A stretch of 64,000 bases of DNA, from positions 576,001-640,000 of the forward strand of contig CAVSCK010000003.1 in assembly GCA_963726455.1 (NCBI GenBank), read 5' to 3'. Shown one piece after another: positions 1 through 64,000 of this stretch (the first letter of the stretch is position 1; every line of letters starts with the position of its first letter). A program made the translations under genes and the position numbers. The DNA is from an uncultured bacterium. GTDB lineage: Bacteria; Zixibacteria; MSB-5A5; CAIYYT01. The notes beneath the pieces were generated by a model. The model ran no database searches, was not told where the DNA came from, and saw only the letters and a list, made by a program, of their open reading frames with translations.

Positions 1-3000
1 CGGTGGAACATACGCCGTCTTGTCAGTGTTGCTGGCTACCGTGTAGGACAGTCTTCCCGGACCAGGGTTCTGAATGATGACCGATTTGGTGATTGTGGCG
101 CCGCTATCAAGCACGGCGGTTAATGAAGTCGTGTTGATGACCATCTGGGGGATGTGGACATAAACGTTGGCCGGAACGGTTCCGGTCGTATGGCCGGGGA
201 CGTTGGATACAAAATTGAGCGCGCCAGTATTGGCTCCCGGCGTCAGGCCGGCACTCTTGATGGTGACTGGGATCGTCAAGAACTCACCCGGAACGATTAT
301 GTTCTGGGCTGTCGGGCAAGAGAGCCAGGAATTTGCCGGGGTGAATCTGATGCGCAGGTTGGACAAACCGGTGTTGGTTACCACCAGGTCAACCACGGAA
401 GTGTCACCACCGACCAAACTGTCCGCAACGGCATCGGGAGCGAACGAATACGCAGCAGCGCCGCTTCCCGATGTCACATAACCCTTGAGTTCGATATCGT
501 CAATATTCCAGCCGCAGTAGACCTGCGAACCGTCCGTCGGGCCAAGGCCCCAACGAAGCTGGAACAGCGGATTTCCGTCGGCATACGTTGCGAGATCAAA
601 GAAGCTCTCGGTCCAACCCGACTCGCTTAACGTGGCGGCGTTGGAATAGAGGTTGATCCAGTTCGTGCCATCAAATACTTCGAAGTATGCGTGGTCATAG
701 CTTGAGCTTTCCACGCCGAGTTGATGCCAGTAAGTCATCTGAACACCGGTTGCATTGCTGCAGTCAATGATCGGTGACTCTGCCCAGTAGGTCTGGCTAA
801 TGCTATTGGCGTATGAACCGGGGTTACCCAGGTTGTTGCCCAGGATCATATTGGACGGACCCACTGTATGGTCGTCCGAGGGATCGGGGCTGCCCGAAGA
901 AGATGAGCCACCGATTGCGGGGCCGATCTGCCATTGCGCAGCAGTTCCGAGACCAACCCAGCCCTGTTCGACCGTGAAGTCTTCGACGAAGAATGCGACG
1001 CGGTCACCGATCGTCATATTGAAGTTCGACGAGGTGAGGTAGCCGCCGTCACCGGAAATCGTCAACTTGGCAAGAAACGCGTGACCCATCGGAGTGGTCG
1101 AATCCGCTTGAACGATGAAAGCGTCAGCTGCGTTGTTAGCTGTGCCTCCGCCACCGTTAATGTTGCCGAAGAAGCCGGTGCTCTTAATGATATTGACTTT
1201 TGGATCTATCGCGCTAAGCGTGCCATTGATATTGAACGCCTGGCCGGAACCGCTGTTCTGAACCGTAATGGTCACCGGAGCGGTTTCGCCCGGGTCAAGT
1301 ATGCCGTTGTTGTTGCCGGACACGTCATTCACAGTGACTGACAGGTAAGCAACCGTCGGGGCATGCGTGGTCACGGTGAAGAAGCTCGTCCAGGTGTCGG
1401 TACCGGTACCAACAACGCTGACGTCGAACTTGATGCTGTGTCCATCGGGAGTCGACGGATCAACGGTAAAGGCAAAAGCGTCGGCAATATTCTTGGTGGT
1501 CATGCCGCCCGCCATGGTGCCGTAGTTTTCAGTGGCATCCGAGATTGTGACATAGCTGTCGGTCGTCGAAATCGTAGCTACGACGTCATTGGCAGCGTCA
1601 GGACCCACGTTGATGAGTTCCATGCCGAGCAGGATGTTTTCGCCGAAATCGATTTGGCCGTTGTTATTGCCGGCGGCATCGTTGATGGCATGGGCGTTGT
1701 GAACGATATATGGTCCATTCGGAGCGATAACCTGAATGGTCGTTACGTAAGGAATCAGGTTCTGGCCGGTAACGACGAGGTCAGCGGCACATGGCGCCCC
1801 GAACGGTGTCAGCGTCATATCGACGGTGCCGCCTGAGCCAACCAGCGCCGCGCCATGAAGCACGCCGCCAGACGACAAAGCGACATAAGAACCGGGGGCC
1901 GCCTGCACGGAAAATGTCGTGGACGTCATCAACATCGACGGCAGGTGCATGACGGGGTTCGTGGACGGAACCATCATGTAGGTGGAGAGTGACGGATCAC
2001 CCATCAGACTGTAGATTTCCCAGTAGTACTGTTTCTTGCTACTGGTCGACTGCTCAACGGCAAGAACGCCGCAATAGTTCATGGCGCCGTTGGTGATGTA
2101 ATGCTTGTTGGCCGGCTCGCCATGCTCGTGGAAAGTGCCGTCGTAGGCGCCAATTTTGGTGGCATCATACGGCGGACCGGCGGCGACGATGGCCTTGCCA
2201 CCACCAACGCCCCACCAGTAATCCTCATCCCAATAGGTGCTGTTGGTGCCACCGATATAACCGATGGAACCACCGTTGGCTTTCTGCAGAATCGCTTCAC
2301 CAAAACACGGAGTGCTTTCGGTAAACGTATTTGTCAGGCAGCAGTTGCCGACGGCGGTGAAGTACTTGTGATTGTTGGTAAGGGCATTGACATCGCTCAC
2401 GCCGAACGAAGGATCGGCCCAGCCATCGTGGCTGCCATGAGCGGTATAGTTGACAAAACCAACGCCCGAATTGTAGGTCGCGATAATGGCGGACTCAACC
2501 GAACCACCCGAGGCCGGATAGAGCCAAACGTTGGAGTTGATGTCGTGCGCAACGTTGAAATACAGATTCGTGCCGTAGTTGATCTGTCCATTGCCATAGG
2601 TAGCCGCGTAGCTGGCGTCGGCACCGGCAATAAGCGTGCAGTTGGCCAGGTATGACGGATCGGGCATAGTGTACTGCTCGTACTCGAGAGTCTTATCAAT
2701 TTGCGGCTGCAATTGTCCGGTTGTTTGCGCGGAGAAGCGGCCGATATAGACTTCCGGAATATTGTCACCGGTGTATTCGACAAACCGCATGTCAGTTACG
2801 TGCGAACCGGCGCCGCCTGCGAACGGCGGAATCTGCGGCGAGTCACCTACCAAAAGAACAAACGACGGCTTCGGATTCTCAGAGTTGTACAGTCCCTGAA
2901 GGTAAGTCTTAATGGCCGTGTTCGTAGTGCCGACGACATCGGTATAGCCCACGATAACTTTGAAACCCTTCTTGACCTTCCAGGCGATAAAGGGCTGCAA

Positions 3001-3783
3001 TTGGGCTTCGAACATTCTCGCCGACACGATGACCATCGTCATCGGATAGCGGGTGAGGTCGTCACGAAGTCCGAATGTGGATGCATCCGAATTCATCAGC
3101 ATCTGATAAAGCGGCTCGAATGCCGGAGAGTAGGTCGAGGTGTAGAGCTCGTTGGTAGCCGACCAGTCGGGATGCTCGAAACTCACCCGAACCGTCATCT
3201 CTTTGCATACTCTGATCTTATTCTGCGCGGCGTCATATTCAACCGGCGCCACTGATACTCTGCCAACTCGAAGGCCGCGCATAATACCCGCGACTTCGGC
3301 GGACGCCTTTGAAATCTGATAGTAGCCAGTGCGATTATACACGTCCTGATTGTACTCAAACGGAACATCGTCCGGATTTTGAGACTTGCTCAAAGACGGT
3401 TGAACCGGCATGATCCGGTTATAAACACCGTAATCTGCCAGAGAGATTTCCTGAATGTCGCTGGATAGAACCTCTGCTGTAAGGTCGCAGCCGAGTGGGA
3501 TAGCCATGAGCTGGTCGACGATAGGAACGCTCGGTTCGCCGACTCTGCCCGAACGGTCTATTCCCTGGGCGGTAAGCATCGTAAAGGCGCCAGCCTTGGT
3601 GTTGACCGGCGAAACCTCAAGCGAACCAACGGAAACTTTCAGAGTAAGGCCATTCTGGTCTCGCTCCATCAGTTGAATTCCATTGGTCGCATCACTCAGC
3701 TTGATCAGTTGTCCGGCAATGACAGAATTGCCGGCACCAATCACGAATAGCAACGTGAGGGCGACAATGACAAGCTTTCTCAA
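1..3783 (-). CDS. Gingipain-like C25 cysteine protease (Kgp-like) with propeptide; multidomain secreted protein running off the left edge (>1261 aa)
   Basis: Not in the ORF track; read manually. TTG start at 3783 after GGAGG, signal peptide MRKLVIVALTLLFVIGAG, propeptide (GEPSVP...IMPVQPSLSKS), catalytic NYTAHGS and GNCCLT, TYWDEDYWWGV, two NDxxGNNNG Ig-like repeats. The same frame is open at position 1. Confidence 0.9.
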   Translation of the reverse strand, partial: MRKLVIVALTLLFVIGAGNSVIAGQLIKLSDATNGIQLMERDQNGLTLKVSVGSLEVSPVNTKAGAFTMLTAQGIDRSGRVGEPSVPIVDQLMAIPLGCDLTAEVLSSDIQEISLADYGVYNRIMPVQPSLSKSQNPDDVPFEYNQDVYNRTGYYQISKASAEVAGIMRGLRVGRVSVAPVEYDAAQNKIRVCKEMTVRVSFEHPDWSATNELYTSTYSPAFEPLYQMLMNSDASTFGLRDDLTRYPMTMVIVSARMFEAQLQPFIAWKVKKGFKVIVGYTDVVGTTNTAIKTYLQGLYNSENPKPSFVLLVGDSPQIPPFAGGAGSHVTDMRFVEYTGDNIPEVYIGRFSAQTTGQLQPQIDKTLEYEQYTMPDPSYLANCTLIAGADASYAATYGNGQINYGTNLYFNVAHDINSNVWLYPASGGSVESAIIATYNSGVGFVNYTAHGSHDGWADPSFGVSDVNALTNNHKYFTAVGNCCLTNTFTESTPCFGEAILQKANGGSIGYIGGTNSTYWDEDYWWGVGGGKAIVAAGPPYDATKIGAYDGTFHEHGEPANKHYITNGAMNYCGVLAVEQSTSSKKQYYWEIYSLMGDPSLSTYMMVPSTNPVMHLPSMLMTSTTFSVQAAPGSYVALSSGGVLHGAALVGSGGTVDMTLTPFGAPCAADLVVTGQNLIPYVTTIQVIAPNGPYIVHNAHAINDAAGNNNGQIDFGENILLGMELINVGPDAANDVVATISTTDSYVTISDATENYGTMAGGMTTKNIADAFAFTVDPSTPDGHSIKFDVSVVGTGTDTWTSFFTVTTHAPTVAYLSVTVNDVSGNNNGILDPGETAPVTITVQNSGSGQAFNINGTLSAIDPKVNIIKSTGFFGNINGGGGTANNAADAFIVQADSTTPMGHAFLAKLTISGDGGYLTSSNFNMTIGDRVAFFVEDFTVEQGWVGLGTAAQWQIGPAIGGSSSSGSPDPSDDHTVGPSNMILGNNLGNPGSYANSISQTYWAESPIIDCSNATGVQMTYWHQLGVESSSYDHAYFEVFDGTNWINLYSNAATLSESGWTESFFDLATYADGNPLFQLRWGLGPTDGSQVYCGWNIDDIELKGYVTSGSGAAAYSFAPDAVADSLVGGDTSVVDLVVTNTGLSNLRIRFTPANSWLSCPTAQNIIVPGEFLTIPVTIKSAGLTPGANTGALNFVSNVPGHTTGTVPANVYVHIPQMVINTTSLTAVLDSGATITKSVIIQNPGPGRLSYTVASNTDKTAYVPP

Positions 3784-4062
3784 AGGTACCTCCAATGTGT
3801 TTGGGTGGTGAAGGAACTTGTGGCAGTTCCACGCGGGGATGGGTTATACACAATTTTCATTCTACTCGATGGCACAGTTGCAAGTATATCAATGACTAAT
3901 ATATGAAAACAGGTCTGAAATCCAACAAAAAAACGCTTCGGACCCCGAAAAAGTGCGGCCTATATCAATACTAGGATACGATTTATCCTGTTTAGAGCCA
4001 AGAGGCTCTCAAAGACGAAGTATTGTCGAAACGGGATGCTGAGAAACCCCCGTGGTCGAAGA

Positions 4063-4575
4063 CTATTGCTTAGCCAAACAGCGCACAATCTCGCCGATGA
4101 ACATTCGGTGATAGTCTTTTTTGGGATACGCTTTGTGTATCACCGGATCGAGAAAGAGATGGGGGTCGATGTCCTGCGAGTAGACCTTCCGGCAAACGAG
4201 AACCAAACGCGCTTGTTCGAAATACACGGCCTTACCTTCCCAGTCGATCGGCTTGAGACCTGTCTTTTCGACCTTGTTAACGTCGCGGCCTGATTTGTTG
4301 CCGCAGTAATCGAGTATATTACGGTCACGCTCCTCAAAAAACGTGAGCGTGAACAGTTCGGCCCTGTCGATGAATTGGTATGTGTGTCGCGTCGGGCGAA
4401 CAAAGCAGAAGGCCACTTTCTTGTTCCAGAGTTCGCCGAGCGCCCCCCAGGACGCAGTCATAGTGTTGAAATCGTTGAGATTACCGGCGGTGACCAGCAT
4501 CCAGTCATCCGCGATCAGTTTGAATGGGTTATCGGTGATGTCACAAACGGGCAATTCTTTGAAATCGGCGGGCAT
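4063..4575 (-). CDS. Flavin reductase-like FMN-binding protein
   Basis: WMLVTAG, NTMTASWG, FVRPTRHT, GNKSGRDVNK, HRMFIGEI; start taken at MPADFK. Confidence 0.88.
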   Translation of the reverse strand: MPADFKELPVCDITDNPFKLIADDWMLVTAGNLNDFNTMTASWGALGELWNKKVAFCFVRPTRHTYQFIDRAELFTLTFFEERDRNILDYCGNKSGRDVNKVEKTGLKPIDWEGKAVYFEQARLVLVCRKVYSQDIDPHLFLDPVIHKAYPKKDYHRMFIGEIVRCLAKQ

Positions 4576-4788
4576 GCAAACTCCTTGGGTAAGTTCTACA
4601 GCCATCATAAGCGACGGCCAACTACTGCACAACCAAAAATAGCTGGGTTAGTGAGTGCCCGGGGATACTCCTCTGCCCGATCTCGGCCGGTCGGCATTGA
4701 GCCGGAACATAGAGCATTTCAGGTTGCTTTTTCACCGAAATGGATTATATTTGGATGTCTACCAAGGAACCTCTCTGGGGCTGACGAT

Positions 4789-6858
4789 ATGAGAATTCAG
4801 ATGAGAAAACGGCTATTACTGTATCCGATCATTGGCCTGTTGATCTCGTTGCCGTCCGCGGCAACCGGGGTCTCCAAAAATGCACTTTTGCTCACCGGAA
4901 ACAACTCATCGGGCCTGGGGGCAACGACGCTGGGCGAATTGCTGGCGACGCTGAATCTCTCGATCAGTCTTAATCCGGGATATCCAACGCTGACTGACTA
5001 TGATCTGGTCGTTCTGGACGGAGATATCTGGGACAGCAGCCACGTAGGCGAGTTACGCAGCTACCTGCAGTTTGGAGGAAAGGTAGCGATGACCGGGGAT
5101 GCGCCTCGGTCGTTGGCACGATCGGATGATTTGACGGCAATCGCCGATGTCGTGGGCTTCAACACCTTCGGCGAAGCACTGAATGGACGTGCTATTGTCG
5201 GGACAGACAACCCCTATTGTCTGCCGTATTGGGGCGGCGATCCTCTGGGGAGCGTACCGGTCGGACTGCGCCCGTACCTGGCGAATCCGGCAAAAAGGAT
5301 TTGCGACATCATCCGTTGGGAAGACAGCAGTATCTGCAGCTATACTTTCCGGTCGTACGGGGGTAAGGTTTTCTATCTTGCGGACATTGTCGGAGACTCG
5401 ACAAAAGAATTGTTTCGGGCAGCCATATCGTCGATGCTCAAGTTGAGTCAGCACGGCGACGCTGACGGTTCGGGCGACATCAATATTTCGGATGCCGTCT
5501 ACCTGATCAGTTATATTTTTTCCGGCGGCGCGGCGCCTCGGCCCTTTGTCTCCAATGGCGATGTCAATTGCGACGGAGCCCCGGATATCAGTGATGTCGT
5601 CTACCTCATCAATTACATTTTCGTAAACGGCCCGCCGCCCTGCGCTCGATGTTACCGGGGAGCTGTCTATGTGGTCACCGCTATGGACACGGAACCAATT
5701 CTAACGACCGGGCCGACCGAGCATCTGCTGGGAGTCTACCTCAGCAATTTCGACAGCACCGGAGCTTCTGCCTACGTGAGCCAGGTCATGGATCCGGCAT
5801 ACAGGAATAGTCTCACGGATTCGTATGGTGGACACATCAAGTTCTCGTTCTTTCTGGAAACGGGCGAGTATTTCTGTCACAGCGACAAACTCGACTGCAA
5901 CGGTATTTACACGCCGATGGAGAAATTCCATCCGGCCATTGCGACATTTGGGGATGAATTGGGCTGGCACTTTCACAATTCGGCCTGGGTGCAAGCCAGT
6001 TGGGACACATTGCATTATTACTGGAGCCAGATCATCACGTTCAACGGCACAATGTACTGGGACGGCCCGGATATCGGCGCCGCCGAAAAGGCGCTGGATC
6101 ATTGGCTGATTGACAAAAATTTTTTCCCGTCGACGTTTCGTTCGGGATGGGTGTGGGAAAACAATGATTTTTCTAACTGGCTGGATGAAGTGGTTCCGTT
6201 TGATTTCAGCAACCTGTCGCCGCACGGCTGGGATCAACCCTCGTACAACATTTTTTGGGACTATTATGATTGGCGGCGCGCGCCTCAAGGATGGGTCTCC
6301 TATCATCCAAACCGGTTTGACTATCAGTCGTCGGGTAATCTGAGACGGACGATTCTTCACAGCAACTACACTGACCCCAACGATCCCGAATCAGGACTGC
6401 CGACTCATCAACTGCAAGAGGTGTTCGCTCGGGCGGCGCGTGGTGAGAATGTTTATGTGTCGGTGTACGGCCACACCTCAAATCCGTTGACGACATTTTT
6501 CCAACAGGGATGGTACAACGACCTCGTGAGTTTGTCCGCGCAGTATCAGGTACCTTTCAAGTTTGCCACATCGCTGGAAGCGGCGCGGGCCGTGACAGGA
6601 TATGACGCCGACTCGACCGCGCCGATTGTCACGATTACGCGCGAAGGCGACTCATTGGCGATCGTGACCAGCGAAACGATCTTTCAACGAAACCCTTACT
6701 GCGCTCTCAAACGGGGGGACATTTACTCGCGCGTGATACCGACGCCATCGGGCGACCGGAGATGGACGGTAGACGTGACAGGGTTTACCAGATTCACCGT
6801 CGCGATAGGTGTGTGCGACTTTGCCGGGAATGTGACGGTGGCGAGGTGGGAGGAATAG
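4789..6858 (+). CDS. Secreted protein with an internal dockerin and a C-terminal polysaccharide-deacetylase-like domain
   Basis: Signal peptide; dockerin duplication GDADGSGDINISDAVYLISYIF / GDVNCDGAPDISDVVYLINYIF; NodB-like motifs TAMDTEP, ELGWHFH, FRSGW, VYGH. Confidence 0.75.
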   Translation: MRIQMRKRLLLYPIIGLLISLPSAATGVSKNALLLTGNNSSGLGATTLGELLATLNLSISLNPGYPTLTDYDLVVLDGDIWDSSHVGELRSYLQFGGKVAMTGDAPRSLARSDDLTAIADVVGFNTFGEALNGRAIVGTDNPYCLPYWGGDPLGSVPVGLRPYLANPAKRICDIIRWEDSSICSYTFRSYGGKVFYLADIVGDSTKELFRAAISSMLKLSQHGDADGSGDINISDAVYLISYIFSGGAAPRPFVSNGDVNCDGAPDISDVVYLINYIFVNGPPPCARCYRGAVYVVTAMDTEPILTTGPTEHLLGVYLSNFDSTGASAYVSQVMDPAYRNSLTDSYGGHIKFSFFLETGEYFCHSDKLDCNGIYTPMEKFHPAIATFGDELGWHFHNSAWVQASWDTLHYYWSQIITFNGTMYWDGPDIGAAEKALDHWLIDKNFFPSTFRSGWVWENNDFSNWLDEVVPFDFSNLSPHGWDQPSYNIFWDYYDWRRAPQGWVSYHPNRFDYQSSGNLRRTILHSNYTDPNDPESGLPTHQLQEVFARAARGENVYVSVYGHTSNPLTTFFQQGWYNDLVSLSAQYQVPFKFATSLEAARAVTGYDADSTAPIVTITREGDSLAIVTSETIFQRNPYCALKRGDIYSRVIPTPSGDRRWTVDVTGFTRFTVAIGVCDFAGNVTVARWEE

Positions 6859-6922
6859 CTTCTATCCTTCTTCGGATTTCCGTCTCACCCAATGCTGTCT
6901 AGAATCAATGTGCTGACTAAAT

Positions 6923-8695
6923 TTACTGATGAAAATGCTGCCGAAAGCTCTTTGTTCGCTCATACGGCGTAATGTCAACGATTTCGCCCTCTTCGACACA
7001 GCGCTGCATGTCTCGCCAGAATTCAAGCGTGTAGAGATCGCCGTGGACTGATTTGAAGGCGGCGCGCAATGCCGGCGGCAGGCCGGAGTAGCGCTCCATT
7101 TCATCGAGGAAGTAGTCATCCGGCATCGCGACGATCCAGTCGGACTCGGGCTCCATTTCCTCGAATTCGTCCTGCGGCAGCGGCTTGATACGGAAATTGA
7201 TCCGCTCCAATGGCAGGACGTCGTCGTAGTCGTACAGCACGACGCGTCCGCGACGAGTCACGCCGTAATTCCAAATATTGAACAAGTCGCTGGGGAAGAT
7301 TCCTGCCGCGGCCAGATCCTTGAGGAAGTAGCCGAAATCGATCAGCACGCGCCGGACTTTTTCGGGCTCCCGCTCCTGCTGCAGGTACATCAACAGCGGC
7401 GTGACCCGGCGCTGGACATAGAGGTGGCGAATGACAATGTATTCGCCGACTTCATCGATCGTGTCCCTGGCAGCCGCTGTGAATTCCTCCATGAGCTGGT
7501 CGGAAAAGCGAAAGCGTTTGAAGCGCAAGTTTTCGAATTCCTGTGTATCTACCATGCGGCCGACGCGGTCACGGTGGGCGACAAACTCGTAGCGATACTT
7601 GACCTCGGCGTGGCTGATGGTCTTGGGCGTTTCGTCGGGCGTGCGCAAGAAACAGGGCATGTCCTTGATGATCTTGAGGACGTAGTCGTAATGCTGCATG
7701 GTGAAAGCGATCATGACCGCGCCTTCCCGCCCGGGAGCGATGATGAACTGCTCCTTGGAAATATGAACGTGCCGATGCAGGTCGCGATAGAACTCGGTCT
7801 TGCCGTGCTTGGCGTATCCGATTGAGATGTACAACTCGGCAATGTGCTTTTCGGGCAGGATCGATTTCAGGAAATCGATCAATTCATCGTGTCGATCGAC
7901 GTCGACTTGAAAGTATGAGTGCGCGAAGCTGAAGACGATGCTGGCTTCCGATTCACGCAGCAGCACCGTATCGACATAGATGCCCCGCTCGCCGTTGTAA
8001 AGAGGCATGATCAGCGGCACCGTATGCCATCCGGCAACGATACGTCCCACGATGTAAGCGACCTTGTTGCGGTAGAACAGCGAGTTGACGATATCGATCG
8101 CATCGTAATCCTGATAGCCGACCAACGGCCAAAGATAGAGATCGATTTCCTTGGCCACGAGCGCGGCGTCGCGATCGGCATCTTCGTAGTTGCAGGTAAA
8201 AAGATGATCGTCCAGAATTTTGCGAATCAGATGTTCCGTCTCATTCGTCTTGGCGTAGCGCTTTAGAATCGGAGATTCCTCAATCGGTTGCGGATGGCGC
8301 CCCTCGACGCGAAAGAACTCGATCTCGCGATCGAGGCCGACGGTGAAAAAGACTTTGCGCGTTACGGAATTGAAAAATGTCTCCGCAAGATCAAGGTCGT
8401 GTCGATCCGCAAACAGCGCCGGAAACTGCTCTTTCATCATCACCCAAACCCGGCGGTCAAGCAGGTGGTCGTTCAGAAGCGGTCTAAGTTTGGCGGCGAC
8501 TTCGGACAACTTCCGTTCATACAGGCCGAGTCGCGCGCGGACATCCGTCTGAAGAGCATTCCAGTCTCTTTGTTCAAAACGGGTGCGGGCGCGGCGGGTA
8601 ATTTCGCGAAATTGGGCGGTGTAGGAATTAAACTCGTCGCGGATGCAAGCTGTGGCCAGAGCGGCGAGATTGTCGGGAACAACTGTCTGAGTCAT
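6923..8695 (-). CDS. aceK: Bifunctional isocitrate dehydrogenase kinase/phosphatase
   Basis: 590 aa; AETFFNSV, FYRNKVAYIVGR, KHGKTEFYRD, KIIKD, DRVGRMVDTQEF, GVTRRGRVVLYDYD. Confidence 0.92.
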   Translation of the reverse strand: MTQTVVPDNLAALATACIRDEFNSYTAQFREITRRARTRFEQRDWNALQTDVRARLGLYERKLSEVAAKLRPLLNDHLLDRRVWVMMKEQFPALFADRHDLDLAETFFNSVTRKVFFTVGLDREIEFFRVEGRHPQPIEESPILKRYAKTNETEHLIRKILDDHLFTCNYEDADRDAALVAKEIDLYLWPLVGYQDYDAIDIVNSLFYRNKVAYIVGRIVAGWHTVPLIMPLYNGERGIYVDTVLLRESEASIVFSFAHSYFQVDVDRHDELIDFLKSILPEKHIAELYISIGYAKHGKTEFYRDLHRHVHISKEQFIIAPGREGAVMIAFTMQHYDYVLKIIKDMPCFLRTPDETPKTISHAEVKYRYEFVAHRDRVGRMVDTQEFENLRFKRFRFSDQLMEEFTAAARDTIDEVGEYIVIRHLYVQRRVTPLLMYLQQEREPEKVRRVLIDFGYFLKDLAAAGIFPSDLFNIWNYGVTRRGRVVLYDYDDVLPLERINFRIKPLPQDEFEEMEPESDWIVAMPDDYFLDEMERYSGLPPALRAAFKSVHGDLYTLEFWRDMQRCVEEGEIVDITPYERTKSFRQHFHQ

Positions 8696-8874
8696 ACTTT
8701 GAGCACGAAATCAAGTTCTCCCTTATGACGAATATCAGAAATAATTGCCTGGCGTGTCAAGGATATAGTGGCGATCTTTGGCGAAAGACACAGGTTGTTC
8801 AAACAGTCGCGCAGCACATCGCGTCAACCAAGTATTGAGCAGCGCTCGCGGATCACCTGAGAACGGGAGAACTG

Positions 8875-9843
8875 ATGGCAATAATCTATCGCAGACTTGG
8901 CAGATCGGGTCCGGAGGTGGCGCCACTGGCGTTGGGAGGCAACGTATTCGGCTGGACTGCCGACGAGTCCACCTCGTTCAAGCTGTTGAGCAAATTCGTT
9001 TCCTCCGGTTTCAATCTGATCGATACCGCGGATGTTTATTCGCGATGGAAACAAGGCAACAGTGGTGGCGAATCCGAACTGGTTATCGGCAAGTGGCAGA
9101 AGCAGACAGGCAATCGGGAGAAAGTCGTTATTGCCACCAAGGTGGGTATGGAAATGGGACCGGGGAAGAAAGGTCTGACGCGGTCATACATAATGCAGGC
9201 GGTCGAGGATTCACTGCGCCGTTTGCAGACGGATTACATTGACCTGTATCAGGCACACCGTGACGATCACGATACGCCGCTTGAGGAGACTCTTCAAGCA
9301 TTTACTCGACTGATTGAACAGGGGAAAGTCAGGGCAGTTGGCGCATCGAATTATGCGGCTGATCGTTTGCATACGGCACTGCAAATCAGCCAGCAGTCGG
9401 GGCACGCATCATTCGTAAGTTTGCAGCCGATGTACAATCTGTACGACCGGGAGGAATTTGAGTCCAAGTTGGAGGCGGAATGCACCGAAAACGCGTTGGG
9501 CGTGATTTCCTATTTCTCGTTGGCGAGTGGATTTCTGACGGGCAAGTATCGCTCTGAGGGGGATTTGTCGAAGAGCGCACGTGGTAACCGTGTCTCAAAA
9601 TATCTCAACGACAGAGGTTACCGAATCTTGCAGGCGCTTGACGCGGTCGCAAAGGAACAGGAATCAACTTCAGCAAGTGTGGCGTTGGCTTGGCTGATGG
9701 CGCGGCCGAGCATCACGGCGCCGATTGCGAGCGCCACAAGTCTCGAACAATTGGACGCACTCATCGCGGCAGCCGACCTGAAATTGAGCCGGCCGCAAAT
9801 AGAGTTATTGAATCAAGCGAGTGATTGGGATATAAAGAAGTAA
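8875..9843 (+). CDS. Aldo/keto reductase
   Basis: LGGNVFGW, IDTADVY, IATKVG, SLRRLQTDYIDLYQAH, GASNY. Confidence 0.95.
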   Translation: MAIIYRRLGRSGPEVAPLALGGNVFGWTADESTSFKLLSKFVSSGFNLIDTADVYSRWKQGNSGGESELVIGKWQKQTGNREKVVIATKVGMEMGPGKKGLTRSYIMQAVEDSLRRLQTDYIDLYQAHRDDHDTPLEETLQAFTRLIEQGKVRAVGASNYAADRLHTALQISQQSGHASFVSLQPMYNLYDREEFESKLEAECTENALGVISYFSLASGFLTGKYRSEGDLSKSARGNRVSKYLNDRGYRILQALDAVAKEQESTSASVALAWLMARPSITAPIASATSLEQLDALIAAADLKLSRPQIELLNQASDWDIKK

Positions 9844-9866
9844 TTCTCAAAGAAAGGGTGGTGACA

Positions 9867-10904
9867 ATGAATCGAGGATGGAAGGCATCGGTCAGAATAC
9901 TGGTGCTGGCAATTGCGGCATCCGCGGCCGGCTTGACGCCGCTCTTGGGACAGACATTGATGGAGCAAGCGAGAACCTACTTTGCTCCCCTGCCGAAGGT
10001 TATGGATTCCAAGGAGAACACTGTCACGCCGGAGAAGGCGAAACTCGGCAAGACGCTGTTCTACGAAACGAGAATCTCGGTTGATCGAACTGTGAGCTGT
10101 TCCAAATGTCACAAAATAGCGCTCTACGGAACCGACGGATTGAAAAAAGCCATCGGCAATCACTACAAGACCAATCCCAGAAACGCACCAACGGTGTTCA
10201 ATGCTGCCGCGCAAATCTCGGAACACTGGATCGGAAATCGCACCTCAGTTGAGGATCAGGCAAAACAGGCGCTGGTCGGACCGCCGTCCTACGGGCTGGC
10301 GTCATACGCTGATGCGGAGAAATTCCTGCGCAGTGTTCCCGGCTATCAAACATTGTTCGCGGAAGCGTTCCCTAACGACAAGGAGCCGGTCACCGCAGAC
10401 AATTTTGCCAAAGCCATCGGCGCGTGGGAGCGAACTCTGGTAACACCATCGCCGTTCGATGATTATCTGAATGGTGATACTACGAAGCTGGATGCTGCTC
10501 AGAAGGCCGGGCTGGCGATGTTTATGGGTGTCGGCTGTGCGCGCTGCCACAACGGTCCTTATGTCGGCGGCGAAATGTATGAGAAATTCGGGATCAAACA
10601 GCCCTATTGGAATTTGACGCACAGCCCGGAAATAGACTCCGGACGATTCGTCGTCACACGCAGCGACGCAGATATGTTTGTCTTCAAGATTCCAGTGCTT
10701 CGGAACGTCGCCATGACGTCGCCCTATTTTCATGACGGCTCTGTGGATAGTCTGAGTAACGCCGTGAAGATTATGGCGCAAGTTCAATTGGGAGTGACGC
10801 TGGATGAAAGCCAAGCCGGCTTGATTGTTGCTTTCCTCAAAAGCTTGACCGGCCAGATACCGCAGGACGCACTAGAAGTGCCGATTCTGCCGCGGGAAGA
10901 TTAA
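9867..10904 (+). CDS. Di-haem cytochrome c peroxidase
   Basis: Signal peptide; CSKCH and CARCH haem motifs; RNAPTVFNA; FKIPVLRNVAMTSPYFHDGS. Confidence 0.93.
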   Translation: MNRGWKASVRILVLAIAASAAGLTPLLGQTLMEQARTYFAPLPKVMDSKENTVTPEKAKLGKTLFYETRISVDRTVSCSKCHKIALYGTDGLKKAIGNHYKTNPRNAPTVFNAAAQISEHWIGNRTSVEDQAKQALVGPPSYGLASYADAEKFLRSVPGYQTLFAEAFPNDKEPVTADNFAKAIGAWERTLVTPSPFDDYLNGDTTKLDAAQKAGLAMFMGVGCARCHNGPYVGGEMYEKFGIKQPYWNLTHSPEIDSGRFVVTRSDADMFVFKIPVLRNVAMTSPYFHDGSVDSLSNAVKIMAQVQLGVTLDESQAGLIVAFLKSLTGQIPQDALEVPILPRED

Positions 10905-10988
10905 GTGACGCATTTGGACCGAGAACAGTCCTGACGCTCGGATGCGCGGTTGTAATGACTTCGATCTTCCCCATTGAGGCGGGTTTCC

Positions 10989-12026
10989 TTAACGTAGCCA
11001 GGACTCTACCAGCCGCACCCTCTTATTGGGGCAGTCAATCTCCGCTTTGATTCCGAGTGGGAGAACGAGTTGGGGGTCAGTGTGGCCAATATCAAAGTTT
11101 GCAACGATAGGTAAGTCGGGCTTGCCGAATTCGTTAGCGACGATGGAAACGATGTTCACCTCCAATTCGGTCTTTTCTTCATTGGAGTAGTCTCTGGCGC
11201 GAGAGAAGATGAATCCGTTTATCCGGTCGAATACGCCGTGACGGCCATAATCTCTCAGCACCTGTTCAACGTAATGGATTGACGGTTTTCCTTCGGAAGT
11301 TTCGAGGAAGAATACTTTCCCGTTCCAAAAATCCGGCGCTGGCCAAAAGTCTGTTGTCTTCATCATTTCCAAAACCTCTATGCAACCGCCGAATAATTCG
11401 CCCCGTACCGTTGTTGCGCCCTGCAGCCAATGCCAACCGTCATTTGCTTTCAGCAGATTCACCTTTCCAAGATTCTCCGCGTTCGCCCACTCGGGATAGC
11501 CGTCGCAATACTCACTATATGCTCGGTACTCATAACTTTCCTTTGGCTCGAAGAGAATTTCCCGGACATGCGACTTGAACCTCTGCGGTAGACTCTCCAT
11601 CTGCGAAAAACCTGCCATGATGGAGGGGCCATAGAAACTTACCAGTCCCTTCAAGCCGCACAATACGTGGAGCGTGGAAGTATCGGAATAGCCCATCAGG
11701 ATTTTCGGATTGTTCGCGATAATCTTTCCATCTACGAATGGCAATATTCGCACGGAATCGTCGCCACCGATGGAGGCGAATACTGCCTTAACTTCAGGGT
11801 TGGCAAACGCATCGTTAATGTCACGAGCACGCACTGCCGGATTTACCCTCAGGAAGTCAGCGTCCATTCTCGCAGTAGGAAACTCCTTTATCTTCAGATC
11901 CCATTCCCGCAAGACCTTGAGGCCGTTTTCGTACACGTGCGGATGCACGCTCGGACCTCCCCAGGAAGGAGACACAATTGCCACAGTATCCCTTTGTTTC
12001 AGGCGTTTGGGCTTTTTGTACATCAT
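10989..12026 (-). CDS. S66 family LD-carboxypeptidase (MccF-like)
   Basis: SIGGDDS, GYSDTS nucleophile motif, GGCIEVL, FLETSE, DIGHTDPQ. Confidence 0.9.
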   Translation of the reverse strand: MMYKKPKRLKQRDTVAIVSPSWGGPSVHPHVYENGLKVLREWDLKIKEFPTARMDADFLRVNPAVRARDINDAFANPEVKAVFASIGGDDSVRILPFVDGKIIANNPKILMGYSDTSTLHVLCGLKGLVSFYGPSIMAGFSQMESLPQRFKSHVREILFEPKESYEYRAYSEYCDGYPEWANAENLGKVNLLKANDGWHWLQGATTVRGELFGGCIEVLEMMKTTDFWPAPDFWNGKVFFLETSEGKPSIHYVEQVLRDYGRHGVFDRINGFIFSRARDYSNEEKTELEVNIVSIVANEFGKPDLPIVANFDIGHTDPQLVLPLGIKAEIDCPNKRVRLVESWLR

Positions 12027-12130
12027 AGCTAGATCACCGAACTGTGCATTGGAAGATGCAGCGAATTGAAATTCCCCCGAAAGACGGCCTGCGAACCCGC
12101 GTGGCGGGCGAGCCCACATTTTCTATTAAC

Positions 12131-12220
12131 TGGCGGAGAGTGAGGGATTCGAACCCCCGGTCCCCGTAAAGGGACAACGGTTTTCAAGACCGCCGCTTTC
12201 GACCGCTCAGCCAACTCTCC
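12131..12220 (-). tRNA. tRNA-Ser(TGA)
   Basis: GGAGAGTTGGCTGAGCGGTCGAAAGCGGCGGTCT-TGA-AAACCGT, long variable arm, GGTTCGAATCCC, encoded CCA end; 90 nt. Confidence 0.97.
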
Positions 12221-12413
12221 GGACGGAATATAAAAAGATGCCCTCTCGACGCAACAGAAATGAACCGCGAACCGGTCAAGAATTCGCTCCACCTCGAACG
12301 TATTAGATACGCAAACTGCGAATCGACCAAATGTGATTGACGGAACCACCGCAGTGGATTACCGTATCCATAAACAATGACTGGATAATACCTGAAGCAT
12401 TAAGGAGCAAACT

Positions 12414-12937
12414 ATGGCAGAAACCTACCTGGTTTACCGAACCGTCCGGGACTTTGTCCACGGCTGGAAAAACGAATCGGACGGCACTCGCAAACTGCTC
12501 GGGGCGCTGACCGACGCATCGCTGAAACACGCCGTGCACAAAGACCATCGCACCATCGGCAGAGTGGTGTGGCACATCTGCTGCTTCGATTCCCGAGATG
12601 GCCAGTCACACGGGCCTCAAAGTCGATGGCCCGACCGACAAGGATCCGATTCCGACCTCAGCCGCCGAAATTCAGAAGATATATGACAGATCGGCACAGC
12701 AGCTTCTGGAACAGGTGCAGGGCAGACTGGAAAGATGAAACGCTCACTCAGATTGACGACCTGTATGGCGAGAAGTGGCTGCGCGGGTTGACTCTGGGAA
12801 TTCTGCTCAGCCATGAAGTTCACCATCGCGGACAACTGACCGTGCTGATGCGTTCGGCAGGGTTGCCGGTTCCGGGAGTGTATGGGCCGTCCAAAGAGGA
12901 ATGGGTGAACTACGGAGCCAATCCGCCGGAAGTGTAG
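12414..12937 (+). CDS. DinB family protein, split by frameshifts (probably assembly indels)
   Basis: N-part RTIGRVVWH (12414..) and C-part HEVHHRGQLTVLMRSAGLPVPGVYGP (..12937) lie in different frames. Confidence 0.8.
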
Positions 12938-12987
12938 GCGGGAACAGGCACTCAATACCCTGTAACTTGGGAGTCGTTTGCTTAACG

Positions 12988-13063
12988 GTCGCGACTAAAG
13001 TCGCTCCTACATATAAGAGGATCTACGGACCTGCAGATTTGTAGGAGCGACTTTAGTCGCGAC
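12988..13063. repeat. REP doublet (REPIN-like inverted pair)
   Basis: GTCGCGACTAAAGTCGCTCCTACA (12988-13011) and its exact reverse complement TGTAGGAGCGACTTTAGTCGCGAC (13040-13063); GTAG tetranucleotide plus palindrome. Confidence 0.88.
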
Positions 13064-13097
13064 TCCCCTTTAGATAGGCCGATCAGAATTGTGGAAA

Positions 13098-14078
13098 TCA
13101 GGAAAGTGTTTCGTGGGCCCACATTGACATGCGTGACATGTCCCACCAGTTGCGGCTGAAAATGCGAACGGCCAGATATCGGGTAAAGCCGTCGGCGCGC
13201 TGGCCAAGTCTCATTGATGCGGCGGCGCGCTTCCTGCAGGTAGAGCGCGAGTTTCTGGTCAATCGGCAGCGATGTCCTCCTGTCCCTCAAGGAAACGGAA
13301 ATCCTCGCCGACGATGATGACATCGCGCAGATACGGCGTAGTGCTCCAACGACACATGGCGTCTTCGCCGTTGTCAATTGTCGTCACGATAATATCGAAA
13401 TTGGCGCTGCGCCATAACGCCGAGCCGTTCCGCCATCATCAATCCAAATACGTCATCGCCCTTGTTACAGCTTAATATGCTTTCATGATAGCGATGCGGT
13501 ACCCGCTGATAGTACATCTTGCCGTTGTACATTTCGTAGTAGCCCTTGTCCTCGTCGCGCAGCAGCTGCTTCGGTCTCTTCGGGGCTGGTGATGATCGGA
13601 CCCATGCGGCCGTTGTTGGGATCGAAGATGTACTCCTTGCCTTCGACCGTGAGCAAGCATGGAACAGTGCAGAATCTGTGGCAGGGCAAATCCGGAAACC
13701 CAGGAACCGATTCCGATTTCATCCGCCTTGCGCGAGTCAAAGGGTCGATTGGAACCGCGAATCGAGCCGCCAAAAACGCAGTCCACATTTTCAAAACCGG
13801 CCTCCCTGAACAGAGATACTTGAGCGCCATGTTCTTCTCGATACAGTGACCGCCAAAACCTTCCAGCATTCCCTGCAGAAATTCCTGCGGAGATTTCTGA
13901 TACTGGCAGTCGAAGCGGCCACTGAAATGCGAGTAGAACTCAAAATCGGCGTGGAATACGGCGCTGTATAGCTTCTTGGCAGCTCATGCCCGGGAAATTC
14001 GATGTGCGCAAATCGCAGGGCGATATTGCAGTAACGAGGATCATTGTTGATATAATCCATCACTTCCGGGCTGATCAT
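13098..14078 (-). CDS. Arylamine N-acetyltransferase/transglutaminase-like protein, multiply frameshifted (pseudogene or assembly error)
   Basis: Stitched across frames: FGGHCIEKNMALKYL ... ILHCSMLLTVEGKEYIFDPNNG resembles the NAT Cys-His-Asp triad; several frame changes are needed. Confidence 0.55.
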
Positions 14079-14270
14079 GCCACTATATTACACGATTTAG
14101 ACCTTAATAGCCAACGATTTTCTTGTTTTGCCTGCCGCCATCCCCTGCTGCCTCGAGCGAGACCGCGCATTTGCCGACATAATATTGGGATACTTTTTGT
14201 TCACGACCTATTGGGGGACGCTCCCAATTTGCTCGATCCGAGCGATCGACACCGGCATAAAGGAAGGCAT

Positions 14271-16919
14271 ATGATGCAAAGATCAAAAGCGCTTGGTTTG
14301 ATTCTTGTGGTCGCGCTGACGGCGACACAGATCATCCATTGCTCCGGGAAAGACAAAGGCACCACGCCGACACCGTCTACCGTCCAAATGAGCGGAACGC
14401 TTTCGTTTCCGAATTTGTCAACAGTGGCGCTAAGTGACATTACTGTAGGTTTCGGCAGCAATGAGACTTCGCCGGATACGTCCGGCAGATTCAGGATCAC
14501 CGGCAATACGCACGTCGTTGGCGTTGCCATGGCCTACGATCAGGACATGATTCCGATGCTGATGAGCGTCTGTCCTGATCCGACAGCGAATACGGCTCTC
14601 GGCCTAGATGTGCACTCCACGGCCATTTCGATGGCGTTTCTCGATCCATACATATGCAACACAGACCCGGCGCACGCAGGAGAGATCGTTCAACGAATTG
14701 AGACACTGCCCGAACTGACGGAGTTCGAGGATTTATTGGCGGGTAAATTGGCCGCAGATCCGAAGGCGCTGGGAAGCGAGGATGCCGAGATTGATTCCGG
14801 TCTCAGCCGGTTGGTGCTCGCTTATTATAACTCCTATCCTCAGGAAGTCAGCAAACGAATCGATGCCGTCACGGGAGCGATATCCACCGGTCGCGCCAAA
14901 CTTGCGACCAGTCCACCCGAGATTGATCCCAGCTATACGAAGAGCGGACTGCAATTGACATGGGTGAGCGGAAATACTTACAAGATTACGAACAGCTATG
15001 GACGCTGGTGTTATGCCTGCACGCCGGATGATTCTTTCTTCGTGTTTCCGAACGGTGACCTGCTCGATTGGATCAGGCAGGATCGGCCGTTTCCGCCATC
15101 CGAGCGCAAGTTTGATATGGAGGTCACCGCCGGACAAGACACCTCATGGGTGGAGATTTACGGCTATGGATTTTGGGGCAACCCGGCGAATGCCTGGGAC
15201 AGTCTGTCGCATGCCGAAAAGAATTGTGTACACGCCGGTGGTATCACCACGGTCACGATGGAGCTGTTCACTTCCGTGGTTTCCGCCCTCTGCAATACGC
15301 CGCGCGTGTTCGGAAATGAAAAAATCGCCAAGCTCTGGGGCCGCACCGGCTGGGGTTTTATCACAGACAATGCCCGCATCGTACAACGCCTTGAAGAATA
15401 CATCAAAGCCGACAACCCGATCGGCGCTTCCTGGTGGCTCACCAAACAGATCATGAGCCAGTTTGTCAACTCGGCAGATTATCGCGCGTTCCTGTGTCAA
15501 GCTACCGGGTTACAGATCACCGAGGGAATGCTAGGCAAAATTGGCGCGATACTGAACGTGCCGGCCAAGGTAGTGATAACGACCAACAATTTGACATCCG
15601 TGTTCAAAGCCGTGTTGGCGTTACGCAACGCCTACTTCGCGACATACTTCAAGGTCTGGCGCGAATGGGAGGACTACGGTTCAATCAGCGGACAGGTTGC
15701 CGCCAAGAACAGCGGCACTGGAATCTCAGGCGCCACAGTGACACTGGCAGGAGATGAGAACAACCCACTCAATCCCGCGCATCAGGTGACGACCGATGCC
15801 CAGGGACATTATCGCTTCGACAATATCGGGGTGGGCTCAAAGGAATTGACCGCATCCAAATCGGGGTTTACGACGAATACGGCTACCGTCACTGTGGTCA
15901 AGGATCAGACCGTAACCGCAAATATTCAATTGGAAGCCGCGGCTGCCGGTTTGAGCGGAAGAGTCTTGAATGAGATCTTCGTCAACAACAGTGTGAGCCC
16001 GGCCAATTTCCGGGGCACAGTTGACATAACGGCTCAGGAAATTGGCGGCCAGAACCAAACCCTGGGAACACACGCCATTGAAGGCGTCTACTCGCTCAGT
16101 TTGACGCCCGGCAACTGGTGGGTCGTTGCCACGCATGCCGACTACAAGTCTGATTCCGTGAGTATCAGCGTGTCCGGCAGTGGTAGCGCGGCGCCGCCGC
16201 GTGATCTGGTGCTTAAACCGGATCCCAAGATGACGGGCTCAGTCTCCATCAACACCGACAATCAGCCGGGGTACGAGATCAATTTCGAGATGGATTTTCC
16301 TCAAGTCGGTCTGACCAAACCGCAACTGTATACCAATCCATGTATTCATGGCGGCCAGCCGCAGAATTATATGGGCGGAATTGGCATGCGAGGATATTCC
16401 GGCAACGATTATGATTGGCTCGAACTCGATCTCAACAGCGCCCTGATCACCGAGTCCGGTGATTTTCATGTCGGCGGCTCTGACTATTTCGGTTGCACCG
16501 GCTTCAACTCACCAGCGATGATCGTCTTCGGGACAACTCGCGCACATTGTCTTTACTATCAGGCATACTCATTCCCGATGAGTTACCAGATTATGGACGG
16601 TCCCAATGATTATGGCTGCAATTGCGGCGTCGGTTTTGACCAGACGGTCACTATCACTGAATGGGGTACCGAACTGGGAGACATCGTCGCCGGCAGATTC
16701 GTCGTCAACCTCCCTGGCTCCACCACTTGCGAATGTTCGGGTAACGACACCAACGGCGACGGCGTAGTTGACCATTGGGATGTCGGTTGCAGTCAAGTCA
16801 TGGTCGAAATGGAATTTCGATTGCTGGTGGGGAGCGACTACCTGGTCACTTTCCGGCCAAACGGTTCTCCCTCTCTGACTGGAAACAGCGACAAATCCCT
16901 GGTGGACCCGCCCAAATAG
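14271..16919 (+). CDS. Large lipoprotein with carboxypeptidase-regulatory-like domain and Cys-rich C-terminus (paralog 1)
   Basis: RBS AAGGAAGG then MMQRSK; lipobox-like IIHC; ISGATVTL...TTDAQGHYRFDNI...SKSGF. Confidence 0.8.
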   Translation: MMQRSKALGLILVVALTATQIIHCSGKDKGTTPTPSTVQMSGTLSFPNLSTVALSDITVGFGSNETSPDTSGRFRITGNTHVVGVAMAYDQDMIPMLMSVCPDPTANTALGLDVHSTAISMAFLDPYICNTDPAHAGEIVQRIETLPELTEFEDLLAGKLAADPKALGSEDAEIDSGLSRLVLAYYNSYPQEVSKRIDAVTGAISTGRAKLATSPPEIDPSYTKSGLQLTWVSGNTYKITNSYGRWCYACTPDDSFFVFPNGDLLDWIRQDRPFPPSERKFDMEVTAGQDTSWVEIYGYGFWGNPANAWDSLSHAEKNCVHAGGITTVTMELFTSVVSALCNTPRVFGNEKIAKLWGRTGWGFITDNARIVQRLEEYIKADNPIGASWWLTKQIMSQFVNSADYRAFLCQATGLQITEGMLGKIGAILNVPAKVVITTNNLTSVFKAVLALRNAYFATYFKVWREWEDYGSISGQVAAKNSGTGISGATVTLAGDENNPLNPAHQVTTDAQGHYRFDNIGVGSKELTASKSGFTTNTATVTVVKDQTVTANIQLEAAAAGLSGRVLNEIFVNNSVSPANFRGTVDITAQEIGGQNQTLGTHAIEGVYSLSLTPGNWWVVATHADYKSDSVSISVSGSGSAAPPRDLVLKPDPKMTGSVSINTDNQPGYEINFEMDFPQVGLTKPQLYTNPCIHGGQPQNYMGGIGMRGYSGNDYDWLELDLNSALITESGDFHVGGSDYFGCTGFNSPAMIVFGTTRAHCLYYQAYSFPMSYQIMDGPNDYGCNCGVGFDQTVTITEWGTELGDIVAGRFVVNLPGSTTCECSGNDTNGDGVVDHWDVGCSQVMVEMEFRLLVGSDYLVTFRPNGSPSLTGNSDKSLVDPPK

Positions 16920-16957
16920 ACAAAAGCATTTTCAGACGCAAAAGCGCAAGTACGACC

Positions 16958-16992
16958 AGCCGCCGATCCTGACATATCGGCGGCTTCTTTTT
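16958..16992 (+). terminator. Intrinsic terminator
   Basis: AGCCGCCGAT-loop-ATCGGCGGCT followed by a T-tract. Confidence 0.8.
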
Positions 16993-17023
16993 GGCTTTCT
17001 GCAAACCAACTGCGAGGACTTGC

Positions 17024-17082
17024 TTGACAAGATGGAGGCCACAGCATACATTATTTTTGAAAGCTAGTGAATTCCTTCACAA
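17024..17082 (+). promoter_or_regulatory. Sigma70-like promoter plus downstream Rex/CRP-like palindrome
   Basis: TTGACA(17024)-17 nt-TACATT(17047); TAGTGAATTCCTTCACAA (17065-17082) just before the RBS AAGGAG. Confidence 0.6.
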
Positions 17083-17094
17083 AGGAGCAGAGTT

Positions 17095-19731
17095 ATGTCA
17101 AGTCGCATAGTCACGGCGCTGCTTATCGCCGTTGTGGCCGTCGCAGCGATCTTGCTGCAGTGTTCTAAAAAAGACAAGGGCACAAATCCACCGCCAAGTG
17201 TCGTCGAAATGTCCGGGCGACTCGACACGACTATATTATCCGGCATTCCACTTGATCAGGTCACTATTACGCATGGCGCCAACGTGTCGAGTGCTGACAC
17301 GGCTGGCGGCTTCACGGTCAAGGGCAACACCAACACGCCGGGGTTGGTGATGGCTGCCGATGCGAACGACAAAGTCCTGCTCATGAAGATCGTTTCGGAT
17401 CCTGCAAACAAATCGGCTTTGGAGATGAATGTTCATTCGACGGCGCAGGCAATCGTATTCCTGCACCCCTTTGTTTGCATTGCTGATCCCATAGAAGCAG
17501 CCGGCGTACTGAGCCAGATTGATGTCCTGCCGGAGTTCCAGAACCTCGAAACCTATCTCGACTCGAAAATGCAGTCTGATCCTCGGGGCCTGAACCTTGA
17601 AGATTCCCAGCTTGATTCCCTGGTCAGCCGGACCATTCTGGCGTACGTCGAGACCTATCCATCCCAATTATCGAAACTGCTCGGTATCGAGATCCCGATC
17701 GCGACAAACAAACTGAACACCGCGTTGGAAACGCCACCCGAAATCGAGCCAATTATTGAACGAGGAGGACTGAAGCTGACCTACGAAGGCAGTGACAAAT
17801 TCCGGATCTGGAATTCTCTCTGCCGCTGGGCGTTCTGCACGACACCGACCGACAGCTTTATGATCTTCCCGAGCGGGGATTTTCTCGACCTGATTAAGAA
17901 TTCCGGCACACCGTGGCCGCCATCAAAACGGGACTTCACCATGCACGTCACTCCGGGAGGTGATACCAGTCGCATTAACATCTATGGCTATGGGTTTCTG
18001 TTCCTGGAGTCAAACAAATGGCATGACCTTTCCATGCAAGAACGAAACTGGGCTCACGTAGCCGGATTGGCCACGATCATTTTCGAACTTGGGCGTCATA
18101 CCTTGGGAGTTGTGACAAACATCGCGGTCCCCCTGGCGGGTGATCGTATTGCGCCGCTGGTTCGAAACGATTTGTCACTGTTTTCCTTTTTCTACACTGA
18201 GCTAAACAATGCCGCCCGACTCGATCAGTATATCAACAATAACGACCCCTGGGGAGCAAGCTACTGGGTAATAAAACTGTTCTTCACACGTCTCATCTCA
18301 TCAGCGGATTATCGGGAGGCGTTCTATTCCATAACGGGAATTGCGCTGACTCAACAAGCGCTGCTCGGTCTCGGCAAATGGGTGGCGCTGCCGTTGAAAG
18401 CCGCAGTCGCCTTCAACAGCGTGTCACAGGGTTTTCGCGCGGCGTTGGGATTCGAGCGGAGTTTCTTCCGCACCAGCTTCAAAGTCTGGAAGGAATACAC
18501 CGAATTCGGAAATATTGAAGCAAATGTCGGTGATAAGCAGACCGGCCATGCAATTGAAGGAGTGGTGGTGACCGTTATCGGAGACGACAACAACCCGATG
18601 AATCCCGCTCATGAGTTAACTACTGATGCCAGCGGTTTCGTTCGATTCACCAACATCGGTACCGGCGAGCGAACACTGCAAGCCAGCAAGACCGGCTACA
18701 ACGGCAAGTCAGTGGCCGTAACCGTTGAGAAGGACAAGACTGTTTCGGTTGATATCGTGATGGAAAGGCAATCAGGCGGATTGTCGGGCAAAGTTCTCAA
18801 TGACATTCTCGTACACCACGGCGTTAGTCCGGCTTATTTCAAGGGCACTGTCGATATCAACGCCAACGAGATCGGCGGTCAACATCGGTCGGCCAACTCG
18901 TCGGCTTTCGATGGCCCATATAACATTACTTTGCCGCTGGGAAGCTGGTGGGTAATCGCATCACACGAAGACTACAAGCCCGATTCATTTTCGATTACGG
19001 TTTCTGCCGACGGCGCGATCACCGCGCCTCGCGATCTACTACTCAAACCTGATCCGAAAATGACCGGCGAGGTTTACGTCAACACGGATAACAGTGGAAG
19101 TTACGAGGTGCATTTTGTATTGAACCTGCCGCAGGTGGGATTGCGCAAACCCACTCTCTACGCCGACGAGTGCTATGAGGGGGGGCAGAAGCAATTGATT
19201 ATGGATGCGGCCGGCGTCAGGGGCTCCTCCAACTCGGATTTTGATTTCTTCCAGATCATATTCAATTCAGCACAGATCGAACAGGCGGGCGACTATCGTG
19301 CGTCGGGCATCGAGTATTTCGGGTGCACCGGCCATAGTGCTCCGGCTACCGCGGCATTCGGCACGTCTCGAACTCAATGCCTTTATGAGCAGATAATTCA
19401 TAGTCCGATGCTGTATTCTTTGTTCGATGATCCGGATTCCTACGGCTGCAACTGTGGCGCCAGTCTGACGCAATCCATTTTCCTCACTGACTGGGGAACG
19501 GAATTGGGGGACGTCGTCGCGGGCACATGCGTTCTCGATCTAGCCGGTTGGAATACCTGCGAATGCGGTGGAAACGACACCAACGATGACGGTAAAATCG
19601 ATTCATGGGACGTCTCCTGTTCGCAGGCGCGCGTTGACGTCGACTTCCGATTGCTGGTAGGGACTGAATATCTCGTTACGTTTACGCCCTCCGGTTCACG
19701 CGTATTCAAAGGTTCAGACGTACCCAAATAG
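17095..19731 (+). CDS. Large lipoprotein, tandem paralog 2 of 14271..16919
   Basis: Lipobox LLQC; collinear motifs with paralog 1 (NNPMNPAH, DYKPDS, PRDLLLKPDPKMTG, YGCNCG, WGTELGD, CECGGNDTND). Confidence 0.85.
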   Translation: MSSRIVTALLIAVVAVAAILLQCSKKDKGTNPPPSVVEMSGRLDTTILSGIPLDQVTITHGANVSSADTAGGFTVKGNTNTPGLVMAADANDKVLLMKIVSDPANKSALEMNVHSTAQAIVFLHPFVCIADPIEAAGVLSQIDVLPEFQNLETYLDSKMQSDPRGLNLEDSQLDSLVSRTILAYVETYPSQLSKLLGIEIPIATNKLNTALETPPEIEPIIERGGLKLTYEGSDKFRIWNSLCRWAFCTTPTDSFMIFPSGDFLDLIKNSGTPWPPSKRDFTMHVTPGGDTSRINIYGYGFLFLESNKWHDLSMQERNWAHVAGLATIIFELGRHTLGVVTNIAVPLAGDRIAPLVRNDLSLFSFFYTELNNAARLDQYINNNDPWGASYWVIKLFFTRLISSADYREAFYSITGIALTQQALLGLGKWVALPLKAAVAFNSVSQGFRAALGFERSFFRTSFKVWKEYTEFGNIEANVGDKQTGHAIEGVVVTVIGDDNNPMNPAHELTTDASGFVRFTNIGTGERTLQASKTGYNGKSVAVTVEKDKTVSVDIVMERQSGGLSGKVLNDILVHHGVSPAYFKGTVDINANEIGGQHRSANSSAFDGPYNITLPLGSWWVIASHEDYKPDSFSITVSADGAITAPRDLLLKPDPKMTGEVYVNTDNSGSYEVHFVLNLPQVGLRKPTLYADECYEGGQKQLIMDAAGVRGSSNSDFDFFQIIFNSAQIEQAGDYRASGIEYFGCTGHSAPATAAFGTSRTQCLYEQIIHSPMLYSLFDDPDSYGCNCGASLTQSIFLTDWGTELGDVVAGTCVLDLAGWNTCECGGNDTNDDGKIDSWDVSCSQARVDVDFRLLVGTEYLVTFTPSGSRVFKGSDVPK

Positions 19732-19759
19732 CATGGGTCTGCCTTATCGAAACTTAACC

Positions 19760-19792
19760 AGCCGCCGGCGTTTCTGCCGGCGGCTTTGTTTT
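19760..19792 (+). terminator. Intrinsic terminator
   Basis: AGCCGCCGGC-loop-GCCGGCGGCT plus TTGTTTT. Confidence 0.8.
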
Positions 19793-19840
19793 GGCAATTT
19801 ATACAGAGCCTACCACCGGGGAATACGGCCGCTCATAAAG

Positions 19841-19871
19841 AAGGGTCGGAGTGTTGTCACATCCGACCCTT
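19841..19871 (-). terminator. Hairpin downstream of the SBBP/dockerin gene
   Basis: AAGGGTCGGA...TCCGACCCTT. Confidence 0.6.
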
Positions 19872-19898
19872 GAAGCTATTGGCGAATATCGAATTTTA

Positions 19899-21424
19899 TC
19901 AGCTTCCCGAGCAGGGAGCAGAACCACTTCCAAAGATGTATGTGATCAGGAACACGACGTCGGAAATATCGACTGACCAGCTCGTATCACCATCACCAGC
20001 CAGCATCGGGTTTGGCGCCGGACCACCGGAAAAGATGTAAGAGATCAAATAGACCGCATCCGATATATCAACGCTGCCGCTGCCGTCGGCGTCACCGCAC
20101 GTCGCATGCCTGGGAATACTTGACTGTAACGAAACTCATATTGCTGCCGCCGTAACCGGTGACGATTACATTGTTCGCCTGATCCAACGCAATTCCTACC
20201 GCACAACTCGATGGTCCATTTGGTGCGAGGTGACGATTCGTCCAGATTTCGTTCCCGTCGGAATCGTACTTGAACGCCAGCATATCGCTGTCGCTTGAAC
20301 CCGCTACATAGACGCTGCCGGCTTCATCCAACACCATGTCCCTGACGGATTCTTGGGTGCTCCCCGACGAAACGTACTGGCGAGTCCAGACGGGAGTTCC
20401 GTCTGGATAGTATTTTAGGATGAAGATGTGCAAACCAACCGGATTTCCTGCGGACATCCCGAGACATAGATATTATCTGATGCATCGGTACTGCGATGTC
20501 GCGTACATTGTCACGTGACGATCCGCAGTCAAAGTCGCGTTCCCAGAGGAACTCACCTGAAGCGCCGAACTTCATGGTGAAGAAGTCATACGCAGTTGCC
20601 CCGTTATATGCATCCCCGGCCACCACAACATCTCCAGCGTTGTCCACACAGACTTTGTAGATATATATCAGCCGATCCTCATAGCGCGTCCAAGTGTTCA
20701 CGACGTCGCCCGCTGCATTGTACTCGATCACTACAATTGTCGTTCGACCGTCCGGAATGGACTCGTACCCAAAACGCCCTGCTACATACACATTGCCGGC
20801 GCCATCCATGGTAATTGCGTCGACATAGCCCGGCAGACTGTCAGGGGTCTGATAGAAACGCATCCAATCCGTATCTCCGTTCGGAAGATACTTGATGGTA
20901 ACGAACTCATATAAGGAGTTGGGACGCAAACTAAAGCCGGTGACATAGACATTGCTGGATGCATCAGCGGCTATTCCTGAAATTATATCATCGCCGTTGT
21001 CCGGATTGTTGTACGTTCGCACCCAGGCGGTGTCACCGTTCGGAAGGTACTTGACGACGACAAGATCACGTGCCGTTCCGACACCCCAGCCGGTTGCCCG
21101 TACATAGGAGTTGCCGAAATTGTCAGCGATCACCCCAAAACCGAACACTGTAATATCAATGGCGGTAAAGTTACCCAAATATGTTCTCGCCCAGGCCGTG
21201 TCACCGTTGGGCAGGTATTTGACTGTCGTCAATAGGCAGCCGTTGACTCCGTTGGGACTCCGGCCCACCATGAAGATATTGTCCTGATTATCTACCGCGA
21301 CCCCTGCCGGGTCGCTATAATGCGACCTATTGTACTCAGATATCCATAGCGGGACTGCCGATTGCACAATTACCGGCAGCATCAATACGAGGATACAACA
21401 AGCGAACATTACCCTTTTGGTCAT
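19899..21424 (-). CDS. Secreted SBBP-type beta-propeller protein with C-terminal dockerin; frameshifted near 20470 and 20100
   Basis: Repeats DxxGNVYVTG...TVKYLPNGDTAWxRTY; dockerin GDADGSGSVDISDAVYLISYIFSGGPAP...DISDVVFLITYIFGSGSAPC read manually; TGA at 19899. Confidence 0.8.
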
Positions 21425-21583
21425 GCGAACCTCCGAATCTTGATGAATGTACCGAGTCTTGGGAAATGTATACCAAAACACGTATGTATTGTCAAGCGTT
21501 TTTTTGAATCTCACGATCTGCACTCACATCATAACCTTGGCTCCGGTCGCTAATCTCACCTGCCGTCGAGACACGGCGACCGC

Positions 21584-21623
21584 TGGTGAATCCGTTGACA
21601 ATCTCACATAGCTCCCCTATCTT
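21584..21623 (+). promoter_or_regulatory. tdh promoter with overlapping Rex-like palindrome
   Basis: TTGACA(21595)-17 nt-TATCTT(21618); TGGTGAATCCGTTGACAA (21584-21601) overlaps the -35. Confidence 0.5.
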
Positions 21624-21648
21624 TGCGCATCGAAATTGACGGCTGCCG

Positions 21649-22722
21649 ATGGCCGATCAGAAAGGATTGCGACTGTGGATACGATGTGGGCTGGTGTCAA
21701 AGCAACGACGTGCCAAAGGCGCCGAATTCAAACAGGTTCCGATTCCGAAAATCACCGATAATCAGGTTCTGATCAAAGTGAAGGCCGCCTCGATCTGCGG
21801 CACCGATAAGCATATCTACAATTGGGACGCCTGGGCACAGGGACGGCTGCAATCCGCCGCTGATTTTCGGCCATGAATGTTGCGGCGAAGTTGTCGAGAT
21901 CGGCAAAGGAATCAAAGGCACTCAAAGTCGGCGACTTCATCGCCGCCGAGTCGCATATCCCCTGTGGCGTCTGCAAACAGTGCCGCATGGGCAATATGCA
22001 CATCTGCGACAATCTGGTGATTCTGGGGGTCGATACCGACGGCATTTTCGCCGAGTATGCTGCTCTGCCGGAAATCGTCTGCTGGAAGGTCGACAAGTCG
22101 CTTGATCCGGCCATCGCCTCGATCCATGAACCGTTCGGCAACGCGGTCTATGTCACCATGTCGGGGAATGTCTCGACCAAGAAGATCGCGATCATCGGTG
22201 ACGGCCCGACCGGCGCGTTTGCGTGCGGCATCGCCAAAGCCGTCGGAGCGGAGAAAATTTACACGCTCGGAATGATTCCGTTCAATCTCGATATCTGCCG
22301 CAAGATGGGCGCGCACGTCACGATCGATGTCACCAAAGACAAGGATTTCATCGAAGCGTGTCGTTGACGAAACCCATGGCGGCGTCGATGTCGTTCTCGA
22401 CATGGCCGGCAATCAGGCCGCCAACGACAGCGGCTTCAAGATGCTGCGCAAAGCGGGCACCTATGTCATGTTCGGTCTGCCATCACAGCCGGTGACACTT
22501 GATATCTCCAACTACATCATCTTCAAAGGCGCAACGGTCATTGGCATCAACGGCCGCAAGATGTTCGAGACCTGGTATCAGATGTCCGGCCTGCTCAACA
22601 GCGGTCTGGTCGATCCCTCACCGGTCATCACGCACCGTTTCCCCTTCCACGATTTCCTGAAGGCATTCGAACTCGCCACTTCAACGACCACGCCGTCGGC
22701 GAAGGTTGTGCTGGTGATGTAA
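21649..22722 (+). CDS. tdh: L-threonine 3-dehydrogenase, split by several frameshifts
   Basis: ICGTDKHIYNW, GHE, SHIPCGVCKQCRMGNMHIC, EPFGNAV, GINGRKMFETWYQM, VITHRF across three ORFs; exact start uncertain. Confidence 0.88.
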
Positions 22723-22913
22723 ATGCAGGAGCGCCTCGTTGCAAAGCACGAAGAGAGACATAATCGAACGGGCTGCGAGCGTGGATAAAAGCTCCGATTT
22801 GCTCAAGCAGACCTTTTCTCGCAGTCTCCTCCGATTTCCCGCCATTGCCACTTTCTTGGGAGATGCTTTCGAAGCTCGAATGAATAGATTCTGAATGGAT
22901 TGACAATCCAATT

Positions 22914-23837
22914 GTGCAATGCATCCTGTCACCTGACTTGGGAACGGCCGCTAACCTAGAATCTCTAATTGAGCACTCAAGTCCTGAGATTGTTAGCAGT
23001 ATCAAGCGGGAGATTAATGGTGCAGCTCCCGACTTCGACGAGAAGGTTTGGGATTACGTGACTGAAGTCGCCGCAACGATCTGGATGGCTCGTGAAGGCT
23101 ATAGCGGCACTGAGAAATTCAAACCCGTTGCAAGGAATGGCAAAGCTCCACAGAGTCCTGATTTCATTTCAAATCACAACGGGAAAAAGTGTCTGGTGGA
23201 GGCAAAACACCTGAGAGCCCCTTCCAGAGTAGAGGAGCTCTTATGGGTGCGACTTAATGCAAACTACCTGATCGCGCCTGACCTATATAGGCGTAAATTT
23301 GTCGTTCATATTAGCGATGGTGATTGCTTCGAAAATGAGTATTGCAGCACTGAGGACAGTGCAGCTTGCAGCCAGATATTTGCTCTCCTCGAAAAGGAAC
23401 TTGGAAACCAAGATTGTGGCTCAGTTCGACACCTATATGACAAAAGGTTTGATGGCGGGAAAATCCTGAACATCAGTGTCTGCATTGAATTCCGTAAGGG
23501 ACCAGATTTTGTTTGGTGTGTCAGCGCCTCCTCTCAGGTCACGACAAGCAACAAGTCACTCGAGGCGCAATCAAAGGCTGGATTTAAGGATAAGATCAGG
23601 AAAACAATAGAGAAGGGCTCATTGCAGTTGTTGTCAGCAGCGACTCCCGAGACTGGGGAGTTGGTAGTCTTCCTATGCTGGGACATACCCATGATGTACA
23701 AACAGCTTGATTGTGACTTTGAGAACGAAGTGAGTATGTACGTCAACTCAGAGTTGGCACCGGAGTATAGAGAGCAAGACGATAGGCTAAAGATCCATTT
23801 CACGGACTGGGGCAAAATACTTAACGACTTAGCTTGA
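22914..23837 (+). CDS. Hypothetical protein with a PD-(D/E)XK nuclease-like motif; true start may be near 22781 across a frameshift
   Basis: EVAA...SPDFISNHNGKKCLVEAKHL; looks more AT-rich than its flanks. Confidence 0.6.
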   Translation: MQCILSPDLGTAANLESLIEHSSPEIVSSIKREINGAAPDFDEKVWDYVTEVAATIWMAREGYSGTEKFKPVARNGKAPQSPDFISNHNGKKCLVEAKHLRAPSRVEELLWVRLNANYLIAPDLYRRKFVVHISDGDCFENEYCSTEDSAACSQIFALLEKELGNQDCGSVRHLYDKRFDGGKILNISVCIEFRKGPDFVWCVSASSQVTTSNKSLEAQSKAGFKDKIRKTIEKGSLQLLSAATPETGELVVFLCWDIPMMYKQLDCDFENEVSMYVNSELAPEYREQDDRLKIHFTDWGKILNDLA

Positions 23838-23855
23838 GGCAGCTCTTCTCCCTGC

Positions 23856-24230
23856 AACTCGGTACCCCATCCCAGCAGGTGGGAATTCCTAATACAACAG
23901 CCCCCATTCTCTCCGACATCCCCCGATGAGCGAAACGAAATTGCCTCCAGCGGGTTTTGTTAAGTCGAGAAAGCAGGAGTGATTTCTTACCCACTCGCTG
24001 TGGGGTACAAACTTACCGCCTATACACTTATGCGTAACTTTGTGAACTCAGTACCCCAGCCCAGCGGGTGGGAATTTCTGATGCATCGGCCCCCGTCCCC
24101 TGTTCATCCGGCGCGCGACAATGTAGTTGCACCGACTATAGTTTCGTAGGTTGGCGTTGCGAGTCCCATGACATTACTCGACACCCGACAACTCGCAGTC
24201 GGTTCACTGCCTCGAACTCGCAACGCGCTA
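23856..24230. repeat. Cluster of REP-like palindromic repeats
   Basis: Degenerate direct repeats AACTCrGTACCCCAkCCCAGCrGGTGGGAATT at 23856 and 24045; a shorter inverted copy at 23987-24008; inverted pair GCGTTGCGAGT/ACTCGCAACGC at about 24153 and 24216. Confidence 0.65.
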
Positions 24231-25886
24231 CTTCTTCTCCGCCGCCGCGGATTTCGACTCCTCGCGGTAAAACACCCCCATGCTTGCCGGTGCATTGTAG
24301 AGTTCCGGCTGAAGATACTTGCCCTGACGCGCTCCCGTCTTCATTTCTATTGCAGGTGCTTTGTACTTCTGGACATAGAGATCATTTCGAGTTCCTGTCA
24401 CTGTCCAGGAAACTTTCAACCCGCCGGAGCCACCACTGATCTTAAACTTGTGGCCACTAACTTCCTGTGCGATAAAAAGGTTGGGGGCTGATGCTCCGAC
24501 CGGAGTAAGCTGATACTGGAAGTCTTTCGTGATGGACTCAGCATAATCGGGAAGTGTAACCCATGCCTCACCACCTGCATCGAGAACAGCATTGCCGCGA
24601 TAGGTGTAAGTAGGTTCAGTCGATTCAACGCTGTAATTATTAATCATCTTGTTCAGGGGATCGAGCGGGTGATCCAACTGGTTGACTGCCAATCCAGAAC
24701 CACCAAATCTGCCGCCATAGTATACTCCGTAACCGTATGGACTGGGACAGTACCCAAGCACTCCGAAACCGCCCCCGACAGAATCTTCCGATAAACCTTC
24801 GAGAGCCCCAGCGTCTTGCGCAGAGACTCCGGCAAAAATTGCCATGCTGCTGCTATCACTTATCACAGTCAAAACACCAAAGAGAGGAAGCGGCTTCGTC
24901 CCGATCGCGACAGTTGTTGCGTGAATCGACAATCCGTAGTCACTGTCAAGCTCAATCCTCGCATCATAGTCCGATATGCTATCGTTCTTGAAATCGATAT
25001 AGGGCGCCCCGCCAACCATTTCCATGTAGGCGTTTGGATCACGACCGATGTGGACACCGTACGCAGTCGATGAACTTCCACCGACACTAACGTTCCCGTT
25101 TGCCGGCGCCATCGATATGCCACCGACATCAGTCGAGATGATGCCGTGAGTCCCATCATGCGATAGATCAAGAAAAGTCCCCCAGGAGTTCGTTGTTCGC
25201 CCATGAATGCGCAGTGATGCATCATAGTCCCTGACATTACTGAAGGTATTCATGAAAGAGAAGATGTGCCCCGTCGTAGCGTCGCCATCGAAGACGGCAA
25301 GGTAGTCACCGCTAAAGGAGATACGCGGTCGCTCAGCAGCCGCCGAACCATCTTTCAAGGTCAATCTCGGTCCGTTCCAATAGCTCACCGTTATCCCCCC
25401 GTTGACTTCGAGAGCACTGGTAGGCGTTGACGTACCGATACCAACATTGCCTCCGGTGTAGTAAATGCTACTACCTGATTGGGTCCAGTAGCCACTCGTA
25501 CCACCCGGGGCGTTGAGTGCGTAGGGCACGGAAGCCATAAGAATCCGCGGTGACATCTCGGGGCCGGAGCCGATTGTGATTCCGAGGTAGCGGGGAAATT
25601 CCTTGAACAGGGCTGGGTCAAAAGGATTTGCAGACCCAAGCAAGGCGGTAAACAATCCGTCTGAGGTAGTGACATTGTGTTCTTCCGTCCACAAGGCTGA
25701 ACCACCCGAAAGATCGGCATAGATTGCGAACGTCACGCTATATGTACCATTTGGCACCGGTTTGCCTGTCGCATCAGTAAGTCTGCCCTGATAGCTGATT
25801 GGTTGTGTCGGGGCCGCCTGCACCAAACCTGCGACCATGATCGAAAAACAAAACATGAGATACAGTCTGATCAATTTCGGATTCAT
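24228..25886 (-). CDS. Secreted fibre/adhesin-like protein (YQGRL N-domain; DHPLDP-type C-terminal domain)
   Basis: Signal peptide; ISYQGRLTD...PRILMASVPYAL; GNVGIGTSTP; DHPLDPLNK...VES. Confidence 0.75.
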   Translation of the reverse strand: MNPKLIRLYLMFCFSIMVAGLVQAAPTQPISYQGRLTDATGKPVPNGTYSVTFAIYADLSGGSALWTEEHNVTTSDGLFTALLGSANPFDPALFKEFPRYLGITIGSGPEMSPRILMASVPYALNAPGGTSGYWTQSGSSIYYTGGNVGIGTSTPTSALEVNGGITVSYWNGPRLTLKDGSAAAERPRISFSGDYLAVFDGDATTGHIFSFMNTFSNVRDYDASLRIHGRTTNSWGTFLDLSHDGTHGIISTDVGGISMAPANGNVSVGGSSSTAYGVHIGRDPNAYMEMVGGAPYIDFKNDSISDYDARIELDSDYGLSIHATTVAIGTKPLPLFGVLTVISDSSSMAIFAGVSAQDAGALEGLSEDSVGGGFGVLGYCPSPYGYGVYYGGRFGGSGLAVNQLDHPLDPLNKMINNYSVESTEPTYTYRGNAVLDAGGEAWVTLPDYAESITKDFQYQLTPVGASAPNLFIAQEVSGHKFKISGGSGGLKVSWTVTGTRNDLYVQKYKAPAIEMKTGARQGKYLQPELYNAPASMGVFYREESKSAAAEKK

Positions 25887-25917
25887 CGTTCCTCCGTCTC
25901 TGATACATTTGTCGCCA

Positions 25918-27690
25918 CTATTTACTGTCCGGCTTTGTCTGGTTCTGTTGTTTCTGCAACTCCTTCATCTTCGCCTCAGTCACCTGGCGCTCCAGCCTTT
26001 CCGCTTCCGCGCGCGCTTTGGCCGCCTTAAGCTCCAAGTCACGCAGATCAACCTGATACATATTCTCGTTCGTCGGCTTACCGAAGACATCGCTCGTCTC
26101 CACTTTGGTCGCTTGGTCAAAGCCCGCCGCCTCGCTGGAATTGGCCATCGCAATCACGCTACCGTACGAAGTCGGCAGATAGATCGCTGTCACTGCGGCG
26201 TCGGCGGGAGCCATATAGGCCACCCCGGTGACATATCGCGACCCTTCCATTCGGAATGTGTAAGTTCCCGCCGGTTTATAGAAAACGCGTTGCACGAAAA
26301 CGGAAAAAATCGTGCCCTGGTCGCCGCCTAATCCTACTATAGCAGTATATCCCGTTATCCGATCACCCCCGGCGGTTTCATCAATCTGAATGTAAGCTGT
26401 CTTGGTACCAGCCGGCCCACTAATGCTAACGTCGCAGCTTCCGATAACCAGTATGTAACCGCTTCCCGGCGTTGTGATCGTAGTGGTCACCAGGTCTTGC
26501 ATCGTTGCACTTGTTAATAAACTTGGCGAGGGGACTCGATTGGCCGAGATACCTGGTTCATCGAGAATTTCTCTACTGTCGATGGCGCAGTCAGGCAGAA
26601 TCACGGATGAATTCCCACTGGCTCCAGCGTCCATCCACACATTGAGCGCGTTGGTGCTGTCATTCAGCATCAGCGTACCGCCTCTGCCACCTCCGAATCC
26701 AACCGCCGACAGCAACGCCCCGCCGTAAGTGGACAAAGAGCTGTCGTACAGTACCAATAGACCAGCACCTTCCTCGCAAAGTCGAGCTCTTTCCACACCA
26801 TTAGATCCAAAGACCTGAATTTTCCTATTGTTCGGATCAACCATAACTCGGTCAGCGCCGCCGGATTGCCAGCGGCTATCGGCGGAGAAGACAACCGAAC
26901 CATTTGCCGGCGCCAACGTTATGTCCCCGACATCAGTCGACATGATACCGTGGGTCCCGTTATGCGTCAGATCAAGAGAGGTGCCCCAGGAGTTTGTTGT
27001 TCGCCCGTGAACGCGTAGTATTGCATCATAGTTTCTGACATTGCTGAAGGTGTTCATGAATGAAAAGACGTGCGCGGTTGAGGTGTCGCCATCAAAGATC
27101 GCCAGGAAATCGCCGCTAAAGGAGATACGCGGTCGCTCCTGCCCAACGTGGTTATCTTTCAGAGTCAATCTCGGCCCGTCAACTTTGCTTATAGTTGCGC
27201 TGCCATTGACCTCCAACACGTCGCCGGGAGTTGACGTGCCGATTCCGACATTACCACCATTGTAGTAAATACTGCTGCCGGACTGCAGCCAATACCCAGT
27301 CGTACCACTCGTGGCATTTAACGCATAAGGCACGGAACCCATAAGAATTCTTGGCGTCATTTCCGGGCCGGCACCAATCGTGATTCCGAGATAACGAGGG
27401 TACACTGAGAACAAACTCGGGTCAAACGGAGTCATCGATCCGAGCATCGCCGTAAACAATCCGCTCGAAGTGGTGACCGTATGACTTTCCGTCCACAAGG
27501 CTGAACCACCCTCAGAATCGGCGTAGATTGCGAATGTTACGCCGTAGTTGCCGTTGGCAACCGGATTGCCCAAACTGTTTGTAAGGCGGCCCTGGTAGCT
27601 GATCGGTGGAATTGACGCGGCCAGAATCGCCGTCGCCCAAAACGCAAACAGCGCGCAGATAACGATAATGCGATACCTGAATGATGACAT
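25918..27690 (-). CDS. Secreted fibre/adhesin-like protein (YQGRL N-domain; C-terminal coiled coil)
   Basis: GGAGG then MSSFRYR; N-terminal ~240 aa closely similar to 24228..25886; ends RDLELKAAKARAEAERLERQ. Confidence 0.75.
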   Translation of the reverse strand: MSSFRYRIIVICALFAFWATAILAASIPPISYQGRLTNSLGNPVANGNYGVTFAIYADSEGGSALWTESHTVTTSSGLFTAMLGSMTPFDPSLFSVYPRYLGITIGAGPEMTPRILMGSVPYALNATSGTTGYWLQSGSSIYYNGGNVGIGTSTPGDVLEVNGSATISKVDGPRLTLKDNHVGQERPRISFSGDFLAIFDGDTSTAHVFSFMNTFSNVRNYDAILRVHGRTTNSWGTSLDLTHNGTHGIMSTDVGDITLAPANGSVVFSADSRWQSGGADRVMVDPNNRKIQVFGSNGVERARLCEEGAGLLVLYDSSLSTYGGALLSAVGFGGGRGGTLMLNDSTNALNVWMDAGASGNSSVILPDCAIDSREILDEPGISANRVPSPSLLTSATMQDLVTTTITTPGSGYILVIGSCDVSISGPAGTKTAYIQIDETAGGDRITGYTAIVGLGGDQGTIFSVFVQRVFYKPAGTYTFRMEGSRYVTGVAYMAPADAAVTAIYLPTSYGSVIAMANSSEAAGFDQATKVETSDVFGKPTNENMYQVDLRDLELKAAKARAEAERLERQVTEAKMKELQKQQNQTKPDSK

Positions 27691-28080
27691 AACGCCTCCG
27701 GTGTATGAAAAGAGCAGAATTATTATCAGAAGCAGGTCGGTCGCCGATTTGAGGACAAGACCCCTATCTTTAATATCGGCAATATGAGCAAATAAGGCAA
27801 ACGTTATTCTGATTGTCGCTGCCTCCCTGTACATGGTTTCGCAGGTCAGCGCTCCCAACCATAGCGCAATTGAAAACCGACTTATTCCCTCCCGCTTCAC
27901 CAAATCAACGACTCGTCTCTCTGCTATTGCCTTGACTTTCTCGCGTCTAAAATTATATTGGACTTGTCTATCTAGGTATTGTTGCCAAAAAAGGTCGTGG
28001 AGTTTGAACTGCCGTTCATGTCCCCGCCCGGGGCGCCACAATCTGCCGAAAGATCATCCGCAGATCAAAGGAGTAACCAT

Positions 28081-30057
28081 ATGAAACTCACACTATCACT
28101 CTGTCTGGCCCTGTCGATTCTCATGCTGACTTGGGCATCACTGACGTTCGGCGCGGTGCCGCAGTCAATCAACTATCAGGGCCGGCTCACCAACGCCGTC
28201 GGCGCTCCGGTGAATGACACAGTTAGTCTGGTGTTTACGATCTGTAGCGACTCCCTATGTGCCAAGACTCTCTGGACTGAAACGCAGAACGACATCATAA
28301 TAACCGACGGGATTTTTGCGGTCCGGCTCGGATCGATCAACCCGATCACACCGGACGCATTCGGGGGCGGGACGCGCTGGCTTTCAATTTCGCTGCATGG
28401 ACAGACTGTTAACCGACGTCTGCCGCTGGTGAGCGTTCCCTATGCCTATCAATCTGTAACGGCCGACACGGCTGATTACGCCAGGAACGCCGGTGCATCC
28501 GACTGCGCCGGGTGCAATGAAATCTTCGTGAATACCATCGGTCCCGACAGTGTCTACGCTTCTTCCGGGACCGCTTTTCTCGCGAAAACGGAAGCTAGCG
28601 CCGGCGATTACGCGTACGGTGTTAGAGGTATCGCATCCAACAGCTCCGGTGGCACGGCTTTCGGAGGCGCCTTCTCATCTCTCAATATTGGCACCGGCGT
28701 TCATTATGGTGTCTACGGCGAGGCACTCGGCGTCGCCGCCGGTCAAGCGTATGGTGTTTCCGGTGTAGCCACAAATTCGTCATCGGGTGAGACTTATGGC
28801 GGCCGCTTCTGGACCCTCGCCGGCGGCACAGGTTCCCATACCGGTGTTCGGTCCGAGGCCTTCGCTGCCTCCGCCGCTCCAACTTGGGGCGTCAGTTCCT
28901 GGGCTCGCAACACATCATCGGGTCTGACTTACGGTGGCCGTTTCGAAGTCGACGCCGCCGGCTCCGGCGCCCATTACGGAGTCTATTCGACTTCTGCCGG
29001 TTCGACCGATGTTACAACTTACGGTATCTACGGCAGCGCCGAGAATTCCTCTACCGGCGACGCCTACTCAGGATATTTCCTCACCTCCATTAATGGGACG
29101 GGCAGACACTTCGGTGTTGACGCAAATGCCTATTGCAACTCCGAATCTGAAGCTTACGGCGTGAACGGAATGGCCCAAAACAATTCCACCGGCGACGCCT
29201 ATGGCGGATACTTCTCGACCACGGCTTATGGAACTGGTCTTCATTATGGGGTTAAAGGCATCGGGCGCACTGGAGCGTCACCGGAAGTCTACGGGGTTGT
29301 TGGTGAGGGATCGAATACCTCCAGCGGCGCCGCTTTCGGAGGCATCTTCGCTACCGATACACTCGGCACTGGTCACCACACCGGCATCTATGCCCGGGCT
29401 GACGGCTCCTCCGAATCTACTATGTCCGGCGTGGTTGGCATCGCCATGAATTCGTCCACCGGCATTTCCTACGGTGGTCGCTTCTTGACATTTGGTGACA
29501 GTCCCGGCCAGAAGATTGGTGTCTACGCATCTTGTCCGACTGCTTCCGAGCCGGGAATCAATTTCGCCGGATTCTTTGACGGGCCCGTGATCGTCATGAA
29601 TAATTTTCAGGTAATGGGCACCAAGAGCGCCGTGGTTGGCGTTGGCAATCAAGAATACCGCTCCGTCTATTGCCAGGAATCGCCCGAAAACTGGTTTGAG
29701 GATTTTGGTGAGGGACGGCTAGTCAACGGTCGCGCTCATATCGACCTCGATCCGGTGTACTTGCAGACAGTCACCATCGACGCCAATCATCCCATGAAAG
29801 TTTTCGTGCAGCTCGAGGGCGACTGCCGTGGCGTGTATGTATCGAAAAGTACGACCGGCTTCGACGTGAACGAACTTCAGGGCGGCACCAGCGGCGTTGC
29901 ATTTTCCTACCGCGTTGTAGCGAAGCGAAAGGGTTATGAGGATCTTCGACTGGCAACAACGAAAGTCATTTCGCCCGATGTGAGACAGGCCATGCAAAAC
30001 CAGGGCCTTACTAACGTACCTAAGGCGATTTCCGAAAGACCCTCGCAAGACGAGTGA
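28081..30057 (+). CDS. Secreted fibre-like protein with 45-aa beta repeats and phage-tail-type ESPENWFEDFG C-terminal domain
   Basis: AAGGAG RBS; INYQGRLTN; seven Gly-rich 45-aa repeats; TKSAVV...YCQESPENWFEDFGEG...FSYRVVAKRKGY. Confidence 0.78.
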   Translation: MKLTLSLCLALSILMLTWASLTFGAVPQSINYQGRLTNAVGAPVNDTVSLVFTICSDSLCAKTLWTETQNDIIITDGIFAVRLGSINPITPDAFGGGTRWLSISLHGQTVNRRLPLVSVPYAYQSVTADTADYARNAGASDCAGCNEIFVNTIGPDSVYASSGTAFLAKTEASAGDYAYGVRGIASNSSGGTAFGGAFSSLNIGTGVHYGVYGEALGVAAGQAYGVSGVATNSSSGETYGGRFWTLAGGTGSHTGVRSEAFAASAAPTWGVSSWARNTSSGLTYGGRFEVDAAGSGAHYGVYSTSAGSTDVTTYGIYGSAENSSTGDAYSGYFLTSINGTGRHFGVDANAYCNSESEAYGVNGMAQNNSTGDAYGGYFSTTAYGTGLHYGVKGIGRTGASPEVYGVVGEGSNTSSGAAFGGIFATDTLGTGHHTGIYARADGSSESTMSGVVGIAMNSSTGISYGGRFLTFGDSPGQKIGVYASCPTASEPGINFAGFFDGPVIVMNNFQVMGTKSAVVGVGNQEYRSVYCQESPENWFEDFGEGRLVNGRAHIDLDPVYLQTVTIDANHPMKVFVQLEGDCRGVYVSKSTTGFDVNELQGGTSGVAFSYRVVAKRKGYEDLRLATTKVISPDVRQAMQNQGLTNVPKAISERPSQDE

Positions 30058-30112
30058 AGGCATCCAGCCGCCTATAGTCGTTGAGATGAAGCGTGCAATT
30101 ACTGGGTATCTG

Positions 30113-30137
30113 GTCTCCCATCCCAGCGGCTGGGAGT
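30113..30137 (+). repeat. Further copy of the 23.9-kb REP-like repeat
   Basis: GTCTCCCATCCCAGCGGCTGGGAGT versus GTACCCCATCCCAGCAGGTGGGAAT. Confidence 0.5.
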
Positions 30138-30225
30138 ATTCCACACATCTGGCCCACTAACTCACAACCACTCACCTGCTTCTGACGTACCATATCCAAA
30201 ACTCGGAACCCGGAAAGGATTTTCC

Positions 30226-30735
30226 ATGCCGAACATAACCGCTCCATTTATCATCGAACTCGATCACGAAGCCGCAACAACCCGCAGACTCCTCGAACGA
30301 GTGCCATTAGACAAATTCGACTGGCAACCGCATCCGACCTCGCGGAAACTGGGAATTCTGGCCGCACATGTCGCCGAGACATCGGGCTTCTTCGCGGACG
30401 TGCTGGCTAATGACGATTTCGATATGGCCAATCTGAAATACACTCCCCCTGAAGCACACAGCACTCCCGAACTGCTGTCACAATTTGATCAGAGCATGAA
30501 GGCATCCAACAAGTTTCTCTCCGATTTGAGCGACGAGCGGGCAATGACCGTCTGGAGCTTTCGCATGAGCGGTAAAGTGCTGTTCGCAGCTCCGCGAATC
30601 GCGCTGGTGCGGTCATTGATGTTCAGTCACTGGATCCATCACCGCGGCCAATTGTCCGTGTATTTGCGCATGCTCGGTGTGCCGATTCCTTCGATATACG
30701 GCCCCAGTGGCGACGAAAATCCGTTTGCAGCGTAA
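30226..30735 (+). CDS. DinB family protein
   Basis: TTRRLLERVP, LAAHVAE, HWIHHRGQLSVYLRMLGVPIPSIYGPS. Confidence 0.92.
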   Translation: MPNITAPFIIELDHEAATTRRLLERVPLDKFDWQPHPTSRKLGILAAHVAETSGFFADVLANDDFDMANLKYTPPEAHSTPELLSQFDQSMKASNKFLSDLSDERAMTVWSFRMSGKVLFAAPRIALVRSLMFSHWIHHRGQLSVYLRMLGVPIPSIYGPSGDENPFAA

Positions 30736-30786
30736 CCGCCGGACTTGACCCTGCCCCAGGCATATGTGACCAGTCTTCCCGCTACT

Positions 30787-30850
30787 TCGTGAACTTTTTC
30801 ACAAAATCTTCGGCGCTACCCTTGCCGCCGGAAGGCGCAGATGCTATATT
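30787..30850 (+). promoter_or_regulatory. Promoter of the acs-acp-kbl operon with an upstream Rex/CRP-like palindrome
   Basis: TCGTGAACTTTTTCACAA (30787-30804); TTGCCG(30822)-17 nt-TATATT(30845) with extended -10 TG. Confidence 0.6.
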
Positions 30851-30916
30851 GGCGCGAATTCCCGGCCAGGAAAAATGCCGGGAAGTGGCGTGGCTATTTC
30901 GCGAGGAGGAATCTAC

Positions 30917-32620
30917 GTGACCAACATCGGCAGCTATGAAGATAAACTGACCAGCTTCAACTGGAGCATCGCGGAGAAGGAACTGGAATACCGCGACGGT
31001 AATTTGCTGAACATCGGCGAATACTGCACCGACCGCGTTTGTCGGATGGGTAAGAAAGACAAACTGGCGCTGATCTGGGAGAACCATTCCGGTGAAGAGC
31101 GTAAGTACACATTCAATGACATGCGTCTGCGCACCAACACGATTGCGGCTTTCCTGCAAAAGCTGGGTCTGAAGCCGGGCGACCGGATTTGCCTGTTTAT
31201 GGACAAAGTACCGGAGCTCTACTTCGGATTCCTCGGCATACTCAAGATGGGTGGAATCGCGCAACCATTGTACTCGGCGTTCGGCTCGGAGTCGCTGTTG
31301 ACCAGATTGGTGGATGCCCAAACCTCGGCAATCTTCACCCAGCGTAAACATCTCGCCAAGGTTCGCAACATCCTGGGCGAACTGCCATCGCTACAACACG
31401 TGATTGTCGTTGATGATGACGGCTCGCGCCCATTGAAAGAACGCGAACTCGCGTTTCACATGGATCAGGCGGAACTGATCGAGCATTTCGACGTTTTCCC
31501 CGCCAAAGCCGAGACGCCGTCAGTACTGCACTACACGTCTGGAACCACGGGCAAACCCAAAGGCGCTCAGCACGTGCATTACTCGCTGATTTCGCAATAC
31601 ATCACGACCAAGTATGTTCTCGATCTCAAGGATGATGACATCTACTGGTGTACTGCCGACCCGGGCTGGGTGACCGGCACGTCATACGGCATCATCGGGC
31701 CATGGGTGACCGGCACCACCCAGTGCGTGCTCGATGCCGGATTCGAGGCCAACGCCTGGTATGCATTCATCGAGAAATACAAAGTCACAGTCTGGTACTC
31801 GGCGCCGACGGCGATTCGTTCGCTGATGAAAGAAGGCGAGGAACCGGTCAAGAGACACAATCTGACATCGCTGCGCCATCTGGCATCAGTCGGTGAACCA
31901 CTCAATGCCGAGGCGGTGATTTGGTCGGAGAAAGTCTTCGGCCTGCCATTTCTGGATACCTACTGGCAGACTGAAACCGGCAGCATCATGATATCGAATT
32001 ACCCCGGCATGAGAATCAAACCCGGCTCGATGGGCAAACCGTTTCCGGGAATCACGGCGACTGTCGTTGACCTGAAAACTTTCGAGCCAATTACCCGCAA
32101 GGGTATTGTCGGACTGATCGCGATCAAACCGGGCTGGCCGTCGATGTTTCGCACCTACTGGAACAACATCGAGACCTACCGCTCGAAGTTCAAGAATGGC
32201 TGGTACATTTCCGGCGATCGCGCCTCATTGGACGAGGAAGGATATTTCTGGTTTGTCGGACGCGACGACGATGTTATCAATACTGCCGGCCATCTAGTAG
32301 GGCCATTCGAGATCGAATCGGCACTGCTGGAACACCCGGCCGTCGCTGAGTCGGCGGTGGTCGGAAAACCCGATCCGGTCAATATGGAAGTGGTCAAGGC
32401 GTTTGTCGCGCTTAAGCCCGGATTCGAGGCATCAAGAGACCTCGACCTTGACATCATGAATTTCGTGCGCAAGAAACTGTCGCCGCTGGCTATGCCGCAG
32501 GAAATCGAATTCGTCAAGTCACTTCCCAAGACACGCAGCGGCAAAATCATGCGTCGGGTGCTCCGCGCCAAGGAATGGGGCGAGGAAATCGGCGATACGT
32601 CAACATTGGAAAATGATTAG
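30917..32620 (+). CDS. acsA: AMP-forming acetate--CoA/carrier-protein ligase (AcsA-like)
   Basis: GGAGG plus GTG start; YTSGTTGKPKG, WCTADPGWVTGTSYG, DTYWQTETG, LPKTRSGKIMRR. Confidence 0.9.
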   Translation: MTNIGSYEDKLTSFNWSIAEKELEYRDGNLLNIGEYCTDRVCRMGKKDKLALIWENHSGEERKYTFNDMRLRTNTIAAFLQKLGLKPGDRICLFMDKVPELYFGFLGILKMGGIAQPLYSAFGSESLLTRLVDAQTSAIFTQRKHLAKVRNILGELPSLQHVIVVDDDGSRPLKERELAFHMDQAELIEHFDVFPAKAETPSVLHYTSGTTGKPKGAQHVHYSLISQYITTKYVLDLKDDDIYWCTADPGWVTGTSYGIIGPWVTGTTQCVLDAGFEANAWYAFIEKYKVTVWYSAPTAIRSLMKEGEEPVKRHNLTSLRHLASVGEPLNAEAVIWSEKVFGLPFLDTYWQTETGSIMISNYPGMRIKPGSMGKPFPGITATVVDLKTFEPITRKGIVGLIAIKPGWPSMFRTYWNNIETYRSKFKNGWYISGDRASLDEEGYFWFVGRDDDVINTAGHLVGPFEIESALLEHPAVAESAVVGKPDPVNMEVVKAFVALKPGFEASRDLDLDIMNFVRKKLSPLAMPQEIEFVKSLPKTRSGKIMRRVLRAKEWGEEIGDTSTLEND

Positions 32621-32713
32621 TCTGTAATTTCGTGTGATTCCCGTCGCATTGGGAATTGCTTTCGCTGTTCGGATTTCTTACACTCCGGCAGGTAAAATGA
32701 CAAGGAGACAAGC

Positions 32714-32965
32714 ATGGCAGATCTGAGAGATGTGATTCTTACTTACGTCAAGAACGAATATGTCGAGGAAGGCGATGATCTGGAGATCACTTACACCACG
32801 CCACTGATTTCGGGCGGGATCGTTGACTCGTTTTCGATGGTGTCACTCAAGCGCTTCCTCGAAAACAAATACAATATCCAGATACCGGATGCCAAGGCCA
32901 CGCCGAAGGCATTTGACTCGATAAACAACATTATCCAACTGTTGAAGGAATTCAACATTCAGTAG
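32714..32965 (+). CDS. Acyl carrier protein
   Basis: 83 aa, acidic N-half; GIVDSFSMV phosphopantetheinylation motif; ...LENKYNIQIPD...FDSI. Confidence 0.88.
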   Translation: MADLRDVILTYVKNEYVEEGDDLEITYTTPLISGGIVDSFSMVSLKRFLENKYNIQIPDAKATPKAFDSINNIIQLLKEFNIQ

Positions 32966-32973
32966 GATCAACT

Positions 32974-34221
32974 ATGTCATTTCAAGAGACCGTTCGGGAT
33001 ATCTATAAACAGGAACTCAACACGCTGCGTTCGGGCGGCATCTTCAAGGAAGAGCGCATCATCTGTGCGCCGCAGGGCTCCGAAATCGAAGTCGAGTTCC
33101 CAATAGGGGCTGCCAAGAAGAAGGTCATCAACATGTGTGCCAATAATTACCTCGGGTTGTCGTCTCATCCCGATGTAATTGCCGCCGCGCGTGAAGGGCT
33201 CGATCGTCGCGGCTACGGCATGTCATCGGTGAGATTCATTTGCGGCACCCAGGACATCCACAAACAACTTGAGCAGAAACTCACCGAGTTTCTCGGCACT
33301 GAGGACACGATTCTATTTCCGTCCTGCATGGATGCCAACGCCGGTGTGTTCGAGGCCGTACTGACCGATCAGGACGTTATGATCGCTGACCGACTGGTGC
33401 ATGCCTCCATCGTTGACGGCATGCGTCTCTGCAAAGCTCAACAGGATACCTTCAAGCACTCCGATATGGGACACCTCGAGGAGAAACTGCAACTTCATCA
33501 AAGTGCCCGGCTACGACTAGTCATCACTGACGGATCGTTCTCGATGGACGGTGATCTGGCACGGCTGGATAAGATCGTGGAGTTGGCGGAAAAGTACAAT
33601 TCAATGGTGTTTGTCGATGACTCTCATGCCAGCGGCTTTATCGGCAAGACCGGTCGTGGCACGCACGAACACTTTGGCGTCGTCGGTAAGATCGATATTA
33701 TCACGACCACGCTGGGCAAGGCGCTGGGCGGTGCTTCGGGCGGCTGCGTATCAGGCCGTCGCGAATTGGTGGAAATGTGCCGCCAAAAAGCCAGACCTTA
33801 TTTGTTTTCCAACACAATTCCGCCCGTTGTTGTTTCCGGTGCGCTACGAGTTTTGGAAATCATCAGCGCTACCACGGAACGCCGCGACAAACTCGAACGC
33901 AATACCGAGTTTTGGCGCAAGGGTCTGACTGAAGCCGGCTTCATTATCAAAGAAGGCGAGACGCCGATCGTGCCGGTGATGTTGTTCAATGCCAAGTTGT
34001 CTCAGGACGTCGCGAAGGATTTGTACGACGAAGGCATCTACGCCGTCGGTTTCTTCTTCCCGGTCGTTCCCAAAGGACAAGCGCGAATCCGCACGCAGCT
34101 CTCCGCAGCACACGAGATGCATCATCTGGAAAAAGCGCTGGCGGCATTCATCAAAGTCGGCAAGAAATACGGCATCTTGCACAAGTCGAAACAGGAAATC
34201 ATCGACACCTTTGGAATGTGA
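32974..34221 (+). CDS. kbl: 2-amino-3-ketobutyrate CoA ligase (glycine C-acetyltransferase)
   Basis: CANNYLGLSSHP, SSVRFICGTQDIH, DDSHASG, TLGKALGG (PLP Lys), RQKARPYLFSN, PVVPKGQARIRTQLSAAH. Confidence 0.92.
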   Translation: MSFQETVRDIYKQELNTLRSGGIFKEERIICAPQGSEIEVEFPIGAAKKKVINMCANNYLGLSSHPDVIAAAREGLDRRGYGMSSVRFICGTQDIHKQLEQKLTEFLGTEDTILFPSCMDANAGVFEAVLTDQDVMIADRLVHASIVDGMRLCKAQQDTFKHSDMGHLEEKLQLHQSARLRLVITDGSFSMDGDLARLDKIVELAEKYNSMVFVDDSHASGFIGKTGRGTHEHFGVVGKIDIITTTLGKALGGASGGCVSGRRELVEMCRQKARPYLFSNTIPPVVVSGALRVLEIISATTERRDKLERNTEFWRKGLTEAGFIIKEGETPIVPVMLFNAKLSQDVAKDLYDEGIYAVGFFFPVVPKGQARIRTQLSAAHEMHHLEKALAAFIKVGKKYGILHKSKQEIIDTFGM

Positions 34222-34249
34222 TCCTCAGTACACGGTCGGCAAGTGATTG

Positions 34250-34282
34250 AGGGGCGACTTATTTCGTCGCCCCTTTGATTTT
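34250..34282 (+). terminator. Terminator of the acs-acp-kbl operon, overlapping the convergent stop codon
   Basis: AGGGGCGAC-loop-GTCGCCCCT-TTGATTTT. Confidence 0.65.
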
Positions 34283-35143
34283 GTCCGATGATTCCTCCGA
34301 AGCAAGGTCCACTTGCGTCTTTCCTTTGACAAACCGTGACAGCAACGCTACGATCAAGAGGATTCCGATCAGCGAGGCGATGATCATTGGGCCGGTCGGC
34401 CTGTCGAAAGTGACCGACAGCACTAAACCTATAAGTGCTGCCGGCATGGCCAGCGCCCAGCCAAGCACGAGCCGCCAGAATTTGGACCGCGTTACCAGCA
34501 ACGCACTCACCGGTGGTATCACAAGTAACGAAAACACCAGCAAGACTCCGGCGACGTGCACGGACGATGTTACCACCATGCCGAAGCTGGCGTAGAAGAG
34601 GAAATCCCACAACAGCACTTTGGTTCCTTGCGCAATTGCGCGCGATCGGTCTTCGGAAATCATAAAGAACTGGCGGCGGAACAGGTAATGAAACAGACCG
34701 ATTCCCGAATAGAGCAATGCGATGACAACTAACTCGCGGGGTGAGCAAGTCAACAGCGACCCGGCCAGCATGTGCTCCAATTCCTCCATGCCCTGTGGCA
34801 ACCCGGCGAGCAAGATTACAGCCAGCGCAGAGAATCCTGCGTAGACAATTCCGATGAAGGCCTCCTGGGGGACGCGATTATCCCTGGTTCGCGAGAGCGA
34901 AATGATCAACGCCGCAAGCAACGTAAACGCAAGCGAGACGAAATACTCACTTCCCGTGTGGGGTTGGATCCCCAGTATGATCGCCACCACTGATCCAAAT
35001 GCGGCAGCCTGTGCCAGCGACAGATCAACGAAAATCACACCCCGGCTCACGACATGAAATCCGAGATAGGCGTGAATGCCTGCCAGGATCAGTCCAGCGA
35101 CTGCCGCCAATAAGACAAATGGCTCAAGAAACGTGTGCATCAT
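34259..35143 (-). CDS. Metal ABC-3 type permease (ZnuB/MntB-like)
   Basis: Multi-TM; HVVSRGVIFVDLSLAQ, GVLLVFSLLVIPP, DRPTGPMII; ATGA overlap with the SBP stop. Confidence 0.85.
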   Translation of the reverse strand: MMHTFLEPFVLLAAVAGLILAGIHAYLGFHVVSRGVIFVDLSLAQAAAFGSVVAIILGIQPHTGSEYFVSLAFTLLAALIISLSRTRDNRVPQEAFIGIVYAGFSALAVILLAGLPQGMEELEHMLAGSLLTCSPRELVVIALLYSGIGLFHYLFRRQFFMISEDRSRAIAQGTKVLLWDFLFYASFGMVVTSSVHVAGVLLVFSLLVIPPVSALLVTRSKFWRLVLGWALAMPAALIGLVLSVTFDRPTGPMIIASLIGILLIVALLSRFVKGKTQVDLASEESSDKIKGATK

Positions 35144-36030
35144 GGGGTCGCCTGGCCTTCGCTGAGGGTCTTGAGAATTACATCGAACAGAGCAAAGTAG
35201 TCTGTCGCCTCGGGTACTCCGCCGACGGATGGAGGAAGTATCACGACCTTCGCCCCCGTTTCGCGCGCGATCGTGTTGGGTGCACGGTCGGAAAAATAGG
35301 GTTCGCGACAAATGAGCTTGATATTTCGCTTCTTGACGAGATCGATGATATCAGCCGTATGTGACGGCGACGGTTCGATACCCGGCTTCGGTTCAACAAA
35401 GCCGTCGACCTTGATCCCAAAAGCATCGGCAAAGTAGGGCCAGCTCTCATGATAAGTTATGATTTCGAGACCCTGCAATGTGGCGGCTGCCGTCTTCCAC
35501 GCGGCCAGTTTTTCGGCCAGCTTCTTTCCAAATACCTCGCGATTCTTGCGATAGGTGTCCGCATTCTGAGGATCGACAGTCACCAGGCCGTCGAGAATAT
35601 TGTCGGCAATGATCAGGCCGTTGGAGGGATTGAGCCAGTAATGCGGGTTGCCCTGGGGATGAACATCACCCATAGACGCATTAACAGTCTGAGTCGGTCT
35701 TTCCAAGACATCGATGTTCTTGGAACAGTCGACGACGACCAATTTGCCGTTGCGCGATCCGTCAATAATCGGCGCGGCCCAGCTATCTAGTTCCAATCCC
35801 ACTTTCAAATACAAATCTGCTCTGCTGACTTTGAGCATATAACTGGGCAATACTTCGACAGAGTGGGGATTTGCCGTGCCGCGATTGAGAGATTCCACCT
35901 TCACCAAATCGTCGCCGATCATTTCCGCAATAGAAGCAAGATCGGAAGTGGAAGTCACGATCATGATCTTTCCTAAAGCGGATGCCGCGCAGCAAAGCAC
36001 CAGGGTCAGCAACAGTATTACGTTCTTCAT
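35140..36030 (-). CDS. Metal (Zn/Mn) ABC substrate-binding protein (ZnuA-like)
   Basis: NPHSVE, DVHPQGNPHYWL, YHESWPYF, EPKPGIEPSPSH. Confidence 0.9.
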   Translation of the reverse strand: MKNVILLLTLVLCCAASALGKIMIVTSTSDLASIAEMIGDDLVKVESLNRGTANPHSVEVLPSYMLKVSRADLYLKVGLELDSWAAPIIDGSRNGKLVVVDCSKNIDVLERPTQTVNASMGDVHPQGNPHYWLNPSNGLIIADNILDGLVTVDPQNADTYRKNREVFGKKLAEKLAAWKTAAATLQGLEIITYHESWPYFADAFGIKVDGFVEPKPGIEPSPSHTADIIDLVKKRNIKLICREPYFSDRAPNTIARETGAKVVILPPSVGGVPEATDYFALFDVILKTLSEGQATP

Positions 36031-36038
36031 GGCTCCTC

Positions 36039-37211
36039 CTAAAACTGATGTGGCTTGTGCGGACCCATACTGAATATAACCTGCAGCCCCACCAGAAATT
36101 GCGATTTCTTGGAAGTCTCGTTCGGGTTCGCCAGCAACGATGAATCGTGAATATTGAATTTCATATAACGTCCATATAATCGGATCAGGGTTGTTTCTTC
36201 GACTAAGGCGAATCCGGCAAACCCCGTTAGTGCGAGCGTGGAGTTCTTATTGTCGAATCTGCCGAGCGGTGTGTTGTTGCCGACTGATGGACCGGTGTCG
36301 TAGGTGTCACCCGCTTCGTAGTCAAAGACACCCGGCGCGTAATCAATCATTCCTCCGGCGTTGTAACGTTTCAGGAAACGCCAGTCAACATATCCGTAAC
36401 CGCCATGATTGCTGACCGATCCTGTTCCCGCGCTGTTGAGAATGTCACGCCTGTTCCAGAGCCACTCTCCCTGGACCACGACAGCCGTGTAGTCACTTGG
36501 GCGGTACTTATACTTGAAGTCGATATTAACCATCGTGGCATTGAGACTATGTCCGCCGGAAAGCGGCGAGTTGCTTCCGAGATAGATCCCTCTAAGTCCG
36601 CTTACGCCGACGTCCACATTGCCGAATTCGCCCACCGGCAGAAAGGCGTTGAGGCGTCCGACCGCGATCGGTCTTTGGGTTCCCCGATCCAAACCGTCGA
36701 ATTCGAGCGACTTTCCGCTCAAGACATTCAACGATAGCTTCGAGTAGAAACCCACGGGCAGCAATGTGCTCAGATCGAAGCCGACATCGTTGAGACCGTC
36801 GGCCCCGATCAACATGCGATAAACCAGCGGTCGATCAACGAATGACCAAGCATGAGGATGCTCCTGATTCAGCTTGCCAAAGTCCACAAGATATTTCCCC
36901 ACTTTGATATTCAAGTTCCACGGCAGCCCGCGAACAATGGTGGCGCTGGCCTCCTCGATTTCGAAATTATCGCCGCTGCTGGTGACGATGGCGTTGCCGA
37001 CGGCAAACGGATTGAGATAACCTTGAATGGCGATCTCAAGTTCTTCGAAAGCGAGATTTAGGTTATTTCTCTTCGCCGAACTGTCTATGTTTTGAGTAAA
37101 AGCTCGGAAATCGCCTATCGCGCTCAAATCGGCGGGAGCGAGCGCTAGAGCTGACCCGCTAGTTACCATAATCGCGAGCAGACAGAAAGCTAGGAAGAAT
37201 CGCAGCTTCAT
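36039..37211 (-). CDS. Outer-membrane beta-barrel of a metal-uptake operon
   Basis: Signal peptide; FGKLNQEHPHAW; C-terminal GPHKPHQF. Confidence 0.75.
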   Translation of the reverse strand: MKLRFFLAFCLLAIMVTSGSALALAPADLSAIGDFRAFTQNIDSSAKRNNLNLAFEELEIAIQGYLNPFAVGNAIVTSSGDNFEIEEASATIVRGLPWNLNIKVGKYLVDFGKLNQEHPHAWSFVDRPLVYRMLIGADGLNDVGFDLSTLLPVGFYSKLSLNVLSGKSLEFDGLDRGTQRPIAVGRLNAFLPVGEFGNVDVGVSGLRGIYLGSNSPLSGGHSLNATMVNIDFKYKYRPSDYTAVVVQGEWLWNRRDILNSAGTGSVSNHGGYGYVDWRFLKRYNAGGMIDYAPGVFDYEAGDTYDTGPSVGNNTPLGRFDNKNSTLALTGFAGFALVEETTLIRLYGRYMKFNIHDSSLLANPNETSKKSQFLVGLQVIFSMGPHKPHQF

Positions 37212-37324
37212 TGCCAGCCTCCTTGTTTAAGTCAGTTTTTCGAACGCAATCGCGATCGGTTGCTACCTCTTGATGTGCGAGGTTGAAACTCACGCGACGG
37301 CGCGTCAGCAATTTGAGAACAAAG

Positions 37325-37630
37325 TCAAGTAAGCAGCCAATTAGGTGGCGAGCGGGAGTTGCGATGCTGAACAGTATCGATCTCGGGGGCAATATCGGCC
37401 CACGCTATAGCAAAACCGACGGCGACCATAGGCTCAGGCGCTGTCGCCGGCGCGATCGGCAGATTGACGAATCCAGAGTGGCAGAGGTTGCAATGGTCGG
37501 AATCATCGTGATGCACAGACAAGTGAACGAGTAACGCGACGCAAGTGACGAACAGAATGCTGACCGCAAACATTGTCCAGGAATTGCCATGCTTCCGAAA
37601 TCGTCGCATCAGATCAGTACCCTTTGACAC
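37325..37630 (-). CDS. Small membrane protein with His/Cys metal motif (DUF2946-like)
   Basis: TM helix then HHDDSDHCNLCH and C-terminal RSPP. Confidence 0.65.
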   Translation of the reverse strand: MSKGTDLMRRFRKHGNSWTMFAVSILFVTCVALLVHLSVHHDDSDHCNLCHSGFVNLPIAPATAPEPMVAVGFAIAWADIAPEIDTVQHRNSRSPPNWLLT

Positions 37631-37747
37631 AAGGTTCCAGTCATTGCCAAGATCGAGTCAGCAGGCCGGTGACGTCCGGTCGCCGGCGATCCTGCTCATC
37701 TATTGATACGCAAGTTATGCCGACGTTAACACATGCTGCTGATCAAA

Positions 37748-37777
37748 TGGGCTGCCGGCGACAAAGCCGGTAGCCCA
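37748..37777 (-). terminator. Hairpin downstream of 37807..38586
   Basis: TGGGCTGCCGGC-gacaaa-GCCGGTAGCCCA. Confidence 0.55.
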
Positions 37778-37806
37778 AAATGAATCGGATAATTGAACTC
37801 GGCCGG

Positions 37807-38586
37807 CTATTGTCCGCCACCTCCGGGACCACCTTGGCCACCACCCTGGCCACCACCCATTCTTCCCATCATGGCTTTCAGTGAATCAATCGGCAGTGCG
37901 TTCTTGGGCATAACAAAAATCGAGTCTGGAATCGCCGGGTTCACCAGAATGGTGTCGATAGTTGCCATCGCCGACTGCGACGCCGCCGAGATATTGATCT
38001 TATGCGGCATCATCAGGCCGCCTTCTTTTCTGTAGTCAGATAATGAAATTGTCGTCTCCCCTGATTTCTGTTTGATAACGTAGTAAGTGGTGGCGTCGAA
38101 GAAGAAGACGGTCGTGTCGTTGGCAGCACTTACAAATTCCAGCTTGTATGCCTTGGCTCCCTTCACGAGATCTTCACCAAGATACTTCACCTTGGCCCCG
38201 GACTTCTTGTAATTGACCAGGGGGAACCGGTCGGCCTGGCTCAAGGTCTGCGCCTTGTCTTCTCCGGTAAGATAATAGGTACCCATCGGCAGCTTAAACC
38301 AGGCATCCGTGCCGTTGGTCCCGATGGACTGCATAGGCATTCCGCCCATCAGCATTTCGGTGTAGCTCTTGTTGGGCATCACGTACTGGATCTTCATATC
38401 CATCGTCATTTGGCCGGTAATCGTGCTTCCCTTAAGAATCAGGGACTTCAGGGAGGCGAAACTCTGTTCACCTCCGCTTGCCGCAATGTACTTGCCGATC
38501 AAGTCATCGGCAGTCATTTCGGCACCGATTAGAGGTGCAGCCAGTCCAAACAATAGTGTTGCTGCTAGAATAAGTCGTCTAATCAT
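37807..38586 (-). CDS. LolA-like outer-membrane lipoprotein-sorting family protein
   Basis: Signal peptide; YIAASGG; YLGEDLVKGAKAYKLE; DYRKEGGLMMPHKI; Gly-rich tail. Confidence 0.7.
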   Translation of the reverse strand: MIRRLILAATLLFGLAAPLIGAEMTADDLIGKYIAASGGEQSFASLKSLILKGSTITGQMTMDMKIQYVMPNKSYTEMLMGGMPMQSIGTNGTDAWFKLPMGTYYLTGEDKAQTLSQADRFPLVNYKKSGAKVKYLGEDLVKGAKAYKLEFVSAANDTTVFFFDATTYYVIKQKSGETTISLSDYRKEGGLMMPHKINISAASQSAMATIDTILVNPAIPDSIFVMPKNALPIDSLKAMMGRMGGGQGGGQGGPGGGGQ

Positions 38587-38777
38587 TGGTTTCTCCTTGA
38601 GTAAAAAGTGACTCCATCTGCGTGGGCTCAATAACGAACATTTTCCGAACCGACGCAACAGTTTTGGGTCTGTAAGCGCCTTGTTTTTGTTGCTTTAGTT
38701 TTACACTTGACTCATAATCCTGACTAAGAGAAAAGCAGCCGAAGAGGGGCTGCACCGACTTAACAACCGGAGGAATT

Positions 38778-39368
38778 ATGAAATTGAGGATCTTCCTGCT
38801 GACTCTGCTTGCGGCGATGTTCTTGATCCATCCGCTGGCGCAAGGGTTTCGCTTTTCCGTCGGCGCATTCGGGGGAATGAATTTGCCGATTGCGCAATCG
38901 GACACGAAGTCCGGAACCGCGATGGGACTCAAGGCGCGAATACCCATCATGACTTTTATCGCCGTAGAACCAAATTACACCTACCTGAAGAACGGCGACG
39001 GCCAGGTAAGTGTCGAGGACGGCTGGAACACCACCATGAAGCGCGAAGGCGGCAAATTCACTTCCTTTGGAATTGACCTTGCCATCGGCGGCGTGTCCGG
39101 TTTCAAGGGATTCAACGCTTACGCCCTGCTCGGAATTGCTTCAGCGAAATACGCCAAGAAAGGGCTGCCGGATATGACCAAGGGTTCCTACTGGCTCGGC
39201 GTCGGCTTTGAATATGGCATCACGGATTTCCTTTCCGCCGAAGTTCGCGCAAAGGGTTTGATCTTCCCTTATAAGGATGACGCCTACAGCAAAGGAGACA
39301 CCGGCTCGCGTAAGAACGGAGTGATCAGTCTCGGCCTGAACTACTTTTTCACGGTAGGGGAGAAATAA
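38778..39368 (+). CDS. Small outer-membrane beta-barrel protein
   Basis: Signal peptide; alternating strands; LGVGFEYG; ISLGLNYFF end. Confidence 0.8.
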   Translation: MKLRIFLLTLLAAMFLIHPLAQGFRFSVGAFGGMNLPIAQSDTKSGTAMGLKARIPIMTFIAVEPNYTYLKNGDGQVSVEDGWNTTMKREGGKFTSFGIDLAIGGVSGFKGFNAYALLGIASAKYAKKGLPDMTKGSYWLGVGFEYGITDFLSAEVRAKGLIFPYKDDAYSKGDTGSRKNGVISLGLNYFFTVGEK

Positions 39369-39371
39369 GCC

Positions 39372-39911
39372 ATGAAGAAGACATCAATTATCGCTCTCAA
39401 GGTAGGCCTGGGCATCCTGGCGCTGCTATTTACGCTCGGCAACAACTGCATCACGTCCGGCAACGTGGTTGTCGTGATGGATCTGGATCCCGTCAACGGA
39501 CAGACCGAGCAGCATTTCAATCCCGTGTCGGTCGATCTCAAGACCAATTCTGACTGGAACGATCATAAGGAACAGCTTAATAGCGTTGACGACATCGGCT
39601 TTGCCTGCAAGATCACGAATAATACCTCGTCGGTAGCGACCGGGCAGGTCTGGATTTCTGAGAAGAGCTACACCACGCCGGCGGACGTGCAGGAACATGC
39701 GGTCAAGATACTCGATGGAATCGTCGTACCCGCAGACGGAATCAAGACTGTCAATTGGGGCGAATCGGCAGGGTATCTCTCCAATTTCAACCTGGCCAAG
39801 GCGATTGTCTACGGTGAAGTCTTCTACCTGTATTTCATGGCCGAAAACGTGCCGTTCGACATCAACGTAACAGACATCGTGCTGTTCTTATCGATCAACG
39901 GCAAGCCATAA
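39372..39911 (+). CDS. Hypothetical lipoprotein
   Basis: Hydrophobic N-terminus ending LGNNC; 3 nt after the OMP gene. Confidence 0.65.
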   Translation: MKKTSIIALKVGLGILALLFTLGNNCITSGNVVVVMDLDPVNGQTEQHFNPVSVDLKTNSDWNDHKEQLNSVDDIGFACKITNNTSSVATGQVWISEKSYTTPADVQEHAVKILDGIVVPADGIKTVNWGESAGYLSNFNLAKAIVYGEVFYLYFMAENVPFDINVTDIVLFLSINGKP

Positions 39912-39933
39912 GAATTTCCCGCAGCAAAAGAAT

Positions 39934-39965
39934 AAGGGTGACTGGACTCAGTCACCCTTTGTTTT
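39934..39965. terminator. Bidirectional terminator
   Basis: AAGGGTGACTG-gact-CAGTCACCCTT flanked by A- and T-rich tracts. Confidence 0.75.
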
Positions 39966-39986
39966 ATCTGCCCATCGAATAGAGTC

Positions 39987-42267
39987 TCAGGTACGCAGCA
40001 GGTACTGCAATTTGAGAAAATACTGGTGTCCGGTCTTCGTCCAGTTATTAAGGAGACCACTTCTCCCTTCCGGCTGTTGGAATCCACGCGTGGCGCCGAA
40101 ATAGAAGATCGTGAAGGGGTTCAGTTTGTAGCTTAGCAGCGGTTCGAGCGACATACTGCGGTTGAAGTTGTCATACTGAACTACCAAACGCAGAAACCAT
40201 TCGCGCGAGAATTGATAGTTGATGCGCGTCCGCGTGACGTACCCGCTGTAGATCTCCGTGCCATCGGGATAATCCAATTTCTCATAAGCGTATTCCGGAC
40301 TGATCACCAGACTCCGCCAAAAGCGCAGAGACGCCGCGGCCGAGAAACTGGTGGCACGTCCCAACACCGGCACTTCAATATTGCGGGCGATAAGTCGACC
40401 ATGCATCAGGAATAAGTCAACTGTTACGGGCTTCGCAGGGCTACTTTCTATGTTTAGTGTCCAGCGCTCAATACCAGGCAAATAGACGTTCCGATATGTC
40501 TCACTGCTCCACAGGTAACTGACCTCCACCATTGTCTGCCGCTTGAACAACACATTGAGTTGCGGCATCAGCCATTCATCTTTACGTGGACCGGCAAAAT
40601 TCCAGACGCGCCCGACATACATCGATGGCGAGATTTCGTCGATCAGTTTCGTGTTGGGGCGGAAATACAGGCCGTTCCAGATTTCTGCCTGTCGCCGGTC
40701 GTTACGCTCCAGGTATCCGTTATCGACTCTGAAAGTCGGACTCAACTCGTCATACGTGATCGAGCTGTTCCACAGTCTGGCATCGCGCATCAGGGCCAGG
40801 TGCAGCGCATGACCCCAGTATGATTCGCCGTCGAAAGCCGAAGTATGCCGACCGCGCTCGAAGGTGGCCGAATTGAGGCCCTCCGTCATCATCGTATCAT
40901 TCGGCTCGGCCGTACGGCTCCCCAGCAGTCCAACGGCGAAACGGTAATTTGTCAGAAACCGCAGCGAGGCATCTACTCCAATGTCACTTCCTGCGCCGCC
41001 CGCATCCAGCCGTCGATCGGTGACGAGCGCACCGATGTATGAGTCATCCAGCAAGGTTTGCTTGACACGAACGATATTCGAGAAACTCTTGCCGACCTCC
41101 AATTGCACCGAGTGCTCTTCGAAAGGCATCACCAGCGGCGTGGTCCGATCGCGGGCGCCGATATATCCAATCGCGGTGCGGTTGATACGGCCGGTTAGTT
41201 TGGCGGCAGTCAATGGATCATTGATCGAACGCGTGTAGACGGCGTTGACGTACGTCTGAAAGAGATCGGCGCCTTCCTGAAAGAAGGGGCGCTTCTCCGG
41301 ATAATACAGTGCATACGGCGTGTTGACGTCGATCTGTGCGGCGTCGGATTCAATCTGGCTAAAATCGGGATTGTATGTAGCATCGGCCGTGAAATTCGAA
41401 GCCATCAAGTAGCGCAAATTCAGCGATGCCTCCGCCTTGATCGGATCACTTCTTCAGGCCCGATCCCAGATCATAGGGATCGCGCAATTGCGTTGTTTGA
41501 TAAGATATCAGTGAAGGCAGGATTTCGTATTTGCCGGCTGGCTTGGCGTCTGCCATTCCTCTGAGAGTACCCCACTGGCATAAGTTGCAGGGAACATCGC
41601 GATTAATGGCCGCCCAACTGTACCGCTCGCGACTTGATCGTGGACGATTGCGCCAGAAGTTGGCTTTCCATTCCTGGATTGACTTGTTGGGAAACCGCAG
41701 ACTAGCGAAAGGAATTGCCACCTCGACCTGGTAGCCGGTATCAGTCACTTTCCCTTTGGAATAGAAGACAATGTCGAATTGCCCATCTTCCTGCCCATCA
41801 GTCGTCAATTTCACGTCACCCTGGCAGCCGAGCGGGTTGACAAATATCTCATAAGCCCACGAGGCGTCACCATAAGTGTCTAACAGGATACCAACATAGT
41901 CGTCAGAAAATATTTCATCGCGATCGCGCATGGTGGCGCGAACAGCCGCCGAATCGTCTGAACAAATGAAACCGAGATAGAAATTATCGTTATCATAGGT
42001 CACCAGCACTTCCGTTTCGACCGGCGGCTTGGTGCGATCGCCTGGGCTGGTTTCCGAAAAATTGGTGGCCTTGGCAGCATCCCGCCAGCCCGCGTCGTCA
42101 AAGTCGCCGTCGATCTTGATCGGGCCGGAGGCACGATTTATCATTAACTGTGGTTTATCGTTGGGAACAAAAGCAGTCTGCGCGCTGGCAGAGTTAGTCT
42201 GGCTTACAATGACGAGCGATACCAGAATATTCAGAAGGCGGAGCAAGTCGTTCTTACCAAGGTGCAT
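39987..42267 (-). CDS. CBM9-like plus DUF5916-type outer-membrane protein; frameshift near 41440
   Basis: IKIDGDFDDAGW, YQVEVAIPFASLRF; NPDFSQIESDA...PEKRPFFQEG; terminal FLKLQYL. Confidence 0.8.
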
Positions 42268-42381
42268 CTTATATCCAACTACGGCGAAATATAATCAATG
42301 GTTTCCGAGAATGCACGTGTTCTCTTAGTCCGGCGAAATCTCGCAGGTTTAAAGGAAATGACGTCAATCGACACAAACTGC

Positions 42382-42416
42382 AAAAAATAAACGAGCGGGC
42401 CGAAGGCCCGCTCGTT
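42382..42416 (-). terminator. Intrinsic terminator
   Basis: AACGAGCGGGCC-gaa-GGCCCGCTCGTT with a T-tract on the minus strand. Confidence 0.8.
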
Positions 42417-42449
42417 CGATTCCGTTGGAGATGGAGAAGGTTCGCTTTT

Positions 42450-43759
42450 CTAGAGTCTCTCGATCTTGTTGCGATTAGTCTTGACACGCTTGGTGGCGTT
42501 GCGTGTGTCGAAGATAAGCTTCGCATGCTTGGCAATCGTGGCGTAGTCGTAGCAACTGTGATCGGTCAGGATCACTACCAAATCGGCCGCTCTGAGCAAG
42601 GCCGGTGTCAGATTGGTCGAGTGCAAGTCCTTCTCGCCTTCTTCCATCTTGATCAGCGGCGCGTAGGGATCATTATATTGCACTTTGGCGCCCTGCTTCT
42701 GCAGTAGTCGGATGCAGTCGATGGCCGGCGATTCCCTCAAGTCGGAAATGTCGCGCTTGTATGCAACTCCCAGCACGACGATGCGCGAGCCCTTGATATG
42801 TTTCTGATGTTTGTTCATCAGTCGCGTGACTCGTTCAAGCACGTATTCCGGCATGTGCGAGTTGATATCTCCCGCTAATTCAATAAAGCGCGAGTAATAA
42901 TTCAGACTCTTCAGTTTCCATGACAAATAATGTGGGTCAATTGGAATGCAATGTCCTCCCAGACCGGGACCGGGGTAAAACGGCATAAAGCCGAACGGTT
43001 TGCTCGACGCCGCGTCGATAATCTCCCAGACATTGATCTTCAGACGGTCGCACATCAGCGCCACTTCGTTGACCAAGCCGATATTGACCGAACGAAAAGT
43101 GTTCTCCAGCAGTTTAACCATCTCGGCGGCCTGGGTAGAACTGACCAAATGAACATCACTGATTGCTTGTTCGTAAAACAGCTTGGCCATTTTCAGGCAT
43201 TTCGGAGTATGCCCTCCGACGACGCGCGGAGTATTCTTGGTGCCGTACTTGGCGTTTCCCGGGTCGACGCGTTCGGGACTGAACGCCAGGTAGAAATCCT
43301 TGCCGGTCTTCAAACCCGTTTTCTCCAAGATTGGCAGGATCAACTCTTCCGTCGTTCCGGGATATGTTGTCGACTCAAGAATGACGAGCATTTCCTTGTG
43401 GACATACTTCTGCAATTCCTCGACGGCTCTCAGGATGAACGAGACATCAGGGTCCTTGGTTTTCGACAGCGGGGTCGGCACGCAAATAGCCGCTACGTCA
43501 CACTGTTTCAGCAACGAGAAGTCAGACGTTGCCTTCAGGAGCTTCTTGTTGATGGCATTCTTCACCTGAGCACTGGAGACATCACCGATGTCAGACTTGC
43601 CGGAGTTGACCAGCTTGATTTTCTTTTCCGAAATCTCGAATCCGATGCAGCGAAATCCTTTCGCGCAAAACTCGATCGCCAACGGCAGCCCGACATAGCC
43701 GAGCCCGAAAATACCGATTACGGCACTGTGATTATTCAATTTGTCAGCTAATGTATGTT

Positions 43760-43763
<4 letters not shown>
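42450..43763 (-). CDS. Nucleotide-sugar dehydrogenase (UDP-GlcNAc 6-dehydrogenase, WbpA-like)
   Basis: GLGYVGLPLA, ICVPTP, FSPERVDPG, KLLENTFR, GLGGHCIPIDP. Confidence 0.9.
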
Positions 43764-45723
<1,960 letters not shown>

Positions 45724-45799
45724 TCAAGCTTTTGACACAATCGCTTGCTCGGCCATTTTGCCTTGTCGCCGTCGGCTTCAATCGTTATATACCCTCCCT

Positions 45800-46201
45800 A
45801 TGTTTAAGTTCGGTAAAAACCTGCTCTATTATAAGGCGCCGCCGGTGCTATATGCGGCGCTCATCATCTACGTTTCAACAATGTCGCAGGTAGCGCCTCC
45901 TGATCTCGGCGTCACCTGGACCGACAAGATCTATCACTTCGGTGAGTACTTCGTGTACGCACTGCTGATCTTCCGCGCCTTTCCCAGTGTGCGCAACTCG
46001 CCCAGGAAGGCGCTCTATTACACGCTGCTATTTACCTTCGGGCTTGCCTACGGCGGCATCGATGAACGCGTGCAGTACTACATCCCCGGCCGCGACTCCT
46101 CAGTTTTCGACTGGATGGCCGACGCCGTCGGTTATCTCGTCGGAGGAACGTTGTTTGTGTTGTGGAGACATCGCTGGGCGCGCCGCACCAATTCTATTTG
46201 A
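45800..46201 (+). CDS. VanZ family membrane protein
   Basis: DKIYHFGEY, DERVQYYIPGRDSSVFDWMAD. Confidence 0.85.
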   Translation: MFKFGKNLLYYKAPPVLYAALIIYVSTMSQVAPPDLGVTWTDKIYHFGEYFVYALLIFRAFPSVRNSPRKALYYTLLFTFGLAYGGIDERVQYYIPGRDSSVFDWMADAVGYLVGGTLFVLWRHRWARRTNSI

Positions 46202-46233
46202 CAATCATTCTCCTGCCGATAACTTAAGCCGTT

Positions 46234-47484
46234 ATGAAATATCAGCGCATCAAGGGCACGGTTGACATTCTGCCCGGTGAATCCGGGAAATGGATCTTTC
46301 TCGAAGAAATCATCCGTGGCGTCATGGCGCGATTCAACTACAAAGAAATTCGCGTACCCGTTTTCGAGATGACCGAACTGTTCGCGCGCGGGATAGGTGA
46401 AGCAACGGACATCGTCAACAAGGAGATGTACACCTTCTCCGACATGGGCGGCCGCAGTGTTACGCTCCGGCCTGAAGCTACGGCGTCGGTAGTCCGCGCC
46501 TTCATCGAGGAATCACTCGGCAAGAAAGCGCCGCTTACGAAAGTCTACTATATCGGGCCGATGTTTCGTCAGGAAAAACCTCAGAAAGGACGCCAGCGCC
46601 AGTTCTATCAATTCGGCGCGGAAGCAATCGGCTCCTCCGATCCGCGCATTGATGCCGAGATCATCGCAGTGAGCGTGCAGGTACTGCGCGACTGTGGCAT
46701 CGACAAGTTTTCCGTTGCGCTGAATTCCGTCGCCACCCCACAGGTGCGCGCCAAACATCGCGAGAAGTTGCTGGAATTTGTCAAGCCGATCACCGAACAA
46801 TTCCCCGAAGTCGACCGCGACAAGATTGGCCGCAATCCTTTGCGACTATTTGATAGCAAACTTGAAATCACCCAGAAACTACTCGTAGGCGCACCGCTGC
46901 TTGAGCAGTTCTATGATGACGATGTCCGCCGTGACTTTGACATCGTGAAGGAAACACTGACTCAGCTTGGCATCCCGTTTACTCTCGATCCGCGGCTGGT
47001 GCGCGGATTGGATTATTACACCAGGACTGCGTTCGAAGTCAGATCGTCGCTGCTCGGTGCACAGGATGCACTTTCAGGCGGAGGACGTTACGATCTTCTG
47101 ATTGAGGAACTCGGCGGCTATTCGACACCCGCAGTCGGTTTTGCGGCGGGAATGGAACGAGCCTTGCTCGCGATGGATGCCGTCGGCTTGAAGGGATACG
47201 AGGAACCGCCCCTGGATATTTTCATCATTGCCGAATCTGATACGGAACGGAAGCAGGCGCTCACGCTCGCACAGAAGTTACGTGAATCGGGCAGGACGGT
47301 TGACCTCGACTATCTCGGTCGCTCGCAAAAAGCGCAGATGAAAGAGGCCTCGCGCCAGAACGCGCGTTTTGCGTTGTTCGTTTTCGCAGACGATATCCCC
47401 GGCGGCAAATTCCAATTCAAGAATCTTTCAACCGGCGATCAGCAGAAGCTATCTATCGACGAGATCCTGCTCCCCATCGCGTAG
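46234..47484 (+). CDS. hisS: Histidyl-tRNA synthetase
   Basis: LRPEATA, FRQEKPQKGRQRQFYQ, LVRGLDYY, GGGRYD, GFAAGMER. Confidence 0.97.
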   Translation: MKYQRIKGTVDILPGESGKWIFLEEIIRGVMARFNYKEIRVPVFEMTELFARGIGEATDIVNKEMYTFSDMGGRSVTLRPEATASVVRAFIEESLGKKAPLTKVYYIGPMFRQEKPQKGRQRQFYQFGAEAIGSSDPRIDAEIIAVSVQVLRDCGIDKFSVALNSVATPQVRAKHREKLLEFVKPITEQFPEVDRDKIGRNPLRLFDSKLEITQKLLVGAPLLEQFYDDDVRRDFDIVKETLTQLGIPFTLDPRLVRGLDYYTRTAFEVRSSLLGAQDALSGGGRYDLLIEELGGYSTPAVGFAAGMERALLAMDAVGLKGYEEPPLDIFIIAESDTERKQALTLAQKLRESGRTVDLDYLGRSQKAQMKEASRQNARFALFVFADDIPGGKFQFKNLSTGDQQKLSIDEILLPIA

Positions 47485-47527
47485 TCTAGCCCCTTGTGGG
47501 AGTCATTCCATCAAAATGCGACAATAA

Positions 47528-47560
47528 CAAAATCGGGGATCGATTTTCACCGATCCCCGC
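47528..47560. terminator. Hairpin between convergent hisS and the RRM gene
   Basis: CGGGGATCG-loop-CGATCCCCG preceded by an A-tract. Confidence 0.65.
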
Positions 47561-47602
47561 GTGATCTTCAAACTTATGCCCTTTCAGGCATTTGTCATTC
47601 GA

Positions 47603-47935
47603 CTACCAGCCGCGACGTCCGCCGCCACCACCGCCACCGGGGCGTCCACCACCGGGACGACCACCGCCACCGCCACCTCCACCCGGGCGATTTTCGCGCG
47701 GGCGAGCTTCGCTAACGTTCAACGTACGACCCTGCAGTTCCTTGCCGTTCATGCCGCTGAGCGCAGCCATGGCTTCGGTCTTGTTGGCCATCTCCACGAA
47801 TCCAAAACCCTTGGACTCACCACTGAATCTGTCAGTGATGACCGTGGCCTTGGTGACCGCGCCGAATGCTTCAAAAGCCTGGCGAAGGTCTTCTTCTGTC
47901 GTTTCACGCGACAGATTGCCGACGTAGATGTTCAT
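47603..47935 (-). CDS. RRM RNA-binding protein with Gly/Arg tail
   Basis: MNIYVGNL (RNP2), KGFGFVEM (RNP1), GGGR tail. Confidence 0.95.
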   Translation of the reverse strand: MNIYVGNLSRETTEEDLRQAFEAFGAVTKATVITDRFSGESKGFGFVEMANKTEAMAALSGMNGKELQGRTLNVSEARPRENRPGGGGGGGGRPGGGRPGGGGGGGRRGW

Positions 47936-48221
47936 TCTACTCTCCTAAGTTGTCCGCCACTTACAGAATACACCTGTGACCCGGCAAGGAACGGACCAGT
48001 TGATGCGCACCATTGCGCCTATTTCCGTATTAATTCTTTTGCTGAGATTAATGCTTACCTGCAAACCCTACTTAAGCTAAAGGAGCTTCATTGACCTGCC
48101 CAATATACGCAATTCAATACTATGCGACCAAATTATTTTTGGAGATTTCGGACTTTCTTCCCCAATAATGCCATGTTGCCCACACGTTTCTGACCGCCGC
48201 CTGATTCGCACGGCACAAACT

Positions 48222-49682
48222 TCAGCACCCTCCACACGGCGGCAGGCCACCGGAAAAAATATACGCGATCAGGTACACTGCATCGGAAATATCAACAGCA
48301 GCGTCGCAAGAAGCATCACCCGCCGTAACGGGATCGGGTCCCGGACCTCCGGAGAAGATGTACGCGATGAGATAGACCACATCAGAAATATCGATGGCAC
48401 CGTCGCCGTTGGCGTCTCCGCGCTTGAGCGAGCTCGTGGTGCCGCTGATGAACTGCGCCCAGCTTGTCGTGGAGGCAATGGGCAACTGCCAGTAATGCGC
48501 GTTGTATTGTGACGTCTCATAAGGATAGTAAATCGCGATGCCGTGCGACCAGGAATAGTCGGGCGCGGCCGAATATCGATTATGCGTGACCGCATTACCA
48601 ACCGCCGCCATGACTTCGCCGGCTGACACGTGCAGATCATACGGGAAATACGCACTTGTATAGATCACCTCGGCGAAACGATACAGATCGGTGTGTTCCA
48701 TATAAAGATAAGATTGATTCGAAGTAATTAGATCCCAGCGAAGGTTGTAGATGTACTGCTTTAACGTCGGATTTTCCGAAGCAGCTCGCAGCTTGCAGGC
48801 AAAATTGCTGACGGCCGTTGTGACCCCGCCGACGCGGGAGAGATCGACACACGACATAGTGTTGAGCGTGCTGCCGTCGATGGAGGCATTGGCAACCGCG
48901 GCTCCAAGTTGCGGCGCCGTCATTGCCGGATTGCTGTTTAGCGCCTGCACGTACAATGTATGATTCCAACCCTCCAGGTATTCGGCCTCCTCCGAGCCGA
49001 CCAGATAGTCAGCATAGTGCGAGGAAATATCCTGAACTTCCCACATCTGCATCAGGCAGGCGTCAAAACCGAGCAGGTCGATCTTCCGGCCCAGATGATT
49101 CGTGATTGCGCTCAACGCAGTTGCATACTCACCGTTGGCAACGCCTATCTGGTTACTGTCGGGAGTGCTCTGGTCGACACCGAACCCCTTGAACAGCGGT
49201 TCGCGGGACGGCGTGCGTTTGTACCAGCCGTCGCCATGATTCCACGCGAACACCGCATACCGTCGCGCCGGAAAATTATCAACGCCCCAGTTTACGAAAT
49301 CGATCAGAGTTTGCGGATCGCCCATGTCGAGTTCACCGAGTGGCGGCAACGTATCGAGGCGGATTGAATTGATGAGGTTCGGATCAGTATCATGTGTGAC
49401 ATAGTAGCGTCGCGTGTCGCTCCAGTTGCCGTCGCTGTTATCATATGCGGGATGGCGGTCAAATTGGACGACCACGTTAACCTGCGGCGAGGAGCCGGCC
49501 ACCTCCATCTCGTTGAAATCGACAAGCGCCCAGTGCTCGAGATCGTTGTCGGCTGCCAGGTAGACCAGCACGGTCCACGCCGCCGTATCAGTGGAGTTGG
49601 GCTGCATACGCCCGTTTTCCGCGATTGCGGATGCACAAAGAAGCGACGACAGAATCACGAAGGCGGCCAGTCTGGATATCAT
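48222..49682 (-). CDS. Clostripain (C11) family peptidase with C-terminal dockerin
   Basis: WTVLVYLAADNDLE, WNHGDGW, GFDACLM, GSEE; GDANGDGAIDISDVVYLIAYIF duplicated. Confidence 0.9.
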   Translation of the reverse strand: MISRLAAFVILSSLLCASAIAENGRMQPNSTDTAAWTVLVYLAADNDLEHWALVDFNEMEVAGSSPQVNVVVQFDRHPAYDNSDGNWSDTRRYYVTHDTDPNLINSIRLDTLPPLGELDMGDPQTLIDFVNWGVDNFPARRYAVFAWNHGDGWYKRTPSREPLFKGFGVDQSTPDSNQIGVANGEYATALSAITNHLGRKIDLLGFDACLMQMWEVQDISSHYADYLVGSEEAEYLEGWNHTLYVQALNSNPAMTAPQLGAAVANASIDGSTLNTMSCVDLSRVGGVTTAVSNFACKLRAASENPTLKQYIYNLRWDLITSNQSYLYMEHTDLYRFAEVIYTSAYFPYDLHVSAGEVMAAVGNAVTHNRYSAAPDYSWSHGIAIYYPYETSQYNAHYWQLPIASTTSWAQFISGTTSSLKRGDANGDGAIDISDVVYLIAYIFSGGPGPDPVTAGDASCDAAVDISDAVYLIAYIFSGGLPPCGGC

Positions 49683-49885
49683 CTGAGACTCCCGGATAAG
49701 ATCCTATCAATATCTTAGTATTGTTTTCGATGCGATGCTAACGTAACCAATTGTGTCCGGAATGTCAAGAACTAACTCCGACCGAGATCGGCCGCTACTG
49801 ATTGTTCGTCGGCCACAAAAACAGAAGCCCAACCAGTCGGTCGGGCTTCCACACGAGTCTGTCTTGCGTAATTGTCGGGAATCGC

Positions 49886-50179
49886 TTAGAAATTGACGAA
49901 GAAATCCCAGTTGGCGCAGATTTCACGCGCCTTGCCGACCGGAGTATACGGATCGTCGCTGATCTTCGTGACGAAATTCTGATCGGCGCTGCAGACGGTG
50001 ATCATCGGGCTATGACCCGGAGCGAGGCCGTCCTCGGGAACGCGATAAAGCCAGCCGGACTGATGGCAATAGTAGCAGCCGGGCTCGTTCATCTCGTTAA
50101 ACGGAACGGTGACGTTCTTGCGGGTTGTCTTGGTCGTGTCAAAATTTGCCTGATAGGTGCCTGTGCGTCTTCCTGCCAT
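49886..50179 (-). CDS. Hypothetical small cytoplasmic protein
   Basis: 97 aa with GGAG RBS and its own downstream hairpin (49816-49849). Confidence 0.65.
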   Translation of the reverse strand: MAGRRTGTYQANFDTTKTTRKNVTVPFNEMNEPGCYYCHQSGWLYRVPEDGLAPGHSPMITVCSADQNFVTKISDDPYTPVGKAREICANWDFFVNF

Positions 50180-50378
50180 ATTTCCTCCACTTAGGATTCA
50201 GTAGTTAACAGTATCTGTGTGTCGAACGAATGACAGCACTCGTGTAGTCAACTATCGGCAGGAATGGAAATAATCTTGACGGAAAAGGTGGGATATGATG
50301 AATTTTGTATGAACGGCGGGGAGGGGCGGGTGTTTCAAGAAGAAGTATTAAGGCTGCGGGAGTGGCCCAATCCCCTGG

Positions 50379-51411
50379 TTAGAGCAAGAAATGGATTTCT
50401 GGCTCTAGTGTCTTGGGACAATGTAGCTTGTCGCCGTCCCCGTCCCAAGCAATCAGGATTTGTCTGTCAGAAATCAAATAGTCAGCCATCCATGAGAGAT
50501 CACGTGTGAGCGGGTTTTCCAATAGCAGAACCAGCTTCGCGTACGGCGCATTTTGAAGATAGCGGTACTCGTAAAGTTGCGAAATGCCGCGCCTAATCTG
50601 GTCACGCAGATTGTCCTCGGTTGTGGATTTGACCTCGAACAAGTAATGATTGGCGTCGATCGTCGCTGCAGAGATCAACTAACTTATTGCTTTTTGGCAC
50701 GCCTCCGGCATTCCGCACTCGAGCAGCAACAAGATTCGTCAGTCTCCGATGAGATTCAGTAGCCCTTTCACGAGCAACGTTATCAATAGTGAAAGTTATG
50801 AATTCCAGGGCCTTCTCCGCACGAAATGCCACTTCCATGTAGTCTTTCAGGTCGTACCGAGTAGGCACGAGAGGTTCTTCCACTGACTCGTAGGAAATGA
50901 CCTCTGCTGGTAAGTCTGAGAAATTGGCATAGTATTTTCGTTCAACCTCTGTAACCAAATTTGCGTACTTCAACCATGCGATGATTGTGGAAGTGCGACG
51001 TCCAATCATGGAATTCGTCGTATCGGTGGTGGCTCTCAGAAACTCCTCCAGTTGGGCACGCGAACAGCCGGCATCTTTGTTTCGCTCGAGAAACGGCAGA
51101 AGCCGTTGAAAGAGTTGATTCTGTAGCAAGGCCTTGCTGATAAGTGAGAGATACTCGCCGCCTTTCGCTTTCGCTATTGCGGAGCCAAGAGGAGTGAGAA
51201 TCGATTCGTTTCGCTTGACCCCTTTTGCAACAATCCCGAGGTTCTCGGCTGCCTTGCGATAATATCTTCCCTGCCGTTCAACCGTCCCGATTTCGCGAGC
51301 AATTGCCTGATAGGTCACTTTACCTTTCGATACGGCGCGAGCAACACCTACCACTTTCTCCAGCGTATCCGCCTGAGAAATCTCGCTCGTGTCAAGCTTA
51401 ATTTCGGCCAT
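50379..51411 (-). CDS. Putative restriction endonuclease (PD-(D/E)XK C-domain); frameshift near 50670
   Basis: Rejoined: SHRRL...SNKLVDLAATIDANHYLFEVKS...QIRRGISQLYEY; last gene of a cassette with two MTases. Confidence 0.7.
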
Positions 51412-51413
51412 TC

Positions 51414-52466
51414 CTACCTCGCCACAAAAAGATATTCTGTAACGTCGTTATTATTGTCGCCAACCTTATGGCGGTGGTTACCGAAACTATACTTGTGTGG
51501 CGTTTCAAACACAACAACGTTCTTCTTGAATTGGCGAAGAATCGCAACCATATCATCCCGATTCGGTATTCCGTTAGAACTGTAGGAAACTACAAGAATG
51601 CTCTTCCTGAAGTGTCTAAACAATCGTAGGAAAGCCGATCTTACGGTAGTCGGAGTACTAAAATCCGTTTGATAAGAGCGAAACTTTTTCGTGGTTGTTC
51701 CGGCCTGAATTTCGAGATCTTTCCAGTAAGTGCATAGGCCTTCGACAAAGTGATACCTGCGGGTATAATCGCAATCAGAGTGTTTCGAAACGTATGGCGT
51801 GTCAATATAGACCAGATCAATGTCGTTCGTCACCGTATCAAACACGTCGAGACATGTGGCGCTGTTTCGCTTCCCATTTGTGAACACTGCGCCGTTGAAG
51901 AGGTCGACCGCGTCAAGGAATTGTTGTCTCATGGTGAGTTTAAGATCGCGCCGACCATCCCACCCCTTGTGACCGGTGAAAGTGAAAATGCCCCTGGGGC
52001 GCTTTTTCATACATGCGCGGCACAATGCTGCCAGGGCAATTGATCTGCTGTTTCGGCCAGGTAATTTATCGATATTTGTCCGCACGTTATCGATAAACTC
52101 GCAGTCCTCTTCACTGAAAAACACATCGACATAATTTCGCCTGACAAAGTCACCGGCCTGCCTATTCTGTTTCAGGAGAAGGGCCACGTCGTTCGGCGAT
52201 AAGAAAATGGTATTATTTTGGATTGTCGCTGCTGCTATGTGATAGGCGAACTTGAGAAAATCGTTGGCCACTACTCTCTTGTTGCGGAGCTTCATGGCGT
52301 AACTCACGCAAGCGGAACCGCTGAAAGCATCCATTACCGAATCGAATTCGATTCGGTCAAGTGATCGCATAATGAACGGGAGAAGCGCCTGCTTGCTTCC
52401 CATGTACTTAGTACTAGGAAATGATGGAGCTAGAATCGAATTCGTAGTTTGCAATAAGTAATTCAC
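51414..52466 (-). CDS. DNA adenine methyltransferase (D12 class, FokI-like)
   Basis: KYMGSK, DAFSGSACVS, DLVYIDTPY, YHFVEGL, VSYSSNG. Confidence 0.85.
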   Translation of the reverse strand: MNYLLQTTNSILAPSFPSTKYMGSKQALLPFIMRSLDRIEFDSVMDAFSGSACVSYAMKLRNKRVVANDFLKFAYHIAAATIQNNTIFLSPNDVALLLKQNRQAGDFVRRNYVDVFFSEEDCEFIDNVRTNIDKLPGRNSRSIALAALCRACMKKRPRGIFTFTGHKGWDGRRDLKLTMRQQFLDAVDLFNGAVFTNGKRNSATCLDVFDTVTNDIDLVYIDTPYVSKHSDCDYTRRYHFVEGLCTYWKDLEIQAGTTTKKFRSYQTDFSTPTTVRSAFLRLFRHFRKSILVVSYSSNGIPNRDDMVAILRQFKKNVVVFETPHKYSFGNHRHKVGDNNNDVTEYLFVAR

Positions 52467-53301
52467 TAATCTTGCCCCTTCCAGTTGGTCTGCAATTTAT
52501 CTGCCTGCTGGCATCGACCACCAGATGATAATGTCCTTTATATAGGGACAAAATGTCCTCATGATAGGCGTTGCTCAACAACGCCAGCACTCCCACTTCG
52601 GCGAAATCATGAAAGAGTGCTGCCAGCCTTCGGTGGTCATTCACACTGAAGAATTCCTTCGTGTATCGCTTAAAATCAGAAAACTTGCCAACGGGCAGGT
52701 ACGGAGGATCCAAATAGACAAAATCGCCTCGCCGAAGAAACCTGGCTGTCTCTTCAAAATCGCCGCAAAATAAAACGGAATCCTTCAATAGTGTTGAAGC
52801 TGCGCGGACCTTCTTTAGGTCAATGATTTGCACGTCAGTCTTTCCGCAGAAGGGAGTATTGAACTCTCCGCGACGGTTGACTCGATGCAAACCATTGTAA
52901 CAGAGTTTGTTCAGATAGACGAACCTTGCGGCCCTGTCGATAGTACTTAGGCAAGCAGGAACACCTGCCCGGATCTCGTAGTAGGCATCCTTCGAGACCG
53001 GAAGGGACGTTGCAGCCTGGAAGAGTTCCTGAGGATAATCTCGCACAACTTCATAGAAGTTAATCAACTCGAAATTGCTATCAGCAACCACACTACCGGG
53101 CAGCGCGAGGTGCCAGAAAAATGCACCCCCACCCACAAAAAGTTCCGCGTACCGATTGAAAGCTCTTGGCATGGCTTTTTCGAGATGGGGAATGAGTTGC
53201 GACTTTCCGCCGGCCCACTTAAGCAGCGGCCTGACTCCGAAGCTCTTCACTTCTGCGTCAAGGCTAAGGAGACCTTGGGCTATGCACTCTTGGTTCATCA
53301 T
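52414..53301 (-). CDS. Dam-family DNA adenine methyltransferase
   Basis: LKWAGGKSQL, ELFVGGGA, YNGLHRVNRRGEFNTP, FVYLDPPY. Confidence 0.92.
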   Translation of the reverse strand: MMNQECIAQGLLSLDAEVKSFGVRPLLKWAGGKSQLIPHLEKAMPRAFNRYAELFVGGGAFFWHLALPGSVVADSNFELINFYEVVRDYPQELFQAATSLPVSKDAYYEIRAGVPACLSTIDRAARFVYLNKLCYNGLHRVNRRGEFNTPFCGKTDVQIIDLKKVRAASTLLKDSVLFCGDFEETARFLRRGDFVYLDPPYLPVGKFSDFKRYTKEFFSVNDHRRLAALFHDFAEVGVLALLSNAYHEDILSLYKGHYHLVVDASRQINCRPTGRGKISELLIANYEFDSSSIIS

Positions 53302-53361
53302 GCAGCATACAACCTTTGACCGGTCACTGTGTCAATCATTTTTCGCAATAAAGTTTCCCCC

Positions 53362-53964
53362 TCAAAACTCCACCCTCCCCTCCAACGCTTTGGCCAACGT
53401 TTGGCTGTCGGCGAATTGGAGGTCGGTGCCGACGGGGAGGCCGCGGGCAATGCGGGTGACTTTGACGCCCAGCGGATGCAGAAGCTTGGCAATGTAAATC
53501 GCGGTGGCTTCGCCTTCGGTGTCCGGGTCGGTCGCCAGAATGATTTCGTCGACCTCGCCTCGCACCCGTTCGAGCAGTTGCCGGATTTTGAGATCATCCG
53601 GGCCGATACCGTCCAGCGGCGACAACACTCCGCCGAGGACATGATATACGCCGCGATAACCCTCGCCTTTTTCGAGTGCGATCAGGTCGTTGGCTTCCTC
53701 GACCACGCAGATTTGTTTCGGGTTGCGTTTGGCATCGACGCAGATGCGGCAGGGGTCGGAGTCGGTCAGGTTGAAGCAGATATGGCATTCCTTGACCTTG
53801 GTCTTGACATCGAGGATCAGTTGCGCGAGTTCATCCGAGTCCTGTTTGGGGAGTTTGAGGATATAGAATGCCAACCGCTGCGCCGACTTGCGGCCGATTC
53901 CCGGCATCCGCGACAGCCGGTTGGTCAGTTTCTCCAATGTGTCCGAGGAAGTTGCTGCTTTCAT
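53362..53964 (-). CDS. recR: Recombination mediator RecR
   Basis: PGIGRKSAQRLA, CHIC..CRIC zinc finger, YHVLGG, DTEGEATA. Confidence 0.97.
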   Translation of the reverse strand: MKAATSSDTLEKLTNRLSRMPGIGRKSAQRLAFYILKLPKQDSDELAQLILDVKTKVKECHICFNLTDSDPCRICVDAKRNPKQICVVEEANDLIALEKGEGYRGVYHVLGGVLSPLDGIGPDDLKIRQLLERVRGEVDEIILATDPDTEGEATAIYIAKLLHPLGVKVTRIARGLPVGTDLQFADSQTLAKALEGRVEF

Positions 53965-53985
53965 GGTTTACCTCTATTATATCAT

Positions 53986-54012
53986 CTGGATTCCCGCCTT
54001 CGCGGGAATGAC
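53986..54012. repeat. Palindromic repeat (dRS3/RPE-like)
   Basis: CTGGATTCCCGCCTTCGCGGGAATGAC. Confidence 0.65.
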
Positions 54013-54232
54013 ATTCCACCCGCCGGTGTTGTACGCGTAGCGGCAAGGTCTCCTTGTCCATACGCGTGAGTCTGACTCTACGTCGTCAAAGTATGAATCC
54101 GTCGCCTAATGGGCAACAGCGCATTTTCTATCCATTGCGCCTGAAACATCCAATGAAACTTGGGGGTCTAAGATTTCGTAGGAAACTATATAGGTCGTGA
54201 GAATAAGTTTTCCCGATAGATCGAGGTAATGC

Positions 54233-55327
54233 ATGAAAAAGATTGTTCTGGGAGTAATAGTCCTGGCCGTGGTCGTGGTGGTGATCGTACTCGCCTTCGG
54301 CAACGGCAAATCAAGCAAGCAAAGCGATATCAAACTTGCCAAGGTCGAGCGCGGCGAGATCATCGAAAAAGCGATGGCGATCGGCACCATCCAGCCCTAC
54401 CGCGAAATCCAGGTCAAATCCAAAATCTCCGGCATCGTTAAGAAACTTTACGTCGAGATCGGCGACTCGGTCAAGGAAGGCGCCCTGTTGTTGGACATTG
54501 CTCCGCAGCCGACACCGATGGAATTCACCGAGGCCAAACGCGCGGTGGAAATCGCGCAGGTCAATTTCGACAATAGCAAATTGACTTATGACCGCAGCAA
54601 GGAACTGCACGACAAACAGCTTATTTCCGATTCCGAATACGACCAGCGCAAGACCGAATATGATCAAAGCCAACTGCAACTCAGACTGGCTCAAGAGAGG
54701 TTACAACTGACGGAGCAGGGATCGCTCAAGACTGCCAATCTGAGTGTAGAAAGCACCGTCCGTTCTCCCATCACGGGTTCGGTGCTTTCGAAAAATGTCA
54801 ACGAGGGTGATCCGGTTGTGCCCCTCACATCCTATCAGGATGGTACGGCGCTGATCACCCTCGCTGATATGCACGACCTGATCTTCCGTGGCACCGTTGA
54901 TGAAATCGACGTCGGCAAGCTTAAAGAAGGCATGCCGGTGACGATCAAGATCGGCGCCCTTCCCAACGACACAGTGTCCGGCTCGCTCTACAAGATTTCC
55001 CCCAAGGCACGCAAGCAGGAACAGGCGACGGTCTTTGATGTCGAAGTCAAACTGCCCAATTCCGAAAAGACCCGTCTGCGCGCGGGTTATTCCGCCAATG
55101 CCGAAATCATCATCAAACAGGCAAAAGACATCCTGACTATTCCCGAACGCGTGGTAGACTTCCGAGGCGACTCGGCGTTTGTGATGGTGCAGGACTCGAT
55201 GGGCAAACAGGAACGCCGCTTTGTGGAAACCGGACTGTCGGACGGAATAACCATCGAAGTCACCAAGGGCGTGAAAGAAGGCGAAACTATCGCCGAGAAG
55301 CCGGTCAAGAAGGGCATGTTTGAGTGA
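54233..55327 (+). CDS. MacA-like periplasmic adaptor
   Basis: N-terminal TM; VKSKISG; RSPITG; VDEIDVGKL; RAGYSANAEI; TGLSDG. Confidence 0.9.
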   Translation: MKKIVLGVIVLAVVVVVIVLAFGNGKSSKQSDIKLAKVERGEIIEKAMAIGTIQPYREIQVKSKISGIVKKLYVEIGDSVKEGALLLDIAPQPTPMEFTEAKRAVEIAQVNFDNSKLTYDRSKELHDKQLISDSEYDQRKTEYDQSQLQLRLAQERLQLTEQGSLKTANLSVESTVRSPITGSVLSKNVNEGDPVVPLTSYQDGTALITLADMHDLIFRGTVDEIDVGKLKEGMPVTIKIGALPNDTVSGSLYKISPKARKQEQATVFDVEVKLPNSEKTRLRAGYSANAEIIIKQAKDILTIPERVVDFRGDSAFVMVQDSMGKQERRFVETGLSDGITIEVTKGVKEGETIAEKPVKKGMFE

Positions 55328-56559
55328 CCTCGATCACCCTCTATCTCAAGCAGTTCCTGCATGACCTGCAGGCACAAAAACTGCGAACTTTCCTGACTTT
55401 GATCGGGCTCACCTGGGGCACAGTTACAGTCATTTGCCTGCTGGCATTTGGCTATGGCATGCAGAAACAACAGGAAGAGTCCTTCAAAGGTCTGGGCGAT
55501 GACATTGTGATCATGTGGGCGTCGCGTACCAGCAAACCGTTCGCGGGCTACCCCAAAGGGCGCTGGTTTGGATTCCAGCAATCCGATGTCGACGCACTCA
55601 AAAAGAATGTCTCCGAACTTGAGTATGTCTCGGGCGAATATCAACGTTACAGCGCCTCGGTCCGTTATGGCCGCCGCTCCAAACTAATTCAGATATCGGG
55701 CGTCAGTCCTGAGTTTTCGTCGATGCGCACGATTGTACCCGAATACGGAGGCCGTTTCCTCGACGAAGAAGACCTTAACAACAAGAAGCGCACCATTTTC
55801 ATCGGCAACGAACTTCGCGACGAAATCTTCGGCGAGAATTTCGATCCCGTGGGCAAAATCCTGCTTGTCGATGATGTCCCGTTCACGGTCGTCGGCGTCA
55901 TGGTGAAAAAACCGCAGGATTCGTCATACAGCGGCCGCGACAAGGACAAGGGATTCATACCGATCACGACATTTCAGACCAAGTATGGTAACCGCTATCT
56001 CGAGAACATCGTGTGGAAAGCCAACGACCTGACCGTGCATCCAGTCGCCAAGGAACGCATTCGCGAAGTGCTGGCCGCGAAGAATAAATTTGATCCCACC
56101 GATACTGAAGTCCTGATGATGTGGGACACCGTGGAAAGCAATCAGTTCCTGCTGTTCTTCGTCGCCGTCCGCTGGTTCGTCGGCTTTGTCGGCTTCATGA
56201 CTTTGCTCGTGGGTGGCATCGGCCTGGCAAATATCATGTATGTCGTCGTCGAGGAGCGCACCAAAGAAATCGGCGTGAAGATGGCTCTCGGCGCTAAGAA
56301 GCGATTTGTGCTGATGGGATTTATCTTCGAGACCCTGCTGCTGACTGCCATCGGTGGCGGCGCCGGTTATGGCATTGCTTCCGGCATCATAACCGTGGCA
56401 TCCAAGTTCAATTTGAAGGATTACATCGGCGTACCCGGATTGTCCAGCTTCGACAAACTAACAGTCATCGCAATCCTCGGCCTCATCGGCGTTCTCGCTG
56501 CTTATTTCCCGGCTCGTCGCGCTGCTAACATGAACCCCGTCCAGGCGCTGAAACTGTAA
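55324..56559 (+). CDS. MacB/FtsX-type ABC permease
   Basis: LRTFLTLIG, GGIGLANIM, ERTKEIGVKMALGA, PARRAA. Confidence 0.92.
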   Translation: MTSITLYLKQFLHDLQAQKLRTFLTLIGLTWGTVTVICLLAFGYGMQKQQEESFKGLGDDIVIMWASRTSKPFAGYPKGRWFGFQQSDVDALKKNVSELEYVSGEYQRYSASVRYGRRSKLIQISGVSPEFSSMRTIVPEYGGRFLDEEDLNNKKRTIFIGNELRDEIFGENFDPVGKILLVDDVPFTVVGVMVKKPQDSSYSGRDKDKGFIPITTFQTKYGNRYLENIVWKANDLTVHPVAKERIREVLAAKNKFDPTDTEVLMMWDTVESNQFLLFFVAVRWFVGFVGFMTLLVGGIGLANIMYVVVEERTKEIGVKMALGAKKRFVLMGFIFETLLLTAIGGGAGYGIASGIITVASKFNLKDYIGVPGLSSFDKLTVIAILGLIGVLAAYFPARRAANMNPVQALKL

Positions 56560-56571
56560 AGGACGCGACCA

Positions 56572-57822
56572 ATGATGCAATCTCTCTTATTCGTCCGGTT
56601 GTTTTGGCGCGACTTCAAAGCCAACAAGAAGCGCATGTCGCTGACCCTGCTGGCGGTTCTCTGGGGCACGCTTTCGATCGTACTGTTGCTGGCGTTTTCG
56701 GAAGGCATCAAGCGAGAGTTCGCGAAGAATCAGGCCGGATTGGGCGAAGGAATTGTCATCATCTGGGGCGGCCAGACCACGATTCCTTATGAGGGCCTCG
56801 GCAAGGGGAGGCCGATTCGTTTCTATCCGGAAGACCTGGAGGAAATTCAAAAGCTGATCCCCGAAATCGAAAAAGTCGGGGCCGAATATAACATGTGGGG
56901 CACTTCCATCTCGTACAAGAAGAAATCCGTTTCCCAACGTGTTAACGGGGTGTTTCCCAGTTACGAGACCATGCGGGCGCATTGGGCCAAACCAGGCGGC
57001 CGCTTTATCAATCAGATTGATATGGAGAATCGTCGCCGCGTCACCTATTTGGGAACGAAATTGTCAGAAGATCTTTTTGGCAATGAAGATCCGGTCGGGA
57101 AAATGGTAACGATCAACAATATCCCCTTCACCGTCATCGGGGTGATGGAAAAGAAACAGCAGATGGGGATGTACAACGGCCCGGATGATTCCAAGGCAAC
57201 CATTCCCGCGACGACTTTTTCCGCAATCTATGGCTGGCTGCAATACGACAACATCGTCGTGAAACCCAAAGACGTCAACCAGGTGGAATTGGTCAAACAG
57301 CGGCTGTATGAAGTCATCGGCAAACGTCAGAAGTTCGACCCGAAGGACAAGAGTGCCCTGTCGATCTGGGACGTGATCGAAGGCCAGAAGATGATGGACA
57401 AGATCATGCTCGGGCTGCAATTCTTCTTCGGTATTATGGGATTCTTCTCGCTGTCAATCGCCGGCGTCGGTGTCGCGAATATCATGTATGCGGCGGTCAA
57501 AGAACGCACCACTGAGATCGGCGTCAAAATGGCACTGGGCGCCAAAAAGCGCCAGATCATGGGACAATTCGTATTGGAAGCGGTTTTGATAGCCGCGATT
57601 GGTGGTGGACTGGGACTAATCCTGGCGCAGTCTGCCTGCACGGCTTTCAAAAGTGTCAATCTCAATAATGAAGTTCTGACCTGGCTGGGCAAGCCAACGA
57701 TTTCGACCGTTATCGGCATTGTTACCGTGACAATCCTGACCCTGATCGGACTGGTCTCGGGCTTCTTCCCTGCCAGACGTGCCGCGTCAATCAGCCCCGT
57801 GGAGGCGCTACGTTATGAATAG
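56572..57822 (+). CDS. MacB/FtsX-type ABC permease (second copy)
   Basis: GVGVANIM, ERTTEIGVKMALGA, PARRAASISPVEALRYE. Confidence 0.92.
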   Translation: MMQSLLFVRLFWRDFKANKKRMSLTLLAVLWGTLSIVLLLAFSEGIKREFAKNQAGLGEGIVIIWGGQTTIPYEGLGKGRPIRFYPEDLEEIQKLIPEIEKVGAEYNMWGTSISYKKKSVSQRVNGVFPSYETMRAHWAKPGGRFINQIDMENRRRVTYLGTKLSEDLFGNEDPVGKMVTINNIPFTVIGVMEKKQQMGMYNGPDDSKATIPATTFSAIYGWLQYDNIVVKPKDVNQVELVKQRLYEVIGKRQKFDPKDKSALSIWDVIEGQKMMDKIMLGLQFFFGIMGFFSLSIAGVGVANIMYAAVKERTTEIGVKMALGAKKRQIMGQFVLEAVLIAAIGGGLGLILAQSACTAFKSVNLNNEVLTWLGKPTISTVIGIVTVTILTLIGLVSGFFPARRAASISPVEALRYE

Positions 57823-57843
57823 GCAATCATTCACAGCTTGTGG

Positions 57844-57897
57844 TCTAGCCCCTTGTGGGCGTTTCCGTTGCATTCTAGCCCCTTGTGGGCGTTTCCG
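57844..57897. repeat. Tandem 24-bp REP-derived repeat
   Basis: TCTAGCCCCTTGTGGGCGTTTCCG twice (57844, 57874); the 16-bp core also occurs at 47485. Confidence 0.8.
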
Positions 57898-57909
57898 AGG
57901 TGATAAATC

Positions 57910-58602
57910 ATGATCATTATGAAAGGCATTCGCAAAATTTACGACACCGGCAAAATCCGTGTCGAAGCGCTCAAAGGGCTTGACCTGCATCTGGAAGCCG
58001 GCGAGTTTGTCAGTATTGTTGGACCATCCGGCTCGGGCAAATCAACTCTGATGAACATTTGCGGTTGCCTCGACATCCCCTCAGAAGGAGAATTCGTTCT
58101 CGACGGTGAACGCGTCGACACTTTCGATCACAATCAGCTTGCCGAAGTGCGCAATCACAAAATCGGATTCGTATTCCAGAACTTCAATTTGCTGGCTTAC
58201 GCAACCGCCTACGAAAACGTCGAACTCCCTCTGATCTTCGCCGGCGCTCCCACCAAAGTTCGTAAAGAGCGCGTCACGATGCTGCTGTCGCGTGTCGGTC
58301 TCGGCGACCGCATGGATCACAAACCGACAGAGTTGTCCGGTGGTGAGATGCAGCGCGTCGCCATTGCCCGCGCCCTAGCCAACAGTCCCAAGCTGGTGCT
58401 GGCCGATGAACCGACCGGCAACCTCGATAGTAAGTCGGGGCGCGAAATCATTGATATCTTCGAGGAACTCTGGAAATCAGGAACGACCATCCTGATGATT
58501 ACTCACGACCCCAATATCGCGAAGCGCACCAAGCGCACCATATTGCTCAAGGATGGCAACATAGTCCATTCGCTCAATGGCAACGGGAACGGCGAGCATT
58601 AG
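57910..58602 (+). CDS. ABC transporter ATP-binding protein (MacB/LolD-like)
   Basis: [34 protein letters not shown]. Confidence 0.95.
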
Positions 58603-58637
58603 ACAGACTGTTCCCGGTGCTACCCCCCCGACAAATA

Positions 58638-58668
58638 GTAGCGCCGTCAGGAATCCTTTCCTGACGGC
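58638..58668. repeat. GTAG-type REP-like palindrome or terminator
   Basis: GTAGC-GCCGTCAGGAA-tcct-TTCCTGACGGC. Confidence 0.55.
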
Positions 58669-58763
58669 ATTCTTGTATTGTATGATGTGTGCTTCAGTCA
58701 TCCTCGCCTGCCGCGACCGAATAACCCCTTTCGTCTCACCGTTATTCCGCGTATAATCCCCCC

Positions 58764-59321
58764 ATGCCTATTCGCATCATTGCCGGTGAACGGCGCGGAT
58801 TGATTCTCAAGACCGTCGAATTCGAGGGTTTCCGGCCGACTCTGGCCAGAGTCCGGGAGTCGCTCTTCGGAATCTTGACGCCGATAATCGAAGGCGCCCG
58901 CGTTCTCGATTTGTTTGCCGGATCGGGTGCGCTAGGATTGGAGGCCATCTCTCGCGGGGCGGCTTCGGTATTGTTCGTGGACGATAACCGCTACGCAATC
59001 AAAACGATAGAGGCCAACGTCGCCAAGTGCCGCTGGCAGGATCGCTGCCGCGCCTTCCTCGGCGACTATGCCGATGCCGGAAAAAGGGTTGCGCGCGGCG
59101 AGCAATTTGATTTAGTTTTCGCCGATCCACCCTATCTGCAGGGTTACCCGCAGCGGGTGGTCGACCATCTCAAAAGCGGCAACCTGCTTGCAGCCGAGGG
59201 GGTTGTCTGTATGGAGATGGACGGGCATGAAACGAAGGATTTGGATATCACCGGATTTCGGCTGATTCGCGACAAGAAATACGGCAACACGGTGATCTGG
59301 ATTCTCAGGAGGGATTTCTGA
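58764..59321 (+). CDS. rsmD: 16S rRNA m2G966 methyltransferase
   Basis: RPTLARVRESLF, LDLFAGSGALGLEAISRGA, FADPPY, YGNT. Confidence 0.95.
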   Translation: MPIRIIAGERRGLILKTVEFEGFRPTLARVRESLFGILTPIIEGARVLDLFAGSGALGLEAISRGAASVLFVDDNRYAIKTIEANVAKCRWQDRCRAFLGDYADAGKRVARGEQFDLVFADPPYLQGYPQRVVDHLKSGNLLAAEGVVCMEMDGHETKDLDITGFRLIRDKKYGNTVIWILRRDF

Positions 59322-59800
59322 AACGCGCTGTCTATCCGGGTAGCTTCGACCCGATCACCAATGGTCATGTGGACCTGGTCAAAAGAGCGGCCATGCTGTT
59401 CGATGAGGTGTTGGTGGCGATCGCCGACAACCCGAACAAGCAGGCACTCTTCTCCCACGCTGAGCGTATGGAAATGGCCCAGCAATCGCTGCTCGACGTT
59501 CCGACTGCAAAAGTCATCGTCTTCCGGGGACTGCTGGCTGACCTTTACAAGAAAGAAGGCTGCTCTGCGATCATTCGCGGTCTGAGAGCCGTTAGCGATT
59601 TTGAATACGAGTTCCAGATGGCCCTGATGAACCGCAAACAATTACGCGGCGTAGAAACCGTGTTTCTCATGCCGTCCTTGCGCTGGGTCTACTTGAGTTC
59701 GAATCTTATCAAAGAGGTGGCCCGGCATAATGGCGCCATCAAAGACCTGGTGCCGGAAGTCGTCTACCGCAAATTGAAAGCCGCCTTCGGTCACCCGTAA
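59318..59800 (+). CDS. coaD: Phosphopantetheine adenylyltransferase (apparent CTG start)
   Basis: (M)KRAVYPGSFDPITNGHVD, RGLRAVSDFEYE, LSSNLIKE; AGGAGG 5 nt before the CTG at 59318. Confidence 0.93.
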   Translation: MKRAVYPGSFDPITNGHVDLVKRAAMLFDEVLVAIADNPNKQALFSHAERMEMAQQSLLDVPTAKVIVFRGLLADLYKKEGCSAIIRGLRAVSDFEYEFQMALMNRKQLRGVETVFLMPSLRWVYLSSNLIKEVARHNGAIKDLVPEVVYRKLKAAFGHP

Positions 59801-59850
59801 ACGCTCAGCCAATCCTCGACTCGGAATGGATTGCACAGGAAGGACACTTA

Positions 59851-61318
59851 GTGAGCGACAATATCGCTGATCAACATCACGTAAGAATACAGAAGCTGCA
59901 AGCGCTGCGTGAAGCGGGTATCGAACCGTTCGCCTATCGCTTCGCCAAAACGCACAACACTCAACAGCTCCTCGCCAACTTCGACGCCATGGTTGCGTCC
60001 GGCGAATCGGTCAGTCTTGCCGGCCGGCTTAATGACGATCAGGGTCATGGGCAAGTCAGTGTTCGCTCACATGCAGGATGAGTTTGGACAAGTCCAGATT
60101 TACGTCAAGAAGGATAACGTATCCGAGGACGCCTGGAAGCTCTTTGACAAGGCCGACATCGGCGACATCTTCGGCGTCAGCGGCACACTGTTCGTCACGC
60201 ATAAAGGCGAACGCAGTATTGCCGTCAAAGAACTGGCGTTGCTCGCCAAAAGTTTGCGTCCGCTTCCGGAAAAATGGCACGGCCTTCAGGACAAGGAAAC
60301 CCGCTATCGCCGGCGCTACCTGGACATGATCGCCAATCCCGAAGTCAAAGAAATCTTCCGCAAACGCAGCCAGCTTATCCGTGCCGTGCGTGACTTCCTC
60401 GATGACGAGGGATTTCTCGAAGTCGAAACTCCGGTGCTGCAGCCAATCTACGGCGGCGCCGCTGCCAAGCCATTTGTCACACACCATAATAAGCTCGATG
60501 TTGATCTCTATATGCGCGTGGCCGACGAGCTTTATCTCAAGCGCCTGATTGTCGGCGGATTCGAAAAAGTGTGGGAATTCTGCAAGGATTTCCGCAATGA
60601 AGGCATGGATCGCAATCACAATCCCGAATTCACTATGGTCGAATTGTATTGGGCGTACGCCGACTACAATGACGTGATGGATCTCTATCAGCGCATGATA
60701 TTATCAGTCGCCCAACGTGTCCTCGGAAACACAACTCTCCAATTTGAAGATCACACCATCGAACTTGCCGGCGACTGGAAACGAATTCGCCTCCTCGACA
60801 GTATCAAAGATGCCGTGGGTGAGGACATTTCCGCGATGAGCGAGCCAGATTTGCGAAAGTTTTGCGAACGCATCGGCGTCAAGGTTGAAGGCGTGGTCGG
60901 CAAGGGCAAATTGATTGACGAGCTCTTCAGCGAACGCGTCGAACCGCATCTGATTCAACCGACATTCATCACCGATTACCCGGTCGAACTCTCACCTTTG
61001 GCCAAACCGCACCGCTCGATGCCGGGCCTTACGGAAAGATTCGAGGTGTTCATAGCCGGGATGGAATTGGGCAATGCCTTTAGCGAATTAAATGACCCGA
61101 TCGACCAAAAGGAACGGTTCCTCCGTCTGATCGAGATGGCTAAAGCGGGTGACGAAGAGGCCCCCGCAGTCCTCGATGAAGACTATATTTTCTGCCTCGA
61201 ACATGGCATGCCCCCGACCGGCGGCCTCGGATTTGGTATCGATCGCCTCGCGATGCTGCTCTTAAATCAGCACTCAATTCGCGATGTCATTCTCTTCCCT
61301 CAAATGAAACCGGAGTAG
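59851..61318 (+). CDS. lysS: Lysyl-tRNA synthetase class II; 1-nt frameshift near 60031
   Basis: N-term ...SLAGRL|MTIRVMGKSVF; RRRYLD, FRNEG, HNPEFT, GMPPTGGLGFGIDRL. Confidence 0.95.
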
Positions 61319-61320
61319 AC

Positions 61321-62548
61321 TTGGGATTCGAAATATTCATTGCCAGACGCTATCTCAAGAGCCGGCGGCGTGAAAACTTCATCTCGTTCATCTCCCTGAT
61401 TTCCATTGTAGGCATCGCTATCGGCGTCGCCACACTCGATTTTGTGCTGTCGATGATGAACGGCTTTGAGACCGAAATCCGCCAGCGAATTATCAATACT
61501 ACCGCGCATATAACGGTTTACACGTACAACGGCGAAGGATTCTCCGACTGGCAGTCATTGGCACAACAAGTGCAGCAGGTACCGGGCGTCATCGGCATGG
61601 CGCCGAATATCTTCTACAAATCCGTCATTGGGTCTGATCAGGCCAATGATGGAGTCTTTGTTAAGGGGATCATTCCCGATGAGGAAGTCAAGGTTTCTAC
61701 TCTGAAAAATAGCATCGTAGCTGGCAAACTTATGTTCGAAGAACCGAACGACAGCTTTCCCGGCATCATTATAGGAAGGGAATTAGCGTCGACTTTGGGA
61801 GTCAAGCTCAAGGATGAAGTCGTTTTAGCATCTTTGAAGGCAAAGAAAGTTATCGATTACTTTGCAGCCAAAGTATAAACGTTTCCGCGTGACCGGTATT
61901 TTTGAGACAGGAATGAACGAGTATGATGCGAATCTCGTCTATATCTCAATGCCTATGGCACAGGATCTGTTCAATTTGAACGGCCTGGTAACTGGTCTGG
62001 AAGTGAAAGTAAACGATTTCTACCGCTCGCGTGAAATTGCCCGCCAAATCGAAGAACATGTCGGACAACCCTACTACGCCGTTGATTGGTCTGAGCGCCA
62101 CAAGAACCTCTTTGGCTGGATGACCCTCGAAAAATACGGCATGTCGATCGTCGTCGGCCTGATCATCGCCGTCGCCGCCTTCAATATTGTTTCCACACTC
62201 ATTATGCTGGTATTGGAAAAGCGCAAAGATATCGCCATCCTAAAATCAATGGGGTCAACACGTAACCAGGTAATGAAGATCTTCGTATATCAGGGAACGC
62301 TGCTGGGAGTAGTCGGAACGCTGGTAGGGACGGCACTAGGATTCATCGTATGCTGGATACAGGAGACATTCCATCTGGTCTCGATTCCCGGAGAGATTTA
62401 TTTCATCAACACGCTGCCGATAGACACCCGGTTGCATGAGTTTGTTCTGGTGGCTGTGGTCAGCATGTTAATTTCTTTCTTGGCAACACTTTATCCTTCA
62501 CGCCGCGCTTCGTATCTCTTCCCGGCGGACATTCTTCGCCATGGTTAA
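61321..62548 (+). CDS. lolE: Lipoprotein-releasing permease LolC/E; frameshift near 61850
   Basis: FIARRYLKSRR, SMMNGF, VAAFNIVSTL, DIAILKSMG, TLYPSRRA. Confidence 0.88.
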
Positions 62549-62627
62549 CTATCGGCGTGGTTTGAGGTTAAAGAATCTCGTGTTTGTGGCGACAATTAAG
62601 GTATAGATAGGATACGAGTCAGGCGAA

Positions 62628-63310
62628 TTGGAGAACGTCATCTTAGAGACAAAAGACCTCCAGAAGAGTTTCCCCACCGCAGACGGAGAACTTAAGATTC
62701 TCAGGGGAATCGACCTAACTGTACGCAAGGGGAATTCGTCTCGATCACCGGTGCTTCGGGAGTCGGCAAGAGCACATTGTTGCATCTTTTAGGCGGACTC
62801 GACCGGCCCACTGCCGGCACAATGACGGTGGCGGGCGAAAGAATCGATCAACTGAGCGAGGTACAGCTCTCACAATATCGAAATAAAAGATGCGGATTCG
62901 TATTTCAGTTTCACTACCTTCTTGAAGAGTTCACGGCGCTGGAGAACGTCATGATGCCATTGCTGGTACGTGGCGACTCTCGGAACAAATCAGCAGAGGT
63001 CGCGTTAAAGCTGTTGGAAGAAGTCGGTTTAGGCGACCGATCCGGTCACCGGCCGGCGCAGCTTTCAGGCGGCGAGTGTCAGCGCGCGGCGGTAGCAAGA
63101 GCAATGGTGGGGTCACCGGAGATCTTAATCGCCGATGAACCGACGGGAAATCTGGATCACGAGACTGCTCAGACCCTGCACGACCTCCTCGCGCGCTTGA
63201 ACTGCGATAAGAAAATGACGATTATAGTAGCGACACACGATTTGTCGCTGGCGGAACGCGCTCCGAGGCAGTTCAAGCTGCTCGACGGAGTTCTGGTAGA
63301 AAAGAGTTAA
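62628..63310 (+). CDS. lolD: Lipoprotein-releasing ATPase; frameshift near 62730
   Basis: ILRGIDL..., GASGVGKSTLLHLLGGLD, FQFHYLL, LSGGECQR. Confidence 0.88.
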
Positions 63311-63315
63311 CGACT

Positions 63316-63834
63316 ATGCTTTGTGAAGACTGCCGGAAACAGGAAGCCACAGTTCACTTCTCACAGGTGGTTAACAACCAGTCAGTGGTTCTCAACCTTT
63401 GTGCCGCCTGCGCGAAAAGACGCGGTTTCTCAAATCCGCTTAAGAATATACCGTTTCCGCTGGCTGACTTCCTGACTTCGATGGTCAGCGAATCTGCGGC
63501 CAAGGCCGACGGCCAGCTTACCGAACTGACTTGCCCAGTTTGCAAGTTGTCGTACGACACCTTTGCCAAAACCGGGCGGCTCGGTTGCGGAAACTGTTTT
63601 GAGGCGTTTCGTCAGCCATTGGCGGACCTATTGCGCAAAATTCATGGTTCCAACCTGCATCGCGGCAAACGCCTTCGCGGCGGCGCCCTGGTGATGGAAC
63701 CGCTCAAAGAAGAGGCGCGGCTGCGGGACGAGCTGAAACGCGCGATTGAATCAGAAGATTTTGAACGCGCCGCCCAGTTGCGCGACTTAGTTAAGGAATT
63801 GCAAGAGAAACTGCAGGCGACTTCAGATGTTTGA
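63316..63834 (+). CDS. mcsA: Protein-arginine kinase activator McsA
   Basis: Four CxxC motifs, GRLGCGNC, UVR motif EDFERAAQLRD. Confidence 0.92.
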   Translation: MLCEDCRKQEATVHFSQVVNNQSVVLNLCAACAKRRGFSNPLKNIPFPLADFLTSMVSESAAKADGQLTELTCPVCKLSYDTFAKTGRLGCGNCFEAFRQPLADLLRKIHGSNLHRGKRLRGGALVMEPLKEEARLRDELKRAIESEDFERAAQLRDLVKELQEKLQATSDV

Positions 63835-64000
63835 ACAAATGGCGAAAAAAGCAAGCTCGTGGCTAACCGCCGAAGGCGATGAAGCCGCTATCGTAATGTC
63901 GTCCAGAGTGCGTCTGGCCCGCAACATCCGCGGCTTCACCTTCCCGCCCTTCGCCGACGCCGAGACGAGAGACAAGGTTGTTCATTTCGCCCAGGCGGCG
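63827..64000 (+). CDS. mcsB: Protein arginine kinase McsB (N-terminal part only; runs off the right edge)
   Basis: MFEQMAKKASSWL...IVMSSRVRLARNIRGFTFP, overlapping the mcsA end. Confidence 0.88.
   Translation, partial: MFEQMAKKASSWLTAEGDEAAIVMSSRVRLARNIRGFTFPPFADAETRDKVVHFAQAA

Follow-up and report, generated by a model that had tools for sequence, protein, structure and literature searches.

A conserved ligase, carrier protein and Kbl-type synthase gene set proposed as a carrier-protein-dependent variant of the Tdh-Kbl pathway

In the canonical Tdh-Kbl pathway, threonine is converted to glycine and acetyl-CoA, and Kbl is taught as a CoA enzyme. To our knowledge, acetylation of a dedicated carrier protein has been described in two settings only, the cofactors of lyases and the priming of chain synthesis. 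The acetate-ACP ligases of citrate lyase and malonate decarboxylase (CitC and MadH) use acetate and ATP to acetylate a protein-bound thiol. They are unrelated in fold to the ligase described here, and their carriers bear a dephospho-CoA-derived group and are catalytic cofactors of the lyases.

The sole characterised triad of ligase, ACP and alpha-oxoamine synthase is AasR-AcpR-SPT of sphingolipid synthesis in Rhodobacteria. In the published description this is a condensing system, in which the ligase loads its own ACP alone and refuses CoA, the synthase prefers acyl-ACP, and the three genes co-occur (PMC9386255). The window (the entire 64,000-nucleotide stretch of DNA analysed here) holds three co-oriented genes of the same design, coding for an AcsA-type AMP-forming ligase, an 83-aa carrier protein and a Kbl-family oxoamine synthase, which we call KblA (Table 1). 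The Rhodobacteria system is described as using a long acyl chain and serine, whereas the triad in the window combines an acetate-sized pocket with a Kbl-type synthase; its partner is threonine dehydrogenase (Tdh), and lipid genes are absent nearby.

The three-gene locus and its conservation

The original prediction described three genes enclosed by one promoter and one terminator, with DTYWQTETG in the ligase, GIVDSFSMV in a stand-alone ACP and a Kbl start 8 nt past the ACP stop, and all of these features were recovered. The promoter candidate, identified by consensus scan alone, ends 67 nt 5' of the probable ligase start, and a strong terminator-like hairpin follows kblA. The GTG at 30917 is probably the true start of the ligase, because GGAGG lies 7 nt upstream and the resulting N-terminus matches those of relatives. 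In agreement with the original description, fab, PKS or NRPS genes were not found among ORFs of at least 150 aa between about 20 and 46 kb of the window.

Table 1. Positions of the triad genes, their flanking signals and the interrupted tdh gene in the window
Feature	Coordinates	Strand	Remarks
Zn-type L-threonine 3-dehydrogenase gene, interrupted (probable pseudogene)	21684..22722	+	three fragments in different frames
sigma-70-like promoter candidate	30822..30850	+	TTGCCG, 17 nt, TATATT, TG extension; 9/12 matches
AcsA-type AMP-forming ligase, proposed acetate-[carrier protein] ligase	30917..32620	+	longest ORF from 30875; contains DTYWQTETG
Dedicated 83-aa carrier protein (ACP)	32714..32965	+	contains GIVDSFSMV; Ser39 within invariant stretch LISGGIVDSFSMVSL
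KblA, Kbl-family alpha-oxoamine synthase	32974..34221	+	distinct, slowly evolving clade; 17-aa C-terminal extension
Intrinsic terminator-like hairpin and T run	34249..34275	+	10-bp stem, 7 G-C pairs, 7-nt loop

Co-occurrence of the three genes is all-or-none. Of 151 genomes from the window's phylum, the same 63 have both ACP and KblA, with KblA-type defined as at least 67% identity, a cut chosen after the data were seen; a cut at 64% would add four ACP-less genomes (G138, G142, G144, G173), in three of which the kbl gene abuts tdh like the canonical pair. The triad-type ligase is encoded in 62 of the 63 genomes and in none of the 88 others. Where the ligase is separated from ACP and KblA, a triad-type ligase is located elsewhere in the genome (5 of 5 cases, 76-80% identity).

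Conserved synteny had been anticipated, and it extends well beyond this phylum. In 80 loci from many phyla the ligase is found upstream of the ACP in 69, KblA downstream in 79 and all three genes in 68, with order and spacing maintained (median gaps of 63 and 17 nt). At least 405 species-level genomes have the triad as a single unit, and identity across phyla is 75-90%. The arrangement is not chance, and the status of the three genes in the window as one conserved functional unit is supported. Everywhere, they are annotated as acetate--CoA ligase, acyl carrier protein and glycine C-acetyltransferase. In one locus (L069) a gene for a SatP/YaaH acetate channel is located 3' of kblA, and homologs are found in 5 loci.

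Ligase, carrier protein and KblA

The ligase belongs to the AcsA-type acetyl-CoA synthetases (Acs), scoring 769 bits against profile NF003313 (curated cut-off 729). Its closest solved structure is 9g79, a 572-aa Acs (571 bits over the full length), with which it shares the short form without a long CoA-binding loop, the acetate pocket and the catalytic Lys. The pocket residues V310, T311 and W414 (E. coli numbering) and the catalytic K609 are present in the window ligase and in 53 of 53 relatives; V386 is likewise present here and in 51 of the 53. The pocket is thus acetate-sized, and the prediction of a small-substrate ligase holds. In two loci (L058, L059) a second ligase gene stands in tandem, and its product has Leu in place of W414, a hint that other short acids may be substrates.

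Three Arg residues, R191, R526 and R584, are assigned to the CoA step of Acs; R526 is described as important for this step and R584 as contacting the 3'-phosphate of CoA (PMC10455477). In the triad ligases the R584 equivalent is retained (53/53), that of R191 is replaced by P, A, G or F, and that of R526 is Leu (53/53). By contrast, Arg is found at the R526 position in 9g79, 8rpk, Salmonella 2p2f, E. coli Acs and the genome's own Acs, a canonical 654-aa protein (960 bits) encoded outside the triad. Since the residue at position 526 differs among other adenylating enzymes, Leu is a mark of the clade and not proof of ACP use. Unlike AcsA-type Acs, the triad ligase always occurs together with ACP and KblA.

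The NCBIfam carrier-protein matches of the ACP are weak (best NF052616, 53.8 bits), it has no match to Pfam PP-binding (PF00550) at E 0.001, and in the nearest Atlas clusters PF00550 is found in 18-54% of members. Within the family, nearly all of residues 31-45 are invariant (49 sequences), as is the Asp-Ser attachment motif D38-S39 at the start of helix 2. A homologue search gave at least 8000 matches, the best 120 of which are 73-90% identical. The gene for the phosphopantetheinyl transferase AcpS is linked to the triad: acpS directly precedes the ligase in at least 10 of the 80 loci and in 7 of another 9, in line with the dedicated ACP that had been proposed. The window's own genome has one AcpS-type phosphopantetheinyl transferase gene.

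KblA is a member of the Kbl family, with 581 bits against TIGR01822 (curated cut-off 493), 572 bits against NF005394 (cut-off 460), about 460 bits to the solved Kbl structures 7bxp and 1fc4, and 53% identity to E. coli Kbl. Serine palmitoyltransferase profiles score 236-314 bits, below their cut-offs of 500-670. The PLP lysine K249 and the catalytic residues H143, D215, H218 and R373 show no variation among 56 sequences and align with their counterparts in E. coli Kbl. A comparison of 61 KblA with 34 KblB-type sequences yielded a clade signature; KblA has gained conserved basic residues and the C-terminal extension. A canonical KblB is also present in 35 of 51 triad genomes, mostly 1-23 kb away, and KblA is the more conserved of the two in 465 of 465 genome pairs; KblB was not found in the window's own genome. 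The clade signature, the presence of KblB alongside and the co-occurrence argue for acetyl-ACP as the candidate thioester partner of KblA.

The triad might instead comprise an acetyl-CoA synthetase and a CoA-dependent Kbl of the usual kind, with the small carrier gene between them serving something else. Both enzymes do score above the curated cut-offs of CoA-dependent families, and the residue equivalent to R584, the CoA 3'-phosphate contact, is present in all 53 relatives (PMC10455477). Against this stand the co-occurrence (63, 63 and 62 of 151 genomes) even when the genes are unlinked, the placement of acpS within the operon and the invariant core of the ACP. Furthermore, genomes have separate canonical Acs and KblB genes, and clade-specific changes are found in both the ligase and KblA. 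We consider this explanation highly improbable. The genome's own Acs, the KblB alongside, the conservation of KblA, the clade changes and the Leu at R526 are all counted for a job separate from that of the CoA enzymes.

Threonine dehydrogenase and host metabolism

Threonine dehydrogenase is the regular fourth member of the triad pathway in relatives, in two unrelated forms. Within the window's phylum the Zn type is present in 36 of 63 triad genomes, compared with 10 of 88 others, and in 16 genomes its gene is located directly before the ligase, within 1.2 kb. An SDR-type Tdh, which in triad loci scores 420 bits to PDB 7ol1, precedes the ligase together with AcpS (in the order Tdh, AcpS) in 7 of the 9 loci fetched, and all 15 triad genomes tested that are devoid of the Zn type have the SDR type. 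Overall, at least 41 of 50 triad genomes have Tdh of either type, usually encoded in the operon.

The cohesion of the triad, its regular Tdh partner and the canonical Kbl nearby lead to the main reading, that the triad is the core of an ACP-dependent Tdh-Kbl variant, in which we infer the acyl acceptor and the KblA substrate from sequence and context (probability about 0.8). As in the canonical pathway (E. coli kbl-tdh operon), the synthase scores above the Kbl cut-off, shares the catalytic residues and, in triad relatives, has Tdh as an operon partner. The module differs in the addition of an acetate-activating ligase, a private ACP and often AcpS, and in that KblA forms a separate clade with its own signature and C-terminal extension, often alongside canonical KblB. 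The proposed thiol would also differ, being that of a carrier protein instead of CoA.

The original prediction named the tdh gene at 21.6 kb as the pathway partner. The link with Tdh stands in relatives, but the copy in the window is broken. Its three fragments score 63, 149 and 113 bits on TIGR00692, and against the intact tdh of its nearest relative (G001; 86% nucleotide identity) it shows four 1-nt insertions, near 21706, 21853, 21919 and 22354. The genome is not full of frameshifts, as it has 80 open frames of at least 1000 codons. An SDR-type Tdh was not found in the window's own genome. Thus, the Tdh step is probably missing here and the pathway probably incomplete; the module may stand idle or end with aminoketobutyrate or aminoacetone. 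Intact tdh is retained in the same genus and family (G058; 8 of 9 genomes of genus g2).

Given this situation, the product of the triad might be 2-amino-3-ketobutyrate or aminoacetone (or a derived amine, pyrazine or signal), formed from acetate and glycine with no need for Tdh, or the triad of this genome might be an idle remnant after recent loss of tdh. The triad in the window is intact, with its promoter-like site and terminator, beside a tdh with four insertions and in the absence of SDR-type Tdh and KblB, and the second ligase of L058 and L059 also counts for this view. The presence of Tdh in most triad genomes and its retention in close relatives count against it, and 75-90% identity across phyla is more in keeping with core metabolism than with a signal synthase. 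Neither form of this alternative is probable in our estimation.

An anti-correlation of the triad with hom, thrB and thrC was predicted, and it is seen in the raw counts. Homoserine dehydrogenase is encoded in 4 of 63 triad genomes and in 27 of 88 others of the phylum (Fisher p = 2e-4, from raw counts uncorrected for kinship). It is, however, also absent from 61 of the 88 non-triad genomes. Both thrC and hom also coexist with the triad: of 50 triad genomes, about 29 have thrC at or near the cut-off and 17 have hom. Only 5 of 51 triad genomes have hisD and 11-12 of 51 have ilvC; in the window's phylum, hisD is present in 6 of 151 genomes. Triad hosts are broadly auxotrophic and, since they are devoid of many amino-acid pathways, the loss of hom, thrB and thrC is not specific to threonine. 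Absence of these genes, which were not found in the window's own genome either, fits a peptide-scavenging life as well as it fits a bypass.

Direction of flux and significance

In the direction that we favour, the ligase would adenylate acetate and pass the acetyl group to the phosphopantetheine thiol of its private ACP, not to CoA. KblA would join acetyl-S-ACP and glycine to give 2-amino-3-ketobutyrate, and a threonine dehydrogenase (encoded in the same operon in relatives, Zn or SDR type) would reduce this to L-threonine. With ATP keeping the private carriers fully acetylated, their pool would drive a condensation that is unfavourable with CoA thioesters, while the neighbouring, canonical CoA-dependent KblB of many genomes would serve the opposite, catabolic direction.

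The same module might run backwards, breaking down threonine and conserving energy as acetate and ATP. Here, Tdh would oxidise threonine, KblA and holo-ACP would cleave 2-amino-3-ketobutyrate to glycine and acetyl-ACP, and the ligase would convert acetyl-ACP, AMP and PPi to acetate, ATP and holo-ACP, with a private carrier pool at a high acetyl/free ratio powering ATP formation. Tdh is known to act with Kbl in catabolism, and the clusters contain both KblB and Tdh, which is counted against the threonine-forming direction. The ADP-forming acetyl-CoA synthetase (4 loci) and RidA (4 loci) encoded nearby suggest catabolism, and the hosts, without many amino-acid pathways, probably live on peptides. 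The intact triad beside a broken tdh, with no SDR-type Tdh found in the window's genome, is also counted against threonine formation; it would be harmless if the triad merely consumes the product of Tdh.

An AMP-forming Acs directed towards ATP is documented in Syntrophus aciditrophicus, where SaAcs1 provides a precedent for the conversion of a thioester, AMP and PPi to acetate and ATP (PMC4992975; PMC13404658). In contrast to what is proposed for the triad ligase, SaAcs1 acts on acetyl-CoA and has no carrier protein; its bias is ascribed to a displaced CoA-binding loop, whereas the triad ligases simply have a short loop.

Threonine breakdown would, however, already yield ATP through the CoA-dependent KblB with Acd or Pta-Ack, so that it is left unexplained why a ligase, an ACP and AcpS would be needed. 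In known ligase-to-carrier systems, as described, carriers are loaded for use in synthesis (PMC9386255). The presence of a SatP gene next to that of the ligase is reminiscent of E. coli, where acs-actP serves acetate uptake, and the negative association with homoserine dehydrogenase is less directly predicted by breakdown. The SatP/YaaH gene, the condensing AasR-AcpR-SPT precedent and the hom counts favour the threonine-forming direction. On balance, synthesis of threonine from acetate and glycine is preferred to its breakdown to acetate and ATP; we rate the former a little below even odds and the latter somewhat lower. The original proposal of a carrier-dependent pathway between acetate, glycine and threonine is thus upheld in its conserved unit, acetate pocket, dedicated ACP and link to Tdh, and weakened by the broken tdh of this genome and the unspecific loss of hom, thrB and thrC. 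Taken whole, with its threonine-forming direction, it is tentative.

A literature search found no published description of a carrier-protein-dependent Tdh-Kbl variant. The ligase/ACP/KblA set is widespread and as yet undescribed; it appears to connect acetate, glycine and threonine via protein-bound acetyl and not CoA, and the module has twice recruited a threonine dehydrogenase, each time of a different fold. A more speculative extension, rather doubtful at present, is that an ATP-driven reversal of Tdh-Kbl makes threonine from glycine and acetate in three steps in many anaerobes, replacing the aspartate route where hom, thrB and thrC have been lost. The anaerobes concerned are Zixibacteria-like lineages, Ignavibacteria, Aminicenantes, Calditrichia, some Bacteroidales and others.

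If the forward direction is true, the module would be a new short route to the essential amino acid threonine, auxotrophy predictions would change for large groups of uncultured sediment bacteria, and a compact pathway would be at hand for engineering threonine from C2 units and glycine. If the backward direction is true, the module would represent a new form of energy conservation, from a thioester via a private carrier pool.

The ligase-ACP-Kbl triad and its conservation

The three co-oriented genes (table below) encode an AcsA-type AMP-forming ligase, a dedicated acyl carrier protein (ACP) and KblA, a Kbl-family alpha-oxoamine synthase. All of the motifs quoted in the original prediction were located in these proteins. 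As it had described, the genes are enclosed by a promoter-like site and a strong hairpin followed by a T run, and kbl starts 8 nt past the ACP stop codon. The ligase probably starts at GTG 30917, since GGAGG lies 7 nt 5' of this codon and the N-termini of related proteins align from it. In a profile search the carrier gave only weak carrier-protein-family matches (best 53.8 bits) and no Pfam match. Neighbouring genes in the window encode adhesin-like proteins, a DinB-family protein, a metal ABC transporter and sugar-nucleotide enzymes; genes for fatty-acid, PKS or NRPS enzymes were not found among them, in agreement with the first description of the region. Rfam scans, run on 20000-36000 of the window and on ten related loci, gave no riboswitch or leader. 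Three large ORFs (552, 707 and 692 aa) at 24228-30057 have N-termini weakly matching the Bdellovibrio 'mosaic adhesive trimer' fibre domain, at 33-38 bits, short of the cut-off of 60.

Triad genes and flanking signals, in window positions
Feature	Position	Orientation or place	Remarks
Promoter-like site	30822-30850	5' bracket of triad	
Ligase ORF	30875-32620 (probable start 30917)	co-oriented with ACP, kbl	NF003313 (acetate--CoA ligase, AcsA type) 769 bits, cut-off 729
ACP	32714-32965	co-oriented with ligase, kbl	83 aa; weak carrier-family matches
Kbl (KblA)	32974-34221	co-oriented with ligase, ACP	TIGR01822 (glycine C-acetyltransferase) 581 bits, cut-off 493
Terminator-like strong hairpin and T run	34249-34275	3' bracket of triad	

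Members of the ACP family are very numerous and very uniform, with at least 8000 matches, the best 120 of which are 73-90% identical; in an alignment of 49 sequences, positions 31-45 around Ser39 are nearly all invariant. Relatives are encoded in at least 405 stretches when one genome per species is scanned. Among the matches listed, the labels include Zixibacteria, Ignavibacteria, Aminicenantes and other Acidobacteriota, Calditrichaceae, Chrysiogenales, KSB1, Bacteroidales, Gemmatimonadales and Clostridia.

The acs-acp-kbl gene order, which the original prediction had proposed to survey, is conserved. Among 80 loci, the ACP gene is preceded on its own strand by a triad-type ligase gene in 69 cases, followed by a KblA-type gene in 79, and flanked by both in 68, with median gaps of 63 and 17 nt. 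The upstream DNA is shorter than 1 kb in 3 of the 11 loci without the ligase; for five others of the 11, a search of the whole genome found a triad-type ligase elsewhere in every case (76-80% identity). Co-occurrence was also followed in 151 genomes drawn evenly from the phylum of the window, all of one class, with completeness of 90% or more in 150. In this sample, 63 genomes carry the ACP, the identical 63 carry a KblA-type protein (at least 67% identity), and the ligase is in 62 of the 63 and in none of the 88 others. The 67% cut was chosen after the data had been seen, and a cut of 64% would bring in four genomes that lack the ACP. In three of these four (G138, G142 and G144) the Kbl gene adjoins tdh in the fashion of a canonical pair, and its identity equals that of the second copies adjoining KblA in G102, G104 and G195.

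Some loci depart from the common arrangement. In one genome rated 100% complete, a Zn-type threonine dehydrogenase gene is followed 540 nt later by the ACP and then by KblA (G071:C42:6453-9559), and no triad-type ligase was found in that genome at E <= 1e-150. Toxin-antitoxin-like genes (AbiEii, SocA/Panacea) and a HAD hydrolase gene lie between or beside ligase and ACP at loci from Aminicenantes, Chrysiogenales and Ignavibacteria (L021:2830-4361, L051:2585-4035, L034:3685-4470).

The ligase and synthase families

The closest solved structure to the triad ligase is 9g79, a 572-aa Acs (571 bits). In E. coli Acs numbering, all 53 triad ligases retain V310, T311 and W414 of the acetate pocket along with the catalytic K609, and 51 of the 53 also have pocket residue V386. 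Parts of PMC10455477 assign Acs residues R191, R526 and R584 to the CoA step. R584 is kept in all 53 triad ligases, R191 is not retained, and R526 is replaced by Leu in 53/53. Because the R526 position varies among other adenylating enzymes, Leu-526 is read here as a clade mark, and its use as proof of ACP dependence was rejected. The genome of the window also encodes a separate canonical Acs (TIGR02188, 960 bits). Profile libraries label the triad proteins as ordinary enzymes plus a generic ACP. That they are ordinary CoA enzymes beside an unrelated carrier is very improbable.

A long-chain or sphingolipid function was rejected on the grounds of the acetate pocket and of profile scores, which are above the cut-off for Kbl and below the cut-offs for serine palmitoyltransferase (SPT). 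A lead towards an ornithine-lipid ACP (NF052616) was dropped because OlsH requires neither ACP nor CoA, according to the relevant part of PMC12493201. At one locus (L058:2430-4154, from genome G034) a second AMP-forming ligase, 62% identical to that of the window, stands in tandem 5' of the triad ligase, carrying Leu both in place of pocket residue W414 and at position 526; L059 apparently has the same arrangement. The tandem enzyme hints that a larger short-chain acid might also be loaded.

Across the loci, KblA has 415 aa, and its identity is 66-91% to the window protein and about 52% to E. coli Kbl. KblB, the canonical CoA-dependent type, has 397-470 aa, with identities of 50-57% to the window KblA and 57-62% to E. 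coli Kbl. On the Kbl profile KblB scores 605-626 bits, above KblA. The two occur together in 35 of 51 triad genomes, mostly 1-23 kb apart; the genome of the window has KblA only, no KblB being found there. Catalytic residues are retained in KblA. Its conserved differences from KblB and E. coli Kbl include H325T, L298R, L264C, D334N, F309W, Y108F, S109P, N57S and A168H (E. coli numbering), and it carries a C-terminal extension of 17 residues with conserved lysines. KblA is better conserved than KblB in 465/465 genome pairs (median 80% versus 69%). Distances in the two sets are correlated (r = 0.78), which means that the high identity is a sign of constraint rather than of recent transfer. A predicted complex of the KblA dimer with ACP scored 0.09, against a mark of 0.32, and counts neither for nor against an interaction.

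In family f10 of the phylum, the tdh-paired Kbl copy is unusually near KblA, with 64-66% identity (e.g., G102:C67:34615-35829 and G138:C2:1536-2762), and aligns to its C-terminal end; a more recent KblA/KblB duplication or conversion is suggested for this family. A Zixibacteria locus carries a third, distant oxoamine-synthase-like gene 3' of KblA (L061:7576-9000; 474 aa, 35% identical to KblA), and the SDR-type threonine dehydrogenase gene before its ligase is broken over several frames. Outside the window, the genome of the window encodes a second alpha-oxoamine synthase of 397 aa, divergent from a 338-aa SDR-family reductase (G000:C4:1523273-1525555; L106 1195-3477). The best profile for this synthase is the CFB-type SPT (561 bits, cut-off 640), and the two may form a sphingoid- or sulfonolipid-base pair.

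Threonine dehydrogenase, AcpS and the aspartate pathway

In the phylum sample, a Zn-type threonine dehydrogenase (Tdh) is found in 36/63 triad genomes versus 10/88 others, and in 16 genomes its gene is no more than 1.2 kb from the ligase, in the order tdh-ligase-acp-kblA. Of the 50 triad genomes in the initial set, 26 have a Zn-type Tdh at 318 bits or more; an SDR-type Tdh (49-67% identity) is present in all 15 of the genomes lacking the Zn type that were tested, the remaining 9 being outside this count. Ten regions were fetched from triad genomes without Zn-type Tdh, and nine contained the triad. In 7/9 of these, an SDR of 317-364 aa and an AcpS of 124-156 aa precede the ligase, and the SDR scores 420 bits against 7ol1, a solved L-threonine 3-dehydrogenase. 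Two unrelated dehydrogenases of one predicted activity in one position are strong evidence that 2-amino-3-ketobutyrate and threonine are part of the triad pathway. The presence of acpS in the operon, at no fewer than 10/80 loci as well as 7/9 further loci, argues that the triad carrier functions as a phosphopantetheine carrier.

The original prediction assigned the reducing step to the Tdh encoded at 21.6 kb in the window; on this point the genome departs from its relatives. This Zn-type tdh (21684-22722) is broken across three reading frames and, compared with the intact counterpart in the related genome G001 (86% nucleotide identity), contains four insertions of one base each. No SDR-type Tdh was found in the genome, direct tblastn giving 24-33% identity to sugar-nucleotide enzymes. 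None of the nine Epimerase-family matches listed for it resembles Tdh; six of them were examined more closely, two others are window genes (for a GDP-mannose dehydratase and for a protein like sugar epimerases/dehydratases), and the ninth, unscanned, lies inside a 769-aa ORF (L108). The genome has one AcpS-type transferase. The assembly is not riddled with frameshifts overall, with 80 open frames of at least 1000 codons and 90% of the genome inside frames of at least 150 codons, and the triad genes have no frame-breaking gaps relative to those of relatives. Both a real pseudogene and a local assembly fault are possible; a search for public reads to decide between them found none suitable, and the three runs compared matched only 0.04-0.06 of the sampled words. 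It is considered unlikely that the triad makes a Tdh-independent product or is a remnant in this genome.

In the genome of the window, whose completeness is rated at 100%, neither thrC nor thrB scores above its cut-off, and homoserine dehydrogenase (hom) is absent altogether. Outside the window, the ilvC match of this genome is only partial (G000:C3:689770-690345; profile positions 112-302, 163 bits, 203-aa open frame) and may be another decayed amino-acid gene. Among the 50 triad genomes, thrC is above the cut-off in 24 (about 29 if near-threshold scores are included) and hom is present in 17. Other pathways are also missing from many triad hosts: in a set of 51, made up of these 50 and the genome of the window, ilvC is above the cut-off in 11 (12 at E <= 1e-30) and hisD occurs in 5, with hisD in 6/151 of the phylum sample. 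The lack of threonine genes is therefore not specific. The proposed anti-correlation with the aspartate pathway is borne out in raw counts, hom being found in 4/63 triad genomes versus 27/88 others (Fisher p = 2e-4, kin not being independent), and in family f2, 15 genomes have the triad and 16 have hom with zero overlap. On the other hand, hom is also missing from 61/88 of the triad-less genomes, and the pattern would be accounted for equally by a habit of scavenging peptides.

Proposed mechanism and possible directions of flux

No description of a ligase-ACP-Kbl set was found in the full-text literature, subscription journals and supplements lying outside this scope. A forward flux, from acetate and glycine to threonine, is a tentative reading. 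AMP-forming ligases usually run toward carrier loading, which favours this direction. The only characterised triad of ligase, ACP and oxoamine synthase, AasR-AcpR-SPT, also speaks for it: as described in part of PMC9386255, its ligase refuses CoA and its synthase is condensing. The window triad combines an acetate pocket with a Kbl-type synthase. A SatP/YaaH acetate channel gene 3' of kblA in one locus (L069), with homologs in 5 loci, recalls acs-actP of E. coli. Retention of canonical KblB beside KblA suggests two separate jobs, and the negative association with hom points the same way. A private, fully acetylated pool could drive a condensation that, with CoA, would be unfavourable.

Flux in reverse through the triad and Tdh, from threonine to acetate and ATP, is somewhat less likely than that. 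Tdh and Kbl are established as catabolic enzymes, auxotrophy is broad among the hosts, and Acd and RidA genes lie near the triad in 4 loci each. Reversal of Acs is also on record, in parts of PMC4992975 and PMC13404658.

Our main reading, to which we assign a probability of about 0.8, is that acetate would shuttle between the ligase and KblA on a private ACP, coupled to Tdh. In such a scheme the Tdh-Kbl pathway would be joined to an architecture like that of AasR-AcpR-SPT, with acetate in place of a long acyl chain.
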